Positions 1 through 64,000 of a DNA stretch of 64,000 bases are shown piece after piece (positions within the stretch are counted from its first letter, which is position 1; each line of letters begins with the position of its first letter). Below the pieces are notes generated by a model. That model was not told where the DNA came from. It did no database searches and was given only the letters and a program-made list of their open reading frames with translations. Position numbers and translations under genes: made by a program. This DNA comes from an uncultured Muribaculaceae bacterium (GTDB lineage: Bacteria > Bacteroidota > Bacteroidia > Bacteroidales > Muribaculaceae): NCBI GenBank assembly GCA_910577355.1, contig CAJTMY010000005.1:25095-89094 (forward strand), in the 5' to 3' direction.

Positions 1-701
1 TGTACTTTCCGTCATGCATCAACCGTACCATGGGTGTGACGCGCGAAAAAGGAAAGGCAATCGCGCCATTGGTGGATACAATGATAAATCTTTGCCACAA
101 GGCCGGCTATGAGGTGATATTCCCCAAGGGTATGAAGCATCTGTGCTGCGGCATGATATGGGAGAGCAAAGGCATGCCCAAGGTAGGCGATGAAATGCTG
201 GAGAAACTCGAGAAAGCTCTACTCGAAGCGTCGGAAAACGGCAAATATCCAGTGATGTGTGACCAAAGCCCCTGTCTGCACCGCATGCGCGAACATATCA
301 AGAGCATGAAGCTGTACGAGCCCGCCGAATTCATTTCAGTATTTCTTGCCCCTCATCTTGAATTCACGCCCACCGACGAGACTGTGGCCATACATGTCAC
401 ATGCTCGTCGCGCCGAATGGGCCTGGCTCCGGTAATAGTGGGCCTTGCAAGCAAATGCTCCACAAATGTGGTGGTTCCGGCCGAGATAGGCTGCTGTGGC
501 TTTGCCGGCGACAAGGGATTCAACGTGCCTGAACTGAACAAGTGGGCTCTCCGCAAATTACGCCCGGCCATCGAGGCTGCCGGTGTCACATCCGGCTACT
601 CCAATTCGCGTACCTGCGAGATAGGGCTTACCTACAACAGTGGCGTGTCATACAAATCCATAGCATATCTGGTGGACTCCTGCACCAGATCCAAAGAATA
701 G
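1..701 (+). CDS. FAD-linked oxidase / (Fe-S)-binding oxidoreductase, C-terminal CCG-domain part (glycolate/D-lactate dehydrogenase-like); 5' end lies outside the window
   Basis: The frame is open from nt 3 (YFPSCINRT-MGVT...), so the listed Met at 30 is internal. Two cysteine-rich CCG motifs (HLCCGMIW, EIGCCGFAGDKG) are typical of the C-terminal module of these flavoenzymes. Confidence 0.65.
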   Translation, partial: YFPSCINRTMGVTREKGKAIAPLVDTMINLCHKAGYEVIFPKGMKHLCCGMIWESKGMPKVGDEMLEKLEKALLEASENGKYPVMCDQSPCLHRMREHIKSMKLYEPAEFISVFLAPHLEFTPTDETVAIHVTCSSRRMGLAPVIVGLASKCSTNVVVPAEIGCCGFAGDKGFNVPELNKWALRKLRPAIEAAGVTSGYSNSRTCEIGLTYNSGVSYKSIAYLVDSCTRSKE

Positions 702-754
702 ACTTCCGATACAAACCAATCAAAATCACAAAATCATATTCCTGAATCTATAAA

Positions 755-1945
755 ATGACCGAAGCAACCAATCACGCGAATAAACCTCGTCCCAGGCGAC
801 TGCTTGCACTCGACATTCTGCGGGGCATCACCATAGCCGGAATGATCCTTGTCAACAATCCCGGCTCGTGGGGTAGTATATATGCTCCGCTGCGCCATGC
901 CTCATGGAACGGACTCACGCCTACCGATCTTGTGTTTCCGTTCTTCATGTTCATCATGGGCATATCGACATTCTTCTCGCTAAAGAAGTTTGATTTCAGA
1001 CTCACCGGACCGACATTGTGGAAAATAGTGCGCCGTACGGTGGTGATATTCCTCATAGGCATGTTCATAGCATGGTTCGGCCTATTTCTGCGGGGTATTC
1101 TCAACGAGAAGACCTTGTTTGAGGCCGTATTCACCTTCGACCATATACGCATACTCGGCGTGATGCCGCGTCTGGCCATATGCTACGGTGTGGGTTCGAT
1201 ATGTGCGTTGCTTCTCAAGCGGCAGGCTTTGCTGTGGTTTGTGGGCGGCCTGCTGGTTATATACAGTATAATGCTGATATTCGGCAACGGATACGAGTTT
1301 TCCGACAGCAACATCATCTCGATAGTCGACCATAAGGTGCTCGGCCCCGACCATATGTATGCCGACACCATCGACGGCGTACGTCTGAAATTCGATCCTG
1401 AAGGATTGCTCAGTACCCTCCCGTCGATAGCCCACATGCTCATAGGCTTCATATGCGGCGGTCTCATCACATCCACGTCCGATAATTCGGAGCGCATCAA
1501 CCGTCTCTTCATCGTCGGCACCATCCTCACGTTTGCCGGCTTCCTGCTCAGCTACGGTCTGCCTATAAACAAGAAGATATGGTCGCCAACGTTTGTGCTC
1601 ACCACATGCGGTCTGGCATCGAGTTTCCTCGGTCTGCTGATATGGATCATCGACATACGCGGCCATAAACGCTGGTGCCGGTTTTTCGAGGCCTTCGGCA
1701 TCAACCCCTTGTTCATGTACTGCCTCGGCGCCATATTGTCGATAGTGTTCGGTGCCGTACGCATTCCGTGGAGCGAGGCCTCCTCGGGCATGATATCGAT
1801 ATCGGGCTACGTATATCGCGGCATTCTTATGCCTATGTGCGGCGACGCGACTCTCGCCTCGCTGTGCTTCGCCATAATATTCGTGTTAATCAACTGGCTT
1901 ATCGGCCTTATACTTTACAAAAAGAAAATATATATAAAGATATGA
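755..1945 (+). CDS. Multi-pass membrane protein of the HGSNAT-like / DUF5009-DUF1624 family (heparan-alpha-glucosaminide N-acetyltransferase-like); occupies the transporter position of a MurNAc salvage locus
   Basis: N-terminal LALDILRGITIAGMILVNNPGSWG signature followed by about 10 hydrophobic helices. Its stop overlaps the next gene's start (ATGA at 1942-1945). Confidence 0.7.
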   Translation: MTEATNHANKPRPRRLLALDILRGITIAGMILVNNPGSWGSIYAPLRHASWNGLTPTDLVFPFFMFIMGISTFFSLKKFDFRLTGPTLWKIVRRTVVIFLIGMFIAWFGLFLRGILNEKTLFEAVFTFDHIRILGVMPRLAICYGVGSICALLLKRQALLWFVGGLLVIYSIMLIFGNGYEFSDSNIISIVDHKVLGPDHMYADTIDGVRLKFDPEGLLSTLPSIAHMLIGFICGGLITSTSDNSERINRLFIVGTILTFAGFLLSYGLPINKKIWSPTFVLTTCGLASSFLGLLIWIIDIRGHKRWCRFFEAFGINPLFMYCLGAILSIVFGAVRIPWSEASSGMISISGYVYRGILMPMCGDATLASLCFAIIFVLINWLIGLILYKKKIYIKI

Positions 1946-2784
1946 TACTTGTAGCAGACTGTGGCAGCACCAAGATCGACTGGTGTCTGCTCGACAATGG
2001 AAAAGTGGTGAAACAGGTATTCACCCTCGGCATGAACGCCGTGATGCTCACCGAAGAGGAAATGCGCCAGCGTCTGGCCGACGAACTCGCTCCCGAGATA
2101 GACGGTTATCCCGTGGCCGAAGTTTACTTCTACGGTGCCGGCTGCATCTCTCCGGAAGTATGCGGCAACGTGGCCAACGCCATCCGTGCCAACATTCCCT
2201 CGGCCACAGCCGTCGAGGTACATACCGATCTACTCGCGGCAGCCCGAGCCCTATGCGGTCGCTCGGCAGGCATAGCCTGCATCATGGGCACCGGTTCCAA
2301 CTCGTGCTATTACGACGGCGAGAAGATAGTCGACAACGTGTCGCCCCTCGGATTCATTCTCGGCGACGAAGGCTCCGGCGCTGTCCTCGGCAAGATAATG
2401 CTCGGCGATATCCTCAAGAACCAGCTGCCCGCCGACCTGTGCGAGAAATTCCTCAAGCAGTACGACCTCGACCGTCTCACCATCATACGTCGCGTGTACA
2501 AGGAGCCGCAGGGCAACCGTTTCCTCGCGTCCGTGACTCCATTCCTAAAGGAAAATCTCGACCGTCCCGAGATACACGCTCTGGTTCTCAACGCTTTCAA
2601 GGCATTCTTTGTGCGCAACATCGCACAATATCCCCGTTATAAAGAACTTGATGTGAACTTCATCGGCTCCATCGCATACTACTACCGCGACGTGCTCGAA
2701 GAGGCAGCAATGGAATGTGGCTGCCGCATAGGCTCTATCATCAAGTCGCCTATGGAAGGCCTTATAAAATTCCACACCGCATAA
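1942..2784 (+). CDS. BadF/BadG/BcrA/BcrD-type ATPase sugar kinase (GlcNAc/MurNAc kinase-like, MurK-like)
   Basis: MILVADCGSTKIDW, IMGTGSN and GDEGSGA actin-fold ATPase motifs. I chose the internal Met at 1942 (ATGA overlap with the upstream stop) instead of the 369-aa ORF-track start at 1675, which overlaps the preceding gene. Confidence 0.8.
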   Translation: MILVADCGSTKIDWCLLDNGKVVKQVFTLGMNAVMLTEEEMRQRLADELAPEIDGYPVAEVYFYGAGCISPEVCGNVANAIRANIPSATAVEVHTDLLAAARALCGRSAGIACIMGTGSNSCYYDGEKIVDNVSPLGFILGDEGSGAVLGKIMLGDILKNQLPADLCEKFLKQYDLDRLTIIRRVYKEPQGNRFLASVTPFLKENLDRPEIHALVLNAFKAFFVRNIAQYPRYKELDVNFIGSIAYYYRDVLEEAAMECGCRIGSIIKSPMEGLIKFHTA

Positions 2785-2805
2785 CAACAATCCAATCATA
2801 ATCAC

Positions 2806-3633
2806 ATGGCATTTGTCAAGATAAGCGAGCAGTCGTCGCTCTACAACGACCTCGAGAAGAAATCCGTAGGCGAGATCCTGCGCGACATCAATACCGAAGA
2901 CAAGAAGGTCGCCCTCGCGGTAGAGAAGGCGATCCCTCAGATAGAGAAACTCGTCACCGAGATCGTGGCCCGCATGAAACGCGGCGGCCGCATCTTCTAC
3001 ATCGGTGCCGGAACATCGGGCCGTCTCGGCGTCCTTGACGCCTCGGAGATCCCTCCGACTTTCGGCATGGATCCCTCATGGGTGATAGGTCTTATAGCCG
3101 GCGGCGACACCGCCCTGCGCAACGCCGTCGAGAACGCCGAGGACGACACACATCAGGCATGGAAAGACCTCCAGCCATACAGCATCAACGAGAAGGACAC
3201 CGTGATAGGCATCGCCGCCTCCGGCACAACACCCTATGTGATCGGCGGTATCAAGGATTGCCGCGAGCACGGCATACTTACCGCTTCCATTTCCTCAAAC
3301 CCCGACTCTCCCGTGGGCGAAGCGGCCGATATAGCCATCGAGATGGTGGTAGGCCCGGAATATGTCACCGGCTCGTCGCGTATGAAATCAGGTACAGGCC
3401 AGAAGATGATCTGCAATATGATAACCACTGCCACCATGATACAGATGGGACGTGTCAAGGGCAACAAGATGGTGAACATGCAGCTTACCAACGCCAAGCT
3501 CGTCGACCGCGGCACCCGTATGGTGATGGACGAACTCGGCCTCAGCTACGACCAGGCCAAGCGCCTGCTCCTTTTCCATGGCTCGGTGAAAAACGCCGTA
3601 GACGCATACCGCAGCGAAGAACACAAGCAATGA
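2806..3633 (+). CDS. murQ: N-acetylmuramic acid 6-phosphate etherase
   Basis: SIS-domain protein of 275 aa with the typical MurQ segments GGRIFYIGAGTSGRLGVLDASEIPPTF, AASGTTPYV and TGSSRMKSGTGQKM. Confidence 0.93.
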   Translation: MAFVKISEQSSLYNDLEKKSVGEILRDINTEDKKVALAVEKAIPQIEKLVTEIVARMKRGGRIFYIGAGTSGRLGVLDASEIPPTFGMDPSWVIGLIAGGDTALRNAVENAEDDTHQAWKDLQPYSINEKDTVIGIAASGTTPYVIGGIKDCREHGILTASISSNPDSPVGEAADIAIEMVVGPEYVTGSSRMKSGTGQKMICNMITTATMIQMGRVKGNKMVNMQLTNAKLVDRGTRMVMDELGLSYDQAKRLLLFHGSVKNAVDAYRSEEHKQ

Positions 3634-4304
3634 AACACACACTTCTAATAGCAATGGCAGCCTTGATGGCTGCCTTTGCCGCTTTTTCTCAGGAAACCAA
3701 GGCAAAGCCCAAATACACCGAACTCTACTATCAGCGTGCGTCGCTTTTCGATGCACTCGGTGTTGACTCCACCGACATAGTTTTTCTCGGCAACAGCCTC
3801 ACACACGGCTGTGAGTGGCACGAGTTGCTCGATATGCCCAATGTGGTGAACCGAGGTATCAACGGCGATATTGTCGAGGGCATACGCGAGCGCATAGCAT
3901 CGGTGGTCGACGGTCATCCAGCCAAGATATTCCTGATGGTGGGAGCCAACGATGTGAGCCACGACCTCACGGCCGACTCGATTGTGACAGCCGTAACCGC
4001 CCTTATCGATTATATCACCGAGGCAACACCATCCACCCGCCTGTATGTGCAGTCGATGCTGCCCATCAACAACTCCTTCGGCCGCTACCGCCTCATGAAA
4101 GACAAGGAACAGGTGATACGCGATATCAACGCAAAACTCGAGCCCGAAGTGCGTCGCCGCGGCCTCACGTGGGTCAACCTGCACCCGGCCTTCTGCGACG
4201 CCGACGGCAACCTGCGTGCCGACTTCACCAACGACGGCCTGCACCTCCTCGCTCCCGGCTACTTGGTGTGGCGCGACATCGTGCTCCCATATGTGAAGGA
4301 ATAG
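3630..4304 (+). CDS. Secreted GDSL/SGNH-family esterase (acylhydrolase)
   Basis: Signal peptide MKHTLLIAMAALMAAFAAFS. SGNH blocks are present: FLGNSLT (block I), GANDV (block III) and DGLHL (block V). The start at 3630 overlaps the murQ stop (ATGA). The 408-aa ORF-track version (3078) runs through murQ in another frame. Confidence 0.8.
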   Translation: MKHTLLIAMAALMAAFAAFSQETKAKPKYTELYYQRASLFDALGVDSTDIVFLGNSLTHGCEWHELLDMPNVVNRGINGDIVEGIRERIASVVDGHPAKIFLMVGANDVSHDLTADSIVTAVTALIDYITEATPSTRLYVQSMLPINNSFGRYRLMKDKEQVIRDINAKLEPEVRRRGLTWVNLHPAFCDADGNLRADFTNDGLHLLAPGYLVWRDIVLPYVKE

Positions 4305-4318
4305 ATCTCATACGCCCG

Positions 4319-4364
4319 AAAATGAATTTGGCCTGACAGCTCGCTGGCAGGCCAAATTCATTTT
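4319..4364. terminator. Bidirectional intrinsic terminator between convergent genes
   Basis: Perfect 17-bp inverted repeat aaaatgaatttggcctg (4319-4335) / caggccaaattcatttt (4348-4364) with a 12-nt loop. A/T runs flank both sides. Confidence 0.8.
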
Positions 4365-4379
4365 ATATGGTAGAGAGTT

Positions 4380-4676
4380 TTATTCCACGTTGAGTATCTT
4401 GCCCGTGGCGTTGAAGTAGGAGGCGGTGAGGTGATAGATGTCGGGGGCGGAGTATTGCTCCATGAGCCTGTCGACGTCGGCTTCCTTCACGTTCTCGAAT
4501 TCGCCGTTTCTGTAGGCTGTCTCGATGGCTTCGGCATCCGATTCGAAAGCCTCGGGACTCATCCACGACTGGTATTCGACTGAATTGCGGCGTTCTTCGG
4601 CCTTGTCGATGGCGTGGCCGGCACGGCGGTAATTGTCGACGATATGTCGTACTATTTTTTCGGTGGAAGGTTTCAT
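4380..4676 (-). CDS. Small acidic hypothetical protein (98 aa)
   Basis: The ORF sits 7 nt downstream of the lipoprotein gene. I took Met MKPSTEKIV as the start because the longer 131-aa form overlaps the upstream gene. No motif recognised. Confidence 0.45.
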   Translation of the reverse strand: MKPSTEKIVRHIVDNYRRAGHAIDKAEERRNSVEYQSWMSPEAFESDAEAIETAYRNGEFENVKEADVDRLMEQYSAPDIYHLTASYFNATGKILNVE

Positions 4677-4683
4677 GCAAATG

Positions 4684-5169
4684 TTATTTTGATGGGTCGG
4701 TATCACGGAAGGTGGGATTGCCGGGGGCTGTTGCGGTTCCGTTGCCGGGCATCTGGTCGGCCGAGGACACAACAACTACTGTATAGGAAAGCACGGCGAA
4801 CGCAGGAGCTTTGTCAACGGCATATACAGGACATGTGATCTCGAGCAGATGTTTTCCCAACTCATAATCCTGTGGAATAACTATGTTGTATCCGTAAGGC
4901 TTCTCGACGCTCTGTCCCAGGAAGCTGTAATCCCAATAGTAATTGGCATATGGAATCAATGCGCCCTTGCCTTGTTCCTGATTCACGACGGTAATGCCGT
5001 CGATCGTGAGATCGGTACCGGCCACAACATAGATCTGGCCGTCGGAATATTCACCCCCGCTGATCTGGAGGCTGAAATCCACATTTGGGATGTCATCGTC
5101 ATCATCGTGGCAGGAAGAGAAGCCCAGAACGGGTAGGGCGCATACAAGCAGGTAAAGTAACTTTTTCAT
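4684..5169 (-). CDS. Lipoprotein, unknown function (probably surface-exposed)
   Basis: Signal peptide plus lipobox (LGFSSC) followed by an acidic run CHDDDDD, which resembles the Bacteroidota lipoprotein surface-export signal. Confidence 0.6.
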   Translation of the reverse strand: MKKLLYLLVCALPVLGFSSCHDDDDDIPNVDFSLQISGGEYSDGQIYVVAGTDLTIDGITVVNQEQGKGALIPYANYYWDYSFLGQSVEKPYGYNIVIPQDYELGKHLLEITCPVYAVDKAPAFAVLSYTVVVVSSADQMPGNGTATAPGNPTFRDTDPSK

Positions 5170-5341
5170 TTCTTTGGTAATGTATATTTATTAATCGGAT
5201 AACTATCAATATAACCGTCGAAAGTATATAAAGTTTGCAAAGTAAAGCCGGCAGGTGTGTAAAAACAGGCCGATGTAGATAAAAAATTGAAAAATAAGGC
5301 AAAAAAAGAGACTAAAACTTGTCGGGGTCAGAAAAAAATCG

Positions 5342-5349
5342 TTACTTTG
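5342..5349 (+). promoter_or_regulatory. Candidate -7 promoter box (near-consensus TtACTTTG) upstream of rpmB
   Basis: One mismatch to the Bacteroidota TAnnTTTG box, about 125 nt upstream of the rpmB ATG. Confidence 0.3.
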
Positions 5350-5474
5350 CACTCTGTTTTGTGGCTCATCCTTGAAAACCCTTAAGAAGATGCACTTTGG
5401 GGTGATATGAGACCTGCGATTGGCGCCACCGACAACAATTAAACAAAGAAAACAAAAGATAAACCGTTAAAGCC

Positions 5475-5738
5475 ATGTCAAAGATTTGTCAGATCACAGG
5501 CAAAAAAGCGATGGTGGGTAACAATGTATCGCACTCAAAGCGTCGCACCAAACGCAAATTCAACGTAAACCTCTTCAACAAGAAGTTCTACTGGGTTGAA
5601 CAGGGCATCTGGATTTCTCTTACGATTTCTGCTGCCGGCCTTCGCACCATCAACAAACTCGGCCTTAATGCCGCCATGATTCAGGCTGCCGAGAAGGGAT
5701 ACCTCAAAGACAGTGATATTAAATTTTTAGGATTCTAA
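5475..5738 (+). CDS. rpmB: 50S ribosomal protein L28
   Basis: [33 protein letters not shown] is a canonical L28 N-terminus. Confidence 0.95.
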
Positions 5739-5744
5739 GCAACT

Positions 5745-5933
5745 ATGGCAAAGAAAGCTAAAGGTAACCGCGTACAGGTTATTCTCGAATGCACCGAACA
5801 CAAGGCCAGCGGTATGCCCGGTACATCGCGTTACATCACTACCAAAAACCGCAAAAACACCACCGAACGTCTTGAGCTCAAGAAATACAACCCCATCCTC
5901 AAGCGTGTAACAGTTCATAAAGAAATCAAATAA
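5745..5933 (+). CDS. rpmG: 50S ribosomal protein L33
   Basis: 62 aa: [20 protein letters not shown]...[22 protein letters not shown]. Confidence 0.95.
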
Positions 5934-5947
5934 CCACACACTGAGAT

Positions 5948-6097
5948 ATGGCAAAGAAAACCGTCGCATCACTGCAGAAGGGCGAAGGCCGCACCTATTC
6001 GAAGGTTATCAAAATGGTGAAGTCGCCCAAAACAGGAGCTTATGTATTCAAGGAAGAAATGGTCCCCAACGACGCCGTCAAGGACGCGCTGAAGTAA
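5948..6097 (+). CDS. DUF4295-family small protein (49 aa)
   Basis: Not in the ORF track (under 60 aa). I translated it manually: MAKKTVASLQKGEGRTYSKVIKMVKSPKTGAYVFKEEMVPNDAVKDALK. It sits directly after rpmB-rpmG, as in other Bacteroidota. Confidence 0.8.
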   Translation: MAKKTVASLQKGEGRTYSKVIKMVKSPKTGAYVFKEEMVPNDAVKDALK

Positions 6098-6119
6098 ATC
6101 CACGCAATCAATGATATCC

Positions 6120-6148
6120 AAGGCTCGGACTGTCAAAGTCCGGGCCTT
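6120..6148. terminator. Intrinsic terminator between convergent genes
   Basis: 12-bp stem aaggctcggact / agtccgggcctt (one G-U pair) with a 5-nt loop, followed by gatttgtatgattt. Confidence 0.6.
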
Positions 6149-6160
6149 GATTTGTATGAT

Positions 6161-7141
6161 TTATCGGTATTTGTCCGGTACGAAGATGTCGGTGTGGTGC
6201 GGTACGGCTTTCAGCCCGGCCTTGTTGGCCTTTATTTTGTGTGGCCGACGCCCCGTGGCGATGTATTCGAGAATAGCGATGCGGTCGGCCACAGTAGGAT
6301 AATCCTTGCCATATCCGGCAGTCGCGTCCAGATCATGCCCCACCCGGCGCAAGGCGTCTATGTAGGCGTGTCCGTTGCCGTCGAGCTGCATGTAACGGTA
6401 GCCTATTATGTCGGCTTGGATCACTTGATCGGGCGTGTATGTGAGTCTGTGGCGATGTGGTGTATCTGATATGCCTATCATTACGGCTGTCGTGATGCCG
6501 AGCTCGGCCGGAAAGGCTCCGTCTGTGGCCTGATCTGCTATTATGGATGCTCCGGCGAGAGCCGTCGCTCCGAAGATTTTCCAGAATCTGAGCCTTCGGG
6601 CGCGCTTTTTCTCGGCCTTTGCATGCGCGTAGGCATGTTGCAATGCATAGTGTGCCTCCTCGGCTGCGAGAAGTGCCTGTATGGCCAGTGAATCGCCGTC
6701 AACGGTGTCGTGCAGCGCGCCGGTCATGAATATATAGCCGTTAGGGTAGCCGAATGTAGAGATGTCTTGCTCGTCTGTTATCGTGAGTGTGGCGAGCGGA
6801 TTTATGTGCCTTATGCCCGAGGCTTCCACCATATGCTCACATTGTCTATAAGTCTCGCTGCGTACGGGTACGGCGGCAAAATACGCTTCGCTTTCGGCAA
6901 GAGTATGCATAAGGTTTCGCTTGATGTCACGGTCTCCGCCACCACGCAGAGATCTAACGGTTTTGCGGTATGACTTGTCGGTCATCTGTAACAGTTTCCA
7001 GAACTGCGCCCGCGACGGTGCGTTCATCACGGTGTCGGCAACGTCGAGCCGTTGCAGGGTCTCTATTATCTGTTTTTCGGTAATGCGTGCCGATGCGGCG
7101 AGACCGTACGCTATGACAAACAGTGCGAGAATGCGTTTCAT
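6161..7141 (-). CDS. Secreted M48-peptidase-like protein with a degenerate zinc motif (EEAH instead of HExxH)
   Basis: Signal peptide MKRILALFVIAYGLAASA. The segment FGYPNGYIFMTGAL...LAIQALLAAEEAHYALQH parallels the M48 pattern NAFA-PGG-I...LAHExxHxxxxH. Later segments QADIIGYRYM and DYPTVADRIAILE resemble the M48 E-AD-G and HP-x4-RI-x2-L segments. The start was moved to 7141 because the 372-aa form overlaps the M23 gene. Confidence 0.5.
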   Translation of the reverse strand: MKRILALFVIAYGLAASARITEKQIIETLQRLDVADTVMNAPSRAQFWKLLQMTDKSYRKTVRSLRGGGDRDIKRNLMHTLAESEAYFAAVPVRSETYRQCEHMVEASGIRHINPLATLTITDEQDISTFGYPNGYIFMTGALHDTVDGDSLAIQALLAAEEAHYALQHAYAHAKAEKKRARRLRFWKIFGATALAGASIIADQATDGAFPAELGITTAVMIGISDTPHRHRLTYTPDQVIQADIIGYRYMQLDGNGHAYIDALRRVGHDLDATAGYGKDYPTVADRIAILEYIATGRRPHKIKANKAGLKAVPHHTDIFVPDKYR

Positions 7142-7212
7142 CCGTAATAATGAAAAAGTGCCCGAATGGCATTGCCTGCGGGCACTGTATGCTATGCTTG
7201 ATATTTTTTGTG

Positions 7213-8199
7213 TTATCTTACGCGGAGTTTCTGTCCGGGTTTTATCTTGGCTGAACTCTTTATGCCGTTGAGCCGGCATATTGCTGCTACCGATGTGCCG
7301 TTGCGTGATGCGATACGGCTCAGAGAGTCGCCCTTGCGTACTGTGACTGTGCTTGTCCCCCCTGATTTGCCTTTGGATGCAGTCGACTTTTTGTTGCCGT
7401 ACTCCACCTTGTGGGTTGCACGGTATTGTGCGGCATATGCGGCGTTGGCCTCGGGTGAGAAATTGCGGGCGTTCTGATATGTGTTTTTGTCGAATGTGTA
7501 ATAATCGGTGTGGGTTGTCTGATTGGCGAAATCGAATATTGCGGCCGGATTGATGGCGTAGCCCATATATCTGGTCTCGAAGTGTAGGTGGGATCCGAAC
7601 GAGCGACCTGTATTGCCTGCAAGGGCTATGGGATCGCCGGCGCGCACATATTGGTCGGGCTCGACGAGGAATTTGGACAGGTGACCGTATACGGTCTCGA
7701 GGTCGTTGGTGTGGCGGAGCACCACATAATAGCCGTAGCCGCGGCGCTCATATTTGGTGAGACGCACCTTGCCGTCGAATGCCGCGCGTATGGTATCGCC
7801 GGTATTGGCCTTGAGGTCTATACCCTTGTGCATGCGGCGGAAACGGCGGCGGTAGCCGTATGGCGAGGTCACATAGCCCGGGTGGGGCATGCAGAATTTT
7901 GTAACGTCGATCACGGCTGTATTCGGCACGGTGGCGTTCTTGTAGCAGTTTACAAATCCACTTTCCCAGCCTTCGGTGTAGATGTCGAATTCAGGTTCTT
8001 CCTCTTCGGCAAATAATGCTTCAAGATACTTGGTGGTATTGTCCACTTCCATGCTGCTGTGGTTCTGGCTGGCTATAAGGTCGCCGTGCTGTTGGGTATG
8101 CTGGCCTGGCAACCGGTATGATTGGGCTGCGACGGTGCCGGACAGCATCATTGCCATTGCAAAGGAAGTGATGATTGTAAGCTTGTGAGAGAGTTTCAT
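7213..8199 (-). CDS. M23-family (LytM-type) peptidoglycan endopeptidase with C-terminal LysM domain
   Basis: HKGIDLKANTGDTIRAAFDG...GNTGRSFGSHLHFE (HxxxD / HxH motifs). C-terminal LysM segment VTVRKGDSLSRIASRNGTSVAAICRLNGI. Signal-peptide start MKLSHKLTIITSF at 8199. Confidence 0.88.
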   Translation of the reverse strand: MKLSHKLTIITSFAMAMMLSGTVAAQSYRLPGQHTQQHGDLIASQNHSSMEVDNTTKYLEALFAEEEEPEFDIYTEGWESGFVNCYKNATVPNTAVIDVTKFCMPHPGYVTSPYGYRRRFRRMHKGIDLKANTGDTIRAAFDGKVRLTKYERRGYGYYVVLRHTNDLETVYGHLSKFLVEPDQYVRAGDPIALAGNTGRSFGSHLHFETRYMGYAINPAAIFDFANQTTHTDYYTFDKNTYQNARNFSPEANAAYAAQYRATHKVEYGNKKSTASKGKSGGTSTVTVRKGDSLSRIASRNGTSVAAICRLNGIKSSAKIKPGQKLRVR

Positions 8200-8273
8200 T
8201 GTTTTCTGCTGGTCTTGTTTTGAGGAGAGGGCTGTGGGCAATATCTTGCCACAGAGCCTGATTGGTGTTTTTT

Positions 8274-8738
8274 TCAGTCTATTTCGTCGGGAGCGTAAGT
8301 GGCTTCAATGATGGGCATAGGATAGTTGAAAATTTCTTCTGGACGGAAGAATCGGTCTATCTCTATCACTGCATTCTCGGGAGTGTCGGAGGCGTGGATG
8401 ATGTTTTCCTGACCCGACATCCCGAAATCGCCCCGGATAGTGCCTGCGGCTGCATTGCGGCAGTTGGTGGCGCCCGTCATAGAGCGTACGACGGCTACGG
8501 AATCTTTGCCTTTCAGCACCATTACTATGACCGGTGTGCGTGTCATCGACTTGACGAGGGCAGGAAAGAAAGGGCGGTCGACGAGGTGTGCGTAGTGTAC
8601 ACGCAGTATCTTTTCGTCGAGCTGCATCATCTTTATACCCGCTATGATGAGACCCTTGCGCTGAAAGCGTGTGAGCACGTCGCCGCACAGGCTGCGTTGG
8701 ATGGCTGATGGTTTTAAGATTACGAAGGTCTGCTCCAT
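8274..8738 (-). CDS. ndk: Nucleoside-diphosphate kinase
   Basis: MEQTFVILKPSAIQR...GATNCRNAAAGTIRGDFG...NIIHASD, containing the catalytic NxxH motif. Confidence 0.95.
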   Translation of the reverse strand: MEQTFVILKPSAIQRSLCGDVLTRFQRKGLIIAGIKMMQLDEKILRVHYAHLVDRPFFPALVKSMTRTPVIVMVLKGKDSVAVVRSMTGATNCRNAAAGTIRGDFGMSGQENIIHASDTPENAVIEIDRFFRPEEIFNYPMPIIEATYAPDEID

Positions 8739-8780
8739 GGCAAATTGTTAAAATTGATGGATGTGATGGTTCTCACTTTT

Positions 8781-8788
8781 CAAAGTTA
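8781..8788 (-). promoter_or_regulatory. Candidate -7 promoter box TAACTTTG for ndk
   Basis: Exact TAnnTTTG match on the minus strand, about 43 nt upstream of the ndk ATG. Confidence 0.45.
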
Positions 8789-8960
8789 CGAAAAATGGCC
8801 GGAAATGGCGATTTTTTGCTGCTTAAAAATTCTTAATGGAAGAGGCTTAATATGTGCAGTCTTGTAAATCGGCTGATTTTCAGTAATATGCGGAAAATAT
8901 GTTTTACAACATATTTTAAACAATCGTAGCGGTGCGCTGTGTGCTGTATTGGAGAAATGT

Positions 8961-9005
8961 TAAAAACAAAAGCACCTGTGTGCCGTTATGTGGGCCAGGT
9001 GCTTT
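8961..9005 (-). terminator. Intrinsic terminator downstream of dnaJ
   Basis: 10-bp stem caggtgcttt (8996-9005) / aaagcacctg (8969-8978). On the minus strand it is followed by TTTGTTTTTA. Confidence 0.7.
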
Positions 9006-9039
9006 CGGATATAGGTTGTACGGGATGATAGTGTGTCTG

Positions 9040-10230
9040 TCACTCGAAAATATGTTTCAGTTTGGAGAATATCCGTTTTTTCTGATCTTCGTCGGGAGTC
9101 ACATTAGGCGAGTTTCTCATTGCCTCGAATGCCTTGCGCTCGTCATCGTTGAGCTTTTCGGGGATATATACCATCACGTTGATAAGCTCGTCTCCACGTT
9201 GCTGTGGATAATCGGTGGACGGCAGCCCTTTGCCGCGCATACGCAGCACTTTGCCCGGCTGTGTGCCCGGCGCTATGTTCAGGCGTGCGCGGCCTCCAAT
9301 GGTCGGTACTTCCACTGTGCCGCCGAGTGTGGCCGTGGGAAGGTCGAGCATGAGATTGTATATCACATCCTGTCCGTCGCGTATCAGTTCGGGGTGTTTG
9401 ATCTCCTCGATCACTACAAGCAGGTTGCCGCGTATGCCGCCGTGACGTGGTGCGTTACCCTTGCCTTTCACAGTGAGTGTCATGCCGTCGGATACGCCGG
9501 CGGGGATGGTGAACGATACCTGTTCGTCTTTTCTCACCACACCTTCGCCGCGGCAGTAGCCGCATTGCTCGGATATCACCTTGCCGGTTCCTTCGCATGT
9601 AGGACATGTGGCATTGACCTGTTCTATGCCGAAGAAGCTTTGGTGTTGTTCTATCACGCTGCCTGTGCCGTGGCATGTAGGGCAGGTGGAGAATGCAGTG
9701 CCGTCCTTGGCGCCTGTGCCGTTGCAGTGATCGCAAGCCACGAATGTGGGGATCTTGAGATTCTTGGTCACGCCGTTTGCTATTTCGTCAAGGGACAGTT
9801 TCACGCGTATGCGCAGATCGGTGCCGCGACGCTGGCGCTGCTGGCGTGCACGTGACGACCCTGTGGCACTGCCGAAGCCTCCCATGTTTGAGTAGCGGCC
9901 ACCGAAAATATCGCCGAATTGCTCGAAGATATCCTCCATAGAGAAGCCGCCGGCATGGAAACCGCTGAAACCGCCGCCGAAGCCGCCGCCACCGAATCCC
10001 TGCGGGCCCATGGAATGACCGAACTGGTCGTATTTCTGCCGCTTATCGTCATTTGACAGGACATCATATGCCTCGGCGGCCTCTTTGAATTTTTCCTCAG
10101 CCTCCTTGTCGCCCGGATTTTTGTCCGGGTGATATTTGATGGCCATCTTGCGATAGGCCTTCTTTATCTCGTCGGGAGTGGCGGTCTTGCTCACGCCCAG
10201 CACCTCATAATAATCGCGCTTATTGTCCAT
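9040..10230 (-). CDS. dnaJ: Molecular chaperone DnaJ
   Basis: J-domain DYYEVLGV...[14 protein letters not shown], a G/F-rich linker, and four CxxCxGxG zinc-finger repeats. Confidence 0.97.
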
Positions 10231-10261
10231 AATCAGCTCGTTGTAGCAATATAATAATGTG

Positions 10262-10852
10262 TCATTCGCCTACAGCCACTTTGGCATGGCGGAGCACCTT
10301 ATCGTTGATCATGTAACCGCGGGTGGTGGTATCCATCACTTTGCCTCTGAGGTCTTCGCTCGGTGCGGGAATCGTGGCTATCGCCTCATGGAAGTCGGGG
10401 TCGAATATCTGGCCGGTGGATTCCATCGGTTTGACGCCGTTGTCGGCAAGATATCTGAGCAGCTTGTTGTATATCAGTTCCATGCCTTCGCGTACGGCTG
10501 CTGCCTCCTCGGCGTCTTTTGTGGCCTGTAGTCCGCGCTCGAAGTCATCGACTATAGGCAATAGCCCTTTCAGTACCTTCTCGCCTGCATTGCGCAGCAG
10601 TTCCTCCCGCTCTTTGAGCATCCGTTTGCGGTAATTGTCAAAGTCGGCGCGAAGAAAGAGATAGTCTTTCTTCTCTTTCTCAAGGTCTTCGGTAAGCTGT
10701 TGTATTTTCTGAAGCATCGCTTCGGCCTCGTTTCCGGTGACATCGGCCTCGTCAATATCGGTGTCTGTATCGTCGAGAACGTCTTCTATTTCAGGGGCGT
10801 CGACAGGTTGTTCTTTTATTTTTGGTGTATCTTTATCTTTTTTCTGGCTCAT
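10262..10852 (-). CDS. grpE: Nucleotide exchange factor GrpE
   Basis: Acidic N-terminus, then [14 protein letters not shown]...[11 protein letters not shown]. Located immediately upstream of dnaJ. Confidence 0.93.
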
Positions 10853-10954
10853 GACTGAATGTATTTGGCGTTAGATATGCAAAAACTTTGCCAAAACTCC
10901 TCGAACTGGAGTATTTGCTGAAAATAATAACAAAAACGGTGCTTGATCGTTCAA

Positions 10955-11788
10955 TTATAATGCGTGGCATACCCGGCTATCGCAGTCGGTGAATTCCATG
11001 GAAGCTTTTTGTGCCAAAATGTCATCGGCGAATATGCCAAAAACTGCCGCTCCCGAACCTGTCATCGATGCATATTCGGCTCCGAGGGATATCATGCGGC
11101 GTTTGATGTCGGCCACTGCCGGCAATCTGGGAAATACCGACAATTCGAAATCGTTGCGAAGTACGGGTGCCCATTTTGACGGCTGCATATCCACGATAGT
11201 GCGAAAGTCGGTGTCGCATGGCGAGGGTTGCACGCCTTCGTATGCCTCTTTGGTGGATACCGACGCTACACGTGGCTTGGCTATGAGTATAGCCCGGTTA
11301 TGGACTCCGGTTACAGTGCATGGCTCGATGTCTGTGCCAGTGCCTGTGCATAGGGCCGGCTTGTTGTAGATGAAAAAAGGGCAGTCGGCACCGACGGCCG
11401 CGGCAATCTGGGCCAGCGCATCATTGTCGAGACCGAGATTGTACAGCTCGTTGAGACCGATGAGGGCGAATGACGCGTCGGCTGAGCCACCTCCCATCCC
11501 TGCTCCGTCCGGTATAATCTTTTCGAGATAGAAATGTGTCGGCGGTAGCCCGCCTGTCACACCGGCAAGCGCGTTGTATGCCTTCATCACCAGATTCTTT
11601 TCGGGCGGGCAGTCTACGGTTCTCCCATATGTCGTGAGTGTGGTGTGTAGGTTGCCGGCGGGGACTATCTCAAGGATGTCGCACCAGTCGACGGGCAACA
11701 TTATTGTGGCGATATCATGATAGCCGTCGGGGCGCCGGCGCTCTACGGCCAGGCCAAGATTTATCTTTGCGTTGGGGTATAGAATCAT
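10955..11788 (-). CDS. ispE: 4-(cytidine 5'-diphospho)-2-C-methyl-D-erythritol kinase
   Basis: N-terminal segment PNAKINLGLAVERRRPDGYHDI and GHMP-kinase motif IPDGAGMGGGSADAS. Confidence 0.92.
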   Translation of the reverse strand: MILYPNAKINLGLAVERRRPDGYHDIATIMLPVDWCDILEIVPAGNLHTTLTTYGRTVDCPPEKNLVMKAYNALAGVTGGLPPTHFYLEKIIPDGAGMGGGSADASFALIGLNELYNLGLDNDALAQIAAAVGADCPFFIYNKPALCTGTGTDIEPCTVTGVHNRAILIAKPRVASVSTKEAYEGVQPSPCDTDFRTIVDMQPSKWAPVLRNDFELSVFPRLPAVADIKRRMISLGAEYASMTGSGAAVFGIFADDILAQKASMEFTDCDSRVCHAL

Positions 11789-11792
11789 GGCG

Positions 11793-11800
11793 CAAAGTTA
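11793..11800 (-). promoter_or_regulatory. Candidate -7 box TAACTTTG only 4 nt upstream of the ispE ATG (possible leaderless transcript)
   Basis: Exact TAnnTTTG match on the minus strand. The spacing leaves essentially no 5' UTR. Confidence 0.3.
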
Positions 11801-11953
11801 GCAAAAATGTATATGCCGGCTGCATCGGATGTGTCGAAAAATATATTTTTGTACAGAAACCGGCCTGAAAAGCTTCTTTATGTTTTTTAAGCCGTGTGTT
11901 TGCCGGACTTGTAAAAACGTTAAGATTTTTTAGGGTTTTTCCGAATTAATCAT

Positions 11954-11961
11954 TAACTTTG
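11954..11961 (+). promoter_or_regulatory. Candidate -7 promoter box TAACTTTG for the nuo/atp block
   Basis: Exact TAnnTTTG match about 145 nt upstream of the nuoA ATG. It is the only consensus box I found upstream of or inside the 12107-29448 block's intergenic gaps. Confidence 0.5.
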
Positions 11962-12106
11962 CACACAGAAATACCTGAAATATGCCTTGATGTATAGGTC
12001 TTGGAAAGCGCAAACGGGTGATTAGCAAAGCAATGCCTGTCATGACAGCACCTCTTATGACTTGGACTGAAAGCAACCGGCTACAGATAACAATAATAGA
12101 AATAAT

Positions 12107-12487
12107 ATGATACCATTAGCCATTTTTGGAATCGAGAACAGCGGAGTGCTCGCCATCACGGCACTTCTTACTGGTGTCGCACTTGTGGCGCTGGCCATGT
12201 GGATCGCCGGGCTTATCTCGCCCCGCTCGTTCAATCCGCAGAAAGGCGAGGCCTACGAATGCGGCATCCCCACCCGCGGCGAAAGCATGTCGCAGTTTCA
12301 TGTGGGTTATTATTTGTTTGCAATCCTGTTCCTGATGTTCGACGTCGAGACTGTGTTCCTGTTTCCCTGGGCCGTGCGCATGCAGGCTCTCGGCGCTCAG
12401 GGTATCATCAGTATCGCCGTCTTTTTCGGCGTCTTAGTGCTGGGACTTGTCTATGCCTGGCGGAAAGGAGCACTTGAATGGAAGTAA
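12107..12487 (+). CDS. nuoA: NADH-quinone oxidoreductase subunit A
   Basis: 126 aa with 3 TM helices and the segments GEAYECG and YYLFAILFLMFDVETVFLFPW. Confidence 0.93.
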   Translation: MIPLAIFGIENSGVLAITALLTGVALVALAMWIAGLISPRSFNPQKGEAYECGIPTRGESMSQFHVGYYLFAILFLMFDVETVFLFPWAVRMQALGAQGIISIAVFFGVLVLGLVYAWRKGALEWK

Positions 12488-13086
12488 CTACCAAGAGCAT
12501 GCCCTACGAGGCATGGAAAGATAACGAGTATATAGAAGGACTCGTGAAGGAGCTGCAGGAGAGCGGCACCAATGTCATAGTCGGCTCTTTTGACAAGCTC
12601 ATCAACTGGGGGCGGTCCAACTCTCTCTGGCCACTCACTTTTGCCACCAGTTGCTGCGGCATCGAATTCGTGTCGCTCGGTGCGGCGCGTTTCGATATGG
12701 CGCGTTTTGGCTGGGAAGTAGCGCGTGCCTCGCCACGTCAGGCCGACTTCATGATGGTCGCCGGTACTATTGTGAACCGCATGGTGCCTGTGTTCCGTCG
12801 TCTCTACGATCAGCTCGCCGAGCCCAAGTATGTCATAGCCTGTGGATCCTGTGCCATCTCGGGCGGCCCGTTCCGCAAGAGCTACCATGTGGCCAAGGGC
12901 ATCGAGGATATCGTCCCCGTAGACGTGTTTGTGCCGGGCTGTCCTCCGCGTCCCGAAGCCATGATATACGGTATCATGCAGCTCTCGCGCAAGATAAAGG
13001 TGGAAAAATTCTTCGGCGGCGTGAACCGTCAGGAAAGCCGTGAGGAATTTCTTGCAAAGCATCCAATCCCCACCGACGGAGAATGA
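12478..13086 (+). CDS. nuoB: NADH-quinone oxidoreductase subunit B
   Basis: N2-cluster motifs SLWPLTFATSCCGIE, GSCAISGGPF and PGCPPRPE. Confidence 0.95.
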   Translation: MEVTTKSMPYEAWKDNEYIEGLVKELQESGTNVIVGSFDKLINWGRSNSLWPLTFATSCCGIEFVSLGAARFDMARFGWEVARASPRQADFMMVAGTIVNRMVPVFRRLYDQLAEPKYVIACGSCAISGGPFRKSYHVAKGIEDIVPVDVFVPGCPPRPEAMIYGIMQLSRKIKVEKFFGGVNRQESREEFLAKHPIPTDGE

Positions 13087-13133
13087 CCGTCGCATCCAAT
13101 TATTAATCAAAGCCTCAAACCAATCGAAAAGCA

Positions 13134-14765
13134 ATGGCTAATATACAGGAAAAGATTGCCGAACTCTTCCCCGCCGCCACCGTCGGAAACGATAACTCCG
13201 GTATAGTTCAGATTACCGTCGCCGACGAGCAGTGGCACGAAATGGCAAAGACCCTCCGCGACGACCCCGACACTTCGATGGACTATCTTGTCACCATCGT
13301 CGGTATGGATTGGGTGGATAAACTCGGCTGCATCTATTATCTGATGTCGACAAAGCACAACACCATGTGCTCCGTTAGAGTGACTGCCCCCGACCGCGAC
13401 AAACCATACATGCACTCCGTGTCCGACCTGTGGCGTATCGCCGAGATATACGAACGCGAAGTATACGATTTCTACGGCATCATTTTCATCAACAACCCCG
13501 ATATGCGTCGCCTTTTCCTCAACATTGATTGGGTAGGCTATCCACTGCGCAAGGATTATGATGAGGATCCGTCGATCAACCCCGTCTCGATCGAGAACGA
13601 GCGCCAGACCGATCTCACCTCCGTATATAAAGAGGAGAACGGCAAAGTGGTGAAGACCGAGCGCGAGATATTCCATAAGGATGACTTTGTGGTGAATATC
13701 GGCCCGCAGCACCCCGCCACACACGGCGTGCTGCGTTTCCGTACTGCGGTCGACGGCGAGACAATCAAGAAAATCGACGTGTATATGGGCTACATACACC
13801 GTGGTGTGGAGAAGCTCTGCGAGTCGCTTCAATATCCTCAGACACTTCACTTCCTCGACCGTCTTGATTATTTCTCTGGACAGATATATCACCATGGCCT
13901 GTGTCTGCTTTATGAAAAGGCTCTTGATATTCAGGTATCGCGTCGCGCGCAGGTCATCCGTGTGATGATGGACGAGCTGTCGCGTATCGCGTCGCACTGC
14001 CTGTTCATCGGCACATACTGCATGGATCTCGGTGCCACCACGATGCTTTTCTATACCCTCCGCGTGCGTGAGCAGATTCTCGACATATTTGAAAAAAGCT
14101 GCGGCGCCCGCATGACATTCAACTATGCATGCATAGGTGGCGTGATGCAGGATATCGCTCCCGACTTTGCCGACGACGTGCGTGCCCTGCTCGCTATTCT
14201 TCCAAAGAATATAAAGGAGTACAACAAGATATTCACAGGCAACGTAATCGCCAAAAACCGTATGGAGGGCGTCGGCACTCTCTCGCGCGAAGATGCCATC
14301 TCCTATGCGATCACAGGGCCTTCGGGACGCGCTTCCGGTTGGGCCTGCGACATGCGTAAACTGCAACCCTATTCCATCTATGGCGAACTTGATTTCGATG
14401 AGGTAGTGCGTGAGGAAGGCGATTCTATGGCCCGTTTCAAGGTGCGTATGGACGAGATGGAGCAGAGTGCCCGCATTCTTTCCCAGCTTGTCGACAATAT
14501 TCCAGACGGCGAGTATTGTGTGAAAGTGCCTAAGGTGGTGAAACTTCCGAAAGGCCAATGGTTCCAGCTCGTCGAGGGTTGCCGCGGCGCATTCGGCGTG
14601 TATGTCGAGAGCGACGGCTCCACCAAGCCTTTCCGTCTCAAGATCGCTCCCCCATGTCTGCCTCTCGCAGCCGTTGTCGACCATATCACTCAGGGCAGCA
14701 AGATTGCCGACCTTATCACAATCGGCGGCTCGCTCGATTATATCGTACCCGACATGGATCGCTAA
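13134..14765 (+). CDS. nuoCD: NADH-quinone oxidoreductase fused subunit C/D
   Basis: 543 aa. The NuoC-like N-terminus contains ERE-YDFYGI. The NuoD part contains NIGPQHPATHGVLR...GYIHRGVEK...PDMDR. Confidence 0.93.
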   Translation: MANIQEKIAELFPAATVGNDNSGIVQITVADEQWHEMAKTLRDDPDTSMDYLVTIVGMDWVDKLGCIYYLMSTKHNTMCSVRVTAPDRDKPYMHSVSDLWRIAEIYEREVYDFYGIIFINNPDMRRLFLNIDWVGYPLRKDYDEDPSINPVSIENERQTDLTSVYKEENGKVVKTEREIFHKDDFVVNIGPQHPATHGVLRFRTAVDGETIKKIDVYMGYIHRGVEKLCESLQYPQTLHFLDRLDYFSGQIYHHGLCLLYEKALDIQVSRRAQVIRVMMDELSRIASHCLFIGTYCMDLGATTMLFYTLRVREQILDIFEKSCGARMTFNYACIGGVMQDIAPDFADDVRALLAILPKNIKEYNKIFTGNVIAKNRMEGVGTLSREDAISYAITGPSGRASGWACDMRKLQPYSIYGELDFDEVVREEGDSMARFKVRMDEMEQSARILSQLVDNIPDGEYCVKVPKVVKLPKGQWFQLVEGCRGAFGVYVESDGSTKPFRLKIAPPCLPLAAVVDHITQGSKIADLITIGGSLDYIVPDMDR

Positions 14766-14786
14766 ACCATTCAACCGAAAGAGACT

Positions 14787-15887
14787 ATGTATAACTTATC
14801 AGACTCCCACATTTTTGATTTCTCGAGAGTGACAGGCCCCATTCACGATTGGCTCACAGGCTTTCTGCCCGGCTGGGCCGCCACTACGGTTGAATGTGTC
14901 GCCATCGGAGTAGGCCTCCTGCTGCTCTATGCGCTGCTGGCTCTTTTCTATATCTATTTCGAACGCAAGGTATGTGCGGCTTTCCAATGCCGGCTCGGCC
15001 CCAACCGCGTAGGCCCCTTCGGTCTGCTGCAGAGCTTCGCCGACATGTTCAAGATACTTATCAAGGAGCTTATCAGCCTCAATCATATCGATAAATTCCT
15101 CTTCGCGCTTGCGCCCTACCTTGTGATCATCGCCTCGATGCTATGCTTTGCGGTGCTTCCATGGGGCGACGGCCTCCAGATCATCGATTTCAACATCGGT
15201 ATCTTCTTCCTTATCGCCTGCTCCTCGATCGGAGTCCTAGGCATACTGCTCGCGGGTTGGTCGTCAAACAACAAATTCACCCTTATCGGAGCTCTCCGTT
15301 CCGGTGCACAGATGGTCAGCTACGAGCTGTCTATCGGCCTGTCGGTCGTAACGATGGTATGCCTTGCAGGCAGCATGAGTGTCACTGATATAGTACTCGC
15401 GCAGGGCGACGGATGGTTCATATTCAAAGGCCACATTGCCGCAATCATCGCATTTGTGATCTATATGATCGCAGGTACGGCCGAGACAAACCGCGGTCCA
15501 TTCGACCTTCCCGAGGCTGAGAGCGAGCTTACAGCAGGTTACCATACTGAATACTCCGGCATTCACTTCGGCTTCTTCTATCTTGCCGAGTATCTTAACC
15601 TCTTCATCGTCTCGGGTGTGGCCACTCTGCTGTTTTTTGGCGGCTGGATGCCTCTCCACATCCCCGGCCTTGACGGATTCAATGCCGTGATGGATTATAT
15701 ACCCACTCCAATATGGTTTATCGGTAAGGCAATAGCGCTGTCGTTTGTCATCATATGGTTCAAGTGGACTTTCCCGCGTCTGCGAATCGACCAGCTGCTT
15801 ACCCTCGAATGGAAATACCTGCTGCCCATAAGCCTCTTCAATCTCGCGCTGATGGTATGCTTCATTACCCTCGGGTGGCATTTCTGA
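14787..15887 (+). CDS. nuoH: NADH-quinone oxidoreductase subunit H
   Basis: [31 protein letters not shown] and [15 protein letters not shown] motifs. Confidence 0.95.
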
Positions 15888-15908
15888 ATATATCAACGAT
15901 TTAACTAA

Positions 15909-17435
<1,527 letters not shown>

Positions 17436-17456
17436 CAATACATTAAAACGACCGAC

Positions 17457-17690
17457 ATGACACTTAAAATAATATCCGCGCAGGAAGTCGTATTCGAGGG
17501 AGAGGTGTCCTCAGTGACACTTCCGGGCACGATGGGAGCGTTCACAGTGCTGCACAACCATGCCTCGCTTGTATCGACACTCTCGGCCGGCGAGATCATC
17601 TACACTGTCGGTGGCGACCGCCGGCAGCATGCTATCGGCGGCGGACTCGCCGACGTGGATAATAACATCGTGTCTGTCTGCTTATATTAA
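17457..17690 (+). CDS. atpC: F0F1 ATP synthase subunit epsilon (short form, beta-sandwich domain only)
   Basis: 77 aa: LKIISAQEVVFEGEVSSVTLPGTMGAFTVLHNHASLVS. It follows atpD by 21 nt. There is no C-terminal helical hairpin. Confidence 0.85.
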   Translation: MTLKIISAQEVVFEGEVSSVTLPGTMGAFTVLHNHASLVSTLSAGEIIYTVGGDRRQHAIGGGLADVDNNIVSVCLY

Positions 17691-17694
17691 GGCC

Positions 17695-18807
17695 ATGACC
17701 AGATATATCTGCATTCTCCTCCTGTCGCTGTTCATGTGTGCGGTGCCCGCGAATGCTTCGGGTACTGCCGATGAATCGCACGGAGATAAGATCAATCCCA
17801 AGGAAATCATCTTCGAGCACCTCGGCGACGGATATGGCTGGGAAGTGCCTTTCAATCATCACAAGCGTATCCCGCTGCCGATAATAGTATTTGGCTCCGA
17901 CGGTCTGCACATCTTTTCGTCGGCGCGTGTCACCGACGGACAGGTGTACAAGGACGGCAACGCCACATTCAAGATATCGACCGACGAGGAAGGCGGTCAT
18001 CACGGCAAGCTCGTCGAGATTGTAGACGGAAAAGAGGTTCGTCCTTTCGACATCTCCATTACCAAAAACGTGTGCGCGCTGTTTCTTGCGGTGATATTTG
18101 TAGCCTCGCTCCTCATATGGCTTGCGCGCCATCACAAGGCCAACGGATTCAAGGCTCCACGCAAAGGGCTCGGTGCCATCGAGGCACTAGTGACATTCAT
18201 CTACGACGGAGTCATCAAGTCGACCCTCCACGACAAAGCCCGCAAGTTCGCGCCCTATCTGCTCACGGTGTTCTTCTTTATTCTGGGCATGAACCTGCTC
18301 GGCCTCATAGTGGTCTTTCCCGGTGGTGCCAACCTCACGGGCAACATCGCCGTTACGCTTGTACTCGCGATTCTTACGTTTCTTGTCACTAACATCTGGG
18401 GCACGAAGCACTATTGGAAAGAGATATTCTGGCCCGATGTGCCCCTGTGGCTCAAGTTCCCGCTGCCCATCATGCCTATAATCGAGATATTCGGCATGTT
18501 CACAAAGCCCGCGGCACTTACCGTTCGACTGTTCGCCAACATGATGGGCGGCCATATGATTGTGCTTGTGCTCACACTGCTCATATTCATCTTCGCGGCC
18601 GTGAATCCGGTAGCCGGCGGCGCCACGACGGTGGTGTCGGTGCTGTTCTCGATATTCATGCTGCTGATAGATGTTCTGGTAAGTTTCATCCAGGCATATG
18701 TGTTCACAATGCTGTCCACGATATTCATCTCGCTCGCCCAGCAGCACGAAGAACATAAGAAAGATGAAAAACAGGCTGCCGCACCGGCTGTGGCGTCTGC
18801 CCGATAA
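17695..18807 (+). CDS. atpB: F0F1 ATP synthase subunit a with a long N-terminal extension
   Basis: The C-terminal part has the LTVRLFANMMGGH essential-Arg motif. I chose the start at MTRYICILLL (17695), 4 nt after atpC, over the overlapping ORF-track start at 17560. Confidence 0.9.
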   Translation: MTRYICILLLSLFMCAVPANASGTADESHGDKINPKEIIFEHLGDGYGWEVPFNHHKRIPLPIIVFGSDGLHIFSSARVTDGQVYKDGNATFKISTDEEGGHHGKLVEIVDGKEVRPFDISITKNVCALFLAVIFVASLLIWLARHHKANGFKAPRKGLGAIEALVTFIYDGVIKSTLHDKARKFAPYLLTVFFFILGMNLLGLIVVFPGGANLTGNIAVTLVLAILTFLVTNIWGTKHYWKEIFWPDVPLWLKFPLPIMPIIEIFGMFTKPAALTVRLFANMMGGHMIVLVLTLLIFIFAAVNPVAGGATTVVSVLFSIFMLLIDVLVSFIQAYVFTMLSTIFISLAQQHEEHKKDEKQAAAPAVASAR

Positions 18808-19107
<300 letters not shown>

Positions 19108-19134
19108 GCATCGTAACCTAACTCCCTAAAGCAC

Positions 19135-19629
19135 ATGGAACTATTCACCCCCGACTTCGGCCTCATCTTTTGGATGTTCGTGGCCTTCGCCGTCCTCTTC
19201 TTCATATTGTGGAAGTGGGCATGGCCCGTAGTCCTCAAGACCGTTGACTCGCGTGCCGATTTGATCGACAAGGGAGTGGAATATGCCCAAAGCGCCAAAG
19301 AACAGCTCGACCACGCCCGCGAAAGCGCGCAGGCCGTGCTTGATGACGTCCGCAAGCAGCAGGCCGACATTCTGCGCGAAGCCGATAAGCTCAAGACTCA
19401 GATAGTGGAGCAGGCTCGTTCGGCAGCGCAGGTCGAGGCGCAGAAAGTCATGGACAGCGCCAAGATGCAGATCGAACAGCAACAGAAAGAAGCCCAACTA
19501 CAATTCCGCAACCAAGTCAGCGAGTTTGCCCTTCAGATCGCCTCCAAAGTAGTGAAAAACGAAATGCAGGATCAGAAAGCGCAGACCCGGCTCGTCAATT
19601 CCATGCTCGACGAAATCGAAAGCAAATAA
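19135..19629 (+). CDS. atpF: F0F1 ATP synthase subunit b
   Basis: One N-terminal TM helix followed by a long charged helix. Identified by its position between atpE and atpH. Confidence 0.88.
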   Translation: MELFTPDFGLIFWMFVAFAVLFFILWKWAWPVVLKTVDSRADLIDKGVEYAQSAKEQLDHARESAQAVLDDVRKQQADILREADKLKTQIVEQARSAAQVEAQKVMDSAKMQIEQQQKEAQLQFRNQVSEFALQIASKVVKNEMQDQKAQTRLVNSMLDEIESK

Positions 19630-19638
19630 TTCAAGAAA

Positions 19639-20181
19639 ATGAACGAAGGTTTAATTCCGCGCCGCTACGCCAAAGCATTGTACAAAGTCGCTGTCGAACG
19701 CAAAGTCGACGAGCGTGTCTATATGTTGATGCAGACGCTTGCTTCATCTTTCGACTCCATGCCCGCTCTTCAGACAATGGTGTCAAACCCGTTTGTCGCT
19801 CCCGAAGAGAAAGAAAAGATAATGACAACGGCCGCCGGTGCAACCGACGCGGACAGCACCTTCTCGGATTTCCTGAAATTGCTCGACCGTAACAAGCGTG
19901 TCGACATGCTCGGCGGCATAGCCCGTGCATACATCGATATTTACCGCAGGCAGCACAATATCCGCAAGGTGGAAGTAGTGTCGGCCGCGCCACTCGATTC
20001 GGCCGTGCTTCAGCGTATCACATCTCTCGTCGAGAAGCATCTGCACGGAGCCACCATGGAATTTTCAACCTCGGTCGATCCCTCTCTCATCGGCGGCTTT
20101 GTGATAAACGTCGACAACGAACGCCTCGACGCCTCCCTGAGCAATCAGTTCAAGGAGTTGCGTCAAAGTCTCTTAAATTAA
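19639..20181 (+). CDS. atpH: F0F1 ATP synthase subunit delta (OSCP)
   Basis: [13 protein letters not shown] at the N-terminus and [17 protein letters not shown] at the C-terminus. Confidence 0.9.
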
Positions 20182-20221
20182 TTCTCCATTACAAAAACAC
20201 TCACCCCGCTATAAGCCCACA

Positions 20222-21793
20222 ATGATTAATCCAAGCGAGATTTCTGAAGTCTTAAAACAGCAGCTCGAAAGTGTCAATACAAAGGTCAACTTCGAAGAAA
20301 CAGGCAAGGTGCTCGAAGTCGGCGACGGCGTCGCACACGTATACGGCCTCGACAATGTATGCGCCAACGAACTCGTAGAATTTGAAAACGGCGTGAAAGG
20401 CGTGGCCCTCAACCTCGAAGAAAGCAACGTCGGCGTCATACTGCTCAACAATGTCGACAAGGTCACCGAAGGCATGAGCGTGCGCCGTACTGGCGAGATC
20501 GCTTCAATCCCTGTGGGCGAAGGCCTTCTCGGCCGCGTAATAAACGTGTTGGGCGAGCCTGTCGACGGCCGTGGCCCCATCGACGGCAAGCTCATGCGTC
20601 TGCCGCTCGAGCGCAAGGCTCCCGGCGTCATCTACCGTCAGCCCGTCACCCAGCCGTTGCAGACCGGTATCAAGGCTGTCGACGCCATGGTGCCCATCGG
20701 TCGCGGCCAGCGCGAGCTCATAATCGGCGACCGTCAGATAGGCAAGACAGCCATCGCCATCGACACCATAATTAACCAGCGCCAGAATTTTGAGCAAGGC
20801 AAACCCGTATACTGCATATATGTGGCCATCGGCCAAAAGGCATCTACCGTCGCAGCACTTGTAGAGACACTGCGCCAGCACGGAGCCCTCGACTATACCG
20901 TAGTCGTGGCCGCAAACGCGTCCGACTCGGCATCGATGCGCTATTATGCCCCCTTTGCCGGTGTGGCCATCGGCGAGTATTTCCGCGACTCGGGCCGCGA
21001 TGCCCTTATCGTATACGATGACTTGTCAAAACAAGCTGTAGCATATCGCGAGATCTCGCTTATCCTCAAGCGTCCATCAGGCCGCGAGGCATACCCCGGC
21101 GATATCTTCTACCTGCACTCGCGTCTGCTCGAACGTGCCGCAAAGATCATCGACAACGACTCTATAGCCGCCACGATGAACGACCTGCCTCCGGTGCTCA
21201 AGCCCATGGTAAAAGGCGGCGGATCGCTCACCGCGCTCCCCATAATCGAGACACAGGCCGGCGACGTATCGGCATACATCCCCACCAACGTCATATCAAT
21301 CACCGACGGCCAGATATACCTTGAGACCGCACTCTTCAACCGCGGTATACGTCCCGCCATCAACGTGGGCATATCGGTATCGCGTGTAGGCGGCAATGCC
21401 CAGATCAAATCTATGAAAAAAGTCGCAGGCACGCTCAAGATCGACCAGGCACAGTTCCGCGAGCTCGAATCGTTCACCAAATTCGGCGGCGATGTCGATG
21501 CCGTCACAGCCCGCGTGATCGACAAGGGACGCAAGAATGAGCGCCTGCTCATACAGCCTCAATACCACCCCGTGCCTGTCGCCGAGGAAGTGGCTGTGAT
21601 ATATTGCGGCGTGAACGGTCTGCTCGAGAACGTTCCCCTCGATAAAGTCGCCGAATTCGAGCATCAGTTCATACAACTGCTGCATGCCAAGTATCAGGCA
21701 GATGTGCTTGATGTGATCGCCCAGGGCAAACTCACCGACGACGTCATGACCAAGCTGAAAGACGCCGCATCACAGATCACAGCACAATTCTGA
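20222..21793 (+). CDS. atpA: F0F1 ATP synthase subunit alpha
   Basis: Walker A GDRQIGKT, plus [16 protein letters not shown] and ITDGQIYLE. Confidence 0.98.
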
Positions 21794-21835
21794 GCTGTAA
21801 ACAAAAAGAAACACAACCAAGCATCACCCGCATAA

Positions 21836-22717
21836 ATGGCAACATTAAGAGAACTTAAAGGTCGCATAGGCTCGGTGGCGTCTTCCGAGAAGATCACCGG
21901 CGCCATGAAGATGATTTCCTCAGCCAAGATGCATAAGGCCGAGGGTGCCCTCCGGCGCCTCAAGCCGTATCGCTCCACGATTGAGTCGATCATCGGCAAC
22001 CTGCTCACCGCCGACGCCACATTCACGTCGCCGCTGGCCGATCCCAGAGCCGTCGAACGCCTCACAGTGGTGGTGCTCGGCAGCGACGACGGTCTGTGCG
22101 GCGCCTACAACGCCAATCTCGCCAAATATCTTGGCGAGCGTATTGCCTCCATGCGTGCCACATACGGTGCCGCGCTGCGAGTCACCATAATACCGGTCGG
22201 TAAGAAAATGGCCAAGGCCGTGGCGCGCCTCTCCGGAGCAGGAACAGCAATCCGGATTCCCGACGTGGATTCCAAGAGCGAAGGCGACAAAGTCAAGGAC
22301 TTTCAGGCATCCCTTATAGAATCATTCATCAGCAAGGAGACAGATGCTGTGGATGTCGTGTATATGAACTATAAGAGCGCCGGCCGGCAGGTGGCAGTAA
22401 TGGATCGCATCCTGCCGCTGTCGCCCGAAGTGTTCACTTCGGAAGGTGTGAAGGAGTCGGCCCGGCCATATATTTTCGAACCCGATGCCCAGACAATCTT
22501 CTCGAGTGTGTTGCCGATGTACATATTATCGCTGGTACAGGAAGTGTTTGTCGAAAACCGCGCCTCGGAGCAGGCCGCCCGTGTAATGGCCATGCAGAGC
22601 GCCAACGACAATGCCAAAAAACTCCTCGACCAGCTGCGACTCGAATACAACAAACTGCGCCAGGCATCCATCACTACCGAACTGCTCGACATCGTCGGCG
22701 GCCAGGTTCGCGACTGA
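21836..22717 (+). CDS. atpG: F0F1 ATP synthase subunit gamma
   Basis: N-terminal LRELKGRIGSVASSEKITGAMKMISSAKM and C-terminal YNKLRQASITTELLDIVGG. Confidence 0.95.
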   Translation: MATLRELKGRIGSVASSEKITGAMKMISSAKMHKAEGALRRLKPYRSTIESIIGNLLTADATFTSPLADPRAVERLTVVVLGSDDGLCGAYNANLAKYLGERIASMRATYGAALRVTIIPVGKKMAKAVARLSGAGTAIRIPDVDSKSEGDKVKDFQASLIESFISKETDAVDVVYMNYKSAGRQVAVMDRILPLSPEVFTSEGVKESARPYIFEPDAQTIFSSVLPMYILSLVQEVFVENRASEQAARVMAMQSANDNAKKLLDQLRLEYNKLRQASITTELLDIVGGQVRD

Positions 22718-22774
22718 CGCCTGTATAATATATAGAATAAGAAACCATCCAACGAATATAACAATCATTAATCA

Positions 22775-23512
22775 ATGGGTAGTGTAAAAGACTATTTTCA
22801 ATCATTGGGTTCCGGTGTGCTGTCGCTCCTGAAAGGAATGCAGGTCACCGGCAAGGAATTTGTCACCCCCAAGATTACCGAGCGTTATCCCGAAGACCGC
22901 GAGACATACAAATGGCCCGAACGATTCCGCGCCGTGCTCGAGCTCATCTACGATAACGAAGGCAATCACAAATGTATCGCCTGCGGCACCTGCGAGCGCA
23001 ACTGCCCCAACGGTACCATCACGATCGAGTCAAAGATGGTCGACACTCCGGCCGGCACAAAGAAGAAAAAACTCGACAACTATATCTACGACCTTGGTTC
23101 GTGCACATTCTGTCAGCTGTGTGTCACCACATGTCCGACCGGTGCGTTGCGCTTTTCCAACGACTTCGAGCAGAGTGTCTTCACCCGCTCGAAACTGGTG
23201 AAAAAGCTCAATTACCTGCCCGAGAAGCCCGAGCCTGAGCTTACCGAAGAAGAAAAAGCCCGCCTCGCAGCCGAAAAAGAGGCCAAGATAGCCGCCGCCA
23301 AGGCCAAGGCCGCTGCGCTCAAAGCCGAACGTGAGGCCGCTGCCGGCGCTGCTCCCGCTCCTGCGGCCAAAGCCGACGATGCCGCCGCAAAGGCTCTCGC
23401 CGCCGCCAAAGGCGACCCCGAGAAAGAAGCAAAGATACGTGCCGCTCTCGAACGCGCCGCCGCCTTAAAGGCCCAGCGCGAGGCTGCCGGCAAAGATGCC
23501 GGCGATAAATAA
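22775..23512 (+). CDS. nuoI: NADH-quinone oxidoreductase subunit I with a roughly 95-aa Ala/Lys/Glu-rich C-terminal extension
   Basis: Two 4Fe-4S motifs, CIACGTCERNCP and CTFCQLCVTTCP. The core ends near aa 149. The tail (23222-23512) is low-complexity with two 23-aa repeats. Confidence 0.9.
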   Translation: MGSVKDYFQSLGSGVLSLLKGMQVTGKEFVTPKITERYPEDRETYKWPERFRAVLELIYDNEGNHKCIACGTCERNCPNGTITIESKMVDTPAGTKKKKLDNYIYDLGSCTFCQLCVTTCPTGALRFSNDFEQSVFTRSKLVKKLNYLPEKPEPELTEEEKARLAAEKEAKIAAAKAKAAALKAEREAAAGAAPAPAAKADDAAAKALAAAKGDPEKEAKIRAALERAAALKAQREAAGKDAGDK

Positions 23513-23539
23513 CACCGATAATTATAATAAACCAATAAT

Positions 23540-24052
23540 ATGGAATCAGTAGGAAGTATCATCTTGTACACTGTCGTCTGTCTGGCGATAGTTATCTTCT
23601 CGGTACTCGCCGTGACCACCCGCAAGATCCTCCGCGCTGCCACATATCTGCTTTTCACCCTCTTTGCCGCCGCAGTAGTCTACTTTATGCTCGACTACCA
23701 GTTCCTTGGCGCGGTGCAGATTGCGGTATATGCAGGCGGTATCGTGGTGCTGTTTGTCTTCGCGATACTGCTCACGTCGCATCCCGGAAGCAACTCCGAA
23801 CGTCTTGCATCCAAGCGCCGCGTGCTCGGCCTCATCGCCTCCCTTCTCATGCTGGGCGTCTGCGGCTACTCGCTGCTCGCCCGTTGCAACCTTTTTGCCG
23901 GCAAACCCGAGATGGAAGCCCTCGACATGCAGACCGTAGGCACAGCCATGATGGGAACCGGCGCCGGACAGTATCTCCTCCCCTTCGAGGCTGTCAGCGT
24001 TCTGTTACTGGCATGTATAATCGGCGGCATAGTAGTCGCCCGCAAACGTTAA
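23540..24052 (+). CDS. nuoJ: NADH-quinone oxidoreductase subunit J
   Basis: 170 aa, 5 TM helices, with GAVQIAVYAGGIVVLFVF. Confidence 0.9.
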   Translation: MESVGSIILYTVVCLAIVIFSVLAVTTRKILRAATYLLFTLFAAAVVYFMLDYQFLGAVQIAVYAGGIVVLFVFAILLTSHPGSNSERLASKRRVLGLIASLLMLGVCGYSLLARCNLFAGKPEMEALDMQTVGTAMMGTGAGQYLLPFEAVSVLLLACIIGGIVVARKR

Positions 24053-24061
24053 TGACGCGCT

Positions 24062-24373
24062 ATGGAAATTAAAGCAATTTACTACCTTATCCCGTCGCTG
24101 ATAATGTTCTGCTGCGGCCTCTACGGCTTCCTCACACGCCGTAATATGATCGCGATGTTGATCTCACTCGAACTGATGCTCAATGCCGTCGATATGAACT
24201 TTGTCATCTTCAACCGCTTCCTTTTCCCGGGACAGCTCGAAGGCATGATGTTCACTCTCTTCGCCATTGCTATCGCGGCAGCCGAGACAGCCCTCGCGAT
24301 CGCCATAATCATAAATGTGTACCGCTCGGTCAACCAAGTCGATGTGCGTACGCTTAACCAAATGAAATTCTGA
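24062..24373 (+). CDS. nuoK: NADH-quinone oxidoreductase subunit K
   Basis: 103 aa, 3 TM helices, with SLELMLNAV and AAAETALAIAII. Confidence 0.92.
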   Translation: MEIKAIYYLIPSLIMFCCGLYGFLTRRNMIAMLISLELMLNAVDMNFVIFNRFLFPGQLEGMMFTLFAIAIAAAETALAIAIIINVYRSVNQVDVRTLNQMKF

Positions 24374-24378
24374 CCGAC

Positions 24379-26388
24379 ATGAGCGCTACGATACCTGTTT
24401 TAATTCTGGCTATACCACTGTTCATGTTCATCTTCCTCGGCCTTGCCGGCAAGAAGATGAGCCATATGCTGGCCGGTGTGCTCGGAACCCTCGGCATGGG
24501 CACCGTGCTCGTGCTGTCATACTACACGGCGTTCCATTATTTCTTCAGTGGTGACGCATCGTTTATCAACGAGGCCGGTGAGCGCCTCCAGTATGTTGTG
24601 TTCAATCAGACATGGCTGCAATTTACCGATCAGCTCGTCATCCGCCTCGGGTTCTTCCTCGATCCCATCTCAGCCATGATGCTTGTGGTCATCACCACAA
24701 TATCGTTCATGGTGCATCTCTACAGCCTCGGTTATATGCGCGACCATCACGGCGTGTTTGAGAAGGGCTTCCAACGCTTCTATGCATTCCTGTCGCTCTT
24801 CAGCTTCTCGATGCTCGGACTGGTTGTAGCCACCAATATCTTCCAGATGTACATCTTCTGGGAGCTTGTGGGTGCCTCCTCCTACCTCCTTATAGGCTTC
24901 TACTATACAAAGAACTCGGCAGTATCTGCATCCAAGAAAGCATTCATCGTCACTCGATTTGCCGACCTCGGCTTCCTTATAGGCATATTGGTGCTTTCGT
25001 ACTACACAGGGACATTCGATTTCACATCGCTTACTTCAGTTCCCGTCGAGGGTATGGCAAACGTCTATCAGGTAGACCTCTCAACTCCCCAGACAGTGCT
25101 CGGTATCTTCCAGACAAGCGCCGCTCCCATGTTCATGGGCGCATCTGTGCTTACCTGGGCTTTGGTGCTCATATTCATGGGCGGCATGGGCAAATCGGCC
25201 ATGATGCCTCTCCACATCTGGCTCCCCGACGCCATGGAAGGCCCGACACCTGTATCGGCGCTAATCCACGCCGCTACTATGGTCGTTGCAGGTGTATACC
25301 TCGTCGCCCGTCTCTTCCCGCTATATCTCATGGAGGAGTCCGCTCTGGTCATCGTCACTGTAGTGGGTGCTCTCACGGCATTCTATGCCGCAATGGTGGC
25401 CTGCGCGCAGATCGATATCAAGCGTGTGCTCGCTTTTTCCACAATCTCGCAGATAGCGTTCATGATGGTGTCGTTGGGTGTGGCTCGTCCCGAGTATCAC
25501 GAAGGTCTAGGTTATATGGCCTCGATGTTCCACCTGTTCACACACGCCATGTTCAAGGCCTTGCTATTCCTCGGTGCCGGCGCGCTTATCCACGCCATCG
25601 GTTCCAACGACTATACAGCCATGCACGGCCTGCGCAAATATATGCCCGTGACACATTGGACATTCCTCATCGGCTGTCTTGCCATTGCAGGCATCATTCC
25701 TTTCTCAGGTTTCTTCTCCAAGGACGAGATACTGAGCGCCTGCGGCAATTACAGCCCGCTCGTATACATATGGATGTCGATGGTAGCCGGTCTTACCGCC
25801 TTCTACATGTTCCGTCTCTACTACCTCATATTCTGGTGGAAGGAACACAAGGTGCATGAAGGACATCATGCTCCCCACGACCAGCCCTGGACCATGTCGC
25901 TCCCCCTCATCATTCTCGCCCTCATCTCTTGCGTGGCAGGTTTCATTCCTTTCGGAAAGTTTGTGAGCTGGAACGGTGAGTCATACGACTTCATGGCCCA
26001 CTTCGACTGGGGAGTGGCTTCAATCAGCCTTATCGTGGCTGTCCTCGCCATCATACTCGCCACAGTGATGTACCGCAAGGAGAATCCTCTGCCCGAGAAG
26101 TTCAAGAACGCACTTCCCGCCCTTTGGGACTGGTGTCACCACCGCTTCTATTGGGACGAACTATATATGTTCATCACCCACAAGATCATATTCAACGGCA
26201 TATGCCGTCCGCTGGCATGGTTTGACCGTCACATCATCGACGGCACCATGGACTCCTTCGCCATCCTCACCAACAAGGCATCCGAAGCTATCCGTCCGCT
26301 GCAGTCCGGACAAGTTCAGATGTACGTGTGGATATATATTATCGGCGCCCTCCTGCTTGGCGGAGTTACCCTTGTGTGTCTGATCTAA
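24379..26388 (+). CDS. nuoL: NADH-quinone oxidoreductase subunit L
   Basis: 669-aa antiporter-like subunit with WLPDAMEGPTPVSALIHAATMV. Confidence 0.95.
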   Translation: MSATIPVLILAIPLFMFIFLGLAGKKMSHMLAGVLGTLGMGTVLVLSYYTAFHYFFSGDASFINEAGERLQYVVFNQTWLQFTDQLVIRLGFFLDPISAMMLVVITTISFMVHLYSLGYMRDHHGVFEKGFQRFYAFLSLFSFSMLGLVVATNIFQMYIFWELVGASSYLLIGFYYTKNSAVSASKKAFIVTRFADLGFLIGILVLSYYTGTFDFTSLTSVPVEGMANVYQVDLSTPQTVLGIFQTSAAPMFMGASVLTWALVLIFMGGMGKSAMMPLHIWLPDAMEGPTPVSALIHAATMVVAGVYLVARLFPLYLMEESALVIVTVVGALTAFYAAMVACAQIDIKRVLAFSTISQIAFMMVSLGVARPEYHEGLGYMASMFHLFTHAMFKALLFLGAGALIHAIGSNDYTAMHGLRKYMPVTHWTFLIGCLAIAGIIPFSGFFSKDEILSACGNYSPLVYIWMSMVAGLTAFYMFRLYYLIFWWKEHKVHEGHHAPHDQPWTMSLPLIILALISCVAGFIPFGKFVSWNGESYDFMAHFDWGVASISLIVAVLAIILATVMYRKENPLPEKFKNALPALWDWCHHRFYWDELYMFITHKIIFNGICRPLAWFDRHIIDGTMDSFAILTNKASEAIRPLQSGQVQMYVWIYIIGALLLGGVTLVCLI

Positions 26389-26422
26389 CCAACCCAAACC
26401 AATCGGAAAAAAGTAATTCAGC

Positions 26423-27952
26423 ATGTTCACCAATATATTAATCTACTTTGTGGTCATCCCGCTTGTGATGCTCGGCCTGCTCGCACTGTGCCGCAACATC
26501 AGGCAAATCCGTGCGGTGGCGGTGGTTGGCTCACTCGCGCTTATAGGCCTGTCGGTCTATGTGCTACTCGAATACCTCGGCATTCGTGCCGCAGGCAACG
26601 AAGACCCTATGCTCTTCGTAGACTCATGGACATGGTTCGCCCCCCTCAACATCCACCTCGCAGTGGGTGTCGACGGCATATCGATAGCCATGCTCCTTCT
26701 TTCGTCCATTATAGTGTTTGCAGGCTCTTTCGCCTCGTGGACAATCGCGCAGCCCAAAGAATTTTTCCTGTGGCTTATCCTTCTGTCCACCGGCGTGTTC
26801 GGTTTCTTCATCTCGATAGACATGTTCACCATGTTCATGTTCTACGAGGTGGCTCTTATCCCCATGTATCTGCTTATCGGCGTGTGGGGGTCGGGCAACA
26901 AGAACTACTCGGCCATGAAGCTTACACTCATGCTTATGGGCGGCTCGGCATTCCTTATGCTCGGTCTCATCGGCATATATTATCACTCGGCACCCGAAGG
27001 CGCCCCTCTTACATGGAATCTGCTTGAGATCGTCGACAATGCCGCCATACCTCACGGCTGGCAGTCGTTCCTCTTCCCGATGACTTTCGTAGGCTTCGGC
27101 GTGCTCGGCGCCATGTTCCCCTTCCATACATGGTCGCCCGACGGTCATGCCTCGGCTCCCACAGCCGTGTCGATGCTCCATGCAGGCGTGCTCATGAAAC
27201 TCGGCGGCTACGGCTGCTTCCGCGTGGCTATCTATACTATGCCTCAGGCTGCACACGAGCTGTCATGGATATTTCTTATCCTCACGGGTATCTCGGTGGT
27301 ATACGGCGCTTTCTGCGCATGTGTCAAGACCGACCTCAAGTACATCAACGCATACTCGTCGGTAAGCCACTGCGGCCTCGTGCTCTTCGCTATACTCATG
27401 CTTAACGAGACAGCAATGACCGGTGCCATCATGCAGATGCTCTCGCATGGTCTTATGACAGCTCTCTTCTTCGCCCTCATCGGCATGATATACGGCCGCA
27501 CTCACACTCGCGAAATCACGCAGATGGGAGGCATGATGCAGATACTCCCGTACCTGTCGGTATGCTACGTCATAGCAGGTATGGCATCTCTCGGTCTGCC
27601 GGGTCTGTCGGGCTTCGTAGCCGAGATGACCATATTTGTAGGCTCATTCAAGGCCGGTATGGCCGATTACCTCGCCGGTGACGGCTCGCTGCGACTGGTA
27701 TTCACCATCATCGCCTGCTGCTCGATAGTGATTACCGCAGTGTATATCCTGCGCGTTGTCGGCAAGCTGCTTTTTGGCCCGGTCTACGACGATCATCACC
27801 GCAGCCTCACCGACGCCACATGGTGGGAACGACTTTCCACGGCCACACTCATAGTGTGCGTGGCTGCAATCGGTTGCTTCCCCAACTTCTTCAACAATCT
27901 CATCAACTTTACATTCCGACCGGCCATCTTCAGTGTGCTGGGCATTAATTAA
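26423..27952 (+). CDS. nuoM: NADH-quinone oxidoreductase subunit M
   Basis: 509-aa antiporter-like subunit with HTWSPDGHASAPTAVSMLHAGVLMKLG. Confidence 0.95.
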   Translation: MFTNILIYFVVIPLVMLGLLALCRNIRQIRAVAVVGSLALIGLSVYVLLEYLGIRAAGNEDPMLFVDSWTWFAPLNIHLAVGVDGISIAMLLLSSIIVFAGSFASWTIAQPKEFFLWLILLSTGVFGFFISIDMFTMFMFYEVALIPMYLLIGVWGSGNKNYSAMKLTLMLMGGSAFLMLGLIGIYYHSAPEGAPLTWNLLEIVDNAAIPHGWQSFLFPMTFVGFGVLGAMFPFHTWSPDGHASAPTAVSMLHAGVLMKLGGYGCFRVAIYTMPQAAHELSWIFLILTGISVVYGAFCACVKTDLKYINAYSSVSHCGLVLFAILMLNETAMTGAIMQMLSHGLMTALFFALIGMIYGRTHTREITQMGGMMQILPYLSVCYVIAGMASLGLPGLSGFVAEMTIFVGSFKAGMADYLAGDGSLRLVFTIIACCSIVITAVYILRVVGKLLFGPVYDDHHRSLTDATWWERLSTATLIVCVAAIGCFPNFFNNLINFTFRPAIFSVLGIN

Positions 27953-27966
27953 AAGAACGTCAAGCA

Positions 27967-29448
27967 ATGGATTACTCACAGTTTTTAGCAATGAAACAGG
28001 AAATCGCCCTCTTGGTGGTTTTCCTGCTGGTCTTCCTCTACGACACGTTCATGCCCCGCGGCACGCAGAAAGGCTTGCCTGCTTTCGCAAGCATCACCAT
28101 GCTTCTGCTCACCGTGGCCGGCTGTCTGGGCTGCTGTCTGTGCTCATGCACCGATCAGGTGGCTTTCGGCGGCATGTACGAGACATCCCCAGTCATCTCC
28201 GCAATCAAGAATATTCTCAATATCGGTGTGGTCATAGTGCTGATACAGTCGATCAAGTGGGCCAACGGCGAGTTCATGACCATGCGACGCGGCGAGTTCT
28301 ACGAGTTGCTGCTCGTAACACTCTTCGGCATGTATCTTATGATCTCCGGACGCCACTTCCTTGTGTTTGTCATCGGCCTCGAATGCGCCTCGTTGCCCCT
28401 TGCGGCAATGGTCGCCTTCGACAAGAACCGCTACGAAAGCCACGAGGCCGCCGTCAAGTACATTCTTACCGCCGTATTCTCGTCGGCCATATTCATGATG
28501 GGACTAAGCTTCGTATACGCGTTGGCCGGTTCGCTCTACTTCGAGAACATCTACAACGCTCTCTTCGTAAGCTCCACTTCCACCATGCTCGTCATCGCTC
28601 TTGCCTTCGTTATCGCCGGTATAGGCTTCAAGCTGTCGCTAGTGCCCTTCCATCTGTGGACCGCCGACGTATATCAGGGCGCTCCCACGTCGGTCACCTC
28701 CTACCTGTCGGTGATTTCCAAGGGTGCCACCGCCTTTGCCTTCCTTGTAGTCATGGCGCAGGTATTCGGCTCGCTATACTCGGAGGTGTGGGAATGGATG
28801 CTCTATGCGCTTATCATCCTCACTATCACGGTAGGTAACCTCTTCGCCATCCGCCAGCGCAACATGAAGCGTTTCCTCGCATTCTCGTCAATCTCTCAGG
28901 CCGGTTACATAATGCTCGGCGTCATCGCCTACAATACTCTCGGCATGGCAGCCATGATGTTCTACATCCTTGTATACATCTTCTCCAACCTCGGAGCATT
29001 CGGCGTAATCGGCGCCATCGAGAATGCAAGCGGCAAAGTATCCATGGACGACTACCGCGGCCTGTACAAGACCAATCCGCGTCTGGCATTCACTATGATG
29101 CTCGCCATGTTCTCGCTCGCAGGTATTCCGCCTTTTGCAGGATTCTTCTCCAAGTTCTTCATCTTCACCGGAGCTTTGCAGGGAGCATCGGTTGCCATCT
29201 ACGTGCTCGTGCTCATCGCATTGATCAACACCATCGTGTCGCTATACTACTACCTCCTTGTGGTGAAGGCGATGTTCATCAGCGACGAGGAGTGCGTCAT
29301 AGCACCCTTCCGCTCATCGTGCAGCGAGCGCCTCGGTATGTGGATCGCCCTTTTCGGCATCATGTTCCTCGGCCTGCTCAGCCCTGTATACGATTCGCTT
29401 ATCGATCTCAGTTCGCTCAGTTCGATAGGCATGTACTTCATACGCTGA
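27967..29448 (+). CDS. nuoN: NADH-quinone oxidoreductase subunit N
   Basis: 493-aa antiporter-like subunit with PFHLWTADVYQGAPTSVTSYL. It is the last gene before the terminator. Confidence 0.95.
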   Translation: MDYSQFLAMKQEIALLVVFLLVFLYDTFMPRGTQKGLPAFASITMLLLTVAGCLGCCLCSCTDQVAFGGMYETSPVISAIKNILNIGVVIVLIQSIKWANGEFMTMRRGEFYELLLVTLFGMYLMISGRHFLVFVIGLECASLPLAAMVAFDKNRYESHEAAVKYILTAVFSSAIFMMGLSFVYALAGSLYFENIYNALFVSSTSTMLVIALAFVIAGIGFKLSLVPFHLWTADVYQGAPTSVTSYLSVISKGATAFAFLVVMAQVFGSLYSEVWEWMLYALIILTITVGNLFAIRQRNMKRFLAFSSISQAGYIMLGVIAYNTLGMAAMMFYILVYIFSNLGAFGVIGAIENASGKVSMDDYRGLYKTNPRLAFTMMLAMFSLAGIPPFAGFFSKFFIFTGALQGASVAIYVLVLIALINTIVSLYYYLLVVKAMFISDEECVIAPFRSSCSERLGMWIALFGIMFLGLLSPVYDSLIDLSSLSSIGMYFIR

Positions 29449-29470
29449 TATATCCATACTCATCATACCG

Positions 29471-29507
29471 GCACGCGCCCCGCACACGCAGGGTGCGTGC
29501 TTTTTTT
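29471..29507 (+). terminator. Intrinsic terminator after nuoN
   Basis: GC-rich 10-bp stem gcacgcgccc / gggtgcgtgc (one mismatch) with a 10-nt loop, followed by TTTTTTT. Confidence 0.8.
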
Positions 29508-29550
29508 GAACCAAGTACCATGTCCGTGTGTTCCATAGATAAAATATTCT

Positions 29551-30486
29551 ATGAAACCTGTCGCGGCAAAAGACAAGCATGATTCTCCACGAGCCTTGCT
29601 GCTGGGCAATACATTCATGTTGCTCGCTGCAATCTTCTGGGGAGTGAATATTTCAGTCACAAAAGATCTGATTCCGGGGTGGACAAGTGCACCGCAGTTG
29701 GCCACTGTGCGCATATTGGGCGGCTGCATCCTCTTTTGGATAGCATCGATATTTGTCAAGACACAGAAGATCCGGAGAGAGGATTGGAAACGACTTATAC
29801 TCGGTGGCCTTGTCGGCATCGGCGGCTTTCTGTATCTGTTCATACTGTCGCTCCGATACGCCAACCCTATCGACGTCTCCATAATCATGACCCTTCCGCC
29901 GGCATTTGTGATACTTATAGGCGTGATATTTTTACGCAGGCGTCCGTCGCTTATGGAATATGCCGGCGTCGCCGTATCTTTCGCAGGCGCCGCTATCGTG
30001 ATACTCGCAGGCGGGAGTGGTCATGCCGGCAGCGATAATCTCCTCGGCGACCTTCTCGCTATCGCATCCACCATATGCTTTGCCTTCTATCTCGTGATAA
30101 TCGAGAGGCCAAGCCACACCTACCGTCCTGTGACGATGCTCAGATGGGTGTTCCTGTTCGGCGCCATACCTGCATTGTTTTTCATCCCTTCGCTGCCACA
30201 TATGCCCGTTGTGGCACATCCTTCGCTTGTTCCGTGGCTTGAGATAGCGTTCATTTTGTTGTGCCCAACATTTATGGCATACTTCCTCACCAATCCGGCC
30301 ATGAAGCTCATCGGCCCCGAGGCTGTCTCCCTCTATCAATATCTCGTGCCGGTGTTTGCGACCATCTCGGCTGTGTTGATGAAGCTCGATCAACTGCACT
30401 GGCTGCAAGTCCTCGCAATGGCAGTGATAATCGCAGGCATGATAATCACAGACAAGTCGCGCCGACGTCGTCTTCAGATGAAATAA
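29551..30486 (+). CDS. DMT-superfamily (EamA-type) transporter
   Basis: About 10 TM helices in two EamA-like halves; 311 aa. Confidence 0.8.
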   Translation: MKPVAAKDKHDSPRALLLGNTFMLLAAIFWGVNISVTKDLIPGWTSAPQLATVRILGGCILFWIASIFVKTQKIRREDWKRLILGGLVGIGGFLYLFILSLRYANPIDVSIIMTLPPAFVILIGVIFLRRRPSLMEYAGVAVSFAGAAIVILAGGSGHAGSDNLLGDLLAIASTICFAFYLVIIERPSHTYRPVTMLRWVFLFGAIPALFFIPSLPHMPVVAHPSLVPWLEIAFILLCPTFMAYFLTNPAMKLIGPEAVSLYQYLVPVFATISAVLMKLDQLHWLQVLAMAVIIAGMIITDKSRRRRLQMK

Positions 30487-30534
30487 GTGCAGTAAATATA
30501 TTCTGTTGGTGTTGGTTATTAATAAAATAATCGC

Positions 30535-30542
30535 TAAATTTG
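30535..30542 (+). promoter_or_regulatory. Candidate -7 promoter box TAAATTTG for the LRR protein gene
   Basis: Exact TAnnTTTG match about 78 nt upstream of the ATG at 30621. Confidence 0.4.
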
Positions 30543-30620
30543 CCTGCGGTATAATAAACTCCATTACAATTAGATTGATTCCTGAAATTATGTGTCGTAC
30601 TACGCGGTTCGAGTGTCCGA

Positions 30621-32147
30621 ATGTCGGTATTACCCCCCCCATCATATGCTAAGTGTCTGTGTGTGAGTAGATTGTTTGTTGTATCTATCCTGATTATATG
30701 TCTGGCGACCCGGGTAGTGGCTCAAGATGAACAGATTGTTAGAACCAAAGATCCGGTATTGTTTGAAGAATATTCTGTTACGCCCGGAGGTTCATTCACA
30801 TATCGGAATCCTGATCGTATCCGCTCGGTAGATGGTTCAAATGCGGCGGAGCCGGCCGGTGTATATGTAAAGACGACCCGTGCCGGAGAGCTGGCTGCGT
30901 TGCTCGGGGATAGAGTCAATCTCATTGACACCCTGCATGTCGAAGGCCCGATAAATGGCGAGGATTTCAATATCATATGGCAATCGTCCTTTTACGGCCA
31001 TCTTAAGGTAATAGATCTCGGCAAGGCTTCAATCGAGGACGGTATAATACCCGACTATGCTTTATTCCACATAGATGTACAGGTGGACTGGGATACTCTT
31101 ATCATCGATACAATCTGGCTTGAGAAATTGATACTGCCATATAATACAGAGGAAATCGGCCGCAGTGCGTTTGCTTATGCCACCTCACTCATTGAAATCC
31201 AATTTCCGGAGTCTCTCAAAAAAATAGGTACTTCGTCATTTACCGATTGCATACGGTTGGCCACCGACCCCTTTGTACTGCCGCCGAATCTCGAATTCCT
31301 CGGTTATCAGGCCTTTTATCAATGCCGTTCGTTGGCAGGGGAGGTCATTCTGCCACCGACAATGCAAGTCATTGACGGCGCGGCCTTTTACCGTACACAG
31401 ATCACAAAGATAAACATTCCAGATAAAGTTGAATATCTGGGCGATTTCGCTTTTTACGGTACCAATCTGAAGGAGATCGATCTGCCGGATGATTGCTGGC
31501 TTGATACAAGAGGCGCTCAGTTTTATGCCAATTATGAACTTGAGCGTGTGCATCTTCCTGAAAACTGCAGGCAGATTCCGGATGACATATTTCTTTATTG
31601 CACCAATCTGAAAGAGGTCAATCTCCCTGATTGCACTACGCATATAAGGACGCATGCGTTCGGACAATGCACTTCGCTCGCCTGTTTTTCCTCGCTTGTG
31701 TTGCCCGATGGATTGTTGGCTTTGGGGGACAGGGCTCTGCTTGAGGTTCCGATAAGAGAAATTGTACTTCCGTCGACACTTTCATATATAGGTGCGGAAA
31801 TGTTTGGTTACGGCTCAAAGATTGAGAGGATCTATTGCAAGGCCGACCAAGTGCCTGAATGTCATGATTGGGAATTGCGACCCGGGGAAAGTCCTTTCTA
31901 CGGAGTCCGCAAGGATATCGAGGTATATATCCCCACAGGCACCAAAGATGATTACGCATCTTCATTCGGATGGGATTATTTCACCAACTTTATAGAGACC
32001 GACAGTTTTCCTTCGCTCGGTATCGGGGATGTCCGGGCTGATTCGATACAGGACGCCGCGACATATGATCTATACGGTCGTAAAATCACGCAGCCTGTTT
32101 CAGGCAATATTTATATCAGCGGCGGCAGAAAGTTTATTTGTAGATAA
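30621..32147 (+). CDS. BspA-type leucine-rich-repeat protein with a probable T9SS C-terminal sorting tail
   Basis: Signal peptide, then repeated units of the form I-x-x-AF-x-x-C-x-x-L-x-x-I-x-LP-x-x-L-x-x-IG (for example IGRSAFAYATSLIEIQFPESLKKIGTSSF and LGDFAFYGTNLKEIDLPDD). The C-terminus ATYDLYGRKITQPVSGNIYISGGRKFICR resembles short T9SS CTDs. Confidence 0.8.
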   Translation: MSVLPPPSYAKCLCVSRLFVVSILIICLATRVVAQDEQIVRTKDPVLFEEYSVTPGGSFTYRNPDRIRSVDGSNAAEPAGVYVKTTRAGELAALLGDRVNLIDTLHVEGPINGEDFNIIWQSSFYGHLKVIDLGKASIEDGIIPDYALFHIDVQVDWDTLIIDTIWLEKLILPYNTEEIGRSAFAYATSLIEIQFPESLKKIGTSSFTDCIRLATDPFVLPPNLEFLGYQAFYQCRSLAGEVILPPTMQVIDGAAFYRTQITKINIPDKVEYLGDFAFYGTNLKEIDLPDDCWLDTRGAQFYANYELERVHLPENCRQIPDDIFLYCTNLKEVNLPDCTTHIRTHAFGQCTSLACFSSLVLPDGLLALGDRALLEVPIREIVLPSTLSYIGAEMFGYGSKIERIYCKADQVPECHDWELRPGESPFYGVRKDIEVYIPTGTKDDYASSFGWDYFTNFIETDSFPSLGIGDVRADSIQDAATYDLYGRKITQPVSGNIYISGGRKFICR

Positions 32148-32152
32148 ATAGA

Positions 32153-32182
32153 GAAGCGCGATTCATCTGTAAACCGCGCTTC
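32153..32182. terminator. Candidate bidirectional terminator between convergent genes
   Basis: 8-bp GC-rich stem gaagcgcg / cgcgcttc with a 14-nt loop. The flanking T-tracts are weak. Confidence 0.4.
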
Positions 32183-32201
32183 ATTATCATGTATGGAATA
32201 A

Positions 32202-35200
32202 TTAGAGCCGCACTTTCACGCTTGCCGTCTCCTCCTGTCCGCGGGCAGTGACGATATACATACCGGCTACTGCGTTGTCGAGATTGATGGATGTGCCTGT
32301 CTCGCTTTTTACCCGTACTCCCTGCAGTGTCCATGCCTCAAGTACACACGGACGGTTGGTATTCACGGTTGAACCGTTGATATTTAGCCGCAATCCGCCG
32401 TCGGCATCTGTATCAATTACTGACATTGGGGTGATTTCGGTCACTTTCTCGTCATCGATACGGAACCAATAGTCGCGGTCGGCTTTTATGGTGAAGTCGG
32501 GCAGCTGCTTGCCGTTGTTCCAGTTGTTGAATATCAGATTGTATGTGCCCGGTGCTGCATTGAGTCCGAACATCTGATAGGTCTTGCCTTCGATTACGAC
32601 TTCGTCGAGCGGAGCTATGCCGGGCCATGCGCCGAATATCTCACCGTCGCCCCAGGCATACAGTCCGAGGCTTGTCCACGATGTCTGATTGTCGACGTAT
32701 ATGCGGTGGTCTGTGTCGGGGATCTCAGGCTCGATACCTTTGAATACCACGTTGTCGATGCCGAGCGCCATGGCTCCCTGAGCTGCGTCGCCACTCGCCA
32801 CCGAGATGTTCCATGCGAGGTAAAGATCAAGTCCGGGACCGAAATTCACCGGCAGCAAGGCATTGACTCCGACGGTTTCACCCGGAACCTCGGCATAGCC
32901 GGCAGTCTCGTTGTCCGGCTCGAAATAAGTGCGGAAGTCTTCGCCGGCATTCTGCCAGTTGCGTCCGTCAAACGAGTAGTGCAGCTGCACGGCGAATCCG
33001 GCGGCATTGTTACCCTTGCGATATTTCTCCACGTCGTAGCTTATGTCGAGGCGGTCGAAAGCCTTCTTTCCGTCGTTGTATAGATGGGCATATACGTTGA
33101 TGGCTCGCGAGCCGTTGGCCACACCGGTGGTAATGCCGCCCACAGCACGGTCGGACGACCCGTCGGCGCCGAAGTTCCACACACCGTTCTTGGCATTGGA
33201 CGGCAGCGAGGTGCCGCCGCTGTATGTGGTTTTTTCCGAAGCTGTGGCATATGTGCCGATGGCGCGGGTGCCGGTGGTCTGTTTGTCGATGCGCCATCCC
33301 TTTGGCATTGCTGCATCGGCTGCGGTGCCCATTGTGTCGAAGTTTTGGCTTGCTTCAGGATTTTCCTTGTTGATCTTTACGGAGGGGTAGGTGACCACCA
33401 CGGTCTCGGCGTCGGCTACCTTTACATTCGCTTTTTTCTCGAATGTACCCGACGTGGCTGTTACGGTGAATGTGCCGCGTGTGCCGTCCGATACGAAAAC
33501 ACCATCGGTCGATATCGTGCCGCCGCCGTCCACTGCGAATACTATGGGTGCCGCATCGCTTACTTCCATTCCGAAGTCGTCGTATATGCCGGCATTGAAG
33601 CGGATCGTAGCTTTGTGATGGTCAATGCTGTTGATATAGGCTTTGAGGGCGTCGGAGGCGTAGCGCCTCATTTTGGCGGCTGTGGCTGCGTCGAGTCCGG
33701 CAGGGGCCGAATTGATGTCGGCAGGATCTTCTCCGAATATAAGGCCGTACTCCATGCAGGCGGCCATATAGGTAGACATCAGACTGGGATGACGATCATC
33801 GAGATACCATTCGAGTGTTGCGTCGGTTCCTTCGGTGCAGTATACATTGTCGTAAGCGGCAGCTACCGGGCAGACGGTCACACCCATTTCTTCGGCCACG
33901 GCCTTGTAGTTGTCGAGAAACAATTTGTTGTATGCGTTGTAGTTGTCCCAGTCGCCGCTGTAAGCCCAGTTCACGGGCAGGATTATCACGGCATTGGGGT
34001 TGGGACAGTATTCGCGTATGTAGTCCACCCACTGCTTCACGTTGGCGCGGAATTTGTCGAAGCTTGTTCGGGGCAATGAGCTTTGTTCCTGTAATATGAT
34101 GTGCGACCATGCCTCAGAGCGTACCATCATCCTGGCGCCCGGTGTGCCGTCGGCGGCGAGGCCGTCGCCTTCGTCCCAGTGAGTCGACAGCGGTTTGCCG
34201 AGCAGCGTATGTTTTGTCCACGCCGCATCTTTGTTCATGCCGGCGGCTATGTCGTTGAACACCTTGTCCTGATCGTTATAGTATATGAGGCTGTTGTTGA
34301 GCGACAATACTTTCACCTTTTCAGGATTCCGGGGCACAAGTACTGTATTGGCAGGATTCAAGGTAAGCGCTGCGGCTTCCGATTTCACCTTTACAAGATT
34401 GTAGGATCCGTCGGCGAGGCTGAAAGTCACATCATATGTTGAAGGCTCGGTATATACAGTATATGTATTACCTTTCACAAGAGTACCGTTTACTGCGGGC
34501 CGGCTGTTCTCACTTGCCGCGCCCCATGCGCCGCTTTTGCCGAGCCGTTGGTAGATAAGCCACTGCGACATTCCGGTACTGCCCGCCTTGAGCGATACAC
34601 GTCCTTTGAACGTGTTGTCGCTTTCGTCGAGTTTCAGTTCGCCGGCTGTGCTCATATAGTTCCAACCGTTGAAGTCACCTACCATGTATACAGATGTAAG
34701 ACCTGTTTCGTCGTCGTTGCTTTCAAGCATTATCGTAGCCTGCCCGTTTTTGATATTGAGAACTATGCGCTTGCAATCGAATACATATGCGCCGCAGGAT
34801 ACGTTGTTGTCGGTGCCGGCTACGAGATTGTAGGGCGCGTCTATCATTATGTTGCTGCCGTTAGAGCCGTAGTTGCAACTCGAGCTCCACGATGCGTCGG
34901 CTACTTTGAAGCCGCCGCTCAGAGTCTTGTCGTATAGCACATATGTGCCGTCGCCCTCGTCTGAGAATTCCCACGAGGCATCTGCACCCCATGTGTTGAC
35001 ATCGCCGCGCAGGTATATGCCCGAGCTTACGAACGGTGGCCGCGACGGATCCACCCATCCCGTATAGCTGTCTGGATCGGCGATCATATCAAGTCCCTGC
35101 GGTGATGCGCACAGATAGTTGTCGTCGCCTGCTATGATGTGTGCGGGACCGTATTCTTTGCCACCGGCTGTTACTACCACATTGTGGTCGGTCTGTCCTT

Positions 35201-36107
35201 CCACCGGCCATGCGCTGTATGTCACACCGTTGATGTTTTTGGCCATCTGTGACGGGATACCCGGTTTCGGGCCATATGCGGCGTTATCGGGTGAATAAAG
35301 TGTCATGCCGGCTGCTCCGGTGGCATTTTCCACATAAATATAGTGCGAGTCGGCCGATGCGAACGATGCGCTTACAGACACGTTGTCGATTGCAAGCCCC
35401 TGTGCCTTGTCGGGCGTGGCGCCTGTGGCCACCGATATGTTCCATGCCAGGTAGATGTCGCTTCCTGCTTTCACGTCCACCATAAGGGTGCGGGGGCCGA
35501 TGGCCGATGTGCTTATGGGCACGACAGTTTCGCCGGCCGTAGCTCCATCGGGTGCGAAATGTGTCTTGAAATCATTGCCGGCATTGATCCATTCGCTGCC
35601 GTCATACGAATAATAGAGCTGAACATCAAAACCGGCGGCATTGGCACCGTTGCGGTATTTTTCGATGTCATACGAGAGTGTGAGGCGGTCAATAGCCTTG
35701 TCGGCATCATTGTGCAGTGCTGTCATGAGCGACACGCAGCGGGTGCCTCCGTTGACTGTTGTAGACAAGCCGCCTACGGCGCGGTCGGTAGGATCGGTCG
35801 ATGCTCCGAAATTCCATGTGCCGTTCTTGGCATTGGATGCGAGCGATATTCCGCCTTCATACATCAAAGTGGTCGAGGCTTCGTCCCATGATCCCACTTT
35901 GCGTGGCGCGTCGAGATTGCGGTCGACTGCCCATCCTTTAGGGAGTGTAAATACGGGGGCTTGCTGTGAGGCGTCCCACATGCTGTTGAAATTCTCGGTG
36001 ATAGACGGCGATGCCTCCGATATGCTCAGCGCATCGGTGGCAGCATACATGCCCGATGAGGCCGTTGCGACCAGGATTGCCGTTATCATGCGGTTGATGA
36101 TTTTCAT
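32202..36107 (-). CDS. 1301-aa multidomain secreted protein, a T9SS cargo. It has two copies of an unassigned domain of about 215 aa, carbohydrate-binding-module-like repeats, an SGNH/DUF4886-like esterase core, a Big_2-like domain and a T9SS CTD
   Basis: Signal peptide. Domain copies at aa 33-249 and aa 915-1124. WPG-type CBM-like segments include LYAWGDGEIFGAWPGIAP...NLIFNNWNNGKQ. The central region has LSLNNSL ... DDRHPS (SGNH block I / block V-like). The C-terminal segment WTLQGVRVKSE...GMYIVTARGQEETASVKVRL is the T9SS tail. Confidence 0.75.
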   Translation of the reverse strand: MKIINRMITAILVATASSGMYAATDALSISEASPSITENFNSMWDASQQAPVFTLPKGWAVDRNLDAPRKVGSWDEASTTLMYEGGISLASNAKNGTWNFGASTDPTDRAVGGLSTTVNGGTRCVSLMTALHNDADKAIDRLTLSYDIEKYRNGANAAGFDVQLYYSYDGSEWINAGNDFKTHFAPDGATAGETVVPISTSAIGPRTLMVDVKAGSDIYLAWNISVATGATPDKAQGLAIDNVSVSASFASADSHYIYVENATGAAGMTLYSPDNAAYGPKPGIPSQMAKNINGVTYSAWPVEGQTDHNVVVTAGGKEYGPAHIIAGDDNYLCASPQGLDMIADPDSYTGWVDPSRPPFVSSGIYLRGDVNTWGADASWEFSDEGDGTYVLYDKTLSGGFKVADASWSSSCNYGSNGSNIMIDAPYNLVAGTDNNVSCGAYVFDCKRIVLNIKNGQATIMLESNDDETGLTSVYMVGDFNGWNYMSTAGELKLDESDNTFKGRVSLKAGSTGMSQWLIYQRLGKSGAWGAASENSRPAVNGTLVKGNTYTVYTEPSTYDVTFSLADGSYNLVKVKSEAAALTLNPANTVLVPRNPEKVKVLSLNNSLIYYNDQDKVFNDIAAGMNKDAAWTKHTLLGKPLSTHWDEGDGLAADGTPGARMMVRSEAWSHIILQEQSSLPRTSFDKFRANVKQWVDYIREYCPNPNAVIILPVNWAYSGDWDNYNAYNKLFLDNYKAVAEEMGVTVCPVAAAYDNVYCTEGTDATLEWYLDDRHPSLMSTYMAACMEYGLIFGEDPADINSAPAGLDAATAAKMRRYASDALKAYINSIDHHKATIRFNAGIYDDFGMEVSDAAPIVFAVDGGGTISTDGVFVSDGTRGTFTVTATSGTFEKKANVKVADAETVVVTYPSVKINKENPEASQNFDTMGTAADAAMPKGWRIDKQTTGTRAIGTYATASEKTTYSGGTSLPSNAKNGVWNFGADGSSDRAVGGITTGVANGSRAINVYAHLYNDGKKAFDRLDISYDVEKYRKGNNAAGFAVQLHYSFDGRNWQNAGEDFRTYFEPDNETAGYAEVPGETVGVNALLPVNFGPGLDLYLAWNISVASGDAAQGAMALGIDNVVFKGIEPEIPDTDHRIYVDNQTSWTSLGLYAWGDGEIFGAWPGIAPLDEVVIEGKTYQMFGLNAAPGTYNLIFNNWNNGKQLPDFTIKADRDYWFRIDDEKVTEITPMSVIDTDADGGLRLNINGSTVNTNRPCVLEAWTLQGVRVKSETGTSINLDNAVAGMYIVTARGQEETASVKVRL
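32736..33365 (-). repeat. Intragenic domain copy 2 (aa 915-1124 of the 1301-aa protein)
   Basis: Motifs QNFDTM, PKGW, SNAKNGVWNFGA, DRAVGG, ISYDVEKYRKGNNAAGFAVQLHYSFDG, YLAWNISVA and LGIDNVVF appear in the same order as in copy 1. Confidence 0.7.
35361..36011 (-). repeat. Intragenic domain copy 1 (aa 33-249 of the 1301-aa protein)
   Basis: Shares ordered motifs with copy 2: NF-x-x-M, PKGW, SNAKNGTWNFGA, DRAVGG, LSYDIEKYRNGANAAGFDVQLYYSYDG, YLAWNISVA and GLAIDNVSV. Confidence 0.7.
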
Positions 36108-36138
36108 GGCTTTGTTAACTGATTTTATGGTTATGATG

Positions 36139-36146
36139 CAAAGTTA
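36139..36146 (-). promoter_or_regulatory. Candidate -7 promoter box TAACTTTG for the 1301-aa protein gene
   Basis: Exact TAnnTTTG match on the minus strand, about 32 nt upstream of the ATG at 36107. Confidence 0.45.
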
Positions 36147-36273
36147 CTCATCACAAAGCCAGAACTTCCGCAAATATAAGTTTTATGTAGATTATTCAAA
36201 TTATTATTGCTCTTATTTACAGAATTATAATAATTTTGAATAGCTTGTAAAATGTAGATGATGATGATCTACG

Positions 36274-37782
36274 TTAATTGAAAAATTCCTCAAATTTCGC
36301 TCGGTCGACGGCTCGGTTGCGCATGCGTGTGCGATAATTGTATACCGTCGACTGCGAGCATCGCAGGAACCGAGCTATAAGGTCGCCGTCGGTTATTCCG
36401 AGTTTCATCAGCGCGAGCACCCGCAGCTCGGTGGTGAGTGCGTTGCCGTTCTTCAGCCTTATCTGATATTCCGGTAGAAGCAGGCAGTTGAGGTCATCCG
36501 TGAAATCAGGAAACAACTCTAAGAACGCTTCGTCGAATTTCCGGTAAAAGTCGGTCACTTCCGTATCTATGTAACGTGTGGAGCTGATAGCGTCGTAGAG
36601 TATGTCGAAATTGCGGGCTGCGGCTTTCTTAAACAACATGGCGCGGTAGCTGTCCATCTTGTTCAGATAGTCGAGACTCAGATTCATGAACCGTGTCACA
36701 TATCGTTCCTTTATCTCGTTGGCGCGTTGCAGGCTCGCGTTCACCTCGGCTTCGCGTTGTCGTGCCTCGTGCAGTTGTCGAGCCCGCCGACGGGCATATG
36801 CAAGGCTTGCTGCAAGCACTCCGAGCAGTGCTACGGCTATCAGAAGTGTCAGGGTGAGCCATCGGCGCGATGCCAGAAGGCGGTTGGTGTAAGCCGATTC
36901 GATAAACGGCATCACCTGCGATACCTCAAGCATACGGCTGCGGGCCTTGCATGCCGTGGCATCGTCGATCGACCGCCTCATATACCGGTATGCCCGCTCG
37001 TGGTCGCCGCGCTCGTAGAGCATCGCCGCGAGTTGTGGCAGAGCAAGATATTCGCGCACGCCGTTGTGTATGTCGGCCGTGGCGGCGAGCGCCAGATATT
37101 CGAGCTGCATGTCGGTGCGCCCCTGCTTGCCGTATATGCCGGCGACCACATGGTAGGCGGCACCGTTGCGTGCCGAGTAGGGCGCGTTGCGCAGTCCCTT
37201 TTCCATCAGCTCGGCAGCTTTGTTGTAGTTGCCTTCGTCGGCATATTTGTTGGCCAGTATGATTGTGGCGTCGGGGTTGAGCGTCAGTACCGAATCCCGA
37301 TAGGCGCTTTTTAGGGCGGCGTAGGATTTCTTTGCTGCTCCGTCGGCGCTCATTTCTTCAAGATTGCGGTATATCTGCACGCCGAGCGTATAGTATTGCA
37401 TTAGCAGGGAGTCGTTGAGCAAGGATCGGTCAAGGCTCTCAAACAGCTCATGGGCCTCCTTGTACATAAGCAGCGACGAGTTGTATAGCTCAATACGTTG
37501 CAGTGTGGAAGCCGGTGTGATGATCCCGGCTATGCTGTCGGCGCGCTGCAGATGCAGGAGTGCCGAGTCGGTATCGAAGTCCACATACATGTGGCAGAGT
37601 CTCAGCTCGGTATCGGCGCTGTGTCCATGTCGTGCCGAGTCGATACGGGCGCGCCGCAATTCGTGATACCGCGGCGCATCGACCACGGCTGCATCAAGGG
37701 CGTGCAGGATGGCCTCGTGACCTTGGCACACGCCGGCGCACAGCAACACTATGATGGCGAGGATATGTTTCATCAAGTGCAA
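36274..37782 (-). CDS. DUF6377-type membrane-spanning transcriptional regulator (periplasmic TPR-like sensor, one TM helix, cytoplasmic coiled coil and C-terminal HTH)
   Basis: Signal peptide, a helical-repeat region of about 300 aa, TM helix WLTLTLLIAVALLGVLAASLAY, then LTTELRVLALMKLGITDGDLIARFLRCSQSTVYNYRTRMRNR, a LuxR-like HTH. The start may instead be the second Met (MKHIL). Confidence 0.7.
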   Translation of the reverse strand: MHLMKHILAIIVLLCAGVCQGHEAILHALDAAVVDAPRYHELRRARIDSARHGHSADTELRLCHMYVDFDTDSALLHLQRADSIAGIITPASTLQRIELYNSSLLMYKEAHELFESLDRSLLNDSLLMQYYTLGVQIYRNLEEMSADGAAKKSYAALKSAYRDSVLTLNPDATIILANKYADEGNYNKAAELMEKGLRNAPYSARNGAAYHVVAGIYGKQGRTDMQLEYLALAATADIHNGVREYLALPQLAAMLYERGDHERAYRYMRRSIDDATACKARSRMLEVSQVMPFIESAYTNRLLASRRWLTLTLLIAVALLGVLAASLAYARRRARQLHEARQREAEVNASLQRANEIKERYVTRFMNLSLDYLNKMDSYRAMLFKKAAARNFDILYDAISSTRYIDTEVTDFYRKFDEAFLELFPDFTDDLNCLLLPEYQIRLKNGNALTTELRVLALMKLGITDGDLIARFLRCSQSTVYNYRTRMRNRAVDRAKFEEFFN

Positions 37783-37867
37783 AAGTACCGATTTTATGGC
37801 AGATACACAAAAAATCGAAAAAGAAACCGGCTCCTGTGGGCCTAATTCTCAGGTTCTAAAAGGGTGC

Positions 37868-38368
37868 TTAAACGGTCGGTTTGCGGCTTTTCGTAAGCTC
37901 GATGGCTTCTTTTCCGGTCATATGCTCGACATCCATGCGGAGAATAAGCATATGCGAGAAGAATTTGTCCATTTCTTTTTTCAGTCCATCCGCGTCGCCG
38001 GGATTGAAACGTTCGCCGAGCAATGCCGCTGCACGAAATCTTTCATCCTCGTCTTCCACGATGTGAATCCGACCGAATGCGATGAAGCTGCTGAAATAAG
38101 TCGTGAACTCTGCCGGATGCACATCATCGGCGGCTATGACGCAGAATGAAGCCTTGTCGCAGTTTCTTATGGCATCAACCTTGTGTCCTGAAACCGCGCT
38201 GTGAAAATATAACCGGCCATCGACATACACATAGCTGAGGGGCACTGCATAAGGATAGCCGTTATCGCCGAGCAATGCAAGTGTGCCGGATGTGGCTTCG
38301 GTAAGTATAGACTCGCATTCCGCCTTTGACAGTTGTTGGCGGCTGCGTCTCATTTTTCTGAATTCCAT
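37868..38368 (-). CDS. Pyridoxamine 5'-phosphate oxidase-fold protein, Nim-like (5-nitroimidazole reductase family architecture)
   Basis: 166 aa. Contains MRRSRQQLSKAECESILTEATSGTLALLGDNGYPYAVPLSYVY..GRLYFHSAVSGHKVDAI, which matches the N-terminal pattern I recall for Nim/Pyridox_ox_2 proteins. Confidence 0.75.
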   Translation of the reverse strand: MEFRKMRRSRQQLSKAECESILTEATSGTLALLGDNGYPYAVPLSYVYVDGRLYFHSAVSGHKVDAIRNCDKASFCVIAADDVHPAEFTTYFSSFIAFGRIHIVEDEDERFRAAALLGERFNPGDADGLKKEMDKFFSHMLILRMDVEHMTGKEAIELTKSRKPTV

Positions 38369-38371
38369 ATT

Positions 38372-38695
38372 TTATGAAACAATTTTTAGTCCGATGATCG
38401 AGGATACCAACGTGAAGATGAAAAACAGGCGTCCGAATGTGGCCGGTTCATGGAAGAAGAATATACCGACCAATACCGTGCCGACGGCTCCGATGCCCGT
38501 CCATACGGCGTATGCTGTTCCGATAGGCAGACTTTGTGTGGCCTTGGCCAGCAATCCCATACTGATTATTGTGAAAACAAGAAATCCGGCGATCCATCCA
38601 TACTGAGCGATACCGTCAACGGATTTTGCCCGTCCGAGGCAATACGTGAACCCGACCTCACAGAAGCCGGCCACAATCAGAATTATCCAATTCAT
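38372..38695 (-). CDS. sugE: SMR-family small multidrug/guanidinium exporter (SugE/Gdx-type)
   Basis: 107 aa, 4 TM helices: MNWIILIVAGFCEVGFTYCL (essential Glu), PIGTAYAVWTGIGAVG. Confidence 0.88.
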   Translation of the reverse strand: MNWIILIVAGFCEVGFTYCLGRAKSVDGIAQYGWIAGFLVFTIISMGLLAKATQSLPIGTAYAVWTGIGAVGTVLVGIFFFHEPATFGRLFFIFTLVSSIIGLKIVS

Positions 38696-38756
38696 AATTG
38701 AATCCGAGCCTGTCTGAGGGCTGCAGCAATACCCGGCGTCTCCTTCTAAGGCGTTG

Positions 38757-38764
38757 CAAAGTTA
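38757..38764 (-). promoter_or_regulatory. Candidate -7 promoter box TAACTTTG for sugE and the nim-like gene
   Basis: Exact TAnnTTTG match on the minus strand, about 61 nt upstream of the sugE ATG. Confidence 0.4.
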
Positions 38765-38788
38765 AGATTTTTTCCCGATTGCAGAAAG

Positions 38789-39172
38789 CTATTCCGTTAT
38801 TTCTATAATATTGTCTTCAAATGCCTGCACACAGCTTTCATAGTAGCCGTCGCCCGTGGTGCGGGGCCCGCTCAATGCTTTATAGCCGGCCTTTTCAAGT
38901 CGGTGCGTGAGTGCATCGACTTTTTCTTTTGAACCTACGCTAAAGGCGATATGGATGTACCCTTGATGCATAGGCTTAAATTGAGTGGCAACGACATCGG
39001 GGTGTTGCATTATCTCCAGCCTTGCGCCATCGGCGAAAGAAAGGAAAAACGTCTTTAACCCCGTGCGTGGATTGTGATACATCTCATTGGCCGTTGCCCC
39101 GAAATACTTTATGAAAAAGTTTTTGGCGCCTTCAAGGTCAAAAACATATAAGGCTATATGATCGAGTTTCAT
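38789..39172 (-). CDS. VOC-family protein (glyoxalase/bleomycin-resistance/dioxygenase fold)
   Basis: 127 aa: MKLDHIALYVFDLEGAKNFFIKYFG ... GYIHIAFSV ... E at the C-terminus, the typical VOC metal-ligand pattern. Confidence 0.8.
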   Translation of the reverse strand: MKLDHIALYVFDLEGAKNFFIKYFGATANEMYHNPRTGLKTFFLSFADGARLEIMQHPDVVATQFKPMHQGYIHIAFSVGSKEKVDALTHRLEKAGYKALSGPRTTGDGYYESCVQAFEDNIIEITE

Positions 39173-39209
39173 TTCTTAAGTAGGCTTACCTACGTATAAA
39201 CATATGTTG

Positions 39210-39217
39210 CAAATTTA
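39210..39217 (-). promoter_or_regulatory. Candidate -7 promoter box TAAATTTG for the VOC gene
   Basis: Exact TAnnTTTG match on the minus strand, about 38 nt upstream of the ATG at 39172. Confidence 0.4.
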
Positions 39218-39252
39218 GTGAGAAATCTTGGGGTGGCAAAAATTCTCACTAA
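39215..39252 (-). terminator. Candidate terminator at the end of the ECF/TonB operon
   Basis: 10-bp stem ttagtgagaa / ttctcactaa with an 18-nt loop, directly after the stop at 39255. The T-tract is weak. Confidence 0.4.
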
Positions 39253-39254
39253 GA

Positions 39255-39662
39255 TTATCGGTAAAGGATTGTTCGTCCTACCGAGATATTTGTCGAATTC
39301 GAGTCTTTGCCGCTGACTCCGTTCACGAAGATGTAATCGTTGATGTCGGCTTCCTTTATTGGGTTGAATTTCACTTTCAATGTGTTGTCGTCGACCTGTG
39401 CGACGGTGAAGCCGGCGCCGCTGTTTCCGATCGTGTATGCTGCGATACAATAATTTGTGCATTTGAGAGTGATTTCGCCGGTGTAATCAGGTCTGGCGGC
39501 GATTGATACCTGATTTACATAATCGGGAGTATAGACAGCCGATACAGAGGCTTTGTCGTAGTCGGAAAACTCCCATATCATCGGGGCGGGGTCGTCTTCC
39601 TTGCATGAGTGGAAAGACAGTGTCGCAATCAGTACGGTTGCGATTAAAATTAGCTTGTTCAT
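39255..39662 (-). CDS. Lipoprotein, unknown function
   Basis: Signal peptide plus lipobox LSFHSC followed by KEDD (surface-export-signal-like). Last gene of the operon, 1 nt after the DUF4249 gene. Confidence 0.6.
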   Translation of the reverse strand: MNKLILIATVLIATLSFHSCKEDDPAPMIWEFSDYDKASVSAVYTPDYVNQVSIAARPDYTGEITLKCTNYCIAAYTIGNSGAGFTVAQVDDNTLKVKFNPIKEADINDYIFVNGVSGKDSNSTNISVGRTILYR

Positions 39663-39663
39663 T

Positions 39664-40677
39664 TTATTGTTTGTTTAAAGTTGATTTTAGAAAATCCTTC
39701 AGGTCGATGGTGTATTTGGCGGTCGACTGTGCCGCAATTACTCCGGCACCTGTCGAGACATTGCTGTATCCCCATTTGGATTCCGCAAGTCCGATGTCCG
39801 ACAGGTCGCCGATTATGCCTTCGTCGACATTCCATTTATAAACAGCCCAATTATAATAGCTTTGAGAAACTGTTGTAAGGTAGAGATTTATACCACATTC
39901 GAGGCGTGATTCATCGTATGTCTCCTCTTTGATGTTGAATGTATTGCCGGTGAAGTTGAGATGAAGCGTATATGTCTTGCCTTTGAACTGTCGGTCGGTA
40001 AAAAATACAAAACCCGAACCTTCGTCGTTGCCCATCACAGTCTCGAATACACCCACATGCTCCTTGAATATCGGCTCGGCGTCATATTCAAATGTGCCGA
40101 TATAGAATGAATCGGGGCGAGGGGCGACAAGTTCATCGCCCCAATCATCACTCCATGACGGATTGAACCAGTTGTATCCGAAATGATAATAATTGTCTGT
40201 CCCCCCAGGGTCGTTGACTTCCATCTCGATATTGAGATTGAATGTAATGTCGGCAAGCATCTGATAACGGTAGAAATCTTTGTCGCCCTTCCATATACTT
40301 GTTACGGCCGGCGTGACTTTCACCCTACCTATCGGAGTGGCGTATGGCACATTCACCTCAGCCATCGCACTGCCGTAGGTAGGGCTCTCCGCGATGATAC
40401 GGATTTTATCTCCTTCTTTTGGAAGATAATCCTTGCCAACAATTCTCTCGTTGGCGAGTATGGTGACCTTGGCATCGGTCACATCATGATTGTTTTTGCC
40501 TTTCTCATCATTGAATATCCATGTATGCGATACCTTGACCTCAATCGGTTCGCCGGCTGTTATAAGCGAGTTGAGGCATAATACGGGTTTGGTATCTATA
40601 TTCGGATTGAAATCCTCATAGCACCCGGTAATAAGGACTGCCGTCAATATCGGGAGTATGTATTTTAGAATTGCCAT
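39664..40677 (-). CDS. DUF4249-family lipoprotein (usual partner of non-SusC TonB-dependent receptors in Bacteroidota)
   Basis: Lipobox LITGC followed by YEDFNP, then VLCLNSLITAGEPIEVKVSHTW and KVTILANE, a DUF4249-like N-terminal pattern. Overlaps the receptor gene end by 13 nt. Confidence 0.65.
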   Translation of the reverse strand: MAILKYILPILTAVLITGCYEDFNPNIDTKPVLCLNSLITAGEPIEVKVSHTWIFNDEKGKNNHDVTDAKVTILANERIVGKDYLPKEGDKIRIIAESPTYGSAMAEVNVPYATPIGRVKVTPAVTSIWKGDKDFYRYQMLADITFNLNIEMEVNDPGGTDNYYHFGYNWFNPSWSDDWGDELVAPRPDSFYIGTFEYDAEPIFKEHVGVFETVMGNDEGSGFVFFTDRQFKGKTYTLHLNFTGNTFNIKEETYDESRLECGINLYLTTVSQSYYNWAVYKWNVDEGIIGDLSDIGLAESKWGYSNVSTGAGVIAAQSTAKYTIDLKDFLKSTLNKQ

Positions 40678-43079
40678 GTGTATGAAATTGAGGGGATTAT
40701 CGGTAATAGTTTCACTTTCTGGAATACCGGGCGATTGGAGGTGTTGTTGTATGTGCGTCTTATCGCCACGGTGTTCATGTGGCAGTATGCGTTGAACAGG
40801 CTGAATGTCCAGTAGCCCCGCTTGTTACGCACCGTGCAGGAAAGGTCAAGACGATGATAGAACGGAAGCTGATAGTTGTTGATCCGTGTCTTCAACGGAG
40901 TTTCATCATCGGTATAGCTGCTGCCGAAATCGGGCGACTCCCACACCTGCGGCAGAAGCGTGAAACGGTTGCCCGAATGCCCTGTCCATGCGGCATTGAG
41001 GCTTACTCCCTTGCTTATATTCCAGTTAAGAAGGATGTTGATGGAATGGCGGTTGTCGAACCGCGCCGGAAATGTAAGCCCGTTGTTTTTGTCGGGGAAA
41101 GTGCGGTCAGACCAAGCGAGCGAATAGGCAATATGCCCTGAGAGTTTGCCGTACAGTTTCTCGATCTTCAGGTCAACACCTTTGGCTGTCCCTTTGCCTG
41201 AGCAGAGCTGTGCGTTCCACATCTCGGTAGGCGGTTGCAGATAATATTCGTCGCGGTAATCCACCAGATTGCGCATTATCTTGTAATAGCCTTCGGCAGA
41301 CGCCGCAAAGATTCTGTTATCGGACTGCCAATACACGCCGAGTGAAACCTTGTCGGCATTCTGCGGCTTGAAATTTCCGGTTATTGGAACCCATTGGTCG
41401 GTCGGCAACGACAGATAGGTTTGCGATAGCTGATGCACGTACTGGTTTGTGCGTGCGTATGCGGCCTTGATAGCCCACCGCTCGTTTGGCCGGTAACTGA
41501 GCGACATACGAGGCGCGAGGCCGTAGTTCGTTTTGCCGGCGATATTGAACAGCGACAGGTGCAGCCCGGCATTGGCGCGGAAGCGATCGCTTATCTTCCA
41601 ATCGTCTTCGATATAGGTGTTGGCCTCGTTTGCGGTATAAGCCCATGTAGAATCACGGGTGAATACCTGCGTCGTGCCTATCATATAGTTGCGGTCGGTT
41701 CTTGCAGGAAGGAAAGAATGCAGCGTGTAGCCTCCGCCGAAGCGCACATGGTTGGCATCGCCGGCTCGCCGGTCGAAATCGGCGCGGAATATCAGGTCGT
41801 TGATATTGTTTTTTGTTTTGGTAACGGATCTCGACTCTATGGTACTCTCTGCGGATATCTCTTTTGACAGCCAGTCATGCGTCATATCTGAAAAATATCG
41901 GGTATATGCGGCGGTAAACTCGGCAGTCATCTCCGGTTTGATCTTATAATTCAATCCGGCCTGCGCCACAAGGTTGCCCCAATGGAAATCGGCCTTATCG
42001 TCATCATACCAGCCGCTTTGAGGCTCCTGCTTGTCCGATGACCCGGTCTTGAGAACATCGTTGCCGAAATATACCGATGCGAAGGCCGTGGCTTTGTTGG
42101 AAAATCGGTGTGATACTTTTGCATTGAGATCCATGAATGCATATCGGAATCTTATCTTCTCATCGTCGCTTGAAGAATTGACCAAAGCAAGCATAGGTAT
42201 CGACAGCACATCGAACCATGAACGGCGCAGCGCTACGGAGTAGGTGGTCCGGTACCCGATCGGGCCGTCGATGTTGAAAGAGCCGGATGTGAGTCCGAGT
42301 TTCGCCGAGCCGTGATACCCGTCGGTTGTCCCGTTTTTGGTGCGCACATCAAGGTATGAGGACAACCGCCCGTCGTATTTGGCCGGTATTGAGGACTTGA
42401 AGAAGTCGATATATCGTATGGTCTCGGCATTGAACGCAGAGAACAGTCCGGCGAAATGGTTGACCTGATAGAGGGGCACATTGTCGAGCATATAGAGGTT
42501 CTCGTCGGCGTTACCACCGTGAACGTTCATGCCGGCCATGCCTTCCTGTCCCTCCGATATGCCAGGCTGCATATGCAAAGCTTTTATCACATCGCTCTCG
42601 CCGAACATCACCGGAGTGTTGATTATCTCCTTTGCTGTGAGTTTCTTCGCGCCGATTTCGGCAGTCTCTACCGCCGGGGCTTCGAGGCGCGAGACGGCTA
42701 TGACCTCCTCAAGCATAAGCGGAGTCTCGTTTGTTTTGGCCGGCAAAGCAATGTTATGCCGGGATGATAGTTTTTCCGGTTTCTTCTTTGCGTGACGTTT
42801 TTTTGTAAGTATTATGTTCTTTCCTTTTATTTTGTATGCGATGTCCGTATCTTTGAACATATCCGAAAGGACGTGCTTCAGGGGCTTGTCTTTCGCATTT
42901 ACCGACACTGTGATATCTTTAAGCAGCTCCGATGAATATACGAAGTTCATACCCGTCTGTTCCACAATGTCGCGGAATACCGATGCGGCCGGTTGGTCAA
43001 CCGCCCTGATTGTGACATTCTGTGCCCGGAGAATTGCGGGCATAAGAAGAATGATTATGAATGGAATAAACTTTTTCAT
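40665..43079 (-). CDS. TonB-dependent outer-membrane receptor with an N-terminal STN signalling domain (FecA-type transducer)
   Basis: The STN-like segment AASVFRDIVEQTGMNFVYSSELL...KGKNIILTKK precedes the plug (DVIKALHMQPGISEGQEGMAGMNVHGG..ENLYMLDNVPLYQVNH) and a beta-barrel ending in ...SISYTWQF. Confidence 0.85.
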   Translation of the reverse strand: MKKFIPFIIILLMPAILRAQNVTIRAVDQPAASVFRDIVEQTGMNFVYSSELLKDITVSVNAKDKPLKHVLSDMFKDTDIAYKIKGKNIILTKKRHAKKKPEKLSSRHNIALPAKTNETPLMLEEVIAVSRLEAPAVETAEIGAKKLTAKEIINTPVMFGESDVIKALHMQPGISEGQEGMAGMNVHGGNADENLYMLDNVPLYQVNHFAGLFSAFNAETIRYIDFFKSSIPAKYDGRLSSYLDVRTKNGTTDGYHGSAKLGLTSGSFNIDGPIGYRTTYSVALRRSWFDVLSIPMLALVNSSSDDEKIRFRYAFMDLNAKVSHRFSNKATAFASVYFGNDVLKTGSSDKQEPQSGWYDDDKADFHWGNLVAQAGLNYKIKPEMTAEFTAAYTRYFSDMTHDWLSKEISAESTIESRSVTKTKNNINDLIFRADFDRRAGDANHVRFGGGYTLHSFLPARTDRNYMIGTTQVFTRDSTWAYTANEANTYIEDDWKISDRFRANAGLHLSLFNIAGKTNYGLAPRMSLSYRPNERWAIKAAYARTNQYVHQLSQTYLSLPTDQWVPITGNFKPQNADKVSLGVYWQSDNRIFAASAEGYYKIMRNLVDYRDEYYLQPPTEMWNAQLCSGKGTAKGVDLKIEKLYGKLSGHIAYSLAWSDRTFPDKNNGLTFPARFDNRHSINILLNWNISKGVSLNAAWTGHSGNRFTLLPQVWESPDFGSSYTDDETPLKTRINNYQLPFYHRLDLSCTVRNKRGYWTFSLFNAYCHMNTVAIRRTYNNTSNRPVFQKVKLLPIIPSISYTWQF

Positions 43080-43519
43080 TGCTCCGCGACTGTCAGTTCT
43101 GTGCCAAGTATCTCGTTGATTGTCTCCACGAGGTCGGTTGCCGTACCTTCATAGTGTAGGGAGAGCCTGTATTCGGCAGGCGATTCGGGCAATCCCGTCA
43201 CTTTCACACCGTAGGTATCGTCGATTTTATCCACAACCACATCAAGCGGTGTGTTTTCAAAGTCTATGACCTTTACCATATTCCTGTCGGCAGCAGGTAT
43301 TGATATCTCGGTCTGAGGGGATATCGATGTGGCTGTGTTTACCTTGTATATGATAACAGCCGAGGCGGTAAGGACAACCATCGCGGCAACAGCCGCCGCC
43401 ACGCGATACCGTCGCCACAGCGATATCGGCAGTATTCCGAGGCGCTTCCATCCGTTGTCGACCGAGAACCGACCTCTGTGGTATCTCGTTGCGATGAATT
43501 CAATATCTTTTTCGTTCAT
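43076..43519 (-). CDS. Short anti-sigma factor (cytoplasmic N-terminus, one TM helix, DUF4974-like periplasmic domain; lacks the central FecR domain)
   Basis: 147 aa. TM helix VAAAVAAMVVLTASAVIIY. The C-terminal segment VIDFENTPLDVVVDKIDDTYGVKVTG...RLSLHYEGTATDLVETINEILG resembles the receptor-contacting DUF4974 module. Its stop overlaps the receptor start (43076-43079). Confidence 0.65.
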   Translation of the reverse strand: MNEKDIEFIATRYHRGRFSVDNGWKRLGILPISLWRRYRVAAAVAAMVVLTASAVIIYKVNTATSISPQTEISIPAADRNMVKVIDFENTPLDVVVDKIDDTYGVKVTGLPESPAEYRLSLHYEGTATDLVETINEILGTELTVAEQ

Positions 43520-43523
43520 GTTA

Positions 43524-44105
43524 TCAGAAATCTATGCCGAGCCGGAATGTGAAATAGACACGAGTGTGATGCTCCTTACCTACATACTGTATTTCGTAAG
43601 AGTCGGGGCCTGTCATTGAGCCTTCGTAATGTTCGGCGGTATATCCGGCTACACTCATACCCACACCGAGATTCACGCCCGTCTTGCGACCCCAGTTGAA
43701 CCGGTAGCCGACCGTAGGAGAGATATATAAGCCACCGCCCTCGGCGATATTGTATCCTAATCGCAGATCTCCAAATGGGGTGAATCTGCCGAAAAGGAAA
43801 TCGGCGCGCCCTTGTACGAATACGGGTGCGATCCAGTTGTCGAGTTTGCCGCATCGCTCCATGCCAAGACCCATACCGACAAAGAACATAGGATTGATCT
43901 GATAGCCATGTGATGTCGAGATACCTGTATAAAAAGTATTTTCGCGATAGGAGGCAAGAGTATTGTCCAAAGTCCAATAACCGAAGTTTTCTGAGCGCAG
44001 GCTGCTGCTCCATTCAACGAAGCCGCGATAGCCGCGCTGTGGTTGTCGCGCCGCCATTGAGGCCGCCGACAGTAAAAGTGCCGCAATAAGAAATAATTTT
44101 TTCAT
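43524..44105 (-). CDS. Small outer-membrane beta-barrel protein
   Basis: Signal peptide, alternating aromatic/glycine beta-strand pattern and a C-terminal aromatic residue (...FRLGIDF). Confidence 0.7.
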   Translation of the reverse strand: MKKLFLIAALLLSAASMAARQPQRGYRGFVEWSSSLRSENFGYWTLDNTLASYRENTFYTGISTSHGYQINPMFFVGMGLGMERCGKLDNWIAPVFVQGRADFLFGRFTPFGDLRLGYNIAEGGGLYISPTVGYRFNWGRKTGVNLGVGMSVAGYTAEHYEGSMTGPDSYEIQYVGKEHHTRVYFTFRLGIDF

Positions 44106-44187
44106 GATGTGAATAACGATTGTTCACACCCATGACTGTCGCTTTGCGGAAAGGTCCTATCCGAAAAAGAAAATTTTTCTAATAATT

Positions 44188-44688
44188 TTACAGGAACGGC
44201 AGGAAGAACGGTTTGTGGCCGTCGCGCAGTGCCTCGTGCAGGCGGCTGAAGGCCTTGGTCATCTGATTCTTTACGGTCTTGACTGATATGCCGAGTTCGT
44301 CGGCTATCTCCTCGTTGGAATATCCGTCGCGTTTGCTCATCAGAAATATCTCCCGACATTTCTCCGGTAATTCATCTATCGCTTTCCAGATTCTCGCGTC
44401 GCGCATCGAGGTGTCAATCACATCTTCGCCCACTTCCGGGATGAATTCCTCGCCTACTTTGTTTTTTCGGTTAGACAGGTAGCTCAGGCATTCGTTGCGT
44501 ACACATCTATATATGAATGCCTTGAAATTGGATATGTCTGTCCCCGCTTCCAGATGACTCCATGTTTTGACAAACGCTTCCTGCACCATATCCTCGGCGA
44601 CATCGGCATCATCGACAATACGGAGGGCGTACATGCCGAGCGGCAGGTACAACGCCCGAAACCATTTTTCAAATTCTGGGACTGTCAT
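44188..44688 (-). CDS. ECF-type RNA polymerase sigma-70 factor
   Basis: Region 2 is ALRIVDDADVAEDMVQEAFVKTW and region 4 is LPEKCREIFLMSKRDGYSNEEIADELGISVKTVKNQM. The start is set at MTVPEF (44688) because the 44715 start lies inside the upstream terminator hairpin. Confidence 0.88.
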   Translation of the reverse strand: MTVPEFEKWFRALYLPLGMYALRIVDDADVAEDMVQEAFVKTWSHLEAGTDISNFKAFIYRCVRNECLSYLSNRKNKVGEEFIPEVGEDVIDTSMRDARIWKAIDELPEKCREIFLMSKRDGYSNEEIADELGISVKTVKNQMTKAFSRLHEALRDGHKPFFLPFL

Positions 44689-44699
44689 TGGGATATAAA

Positions 44700-44731
44700 G
44701 ACATGCGGCAGCCACTGTGCCGCCGCATGTC
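44700..44731 (-). terminator. Intrinsic terminator after the tricorn-type protease gene
   Basis: Perfect 10-bp GC-rich stem gacatgcggc / gccgcatgtc with a 12-nt loop. On the minus strand it is followed by TTTATAT. Confidence 0.6.
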
Positions 44732-44745
44732 TCTGTCTGTCATGT

Positions 44746-47700
44746 TTATTTCTTTTTGGCGTCGATTTCCTTGAGCAGCTCCTTCACGGCGGTCTCAAGC
44801 TGGGCGTCGCGGCCTTTGACAATTTCGGCGGGATCGTTGGCTACCTTGATATCGGGTTCGAGCTGGCTGTTCTCGAGGAACGATCCGTCGGGCAGTCGAT
44901 AGCCTATCACGGGTATGCCGAATATCATGGAGGGGTCGACCATGCGCACCCAGTTTACCGAGGTCATAGTGCCGGGCACAGGCATGCCGACAAGCTTGCC
45001 GAGACCCCGGTGGCTGTATACCCATGGTGTGCCGTGGGCGTTGGAGTAGCAGGGCTCGGCCATCACCATTATGGAGGGCTTGTTCCATCGGCGCGAAGGC
45101 ATGTCGCAGGTTTCCACGCCGCGTATCTCCTGTGTGAAATACTTCTCGCCCGAGAAGAGCACTTCGATATCCTCGTGCAGGCGGCCGCCGCCGTTCCAGC
45201 GTATGTCTATCACCACGCCCTCGCGGTCGTTGTACTTGCCGAGCAGGTCGGAATATACGCGGCGGAACGATTCGTCGTCCATCGACTCGATGTGCACGTA
45301 TCCGAGACGTCCGCCCGACAGGCTGTCGACCTGTGCGGCGCGGTTCTTCACCCAACGGTCGTAGAGAAGGCCGCTCATGCGTCCGCTCGATATGGGCTTG
45401 ATTGTCTCGTCCCAACGCTCGCCGGTGGCGGGGTCGCGCATCGATACCAATGTGTGCTTGCCGGCCATGTCGGTGAGCAGCGCAGCCATGTCGGAGGCGG
45501 GGGTGACCGCAGTGCCGTTGATGCTCTCCACGATCACACCCGGACGTGCCTTTGACTTGGCGGTGGCAAACGGCCCCTTGGCCACTACCTCGCTTATTAC
45601 GAGTCCGTCGCCCTTGTGCGACATATCGTAGAGCAGGCCGAGCGATGCGGTACGGTCGTCCTGCGACGAGGCACGGCCCGAGTAGCGGCCGCCGGTGTGG
45701 CTCACGTTGAGCTCGCCGAGTATCTCGCTGAGCAGTTCGGCAAAGTCGTAGTTGTTGTTGATATGCGGCAGGAAGCGGCGGTATGCGGCTGTCATTGCCG
45801 GCCAGTCGACGCCGTGCATGTCCTCCACATAGAAGCGGGCGGCTTCCTCGCGGGTCATGAAGTCGAACATATATGCCCGCTCGGCATCATGGTCGAGCAG
45901 CATCGTGGCCGAGTATGTTATGGGCTTGGTCTTGTCGGTCTTTGGATCGAGCTTTTTCATCGACGATGAGCCGAGCAGGAAGAACATTTTGTCGTCTTTC
46001 GACGAGTCGAAGCGCGGCGATCCGTCAAGGCTGCTAAGCAGCATGTGCTCGTCCTCGCGCGGCTCGTATTTCCACAACTGTTGGCCGCCTGTGGGGCTGT
46101 CCGACAGGTAGTAGAGTGTCTCGCCGTCGGCGGTGAGCACGGCGTCGGTAAGGTAAGTCGACTGCGGTGTGATGCGCACTATGCGGTCGGTGATGCCGTC
46201 GAGTTCCACATTTATGTCTTTCGAGGTATCGGAGTCTTTCTTTTCGTCTTTTTCCTTGTCTTCGTCATCGGCGAGGGCGAGATCTTCCTTGCTAAGATTC
46301 CAACGGTCGTAGGCCTCCTGATTCATGAAGCACAGCATCACGTCCATCTGCGAGCCCCACGAGGCATGGTTGCGCATGCCGTAGCGCTCCGAGGCAAAGA
46401 GCAACGCGTCGCCTCCCATCACCCAGCGCGGCTCGGCGTCGAAGTAGCCGGAGTTGGTGAGGTTGACCATCTTGCCGTTTGTGGGGTTGATGATGGCGAT
46501 GTCGCTGTACGGATCGTGCTTGCGGTCGATGATCTCGAGCGCTATCCAGTGCGAGTCGGGGCTCCATGTATAGTTGAATGCTCCGTCGCGGTGACGGTAT
46601 GTCGAGCCGTCGGTGAGCTGTTTTACCGCCCCTGTATTCAGATTCATTACAGCAAGTATATTGCGGTCGAGGATAAACGCCAGATTCTCTCCGTCGGGGC
46701 TCGGCTTGGCCACGGTGCGTTCGTGGCCGTCGTTGTCGAATACTGCTTCTTCCTTTATAAGAGTGGCATGTGCGAAATCGGGCTCGCCCTCCTTGGCCAT
46801 AGTGGCCTTGTAGATGTTGTAGCGGCCGTCGCGCTCGGAAGTGTAATAAAGAGCCTTGGAATCGGGCGCCCACGATACATGCTTTTCGGCCTCGGGAGTG
46901 GAGGTTATCTGCCTGCTTGTGGGGTATTCCACCGATGTCACGAACACGTTGCCGCGGTATACGAAGGCGATGCTCTTGCCGTCGGGGCTCGCCACGGCTT
47001 CCGACGCGCCTGAGCGCACAGCCATTTTCTCTACATCGGGTGTAGTGTCCTCCACCACGTCGATTACGAGCTTTGCAGGTGCAGCGCCGGGTGTTAGCGT
47101 GTATATCTCGCCGTCGTATGTGAATGCGAGCTTGCCCGAATTGGCGCGCGATAGAAAGCGCACGGGGTGTGTCGCGAAGTCGGTCACGGCCACGGCGTGC
47201 TTCGGGTCGCCGAAGGTTGCTTCAAATACGTTCACTGTCTTGCCGTCGCGCTCGCTCAGGAAATAGAAGCGGTCATCGCCGGCTGCTACCGGATTGGTAT
47301 CCTCGCCTCCGCGGGCTGTAAGGTTGGTGTGGCGGCCGTCGGCCGTATACAGCCATATGTCGCGGGTCACCGACGATGTATGGTGCTTGCGCCATTCGTC
47401 CTCAAAACCCTTCACATCCTGATAAAGGAACGACTTGCCGTCGGGCAGCCACGACACAAAGCGTGCCGGAGTGCCGAGCACCTGCGTCGATGCGCCGCCG
47501 CTCACGGGCACACTGTATAGCTGTGTCATGCGGCCCGAAGGGAAAACAGCGCTCTCCACAGGCGCTTGTATCGCTGCCGAGAACAGTACGGCCGAGCCGT
47601 CGGTGGTGAATGCCTCGGGTGTCTCGTTGGCCGAGTTGTATGTGAGACGTGTGGGTGTGCCGCCGGCGGCGTCGATCACATATACGTCGAAGTTGCCGTT

Positions 47701-47946
47701 GCGGTCGCTCGCATATGCGATTTTTGAGCCGTCAGGACTCCATACGGGCACAGATTCATAGTCGTCGGTAGCTGTGAGGCGGATGGCTTTGCCGCCCGTG
47801 GACGGAACGGTGAATATGTCGCCACGGTAGCAGAAGGCGATTTTCGAGCCGTCGGGCGATATCTTTACGTCGCGCATCCACAGCGGTGTGGCTGCCGATG
47901 CCATGGCCGGCATAGCCATAAGGGCGATTAGTGCGATTGGTTTCAT
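44746..47946 (-). CDS. Tricorn-protease-like S41 peptidase (beta-propellers, PDZ domain and S41 domain)
   Basis: 1066 aa. Has a signal peptide and TolB-like repeats (SPDGSKIAF..., WSPDGSKIAYASDRNGNFDVY). The C-terminal S41 motif is GVVIDIRWNGGGRLHE. Confidence 0.85.
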   Translation of the reverse strand: MKPIALIALMAMPAMASAATPLWMRDVKISPDGSKIAFCYRGDIFTVPSTGGKAIRLTATDDYESVPVWSPDGSKIAYASDRNGNFDVYVIDAAGGTPTRLTYNSANETPEAFTTDGSAVLFSAAIQAPVESAVFPSGRMTQLYSVPVSGGASTQVLGTPARFVSWLPDGKSFLYQDVKGFEDEWRKHHTSSVTRDIWLYTADGRHTNLTARGGEDTNPVAAGDDRFYFLSERDGKTVNVFEATFGDPKHAVAVTDFATHPVRFLSRANSGKLAFTYDGEIYTLTPGAAPAKLVIDVVEDTTPDVEKMAVRSGASEAVASPDGKSIAFVYRGNVFVTSVEYPTSRQITSTPEAEKHVSWAPDSKALYYTSERDGRYNIYKATMAKEGEPDFAHATLIKEEAVFDNDGHERTVAKPSPDGENLAFILDRNILAVMNLNTGAVKQLTDGSTYRHRDGAFNYTWSPDSHWIALEIIDRKHDPYSDIAIINPTNGKMVNLTNSGYFDAEPRWVMGGDALLFASERYGMRNHASWGSQMDVMLCFMNQEAYDRWNLSKEDLALADDEDKEKDEKKDSDTSKDINVELDGITDRIVRITPQSTYLTDAVLTADGETLYYLSDSPTGGQQLWKYEPREDEHMLLSSLDGSPRFDSSKDDKMFFLLGSSSMKKLDPKTDKTKPITYSATMLLDHDAERAYMFDFMTREEAARFYVEDMHGVDWPAMTAAYRRFLPHINNNYDFAELLSEILGELNVSHTGGRYSGRASSQDDRTASLGLLYDMSHKGDGLVISEVVAKGPFATAKSKARPGVIVESINGTAVTPASDMAALLTDMAGKHTLVSMRDPATGERWDETIKPISSGRMSGLLYDRWVKNRAAQVDSLSGGRLGYVHIESMDDESFRRVYSDLLGKYNDREGVVIDIRWNGGGRLHEDIEVLFSGEKYFTQEIRGVETCDMPSRRWNKPSIMVMAEPCYSNAHGTPWVYSHRGLGKLVGMPVPGTMTSVNWVRMVDPSMIFGIPVIGYRLPDGSFLENSQLEPDIKVANDPAEIVKGRDAQLETAVKELLKEIDAKKK

Positions 47947-47955
47947 GATATCAGG

Positions 47956-49404
47956 TTATTTGGAAGATAAATATTTGTCCATTTCGGCTGCGGCGTGTCG
48001 GCCATCGCCCATGGCGAGGATCACTGTGGCGCCGCCGCGCACTATGTCGCCGCCGGCAAAGATGAGAGGTATAGACGACTGCAAGGATTCGTTCACAGCG
48101 ATAGTGCCGCGTTTTGTCACGTCAAGGCCGTCTATCGAGTCGGGTATGAGCGGATTTGGCGACACGCCCACGCTCACTATCACCACATCGACGGGTATCT
48201 CGTCGATGGCGCCTTCGATGGGTACCGGACTGCGGCGTCCGCTTGCGTCGGGCTCGCCGAGCTGCATGCGCTGCACGCGCATGGCGCGCACCCTGCCGCG
48301 TTCGTCGGCAAGATATTCTACAGGGTTGGAGAGGGTCATGAATTCGACGCCCTCCTCTTTGGCGTGCTCGACTTCCTCGCGGCGTGCCGGCATCTCGTCC
48401 TCGCTGCGGCGATATACCAAAAAGGCTTTTTCGGCGCCCATTCGCAGAGCGGTGCGCACCGAGTCCATGGCGGTGTTTCCGCCGCCTATCACTGCCACGC
48501 GGGCGCCGCGCGGCACAGGAGTGGCATAGCCTTCGGTGCCGGCGTGCATGAGGTTGATACGAGTTAGATATTCATTGGACGACAGTATGTTTATGTAATT
48601 CTCGCCGGGTATGCCCATGAAACGAGGCAGACCGGCCCCAGAGGCCACGAACAGAGCTTCGTAGCCGCGTTCGAGCAGTTCGTCATATCCGAGCGTCTTG
48701 CCCACGATGGTATCGGTCTCAAATTTCACACCCAGTGCGCGCAGCGAGTCAAGCTCGGCATCGACCACGGCGTTGGGCAGGCGGAACTCGGGAATGCCGT
48801 ATTTGAGCACACCGCCTATCTCGTGCAAAGCCTCGAATACCGTCACATCGTAGCCGCGCTTGGCCATATCGCCTGCAAACGATAGGGCGCATGGTCCCGA
48901 TCCGGCCACTGCCACTTTCCTGCCGTTTGGGACGGTAAGCTCTACGGCGGGTTTCTCGGCCATGTCGCGCTCGGCATCTGCCGCAAAACGTTCGAGCCAT
49001 CCGATAGCCACGGGCGGCTTTTTCATCTTGTTATATATGCATTTCGATTCGCATTGGCGTTCCTGAGGACATACGCGGCCGCATACCGCCGGCAACGCGC
49101 TTGTGGTGCGAAGCACGGCGGCGGCTTCGCCGGGGCACCCGCGCTGTATGTTCTTGATAAATCCCGGTATGTCTATACCCACCGGGCAGCCTGTGACGCA
49201 TTGCGGGTCGGGGCAGTCGAGGCAGCGCGTGGCTTCCTCGCGGGCTTGTGAGGTCGAGAGACCGAGATTTACTTCCTCGTTGGTATGTATGCGGTAGTCG
49301 GGTGCCAGCATCGGCATCTTGGCGCGTGGAATCGATGTGCGTTCCTTGGCTGTGAGGGCGTCGCGCAGCTCGCGGCGCCATTCTGTATCGCGATTGGTTG
49401 CCAT
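47956..49404 (-). CDS. NADPH-dependent glutamate-synthase small-subunit-like Fe-S flavoprotein (NfnB-like)
   Basis: Two 4Fe-4S Cys clusters (CLDCPDPQCVTGCP, CPQERQCESKC), then the Rossmann motifs VAVAGSGPCALSFA and VIGGGNTAMD. The start is set at MATNRDTEW (49404) to avoid overlap with the upstream gene. Confidence 0.85.
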   Translation of the reverse strand: MATNRDTEWRRELRDALTAKERTSIPRAKMPMLAPDYRIHTNEEVNLGLSTSQAREEATRCLDCPDPQCVTGCPVGIDIPGFIKNIQRGCPGEAAAVLRTTSALPAVCGRVCPQERQCESKCIYNKMKKPPVAIGWLERFAADAERDMAEKPAVELTVPNGRKVAVAGSGPCALSFAGDMAKRGYDVTVFEALHEIGGVLKYGIPEFRLPNAVVDAELDSLRALGVKFETDTIVGKTLGYDELLERGYEALFVASGAGLPRFMGIPGENYINILSSNEYLTRINLMHAGTEGYATPVPRGARVAVIGGGNTAMDSVRTALRMGAEKAFLVYRRSEDEMPARREEVEHAKEEGVEFMTLSNPVEYLADERGRVRAMRVQRMQLGEPDASGRRSPVPIEGAIDEIPVDVVIVSVGVSPNPLIPDSIDGLDVTKRGTIAVNESLQSSIPLIFAGGDIVRGGATVILAMGDGRHAAAEMDKYLSSK

Positions 49405-49411
49405 ATTGTTA

Positions 49412-50194
49412 TCAGTTATAGGCGCGCAGGCGCATGAGCATTTCGTCAAAATCCACCTTATGAGCATCAAACTCAGGGCCGTCGACACATACAAAGCGCA
49501 TGCGGCCGTCGACCGTTATGCGGCAGGCGCCGCACATGCCGGTACCGTCGACCATGATGGTATTGAGCGAGCATGTGGTGGGCACATTATATTTTTCGGT
49601 AAGCTTGGCCACGAATTTCATCATTATGGCCGGGCCGATGGTCACCACTTCCTGTACAGGCTCGCGCAGCAGTACTTTCTCCACGCCTTCGGTCACGAGA
49701 CCCTTGTTGCCGTACGAGCCGTCGTCGGTCATGATTATCACCTCGTCGGAGTATTCGGCCACCTGTTTCTCGAGTATTATCAGGTCTTTGGTGCGGGCGG
49801 CGAGCACTGATATCACGCGGTTGCCGGCCTCTTTCATGGCACGGATAATGGGCAGCAGCGGAGCTACGCCCACACCGCCGCCGCAGCATACCACTGTCCC
49901 GCGTTTTTCAATGTGGGTGGCACGGCCCAGCGGGCCCACCACGTCGTGCAGATATTGTCCCGGCTCGAAGCTGCATATTTTCTCGGTCGAGGCACCTATG
50001 GCCTGTATCACGAGTGTTATGGTGCCGCGCTCCTTGTCGGCATCGGCGATGGTGAGCGGTATGCGCTCGCCCTTGGCGTCGGGGATCACGATGACGAAAT
50101 GCCCCGGTCGGCGCGAGCGAGCAATGAGCGGCGCCTCCACGACGAGTTTCACAACCCGCTCCGAGAAGTGTTCTTTTTCAAGGATCTTATTCAT
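49412..50194 (-). CDS. Sulfide/dihydroorotate-dehydrogenase-like FAD/NAD-binding subunit with C-terminal 2Fe-2S motif (NfnA-like)
   Basis: Ferredoxin-reductase fold: GHFVIV, RIPLTIA and GGGVGVAPL. The C-terminal Cys cluster is MVDGTGMCGACRI...FVCVDGPEF. It is paired with the NfnB-like gene. Confidence 0.85.
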   Translation of the reverse strand: MNKILEKEHFSERVVKLVVEAPLIARSRRPGHFVIVIPDAKGERIPLTIADADKERGTITLVIQAIGASTEKICSFEPGQYLHDVVGPLGRATHIEKRGTVVCCGGGVGVAPLLPIIRAMKEAGNRVISVLAARTKDLIILEKQVAEYSDEVIIMTDDGSYGNKGLVTEGVEKVLLREPVQEVVTIGPAIMMKFVAKLTEKYNVPTTCSLNTIMVDGTGMCGACRITVDGRMRFVCVDGPEFDAHKVDFDEMLMRLRAYN

Positions 50195-51434
50195 GGTTTC
50201 TGATATGGTTTACAAGTTGGAGCATCGCTTCGGTGGTGGCGCGGTCGATGACTCGGGCGCGGTTGCCCGGGAAGTGGAATTCGTGCGAATTCACCTTGCC
50301 GTCCATGCACCATGCCATCCACACGGTGCCGACGGGCTTCTCGGGTGAGCCTCCGCCCGGGCCGGCTATGCCGCTTGTGGCCATGGCGCAGCGCGCGCCG
50401 GTGAGCTCGCACACACCTCGGGCCATCTGTTCAACCACCGGCCGGCTCACGGCGCCATGTGCGGCAAGATCGTCAACACTCACCCCGAGCACTTTGTGTT
50501 TCACATCGTTGGAGTAGCTTACCACCGAGCCGAGGTATACGTCAGAAGCTCCGGCTATGGCTGTGATACGCGAGGCTATTGCGCCTCCGGTGCAGCTTTC
50601 GGCCGATGCCACGGTGAGATTGCGGCGGCGTAGTGTGTCGAGCAGTATCTCGGCAGCCGTGGCGTCGCCGTCGTATATGAGATTTCGTCCGAGCTCATGG
50701 CATAGTTTGGAGAATGCCCGGTCGAATACCTGTCTGAATTCGGTATCGTCGACCTTGGCATGGCCGTCGAGGCGCAGGCGTATAAGACCCGGAGTGGGGA
50801 GGTATGCCAGATGCAACCCCGGTGCGAGGCCGCGTTCGTAGTTCTCGAGACGCTCCGACAGCGCGCTCTCTGTAATGCCGGTCACCATGGCCGAGCGGTG
50901 CAGAAGCTGCATGTCGCTGTGGTAATGCTCTGTGGCCTGCCTGGCCACTTCGGGCAGCATGCCTTCGGTCTCGAACGGCACCCCCGGCATCGATACCAGT
51001 ACCTTGCCGTCGCGCTCAAACCACATTATCGGAGCCGTGCCGTACAGATTCTGTATCACGCGGCAGCTCGACGGCACCATGGCCTGTGCCTCAGTGGAGG
51101 CATTGAGCCTGAGTCCGCGCAGGTCGAATACGCGGCGTATGTTCTCGGACACCGACTCATCACGCACGAGGCGGCCGCCGAAATTTTCCATCAGAACCTT
51201 CTTGGTGATGTCGTCCTTGGTGGGGCCGAGGCCGCCGGTGGTTATCACGAAGTCCGACGAGTCGAAGGCTCGGTTGAGCGCGTCGGATATGTCGCGTGCG
51301 TCGTCGCCCACGGTGCTTACCGATGCCACCTGCCATCCAAGCGGGTCGAATGTGCGGGCTATCGCGCCCGAATTTGTGTCGGTGACCTGCCCGAGCAGTA
51401 TCTCGTCGCCGATAACGATTATTGACAGTTTCAT
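50187..51434 (-). CDS. cinA: Competence/damage-inducible protein CinA (MoCF-binding domain plus nicotinamide-nucleotide amidohydrolase domain)
   Basis: N-terminal IIVIGDEILLGQVTDTNS ... ITTGGLGPTKDDITK. The C-terminal PncC-like domain contains SAESCTGG. Confidence 0.9.
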   Translation of the reverse strand: MKLSIIVIGDEILLGQVTDTNSGAIARTFDPLGWQVASVSTVGDDARDISDALNRAFDSSDFVITTGGLGPTKDDITKKVLMENFGGRLVRDESVSENIRRVFDLRGLRLNASTEAQAMVPSSCRVIQNLYGTAPIMWFERDGKVLVSMPGVPFETEGMLPEVARQATEHYHSDMQLLHRSAMVTGITESALSERLENYERGLAPGLHLAYLPTPGLIRLRLDGHAKVDDTEFRQVFDRAFSKLCHELGRNLIYDGDATAAEILLDTLRRRNLTVASAESCTGGAIASRITAIAGASDVYLGSVVSYSNDVKHKVLGVSVDDLAAHGAVSRPVVEQMARGVCELTGARCAMATSGIAGPGGGSPEKPVGTVWMAWCMDGKVNSHEFHFPGNRARVIDRATTEAMLQLVNHIRNHE

Positions 51435-52456
51435 ATGCTTGTGCGTGCGTATGGTACCTCGTCGTAGGCGCAGAAGTCGCGGTCGAGGTATTTGAAGTAT
51501 CCGGCCATGGCCACCATGGCGGCGTTGTCAGTGGTGAATGCCCGCTCGGGTATGAAGGCGGTGAGGCCGCGGCGCTCGCAGAATTCCGCCACTGCGGTGC
51601 GTATGCCTGAGTTGGCCGATACACCGCCGCCTATGGCCACGGTATTCACACAGGTAAGGTCGACGGCCTTGGCAAGTTTGTCGAGCAGGATGTCGATTAT
51701 CGTGGCCTGCAACGATGCTGCCAGGTCGGCCTTGTTTTTCTCCACGAAATCCGCATCGAGCCGTATGGCGTCGCGCAGCGTGTACAGAAATGATGTCTTG
51801 AGTCCGCTGAAACTGTAATCAAGCCCGGGAATATGGGGCCTGGCAAATCGGAAGGCCCTGGCATCGCCCTCGGCGGCAAGGCGGTCGATGTGCGGGCCGC
51901 CGGGGTAGGGGAGTCCCATCGTCTTGGCGCACTTGTCGAAGGCCTCGCCGGCGGCGTCGTCGATGGTGCGGCCCAGTATCTCCATGTCGTTATAGGCGCG
52001 CACCAGTATTATCTGGCTGTTTCCGCCCGATATGAGCAGACACAGAAATGGGAATTCGGGCACCCGGTCATCGGCCTTGCGGCGTACGAAGTGGCTCAGC
52101 ACATGGCCGTGTAGATGGTTTACGTCAATAATGGGGATGCGTAACCCTAACGACATTCCTTTGGCAAAACTCGTGCCCACGAGCAGCGAACCGAGCAGTC
52201 CCGGGCCGCGGGTGAAGGCGATGGCCGACAGGTCTTCCTTGCATATGCCGGCGCGCCGTATGGCCGCGTCGACCACCGGCACTATATTCTGCTGATGGGC
52301 GCGCGAAGCCAGTTCGGGCACTACGCCGCCGTATTCCTCGTGCACGCTCTGCGAGGCGATGACATTGCTCAGCAATATGCCGTCGCGTATCACCGCCGCC
52401 GAGGTATCGTCGCAACTCGACTCTATGCCGAGTATCGTCACACTGTCCGAGGCCAT
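51431..52456 (-). CDS. tsaD: tRNA N6-adenosine threonylcarbamoyltransferase
   Basis: ILGIESSCDDTSAAV, GVVPELASRAH, TRGPGLLGSLLVG and VNHLHGH motifs. The start at MASDSVT (52456) overlaps the upstream stop by 1 nt. Confidence 0.93.
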   Translation of the reverse strand: MASDSVTILGIESSCDDTSAAVIRDGILLSNVIASQSVHEEYGGVVPELASRAHQQNIVPVVDAAIRRAGICKEDLSAIAFTRGPGLLGSLLVGTSFAKGMSLGLRIPIIDVNHLHGHVLSHFVRRKADDRVPEFPFLCLLISGGNSQIILVRAYNDMEILGRTIDDAAGEAFDKCAKTMGLPYPGGPHIDRLAAEGDARAFRFARPHIPGLDYSFSGLKTSFLYTLRDAIRLDADFVEKNKADLAASLQATIIDILLDKLAKAVDLTCVNTVAIGGGVSANSGIRTAVAEFCERRGLTAFIPERAFTTDNAAMVAMAGYFKYLDRDFCAYDEVPYARTSI

Positions 52457-52962
52457 CAGAACACGTAGCTTAACCCGGCGGTGATAAACACCCCCGAGTA
52501 TGATTTGATGAATGAATACTTGGCCTCGATGTTGAATTTGATGGTCGACGAGCAACGCAGGTCGAATCCGGCTCCGATATTGGCGCCGAAACGGCTTGTA
52601 TGCACGGTGGCCTTTCCTCCGTCGACCGTAGGTACATTGTGTTTGCCCCACGAATTGAACGTAACACCCGCAAGCGGATACAGAGCCGCCCGTCCCTCGC
52701 TTACGTCAAAAGGCGTGTGTACGTTCAGGTCAATGAGGAGAGCGTCCTCGTTGTCGTGACGGAAAGCGCCTCCGATCTCCGGGGCGATACGCACATGCGA
52801 TGATAATGCGTATTGGAATGTTATACCGGCCACTGCCGACGAGTTGTGCGATATATAGCCGGCCTTTACCCCGAGTGCTTTTTCACCTCGCTGCATCTGT
52901 GCCGTCACACAAGGTATGGCAGCTATGAGCAACAACAGTGCTGACAATAATTTCTTTAACAT
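52456..52962 (-). CDS. Small outer-membrane beta-barrel protein (OmpW/OmpX-like size)
   Basis: Signal peptide, alternating beta-strand pattern and a C-terminal ...AGLSYVF. Confidence 0.7.
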   Translation of the reverse strand: MLKKLLSALLLLIAAIPCVTAQMQRGEKALGVKAGYISHNSSAVAGITFQYALSSHVRIAPEIGGAFRHDNEDALLIDLNVHTPFDVSEGRAALYPLAGVTFNSWGKHNVPTVDGGKATVHTSRFGANIGAGFDLRCSSTIKFNIEAKYSFIKSYSGVFITAGLSYVF

Positions 52963-52984
52963 CTGTATAAGTTATAATTTGCCG

Positions 52985-52992
52985 CAAAGATA
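52985..52992 (-). promoter_or_regulatory. Candidate -7 promoter box TATCTTTG for the OM-barrel/tsaD gene run
   Basis: Exact TAnnTTTG match on the minus strand, about 23 nt upstream of the ATG at 52962. Confidence 0.45.
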
Positions 52993-53317
52993 ACGTTTTT
53001 TTACGTTAATTACAAGTCGTTTTGTCAAAGGTCATACTTGGATTTACGGATTAAAATTCAAAGGCCCCTTGAAAATTTATGCGAATCCGTGTGTGCCGCC
53101 CGATCAGTTCCCGTTACGGAAAAGTTCCGGTATGTGAAGCTTATACATGTCGGAGTATTTTATGTTAAGAAACATGAAAATATTTTAAACTTTATCTAAA
53201 TCAAGGTTGTTTGTTTTTCATGATTTAACAACCAACTGCCCGCTTCCAACCCATCCCGATTCATTCGAAGGAAAAGGCCGGGACAGGCAATAAAACCTTA
53301 TCAAAATAATCTTATTT

Positions 53318-56300
53318 ATGAGAAAACATCTGTTTGTGACTCTGTTGTTGGCCTGCGGGATGACGCATACGGGCTCTTTTGCCGTGTATGCCGCTCCGCT
53401 GCCGCAGCAGCAAAGCCAGCCGGTGGTTACTGTCAACGGTACTGTGCTGGATGAGAACAACGAACCCGTGATAGGTGCTTCGGTATATGAGAAAGACAAC
53501 AAGACCAATGCAGCCGCCACCGATTTTGACGGAAATTTCGCCCTCAATCTCGCGCCAGGCACCATGCTGCGTATCAGTTATGTAGGTTATAAGACATTGG
53601 AAGTGGCCGCCTCGCAGGGCATGCAGGTGTATCTCGAGCCTACCACCGAGCAGCTCAACGAACTGGTAGCGATAGGCTATGGCACTCAGAAACGCGCCAA
53701 CCTCACAGGCGCTGTCGCCACTGTGGATGTGGCCCGGGTGATGGACAGCCGCCCCGTGTCCGATGCCACCAAGGCCCTTCAGGGCGCTATCCCCGGCCTC
53801 ACCATCACCTCCGGCTCTGGCTCGCTCAACGAGGATGCCACAATTCGCGTGCGAGGTACAGGCACACTTACCAACGGCCAGAATTCCGCGCCATTGATTG
53901 TAGTTGACGGTGTTCCGGTCGACGACCTCAACTTTGTGAATCCCGACGATATCGAGGCTATCAGCGTGCTCAAGGACGCGTCGTCGAGCGCCATCTACGG
54001 TTCGCGTGCATCGTTTGGCGTGATACTTATCACCACCAAGAACCCGAGCAAGGAAGACCGTGTGTCGGTGTCGTACTCGGCCAACTTCGGCTGGAGTGGC
54101 GCCACGGTGTTGCCGCAATTTGCCAATACCGTCGACCAGATAAAAACCTCCCTCCAAGGCTACTACCGTAATCCCACGCCAGGCAACGCGGCCACCGAGG
54201 TGGGCGGTATGAACTACAAGCAGCTGTTGCCCTTCGCCGAGGCATGGCAACAGCTGCATGGCGGCAAGCCTTACAAGGAATACTGCGAGTTGCATCCTTA
54301 CGTCGACGAGAACAATGTTGGCGACTTCTATGTCTATAAAGACAATCAGGGCAACGACCAATGGCTGCGCTACGCCGATTGGGATCTGGCCTCGACACTG
54401 TTCAGCAACCACGCTCCGTCGCAGAAACACAACGTGACCCTTGAAGGCACTTCCGGCAAGACACAGTATCGCCTGTCGTTCGGCTACGACAGCCGGCAGG
54501 GCACGATGAAGATAAATCCCGACAAGCTCAACCGTTATACAGCCAATGCCAACGTCTCCACCGAGATAACATCGTGGCTCAAGGCCGGCACACGCATCAG
54601 CTACACGCAGCGTGAGTTCATGGAGCCGAACACAGGCCGCAACTCATACCAATATCTGTGGCGCTGGGCACCGTATATGGAGACCTACGGATGGATAACC
54701 AATCCAGCCGACGACAAGCCCCTTACATTCCGCAACGAGATAATGAACCGCGGGCAGGCCTATACCGAGAAGACCGTATCGCGCTCCACCCGTCTGCAGG
54801 CATGGATCAATGCCGAGATAATCAAGGGACTCAACCTTCAGGCCGACTTCACATACGACGTGCGCACGGTGAACAACCATTCGGCGTGGGCTCTCGTGAA
54901 GGGATGGAACGGCTGGGGCAGCGCATACAGCATATACCAGTGGCCCACCGCCGGACAGCCTTCGACCCGAGCCCGCAAGTGGAGCCGCACTTCCGACCGC
55001 TGGACGATGAACGTATTTGCCACTTACGCCAGAACATTTGCCAACGCCCACAACCTAAAGGTGATGCTCGGCGCATCGGCCGAACAATACCGTAGGGACG
55101 GCATTGACGGGTACCGTTATGGATTGGTGGACTACTCTCTGCCACACATCGCTCTTACCGACGGTGGCATAGGCGGTACGAACATGTATGTGACGGGAGA
55201 TGATGATCACCGCGCCACAGCAGGATTCTTCGGCCGTGTAAACTACGACTATAACGGCATATATCTTTTTGAGTTCAACCTGCGTCGCGACGGTTCCACC
55301 TCCTTCCCGGCCAACGACCAATGGGCATGGTTCCCGTCGGTATCCGCCGGCTACCGCTTCTCGGAGGAGAACTACTTCGCCCCGCTCAAGAAAATCATTT
55401 CCAACGGTAAGATACGCGCCAGCTACGGCCATATAGGCAATGAGGGTGTGCCGGAATTCACATTCCTGCCTACCATTGATCTCGGCAATCAGAATGTCAA
55501 CTGGATCACGTCGCAGGGCATACTCGCAAGCTCGGCAAGCGTGCCGAAACTCGTATCGAAGTCGCTGACATGGGAGCGCATCGAGACTGCCGACATAGGT
55601 CTCGACCTCGGGCTCTTCAACAATCAGCTCACATTGGGCTTTGACTGGTATCAGCGGCTTACCAATGATATGCTCGCTCCGGGCATGCCGGCACCATCCA
55701 CCCTCGGTATATCCGTGCCCCTGCGCAACGCCGGCAGCCTGCGCACACGCGGATGGGAACTCTCCGTAGGATGGAACCGCAGCTTCGGCGACGCGATGGT
55801 ATATGCACAGTTCAACCTCTCGGACGCTCAGTCGAAGGTGACCCGCTGGGACTCCAACGACAACAACACCCTGTATTCCTACACCGCCGGCAAGAGCGGA
55901 TACCTGTTCTTCGAGGGTCAGAACTTCGGCGACGTCTACGGCTTTGAGGTAGACCGCTACTTCGAGGAGTCGGACTTCACCGGCAAGAACGAGAACGGCG
56001 TATGGCAGTATGCTCCCGGCGTGGCCAACCAGGACTATCTGGCCTATAACCCCTTCACCTTCGGCCCCGGCGACGTGAAGTTTGTGGATCAGAACGGCGA
56101 CGGCGTCATCAACAACGGCAACGACAAGATGATACGGCTCGATGGCAAGACCTACGTCCCCGGGCAGGAAGGCTATGAGGCTGCACTGGCCAATCCCAAC
56201 CACCGCGCCGTGCCGGTAGGCACCGTGGACAACTGCGGCGACCTGAAAGTGGTGGGCAACGCCCTGCCGCGCTACGAATATTCGTTCCGTATAGGAGGCG

Positions 56301-56869
56301 CATGGAAAGGTTTTGATCTCGACTTGTATTTCCAGGGCGTTGGCAAGCGCAAGATGTGGCAGCTCTCAAGTTTCAACATCCCGTTCGCGGCCAAGAACGA
56401 CGGTATCTTCCAGCATCAGCTCGATGGCGGATTCAATAAGTATATCGTGAATGACGCCGACCAGATTATAGGTTATGAAATCGACCAGAACAACCTCTAT
56501 CCCGCACTCTACGGAGGTGTGTTCGGCTACAACAGCCGCATGCGCGCCACCTGCGATCAGGGCCTCAATAACTTCACATGCAGCGACCGCTACATGGTCA
56601 ACATGGCCTATCTGCGCATGAAGAACATCACCGTGGGCTACACCATACCGGTTGACCTCACCAAGAAAGCCTATATACAGCGCGCCCGCGTATACTTCAG
56701 CTGCGAGAATCCGTTCTTTATCTACAACGGCGCAGGCAAGTACAGCATCGACCCCGAGCTGACGCGTGGCGAGGCCGCCTCGGCATACAGCGCCAACGGC
56801 AACGCCGCCATGTATCGCGTGGCTCCGATATTGCGCACATATTCATTCGGTCTTCAGGTAACATTTTAA
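53318..56869 (+). CDS. susC: SusC/RagA-family TonB-linked outer-membrane transporter
   Basis: Signal peptide, a carboxypeptidase-regulatory-like domain (VNGTVLDENNEPVIGASVY), the TonB box/plug ELVAIGYGTQKRANLTGAVATV, and a barrel ending in ...SFGLQVTF. 1183 aa. Confidence 0.93.
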   Translation: MRKHLFVTLLLACGMTHTGSFAVYAAPLPQQQSQPVVTVNGTVLDENNEPVIGASVYEKDNKTNAAATDFDGNFALNLAPGTMLRISYVGYKTLEVAASQGMQVYLEPTTEQLNELVAIGYGTQKRANLTGAVATVDVARVMDSRPVSDATKALQGAIPGLTITSGSGSLNEDATIRVRGTGTLTNGQNSAPLIVVDGVPVDDLNFVNPDDIEAISVLKDASSSAIYGSRASFGVILITTKNPSKEDRVSVSYSANFGWSGATVLPQFANTVDQIKTSLQGYYRNPTPGNAATEVGGMNYKQLLPFAEAWQQLHGGKPYKEYCELHPYVDENNVGDFYVYKDNQGNDQWLRYADWDLASTLFSNHAPSQKHNVTLEGTSGKTQYRLSFGYDSRQGTMKINPDKLNRYTANANVSTEITSWLKAGTRISYTQREFMEPNTGRNSYQYLWRWAPYMETYGWITNPADDKPLTFRNEIMNRGQAYTEKTVSRSTRLQAWINAEIIKGLNLQADFTYDVRTVNNHSAWALVKGWNGWGSAYSIYQWPTAGQPSTRARKWSRTSDRWTMNVFATYARTFANAHNLKVMLGASAEQYRRDGIDGYRYGLVDYSLPHIALTDGGIGGTNMYVTGDDDHRATAGFFGRVNYDYNGIYLFEFNLRRDGSTSFPANDQWAWFPSVSAGYRFSEENYFAPLKKIISNGKIRASYGHIGNEGVPEFTFLPTIDLGNQNVNWITSQGILASSASVPKLVSKSLTWERIETADIGLDLGLFNNQLTLGFDWYQRLTNDMLAPGMPAPSTLGISVPLRNAGSLRTRGWELSVGWNRSFGDAMVYAQFNLSDAQSKVTRWDSNDNNTLYSYTAGKSGYLFFEGQNFGDVYGFEVDRYFEESDFTGKNENGVWQYAPGVANQDYLAYNPFTFGPGDVKFVDQNGDGVINNGNDKMIRLDGKTYVPGQEGYEAALANPNHRAVPVGTVDNCGDLKVVGNALPRYEYSFRIGGAWKGFDLDLYFQGVGKRKMWQLSSFNIPFAAKNDGIFQHQLDGGFNKYIVNDADQIIGYEIDQNNLYPALYGGVFGYNSRMRATCDQGLNNFTCSDRYMVNMAYLRMKNITVGYTIPVDLTKKAYIQRARVYFSCENPFFIYNGAGKYSIDPELTRGEAASAYSANGNAAMYRVAPILRTYSFGLQVTF

Positions 56870-56880
56870 CATCCACCACA

Positions 56881-58713
56881 ATGAAAACATCAATTATAAC
56901 AGGCATATTGGCCGTGGCTGCCATCGGCACGCTCACCGGCTGCAACGATTTCCTCGACCGCAACCGATTTCCCGAGGATACAATAGTCGACTCGCCCCAG
57001 GCCTGGGAGAGCGAGCCCCTCGTAAAGGCCGAATGCGAGGCCTTCTACAACGAATATACCGGCTACGGCAACGGCGCCTCGTGGGTCAACAACTTCGTGT
57101 ACCGCTCCATCAGCGACGACCAGTGCGCCAAGATGCAGTCGGGCTCGGGTATAATCTTCGCCACATGGGAGTATCAGTACGCCCCCACTTCCAACAGCAT
57201 CTGGGATGCTGCCTATCAGGTGATACGCCGCTGCAACACAGTCATCACCAATGTGATGAAAAACACTATGGAGACTCCGGTGAAAGCTAACTATGTGGGC
57301 ATAGCGCGTATGAACCGCGCCTACCAGTACTGGAGCCTCGTGCGCAGCTTCGGCGATGTGTGCTGGGTCAACAATGTGCTGGCTCTCGACTCGGCAGGTC
57401 TGTACGGCCCGCGCGTCGACCGCAACATAGTGATGGATTCGGTGCTCGCCGATCTCGACTTCGCCGTGGCCAATATCGCGCAGAAGAGCAACAAGATAGA
57501 ATTCTCGCGCGACATGGCCAACGCCATGAAGTCGCAGATATGTCTATTCGAGGCCGCATACGCCCGCTATCACGACAACGACGAAGCCCGTGCACGCAAG
57601 TACTACGGAGAGGTGGTGAAGGCATGCGACGCCGTGAAGGACTCATACACGCTCGCTCCCACATATCGCCAGAACTACAACTCGATGCGCGGCGTACAGG
57701 GCGCCCTCAACCTTCAGGACAACCCCGAGATGATATTCTGCAAGACATATATACAGGGTATACTCGGCCACTCGATGATAAAATATCTCAGCTCCAAGAC
57801 TCCCGTGTGCGGCATGACCAAGGATGCATTCGATGCATATCTGTTCAAGGACGGCAAGCCTCTCGCCCTCACATCCGAGAACACCGGCGATGCCGGCAAG
57901 TGGATCAAGACCGGCGAGGAAACCGATATCAACGGCAACGTGACCGAGATAGGGTATGTCGACATATCCGATGTGCTGGCCGTGCGCGACGGGCGTCTGG
58001 CTCAGACAATCGACCCTGCTCTCGGATTCACCGGCGTCACCAATACTCGCGTGGGCACGACAGGCAAGCCTATCTCCGATCCCATTGCCTCCAATACCGG
58101 CTACACGATAATGAAGTATGTCAACCCCGTGATGACCTATGACCAGTGCACCAACGACGGCTCCAACGCCGTGTGCGCCCCGATATACTGGCTGTCGAAC
58201 GTATATCTCGATTACCTCGAAGCCCGGGCCGAACTCGGCGAGCTCACCGACGACGACATCACCAAGTGCATGAAGCCCCTGTGGGACCGTGCCGGCATCG
58301 ACACCTCGGCACTGAGCAAGTCGTATCTCGATAACATGAACGACCCCGCCAACAATATGGGAGTCTCGAGTCTGCTGTGGGAGATACGTCGCTGCCGCCG
58401 CTGCGAACTGATGTTCGACAACTACACCCGCTACTGGGATCTCGTGCGCTGGCACAAGCTCGACCTGCTCGATACCGTTGAGCATCCCGAGATAGCGCTC
58501 GGCGCCAATCTTTCCAACGTGCCTGCCGCCAATACATCGGGAGTTGTGCTCACCGGCGGATATATCGACGGAGCGAAGAACGCAGCCGGCACATCGGTGC
58601 GCCGCTTCGAGGAGCGCCAGTACCTGTCGCCGCTCGGCACCGCCCTGATCACCCTTTACCGCGACAAAGGCATCAACGACTTCCACCAGAATCCCGGCTG
58701 GGAAGGCAACTGA
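56881..58713 (+). CDS. susD: SusD/RagB-family nutrient-binding outer-membrane lipoprotein
   Basis: Lipobox LTGC followed by NDFLDR, 610 aa, TPR-like helical body. Located 11 nt after susC. Confidence 0.9.
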   Translation: MKTSIITGILAVAAIGTLTGCNDFLDRNRFPEDTIVDSPQAWESEPLVKAECEAFYNEYTGYGNGASWVNNFVYRSISDDQCAKMQSGSGIIFATWEYQYAPTSNSIWDAAYQVIRRCNTVITNVMKNTMETPVKANYVGIARMNRAYQYWSLVRSFGDVCWVNNVLALDSAGLYGPRVDRNIVMDSVLADLDFAVANIAQKSNKIEFSRDMANAMKSQICLFEAAYARYHDNDEARARKYYGEVVKACDAVKDSYTLAPTYRQNYNSMRGVQGALNLQDNPEMIFCKTYIQGILGHSMIKYLSSKTPVCGMTKDAFDAYLFKDGKPLALTSENTGDAGKWIKTGEETDINGNVTEIGYVDISDVLAVRDGRLAQTIDPALGFTGVTNTRVGTTGKPISDPIASNTGYTIMKYVNPVMTYDQCTNDGSNAVCAPIYWLSNVYLDYLEARAELGELTDDDITKCMKPLWDRAGIDTSALSKSYLDNMNDPANNMGVSSLLWEIRRCRRCELMFDNYTRYWDLVRWHKLDLLDTVEHPEIALGANLSNVPAANTSGVVLTGGYIDGAKNAAGTSVRRFEERQYLSPLGTALITLYRDKGINDFHQNPGWEGN

Positions 58714-58737
58714 GCCTGATAATAAGTTACGTAAAAT

Positions 58738-58769
58738 GTCCCGCAGCTACCTGTGCGGGACGTTTTTTT
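58738..58769 (+). terminator. Intrinsic terminator after susD
   Basis: 8-bp stem gtcccgca / tgcgggac with an 8-nt loop, followed by GTTTTTTT. Confidence 0.7.
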
Positions 58770-58821
58770 GGTGTTATATTTGCATGTGTGGGGATTTCTT
58801 CCGAAATTTGCCAACCGAATT

Positions 58822-59787
58822 ATGAGCATGAAACCTTATCCGTTAAAATTCGCGCCTGTATTCAAGCCTACCATATGGGGGGGCGACAGGATTGCCCGCT
58901 TCAAGGGGATGGAGTTGTCGCGTGCCGATATAGGCGAGAGTTGGGAAATATCGGCCATGGAGGGCAGCGAGAGCGTGCTCGGCAACGGCTGTTATGCCGG
59001 TGCCACGCTGCCGGAGCTTGCCGGGCGGTTCGGAGCGGAGCTTATCGGCACTAAGGTGAGCGCGAGATTCGGCAACAGGTTTCCGCTCCTTATAAAATTC
59101 CTTGACGCCAATCAGGATCTGTCGTTGCAGGTGCATCCCAACGAGCAGCTTGCGCGCCGGCGCCACAATGCATCGGGCAAGAGCGAGATGTGGTATGTGG
59201 TGGATTGCCGACCCGGCACGCGCATATATGCGGGATTCTCTCGGTCGCTGACGCCGAAGCGTTTCCGCCGTCTTGTCGATGAGAACAATCTGCTGCCTTC
59301 GCTGGGCTGCTATGATTCGTGCCCGGGCGATGTGTATTATCTTGCGGCGGGTACCATACACGGCATAGGTGCGGGCAATTTTCTGGTTGAAATTCAGGAG
59401 TCGAGCGACATCACTTACCGTGTGAGCGACTACGGGCGCAAGGGAGCCGACGGCAAGCCGCGCGAGCTGCATGTCGACCAGGCTATCGAGGCGCTTGACT
59501 TTTGGCCCAACCCGGGGATACGGCATACGCCGCGGCCCGATACGGATGCTGAGCTGGTATGCTGCCCTTATTTCAACGTGTGCCGTCTGATGGTGGACGG
59601 CAGCCGCGAAATGGATATGTCGGGCGAGAGCTTCATGGCGCTTGTGTGCATAGCGGGCAGCGGGAGCGTGGATACTCCGGGCTGCGATGCGGTGGCTATC
59701 TCGCAGGGCGAGACGGTGCTTGTGCCGGCGTCGCTGCCGAGGTTCACCCTCACGGGCAGGATGACGTTGCTTACGGCGACATTGTAA
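58822..59787 (+). CDS. manA: Class I mannose-6-phosphate isomerase (cupin type)
   Basis: PLKFAPVFKPTIWGG, ESWEIS, PLLIKFLDANQDLSLQVHP and EMWYV motifs. The start MSMKPYPL at 58822 lies downstream of the susD terminator. Confidence 0.88.
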   Translation: MSMKPYPLKFAPVFKPTIWGGDRIARFKGMELSRADIGESWEISAMEGSESVLGNGCYAGATLPELAGRFGAELIGTKVSARFGNRFPLLIKFLDANQDLSLQVHPNEQLARRRHNASGKSEMWYVVDCRPGTRIYAGFSRSLTPKRFRRLVDENNLLPSLGCYDSCPGDVYYLAAGTIHGIGAGNFLVEIQESSDITYRVSDYGRKGADGKPRELHVDQAIEALDFWPNPGIRHTPRPDTDAELVCCPYFNVCRLMVDGSREMDMSGESFMALVCIAGSGSVDTPGCDAVAISQGETVLVPASLPRFTLTGRMTLLTATL

Positions 59788-59944
59788 TTCACGTTTCGCA
59801 TCGTTGATTGAATCGACGGCCTACGGGCGCCCCATGCATTATAATACGTCTGTCCGCGTATACCTCCGCCTATGGCTTCGGTGGACGCGGCTACGAGTAA
59901 ATCGGCGGGCTATGCACGCATTTTGCATTTATATATTTATAAAT

Positions 59945-59975
59945 GACTGGAGCGGATCATTGATCCGCTCCAGTC
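59945..59975. terminator. Perfect 15-bp inverted repeat between convergent genes (candidate bidirectional terminator)
   Basis: gactggagcggatca-t-tgatccgctccagtc. Both genes end within about 160 nt and 20 nt of it. Confidence 0.55.
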
Positions 59976-59994
59976 GGTTGTGTGATGTGGGTTT

Positions 59995-61557
59995 TTATTT
60001 CACGAATATCTTGCGGGCGGTGGTACCGCGGCGTTCGATTATCACTGTGCCGCGTACGGGGCTGTCGAGGCGGATGCCTTGCAGTGTGAAGTACTCGGCG
60101 GGGGCATTGTCGGCCTTGATGTCGTCGATGCCCTGTGTGTCTGGTATGGCGATGCGGAATTTGCCGCTTAGGTTGGTATTCACGAAGCCTTCGGCGGGAA
60201 GGTCGTCCTGGAACAGAGTCCAGTTGGCGCAACCGAGCGTGAGGCCTTCATCGGGGAATGTGATGGCTCCGTCGACGTATTTGCCGAGATACGAGCTTAC
60301 GGTTGTCTCGCTTTTGCCAGCTTCGCGAAGCATATCGGCGGTGCCCATCACGAATACGGGGGCGACGAGATTCTTCTCGACATGTGCGGGTGTGAGCTTT
60401 ACGTCGGCCGGGTCGCTTGTGTCGAATGTGAGGTAGTGGTTGAACTCGCTGTCGTAGTCGGCCTCGGAAGTGTTGGCGGGATATGTGGCGCCGTGTGCGT
60501 TGACGAGGCGATAGATAGCCTTGTTCTGCTTGTTCTGCTGCAGCTCTGCCTGATAGTCGACGGGCAGCTCGTCGTTGATTATCTCGAGGATGTCGGTGGT
60601 GATATCGGTAAGGCCGAGCGATGTCCATTCGTCGGCTCGGTCGGGCGAGTAGGTGAAGGAGAAGTGTGTTTCTTCGAGAGCCATGCCCGATTCTGTGCCG
60701 TAAGTGATGGCCACGAGGGTGTTGAGGCCGTCGGCGAGTGCGGGCAATTCTACCGCGCCTGCCGTGGTCTGCTTTGTGTATTCGCACTTGCGGTCGATGA
60801 GTTTCTGAAGCTTGGCCGATGTGTAGTGGCCGGGGAATACGGCGTATTCCATATATGAAGTCTCGTCGGGGAAGGTGGCTGTGACGGTGGCGGGCTTGGC
60901 TTCGTTGGAGAAGAGCGAGTATTGGAACTTGGGAACGTAGTCGGTGGCTCCGTTTACCTGAAACTGGAGGTCGCCTATCGCTGTGACATCATCGTCTTCC
61001 TCGCTGAAGAAGTAGCCGGCATAGATATAGAAGCGCTTGAGTTCGGGGATGAAGTAGTTGTAAGCGGCGTAGGTATCGATTACCTCCTGTCCGTATTCGG
61101 GAGCTATGATCTCGTAGCAGGAGGCGAAGTCGGCGACGAGTATCTCCTGACCGAACACGTCGATCTTGGTGTTCTGCGGCAGCATTTTGAGTGTGCCTTT
61201 GGCTGTGTTGACATCGACCACGATGTCTGCGCCGTTGAATACGCCGTTGAATCGGTATTGCTGTATGGTGACGTCGTCGGTGCTGTAACGCACATCGACT
61301 GTCTTGTCGGGGAAGTCGCCTTGCCATTCATCGAGGCCGGTGAAGAGTGCGAACATATCGTCCATGGTGAGTGTGCCTGTACCGAAGCTTTGCCATTCGG
61401 TCCAGGTTGTTTCAGTCTCGGTATCGGCGGCTTTGGCGGCGGCATGTGCCAAGGGCTTGCGGTCGCATGCAGGAAGTGTGGAGAGCAGTGTGGGGGTGGA
61501 GGCGAACGCACTTGCGGTCATCGCCGTGCACAGCAACAGGGAGTAAAGTCTTTTCAT
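59995..61557 (-). CDS. Hypothetical secreted protein with a T9SS C-terminal sorting tail
   Basis: Signal peptide MKRLYSLLLCTAMTASAFA. The C-terminus EYFTLQGIRLDSPVRGTVIIERRGTTARKIFVK is T9SS-CTD-like. The body has no motif I recognise. Confidence 0.65.
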   Translation of the reverse strand: MKRLYSLLLCTAMTASAFASTPTLLSTLPACDRKPLAHAAAKAADTETETTWTEWQSFGTGTLTMDDMFALFTGLDEWQGDFPDKTVDVRYSTDDVTIQQYRFNGVFNGADIVVDVNTAKGTLKMLPQNTKIDVFGQEILVADFASCYEIIAPEYGQEVIDTYAAYNYFIPELKRFYIYAGYFFSEEDDDVTAIGDLQFQVNGATDYVPKFQYSLFSNEAKPATVTATFPDETSYMEYAVFPGHYTSAKLQKLIDRKCEYTKQTTAGAVELPALADGLNTLVAITYGTESGMALEETHFSFTYSPDRADEWTSLGLTDITTDILEIINDELPVDYQAELQQNKQNKAIYRLVNAHGATYPANTSEADYDSEFNHYLTFDTSDPADVKLTPAHVEKNLVAPVFVMGTADMLREAGKSETTVSSYLGKYVDGAITFPDEGLTLGCANWTLFQDDLPAEGFVNTNLSGKFRIAIPDTQGIDDIKADNAPAEYFTLQGIRLDSPVRGTVIIERRGTTARKIFVK

Positions 61558-61593
61558 AAGCAGTGAAATTAAGAAATTCTAATTGTGTGATTG

Positions 61594-61601
61594 CAAAAGT
61601 A
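61594..61601 (-). promoter_or_regulatory. Candidate -7 promoter box TACTTTTG for the 520-aa T9SS cargo gene
   Basis: Exact TAnnTTTG match on the minus strand, about 37 nt upstream of the ATG at 61557. Confidence 0.4.
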
Positions 61602-61660
61602 TATAATTTCACCGATATAGCAAACAAAAATATGATAAAAGTGGTGTGATGCTGGTTTTT

Positions 61661-62506
61661 TTATCGATTGAACCAAGATCTGTATCTATTGAGTCGTGCA
61701 CGTAGAGGCGTTGTATCGATGGCGGTGCCGTACACTGTGGCGGCATTGTTGTCGTATTCTGATATGGCGGCCATAGTCTCTTCGTATTGGTTGTTGAACT
61801 CGTCGTAGCTCATCGCGGCATATGCCGCGAGGGCGTCTGTACGGTTTGATAGCTCGAGATAGTGCTGTCGGCCAAGCAGCGCTCCATATTCGTCTATGGC
61901 TTCTATAAGGCTTGTGTTGTTCTTGAGATAGCGGTTGGAGAGATAGCTGCGCACCTTTATCATCCCGGCACGCGAGTTGTCGAGCGATATAAAAGTGGGA
62001 GATGTGCACATGTTGCGTGCCTCACGGCTGAGTTTCAGTATGTCGGTGATCTCGTTGAGCGAACGGGAGGATTCAGGGTCGTTGTCTATGACGGGAGCTC
62101 CGCTCGAATACAGGCGTTGGTTGAACAGGCGGTAGATGCGGTTTTCCATCTCGTCCATGTCGCTGTCGTTCCACTCCATCATCAGGCGGCGGTAGCAGTC
62201 CTGAGCCAGGCGCGGAGCGTATATGGCTGCTGCATCGCTGCGTGTGCGGTCGTATTCGCTGCCTGTGAGCTTGCCTTCGGTGTGAAATCGTTCTATGCGG
62301 TCGTATACGGGGCGGTAGCCTGATTCGTAAGAATGCTGGCGGCTCTCCGAATATTCGGAGATTGCCTCGTCGATCAGAGCCGCATATCCGTTGTCGACTG
62401 TGACGCGTGCCGGAGGATCGAGCATAGTCTTCACAAAGTACAGCACCGCTCCTGTCGCTACGAGGACGGCGAGAATTATCACGAGTATCTTTCCGAAGGT
62501 GTTCAT
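61661..62506 (-). CDS. Hypothetical membrane-anchored helical protein (281 aa)
   Basis: N-terminal TM helix ILVIILAVLVATGAVLYFV followed by a predicted all-helical soluble part. Its start overlaps the upstream stop (ATGA, 62503-62506). Confidence 0.55.
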   Translation of the reverse strand: MNTFGKILVIILAVLVATGAVLYFVKTMLDPPARVTVDNGYAALIDEAISEYSESRQHSYESGYRPVYDRIERFHTEGKLTGSEYDRTRSDAAAIYAPRLAQDCYRRLMMEWNDSDMDEMENRIYRLFNQRLYSSGAPVIDNDPESSRSLNEITDILKLSREARNMCTSPTFISLDNSRAGMIKVRSYLSNRYLKNNTSLIEAIDEYGALLGRQHYLELSNRTDALAAYAAMSYDEFNNQYEETMAAISEYDNNAATVYGTAIDTTPLRARLNRYRSWFNR

Positions 62507-63705
62507 TGCTTGTGCTTTTTCGCGGTGGCACGCAGCAGGCTGCCATATGTTTCGGGTGTGATAGCCGTATCGCCGGAGATGTTAAGAGGTATTCCGTAGA
62601 GCACGTTGGGCGTGAATGCTTTCAGGGTGTCGGCTATGGCTTTCAATGCGTCGGAGCCGTCGAGCCGTATGGCGTATCCGGCCACATCATCATATCGGCA
62701 TTCGTTGAGGGCGTCCCACAGGCCGGCGATAGGGGGCATGGAATCCATGTCGGCTTTGTTCCATACTTTGCAGGTGTCGAGGTAGGTTACAGCCTCGGCT
62801 ATCTGTAATGCTGTGAATCCGGCCGAGGAAGTCACGGTATCGGTCGGTATTGTGTCGGAGGGTGCGCCGCCGGCCGGTGTTTCTGTGATAGGGACGGCTT
62901 CTATCGGAGGCCATGCCGCATGCAGCCTGAAATTGTGGGAGTCGCAGTATCCGATGATGTAGGCTGCGAGCAATCCGAGTATGAATCCACCCAAGGCTCC
63001 TAAGGCATAAGGCTGCCATTGGCGGCACAGTCTGTGGCCGGCGGGATGCGGCGGAACGGGTGGCACGAGTTGCGGCTTGGGGACGGTGATTTCGGATGAT
63101 ATGTCCTCGTCATCGGCGGCATCTATGTCGTCGAGGGGATATTCGGTGAGGTCGACGGCCCCTGCCACTGTCTGCCCTTCGTGTGCGAGTATCACGCCGC
63201 AGTATTCGGCATAATATGGACGACGGCGGAATGTGCCGGCAAGTTCCTCGAGTTCGTCGACGCCGATGCGACGCCATGCAAGCGAACCCTCCGGGTCGGA
63301 TGAGAATGCTGCGGTATGCATGGCGGCAGGTGCGTAACACTCGGCAAATTCTTCGGATAGTTCGGCTTCGTCGGGCAGGCGACCGGCATTTATGAGTTGT
63401 CCGAGGCGGTCGATGATTACGGCGACTTCTTCGCCGCGGATGTCTATTCTGTCGGGAATGTACAGCCATGCGGCCACGTTGTCGCCGAGGCGTCCGCTTA
63501 TAGTGCGGGCAACTGCGATATATGTGCCGGAGGCCGAGAATGTCATATATATGAGTGGATGCGATTGGTTGTCGCAAGGAGGTGTGACTCGTCCGAGTAT
63601 GTGCCGTAAATCGGTTATATGCCGTGTCCAGTCGCCGGGGTTTGCTACTATCGGATGCCCCATGCCGTTACTGGTCACTGTGATGGCTATGCCTGTCTTA
63701 TTCAT
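62503..63705 (-). CDS. Hypothetical single-pass membrane protein (400 aa)
   Basis: N-terminal soluble domain of about 190 aa, an acidic then proline-rich linker (DDIDAADDEDISSE...PKPQLVPPVPPHP), TM helix YALGALGGFILGLLAAYIIGY, and a C-terminal domain of about 145 aa. Its start overlaps the upstream stop (ATGA, 63702-63705). Confidence 0.55.
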   Translation of the reverse strand: MNKTGIAITVTSNGMGHPIVANPGDWTRHITDLRHILGRVTPPCDNQSHPLIYMTFSASGTYIAVARTISGRLGDNVAAWLYIPDRIDIRGEEVAVIIDRLGQLINAGRLPDEAELSEEFAECYAPAAMHTAAFSSDPEGSLAWRRIGVDELEELAGTFRRRPYYAEYCGVILAHEGQTVAGAVDLTEYPLDDIDAADDEDISSEITVPKPQLVPPVPPHPAGHRLCRQWQPYALGALGGFILGLLAAYIIGYCDSHNFRLHAAWPPIEAVPITETPAGGAPSDTIPTDTVTSSAGFTALQIAEAVTYLDTCKVWNKADMDSMPPIAGLWDALNECRYDDVAGYAIRLDGSDALKAIADTLKAFTPNVLYGIPLNISGDTAITPETYGSLLRATAKKHKQ

Positions 63706-64000
63706 TTCGAAAGGATGTTGTTGAGTTTGGCTAATTTGCCGCTTTTAAACGATTTTGACCGTCTGAGCAGTTCATTTATGACCAGTTCGGCGGCCGAGCC
63801 GCGGAAGAGACAGAAGTCCTGGAAACACACCTCGCCCATTGTGAATGGTATTCGTTCCACCACACCGCCGTTGATCTCGTTTTCCTTGCATATGCGTGTG
63901 AGGCCGTTGTAGAATCCCGAATAGTGCCGGTCGGTGTACCGGCGCAGTGTCTCGATGAGTTCGGAGCCTGTCGCTTGTGCACGGTCTACTTTTGTGAACA
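63702..64000 (-). CDS. Hypothetical protein, C-terminal 99 aa only (5' end outside the window)
   Basis: My manual translation of the minus-strand frame entering from 63998: FTKVDRAQATGSELIETLRRYTDRHYSGFYNGLTRICKENEINGGVVERIPFTMGEVCFQDFCLFRGSAAELVINELLRRSKSFKSGKLAKLNNILSK-stop. Not in the ORF track because it has no start codon in the window. Confidence 0.5.
   Translation of the reverse strand, partial: FTKVDRAQATGSELIETLRRYTDRHYSGFYNGLTRICKENEINGGVVERIPFTMGEVCFQDFCLFRGSAAELVINELLRRSKSFKSGKLAKLNNILSK

Follow-up and report, generated by a model that had tools for sequence, protein, structure and literature searches.

Nesting of a complete F1Fo ATP synthase operon between nuoH and nuoI in Muribaculaceae: a conserved gene order and a probable respiratory super-operon

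In a gut Muribaculaceae bacterium, all eight atp genes of an F1Fo ATP synthase (15933-22717) are located between nuoH and nuoI, and the nuo gene string is thereby split by a 6.8 kb segment. This nested order is the rule in Muribaculaceae and is common to every relative checked and to Coprobacter. It is a conserved gene-order variant made of ordinary parts and not a new system. Judging from the signals found in and around the block, the 18 genes are probably expressed as one long respiratory transcript. All positions refer to the window, i.e. the whole 64-kb stretch of DNA that was analysed.

The gene order proposed in the first-pass annotation was confirmed using an ORF listing combined with Pfam searches. 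It reads nuoA-B-CD-H / atpD-C-B-E-F-H-A-G / nuoI-J-K-L-M-N on the plus strand, from 12107 to 29448. The 17 gaps between the 18 genes are all 57 nt or shorter, nuoA and nuoB overlapping by 10 nt, and the lengths first given for the two junction gaps, 45 and 57 nt, are exact. The features of the locus are the following.

11954-11961, plus strand: Bacteroidetes -7 box, consensus TAnnTTTG (TAACTTTG), about 146 nt before the nuoA ATG
12107-12487, plus strand: nuoA, 126 aa; PF00507, E = 1e-35
12478-13086, plus strand: nuoB, 202 aa; PF01058, E = 2e-28; 10-nt overlap with nuoA
13134-14765, plus strand: nuoCD, 543 aa; fused 30-kDa and 49-kDa domains; PF00329 and PF00346
14787-15887, plus strand: nuoH, 366 aa; PF00146, E = 6e-118
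15888-15932, plus strand: junction 1 (nuoH to atpD), 45 nt; A/C-rich, unstructured, no -7 box, no terminator
15933-17435, plus strand: atpD (F1 beta), 500 aa; PF02874, PF00006 and PF22919
17457-17690, plus strand: atpC (F1 epsilon), 77 aa; beta-sandwich domain only; PF02823
17695-18807, plus strand: atpB (Fo a), 370 aa; PF00119; N-terminal DUF8433, signal-peptide-like start
18853-19107, plus strand: atpE (Fo c), 84 aa; PF00137; carboxylate within ...ALIEGVAL...
19135-19629, plus strand: atpF (Fo b), 164 aa; PF00430
19639-20181, plus strand: atpH (F1 delta / OSCP), 180 aa; PF00213
20222-21793, plus strand: atpA (F1 alpha), 523 aa; PF02874, PF00006 and PF00306
21836-22717, plus strand: atpG (F1 gamma), 293 aa; PF00231
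22718-22774, plus strand: junction 2 (atpG to nuoI), 57 nt; A-rich, no -7 box, no terminator
22775-23512, plus strand: nuoI, 245 aa; Fer4 families, 2x[4Fe-4S] core
23540-24052, plus strand: nuoJ, 170 aa; PF00499
24062-24373, plus strand: nuoK, 103 aa; PF00420
24379-26388, plus strand: nuoL, 669 aa; PF00662 and PF00361
26423-27952, plus strand: nuoM, 509 aa; PF00361
27967-29448, plus strand: nuoN, 493 aa; PF00361
about 29470-29507, plus strand: intrinsic terminator, GC-rich hairpin and U7 run, 22 nt past the nuoN stop codon

NuoI carries a low-complexity C-terminal tail of roughly 95 aa, rich in Ala, Lys and Glu. The longest ORF of atpB would place its start at 17560, within atpC; public assemblies, like the first-pass annotation, use the start at 17695 (370 aa). 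As had been noted, the composition of the atp block (GC content 0.51-0.58) resembles that of the nuo parts (0.50-0.58). No tRNA is present in the 64-kb window and no transposase or integrase domain was detected among the ORFs scanned in it.

Around the block, the lone consensus box is the one at 11954-11961, presumed to be the main promoter; the motif is absent from the plus strand between 12107 and 29448, where its density over the whole window (14 per 64 kb) predicts about 3.8 occurrences. Folding of the leader (11968-12115) showed no structure, and this segment has no Rfam match. The terminator reported after nuoN is real: its hairpin has a predicted stability of -25.9 kcal/mol (z = -5.39) which was equalled in none of 200 shuffled sequences. 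Neither seam displays any structure in the window (z = +2.2 at junction 1 and +0.3 at junction 2). At the sequence level, the locus therefore looks like a single operon: its genes share a strand and are closely spaced, with neither a consensus promoter nor an intrinsic terminator among them, and the atp block has no such promoter and terminator of its own in either the window or its relatives.

The distribution of the nested order was then established at several taxonomic depths. The exact NuoH protein of the window is found in identical context on the 24 contigs read (159 index blocks). Among GTDB species representatives (the best 80 of 556 matches, all Muribaculaceae-like, with NuoH 76-97% identical to that of the window), nuoH is followed by atpD in 78 of 80, the other two stopping at a contig edge. 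The atpG-nuoI junction is reached in 62 of these best 80 of 556, with an invariant gene order. Cultured isolates and a complete chromosome (OX620685.1) are included among the nested GTDB loci. A DNA pattern spanning the junction was found in at least 120 metagenome stretches; among the matches listed, both nuoH and atpD are detectable in 116 of 120, the remaining four being cut by a contig end. Some of these stretches carry the NuoH of Coprobacter fastidiosus NSB1, whose order is nested in the complete genome AP028032.1, and a second Coprobacter-like NuoH (WP_044225813.1) is likewise nested. The rarity implied by the first-pass annotation is thus not borne out, since nesting is standard within the organism's own family, with 78 of 78 assessable loci among the 80 Muribaculaceae-like representatives, and extends to Coprobacter. 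It is therefore annotated in hundreds of public genomes. The first-pass annotation knew of no description of the arrangement and this statement stands: none was found in a full-text literature search, which most subscription journals lie outside, and the Bacteroides comparator paper makes no mention of it.

The canonical order was found in six other Bacteroidales/Bacteroidota lineages, where nuoI follows nuoH after 2-43 nt; these comprise two environmental Bacteroidota lineages, Ca. Merdivivens pullicola, a lineage of which one member bears the name Alistipes shahii, the P0122 group and a MAG labelled Bacteroidaceae. In B. fragilis, nuo consists of ten consecutive genes (BF638R_0841-0850) with nuoH beside nuoI (PMC7002350), which agrees with the adjacency given for Bacteroides in the first-pass annotation. 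In a neighbour-joining tree of NuoA, NuoB and NuoH, the nested loci form one clade in 87 of 100 bootstraps, relative to few canonical outgroups from which Barnesiella, Parabacteroides, Prevotella and Porphyromonas were left out. This grouping suggests one ancient insertion of atp.

The seams were examined across related loci. The median gap is 43 nt between nuoH and atpD (81 loci) and 48 nt between atpG and nuoI (65 loci), and the consensus box is found at none of these 81 and 65 seams even though the final 80 nt of the preceding gene were included in the counts. Conversely, TAnnTTTG is present within 300 nt upstream of nuoA in 104 of 110 nested loci, mostly at -100 to -150, and within 400 nt in 66 of 67. 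Its density is 0.19/kb within the block versus 0.60/kb in the upstream flanks. Terminator-like sites were detected at 1 of 197 nuoH-atpD seams and at 2 of 84 atpG-nuoI seams. The super-operon proposed in the first-pass annotation is strengthened by these about 200 independent loci with short seams devoid of consensus promoter and terminator, and remains a reading of DNA sequence.

The explanation that we favour, and consider somewhat better than even, combines a single relocation of the native atp operon with one main read-through transcript from the nuoA promoter. The native Bacteroidales F1Fo operon (atpDC-BEFHAG) would have moved once into the short nuoH-nuoI spacer of an 11-subunit, NuoEFG-less nuo operon in the common ancestor of Muribaculaceae and Coprobacter, the 18-gene block having stayed intact ever since. 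Separate control signals would have been lost, or never kept, at both seams. The main transcript would therefore most likely start upstream of nuoA, at the sigma-ABfr-type promoter whose -7 box is at 11954-11961, run from nuoABCDH through all eight atp genes into nuoIJKLMN and end at the hairpin and U-run (about 29470-29507). Pump and ATP synthase, the one building and the other using the proton gradient, would as a consequence be expressed as one unit. The gene order, its wide conservation, the short seams devoid of consensus boxes and terminators and the monophyly of the nested loci are direct results; the single origin and the co-transcription are inferred, as would be any selective value of co-regulation.

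The most serious alternative, although an unlikely one, is that these contiguous genes do not make up one transcription unit: atp and nuoI-N would each be driven by internal promoters that are weak or depart from the consensus. In that case the nesting would be a neutral rearrangement that became frozen, with no bearing on regulation. Boxes with one mismatch do occur close to the seams, in 38% of the loci for nuoH-atpD and in 31% for atpG-nuoI, somewhat above the 8-29% observed at other internal gaps, and could act as weak internal promoters at the nuoH-atpD seam in some species. However, in most of those at the first seam the motif overlaps the end of nuoH with its conserved His-Phe-stop codons, so that the near-matches are explained by its conserved C-terminus, and none is present at the seams of this window. 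Full-consensus boxes are located inside nuoH, 100-150 nt before atpD, in 10 of 194 loci and inside atpB in many loci, but the 100 nt before atpD are free of them in all 194 loci. For nuoI, 6 of 84 loci have a box in the preceding 300 nt, and in each of these the nearest one is at least 200 nt away. Moreover, the blocks are not divided by terminators and the seams are no longer than ordinary intra-operon gaps. Also in favour of this alternative, the nuo genes of B. fragilis are poorly expressed in rich medium (PMC7002350). In our expectation, atp would by contrast be needed constitutively. Overall, the comparative data favour read-through transcription. The cell probably requires ATP synthase subunits and nuo subunits in unequal numbers, and this speaks for an additional level of control. 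Promoters that depart from the consensus, RNA processing and differences in mRNA stability would escape an analysis of this nature.

It is improbable that the nested genes encode an extra specialised ATPase, N-ATPase-like or Na+-coupled, gained by transfer while a housekeeping F1Fo is located elsewhere. The beta-epsilon-first order does resemble that of N-ATPases (PMC4154653), but it is also the beta-epsilon-a-c-b-delta-alpha-gamma order reported for B. fragilis in the same work. In addition, the delta/OSCP subunit is present (PF00213), the composition of atp matches that of its flanks, AtpB contains DUF8433, and AtpC has the short form typical of Bacteroidetes. No AtpQ/AtpR-like genes are found between atpC and atpB, where a gap of only 4 nt leaves no room for them. 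By our reading of the motif, no Na+-binding Q/E-S/T signature is present in the c subunit and AtpE is probably coupled to H+. Finally, an assembly chimera or a recent mobile-element insertion in this genome only has a negligible probability and was rejected: the conserved atpD gene is the site of chimeric joins in some short metagenome contigs, but the same order is present in more than 200 independent assemblies, including cultured isolates and the two complete chromosomes, the composition is homogeneous, and no tRNA, nor any transposase or integrase domain among the ORFs scanned, is found nearby.

Returning to the single relocation and read-through, a wider proposal is given about an even chance. 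In it, an 18-gene respiratory super-operon of roughly 17.3 kb, served by one promoter, would have become fixed in the ancestor that Muribaculaceae share with Coprobacter and would define this lineage. If true, a NuoEFG-less proton pump and the ATP synthase consuming its gradient would be driven by one promoter, and the enigmatic nuo complex would belong to a constitutive, co-regulated energy-conservation core in the dominant mouse-gut Bacteroidales family.

The nuo part of the locus matches the 11-subunit Bacteroides nuo cluster (BF638R_0841-0850, nuoA-B-CD-H-I-J-K-L-M-N). A Pfam match was obtained for each of NuoA, B, C, D, H, I, J, K, L, M and N, whose genes stand in the same order and with the same fused nuoCD. 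NuoE, NuoF and NuoG domains were detected in no ORF of at least 110 aa within the 64-kb window, and the Bacteroides cluster is likewise devoid of nuoE/F/G. The complex presumably functions as the Bacteroides one does, as an ion-pumping quinone reductase; the electron donor of the latter is not NADH and its identity is not known (PMC7002350). The locus differs from the Bacteroides cluster by the atp genes interposed between nuoH and nuoI and by the long low-complexity tail of NuoI. The atp part corresponds to the Bacteroidota F1Fo operon, with all eight subunits (alpha, beta, gamma, delta, epsilon, a, b and c, by Pfam) in the same order, an N-terminal extension of AtpB and a short epsilon, the latter typical of Bacteroidetes and Chlorobi (PMC4154653). 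It is distinguished by its position inside another operon and by having neither a consensus promoter nor a terminator for itself. The N-ATPase type (atpDCQRBEFAG) differs by its AtpQ/AtpR, by lacking delta and by the Na+ motif of its c subunit. A close counterpart outside the family is the Coprobacter fastidiosus NSB1 locus (AP028032.1, about 1,778,072-1,799,148), which has an identical 18-gene order and similar seams of 47 and 57 nt. NCBI places Coprobacter in another family, Barnesiellaceae; its NuoH is 70% identical to that of the window, its NuoI is a 156-aa protein without the tail and its flanking genes differ. In E. coli, nuoA-N and atpIBEFHAGDC are two separate loci; the protein families are homologous, but nuo includes nuoEFG and the atp gene order differs. 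Read-through super-operons are exemplified by the Rhodobacter photosynthesis gene cluster and the ribosomal str-S10-spc-alpha region. By analogy, the present locus probably works in the same way, with transcription crossing module boundaries; in those examples tandem operons stand side by side, whereas here a complete operon is contained within another.

The block at 12107-29448 consists of 18 back-to-back open reading frames (ORFs) on the plus strand, all of which were assigned by Pfam without ambiguity. Its sections, seams and signals are as follows.

11954-11961: match to TAnnTTTG, the Bacteroidetes -7 promoter consensus, about 146 nt 5' of nuoA
12107-29448, plus strand, first section: NuoA, NuoB, fused NuoCD and NuoH
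15888-15932: nuoH-atpD gap (seam 1), 45 nt
12107-29448, plus strand, middle section: the eight F1Fo subunits beta, epsilon, a, c, b, delta, alpha and gamma
22718-22774: atpG-nuoI gap (seam 2), 57 nt, the maximum among all gaps of the block
12107-29448, plus strand, last section: NuoI, J, K, L, M and N
22 nt past nuoN: the sole strong hairpin with a U-run, -25.9 kcal/mol, z = -5.4

The ORF listing and Pfam bore out the nuo/atp/nuo order claimed in the first-pass annotation, and gap measurement returned its values of 45 and 57 nt, with no longer gap in the block. The lone TAnnTTTG box that it had placed upstream of nuoA was recovered as well, the motif being absent from the plus strand across the whole 17.3-kb block, as was its terminator after nuoN.

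The interval between nuoH and nuoI, which the same annotation had singled out for a synteny survey, was examined in GTDB using one genome per species and the best 80 of 556 matches, whose NuoH is 76-97% identical to that of the window. Comparison by TBLASTN with the 18 window proteins places atpD after nuoH in 78 of these 80 loci, the other two ending at a contig edge; the run from atpD to atpG and nuoI is complete wherever the DNA suffices, in an invariant order. The names attached to these loci are Muribaculaceae, Muribaculum, Paramuribaculum, Ca. Amulumruptor, Ca. Limisoma and many loosely labelled metagenome-assembled genomes (MAGs), and cultured isolates (loci L043 and L064) and a complete chromosome (OX620685.1) are included. 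A degenerate DNA pattern was built across seam 1 from the NuoH motif WKYLxP, a spacer of 105-165 nt and the AtpD motif IGPVVDV. It matched 66 of 82 nested loci and none of eight canonical ones. The seam serves as a simple, specific marker of synteny for the clade of Muribaculaceae and Coprobacter. Metagenomes scanned with this pattern yielded at least 120 stretches; among the matches listed, nested nuoH and atpD were found by TBLASTN in 116, the other four being cut by a contig end. The lowest NuoH identity to the window among the listed matches is 69-70%, and the sequences at this level are identical to the NuoH of Coprobacter fastidiosus NSB1; NCBI places the genus Coprobacter in the Barnesiellaceae. 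The complete genome of C. fastidiosus (AP028032.1) reads nuoA-B-CD-H / atpD-C-B-E-F-H-A-G / nuoI-J-K-L, its seams measuring 47 and 57 nt, and the same nested arrangement surrounds a second Coprobacter-like protein, WP_044225813.1. The nested arrangement is ancient, lineage-wide and real.

The canonical order, in which nuoH directly adjoins nuoI, was observed in six lineages.

Canonical loci among the relatives compared
Two environmental Bacteroidota lineages: NuoH 60-64% identical, nuoC and nuoD separate
Ca. Merdivivens pullicola
A related gut lineage, one member of which is named Alistipes shahii
The P0122 group
A MAG labelled Bacteroidaceae

The Bacteroides order is known here from the literature, with B. 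fragilis as comparator (PMC7002350): its nuo operon comprises ten consecutive genes, BF638R_0841-0850, lacks nuoEFG and does not contribute to the oxidation of NADH (PMC7002350), and its atp locus is a separate beta-epsilon-first string (PMC4154653). The best 120 matches of each homologue search all fell inside one clade. In a neighbour-joining tree of concatenated NuoA, NuoB and NuoH, rooted on the environmental lineages, all nested loci together are monophyletic in 87 of 100 bootstraps, and the Muribaculaceae-like loci in 100 of 100. The simplest reading would be a single insertion in the common ancestor of Muribaculaceae and Coprobacter. This reading carries moderate confidence; outgroup sampling is thin, the canonical lineages examined being the six listed. 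Ca. Merdivivens pullicola (L087/L088), filed by NCBI under Muribaculaceae incertae sedis, displays a canonical nuoH-nuoI junction and a 146-aa NuoI and is not part of the nested clade in the same tree; its family placement looks doubtful.

Seams in the relatives are no longer than ordinary gaps within an operon, with medians of 43 nt (seam 1, n=81) and 48 nt (seam 2, n=65). A consensus -7 box occurs at none of these 81 and 65 seams, even when the search takes in the final 80 nt of the gene before it, and is found upstream of nuoA in 66 of 67 loci (400 nt searched) or 104 of 110 (300 nt), with a peak at -100 to -150. TAnnTTTG is three times sparser inside the block than in the upstream flanks (0.19 vs 0.60 per kb), and terminator-like hairpins with a T-run were detected at 1 of 197 (seam 1) and 2 of 84 (seam 2) seams. 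Judged on these sequence signals, the block probably forms one respiratory transcription unit, and read-through from the nuoA promoter would be its main mode of expression, a reading that we favour by a modest degree. Separate transcription from non-consensus promoters is less likely. One finding runs counter to read-through: boxes with one mismatch are somewhat more frequent near the seams (38% at seam 1, 31% at seam 2) than at other internal gaps (8-29%). Those of seam 1 fall on the conserved His-Phe-stop codons with which nuoH ends, and the window seams contain none. The one-mismatch boxes CATTTTTG, TTAGTTTG and TATTTTTT, located between ~25 nt before the end of nuoH and ~10 nt into the nuoH-atpD gap in many loci among L003-L210, overlap this His-Phe-stop end in about 38% of loci. 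They may be a coding by-product, or may act as weak internal promoters in some species. Full-consensus boxes were also recorded in relatives, 39 inside atpB and 15 after nuoCD, near the nuoCD-nuoH gap, among the first-survey loci carrying both nuoA and nuoK; such boxes might serve, for instance, to boost transcription of the c-subunit gene. The atpG-nuoI gap exceeds 90 nt in relatives L070 and L076, where hairpins are visible by eye; among L070, L076 and a third locus, L117, the scan marked only the gap of L117 as terminator-like. In some lineages, transcription might be partly attenuated on passing from atp to nuoI-N.

Several other readings were considered. That the seams or the nuoA leader contain a riboswitch, a structured RNA or a processing site was rejected: both window seams and the unstructured leader fold no better than shuffled sequence, and the Rfam search of these regions returned no match with E below 0.69. 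The leader spans 11968-12106, at about 146 nt from box to nuoA start; 57 of the 110 relatives keep this spacing at about 100-150 nt. Insertion of a mobile element is unsupported, there being no tRNA within the window, no transposase or integrase domain among its scanned ORFs and no composition shift, the GC content of the atp block matching that of its flanks, in line with what the first-pass annotation had noted around the atp block. Misassembly at the seams, which had been raised as a concern, is excluded, since numerous assemblies made independently, complete genomes among them, repeat the order: the exact NuoH of the window occurs in 159 blocks of an index of public assemblies, with the same neighbourhood in 24 of the 24 longest contigs read. 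The nested order is neither an artefact nor a one-off. Three short metagenome contigs (L143, L153 and L206) carry AtpD N-terminal halves identical to Coprobacter-like sequences and differing C-terminal halves, and in one of them the Bacteroidetes-type insertion is missing. All three are chimeras of assembly within atpD, a highly conserved gene, and a warning against short contigs as evidence.

The nested atp set is a normal F-type ATP synthase. The delta/OSCP subunit is present according to Pfam, the 4-nt atpC-atpB spacing leaves no room for N-ATPase accessory genes, and the c subunit, whose carboxylate lies in ...IEGV..., appears in our own reading to lack a Na+-binding signature. Bacteroidetes are reported to have this gene order and a short epsilon of this kind (PMC4154653). 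AtpC (17457-17690, 77 aa) is devoid of the C-terminal helical domain, as reported in Bacteroidetes and Chlorobi (PMC4154653), and the N-terminus of AtpB (17695-18200) displays, before the a-subunit core, a start resembling a signal peptide and a DUF8433 domain. The C-terminal third of NuoI (23222-23512) is a low-complexity tail of about 95 aa rich in Ala, Lys and Glu. NuoI measures 155-350 aa (median 210) in nested relatives and 146-174 aa in most canonical comparators. A link between tail and nesting was rejected, because Coprobacter is nested and tailless and L213, from a canonical lineage, has a tail similar to that of the window.

The electron donor and the importance of the NuoEFG-less complex, an 11-subunit complex-I-like enzyme, are still open in Bacteroidales, and in rich medium the B. 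fragilis nuo operon is a poorly expressed accessory (PMC7002350). Two adjacent minus-strand genes at 47956-50194, encoding Fer4_20 plus Pyr_redox_2 (503 aa) and DHODB_Fe-S_bind plus NAD_binding_1 (260 aa), have the domain pattern of a putative NfnAB-type or glutamate-synthase-small-subunit-like ferredoxin/NAD(P) oxidoreductase, which may be relevant to this donor. If the block is one transcript, the complex would be expressed whenever ATP synthase is, and would therefore be a core energy-conserving enzyme in this clade, unlike the accessory of B. fragilis. Mutations or insertions in nuoA-H would also be polar on ATP synthase, which would matter for Muribaculaceae genetics and transposon-fitness data. 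As a piece of synteny the arrangement is neat and useful, and what it implies for the regulation of a poorly understood complex can be tested. The whole operon of an essential machine lies within another, intact across an entire family, one dominant in the guts of rodents and frequent in other animals.

The novelty suggested by the first-pass annotation survives in part. The arrangement is annotated in hundreds of public genomes, type-strain and complete ones included; no description of it was found in the full-text literature, most subscription journals being outside the coverage, and nuo goes unmentioned in the F-ATPase locus survey (PMC4154653). All parts come from known families, with nothing new encoded and no new mechanism, and the novelty resides in the layout alone, one complete operon inside another. 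Compared to Bacteroides-type nuo operons, the full gene content is present but the defining uninterrupted nuoABCDHIJKLMN string is broken. Compared to atp operons, the content is again entire but the locus does not look, at sequence level, like an independent unit: a complete atp operon, without recognisable control signals of its own, divides the nuo operon in two. Read-through super-operons are probably its closest likeness in working, the operons being nested here rather than in tandem.
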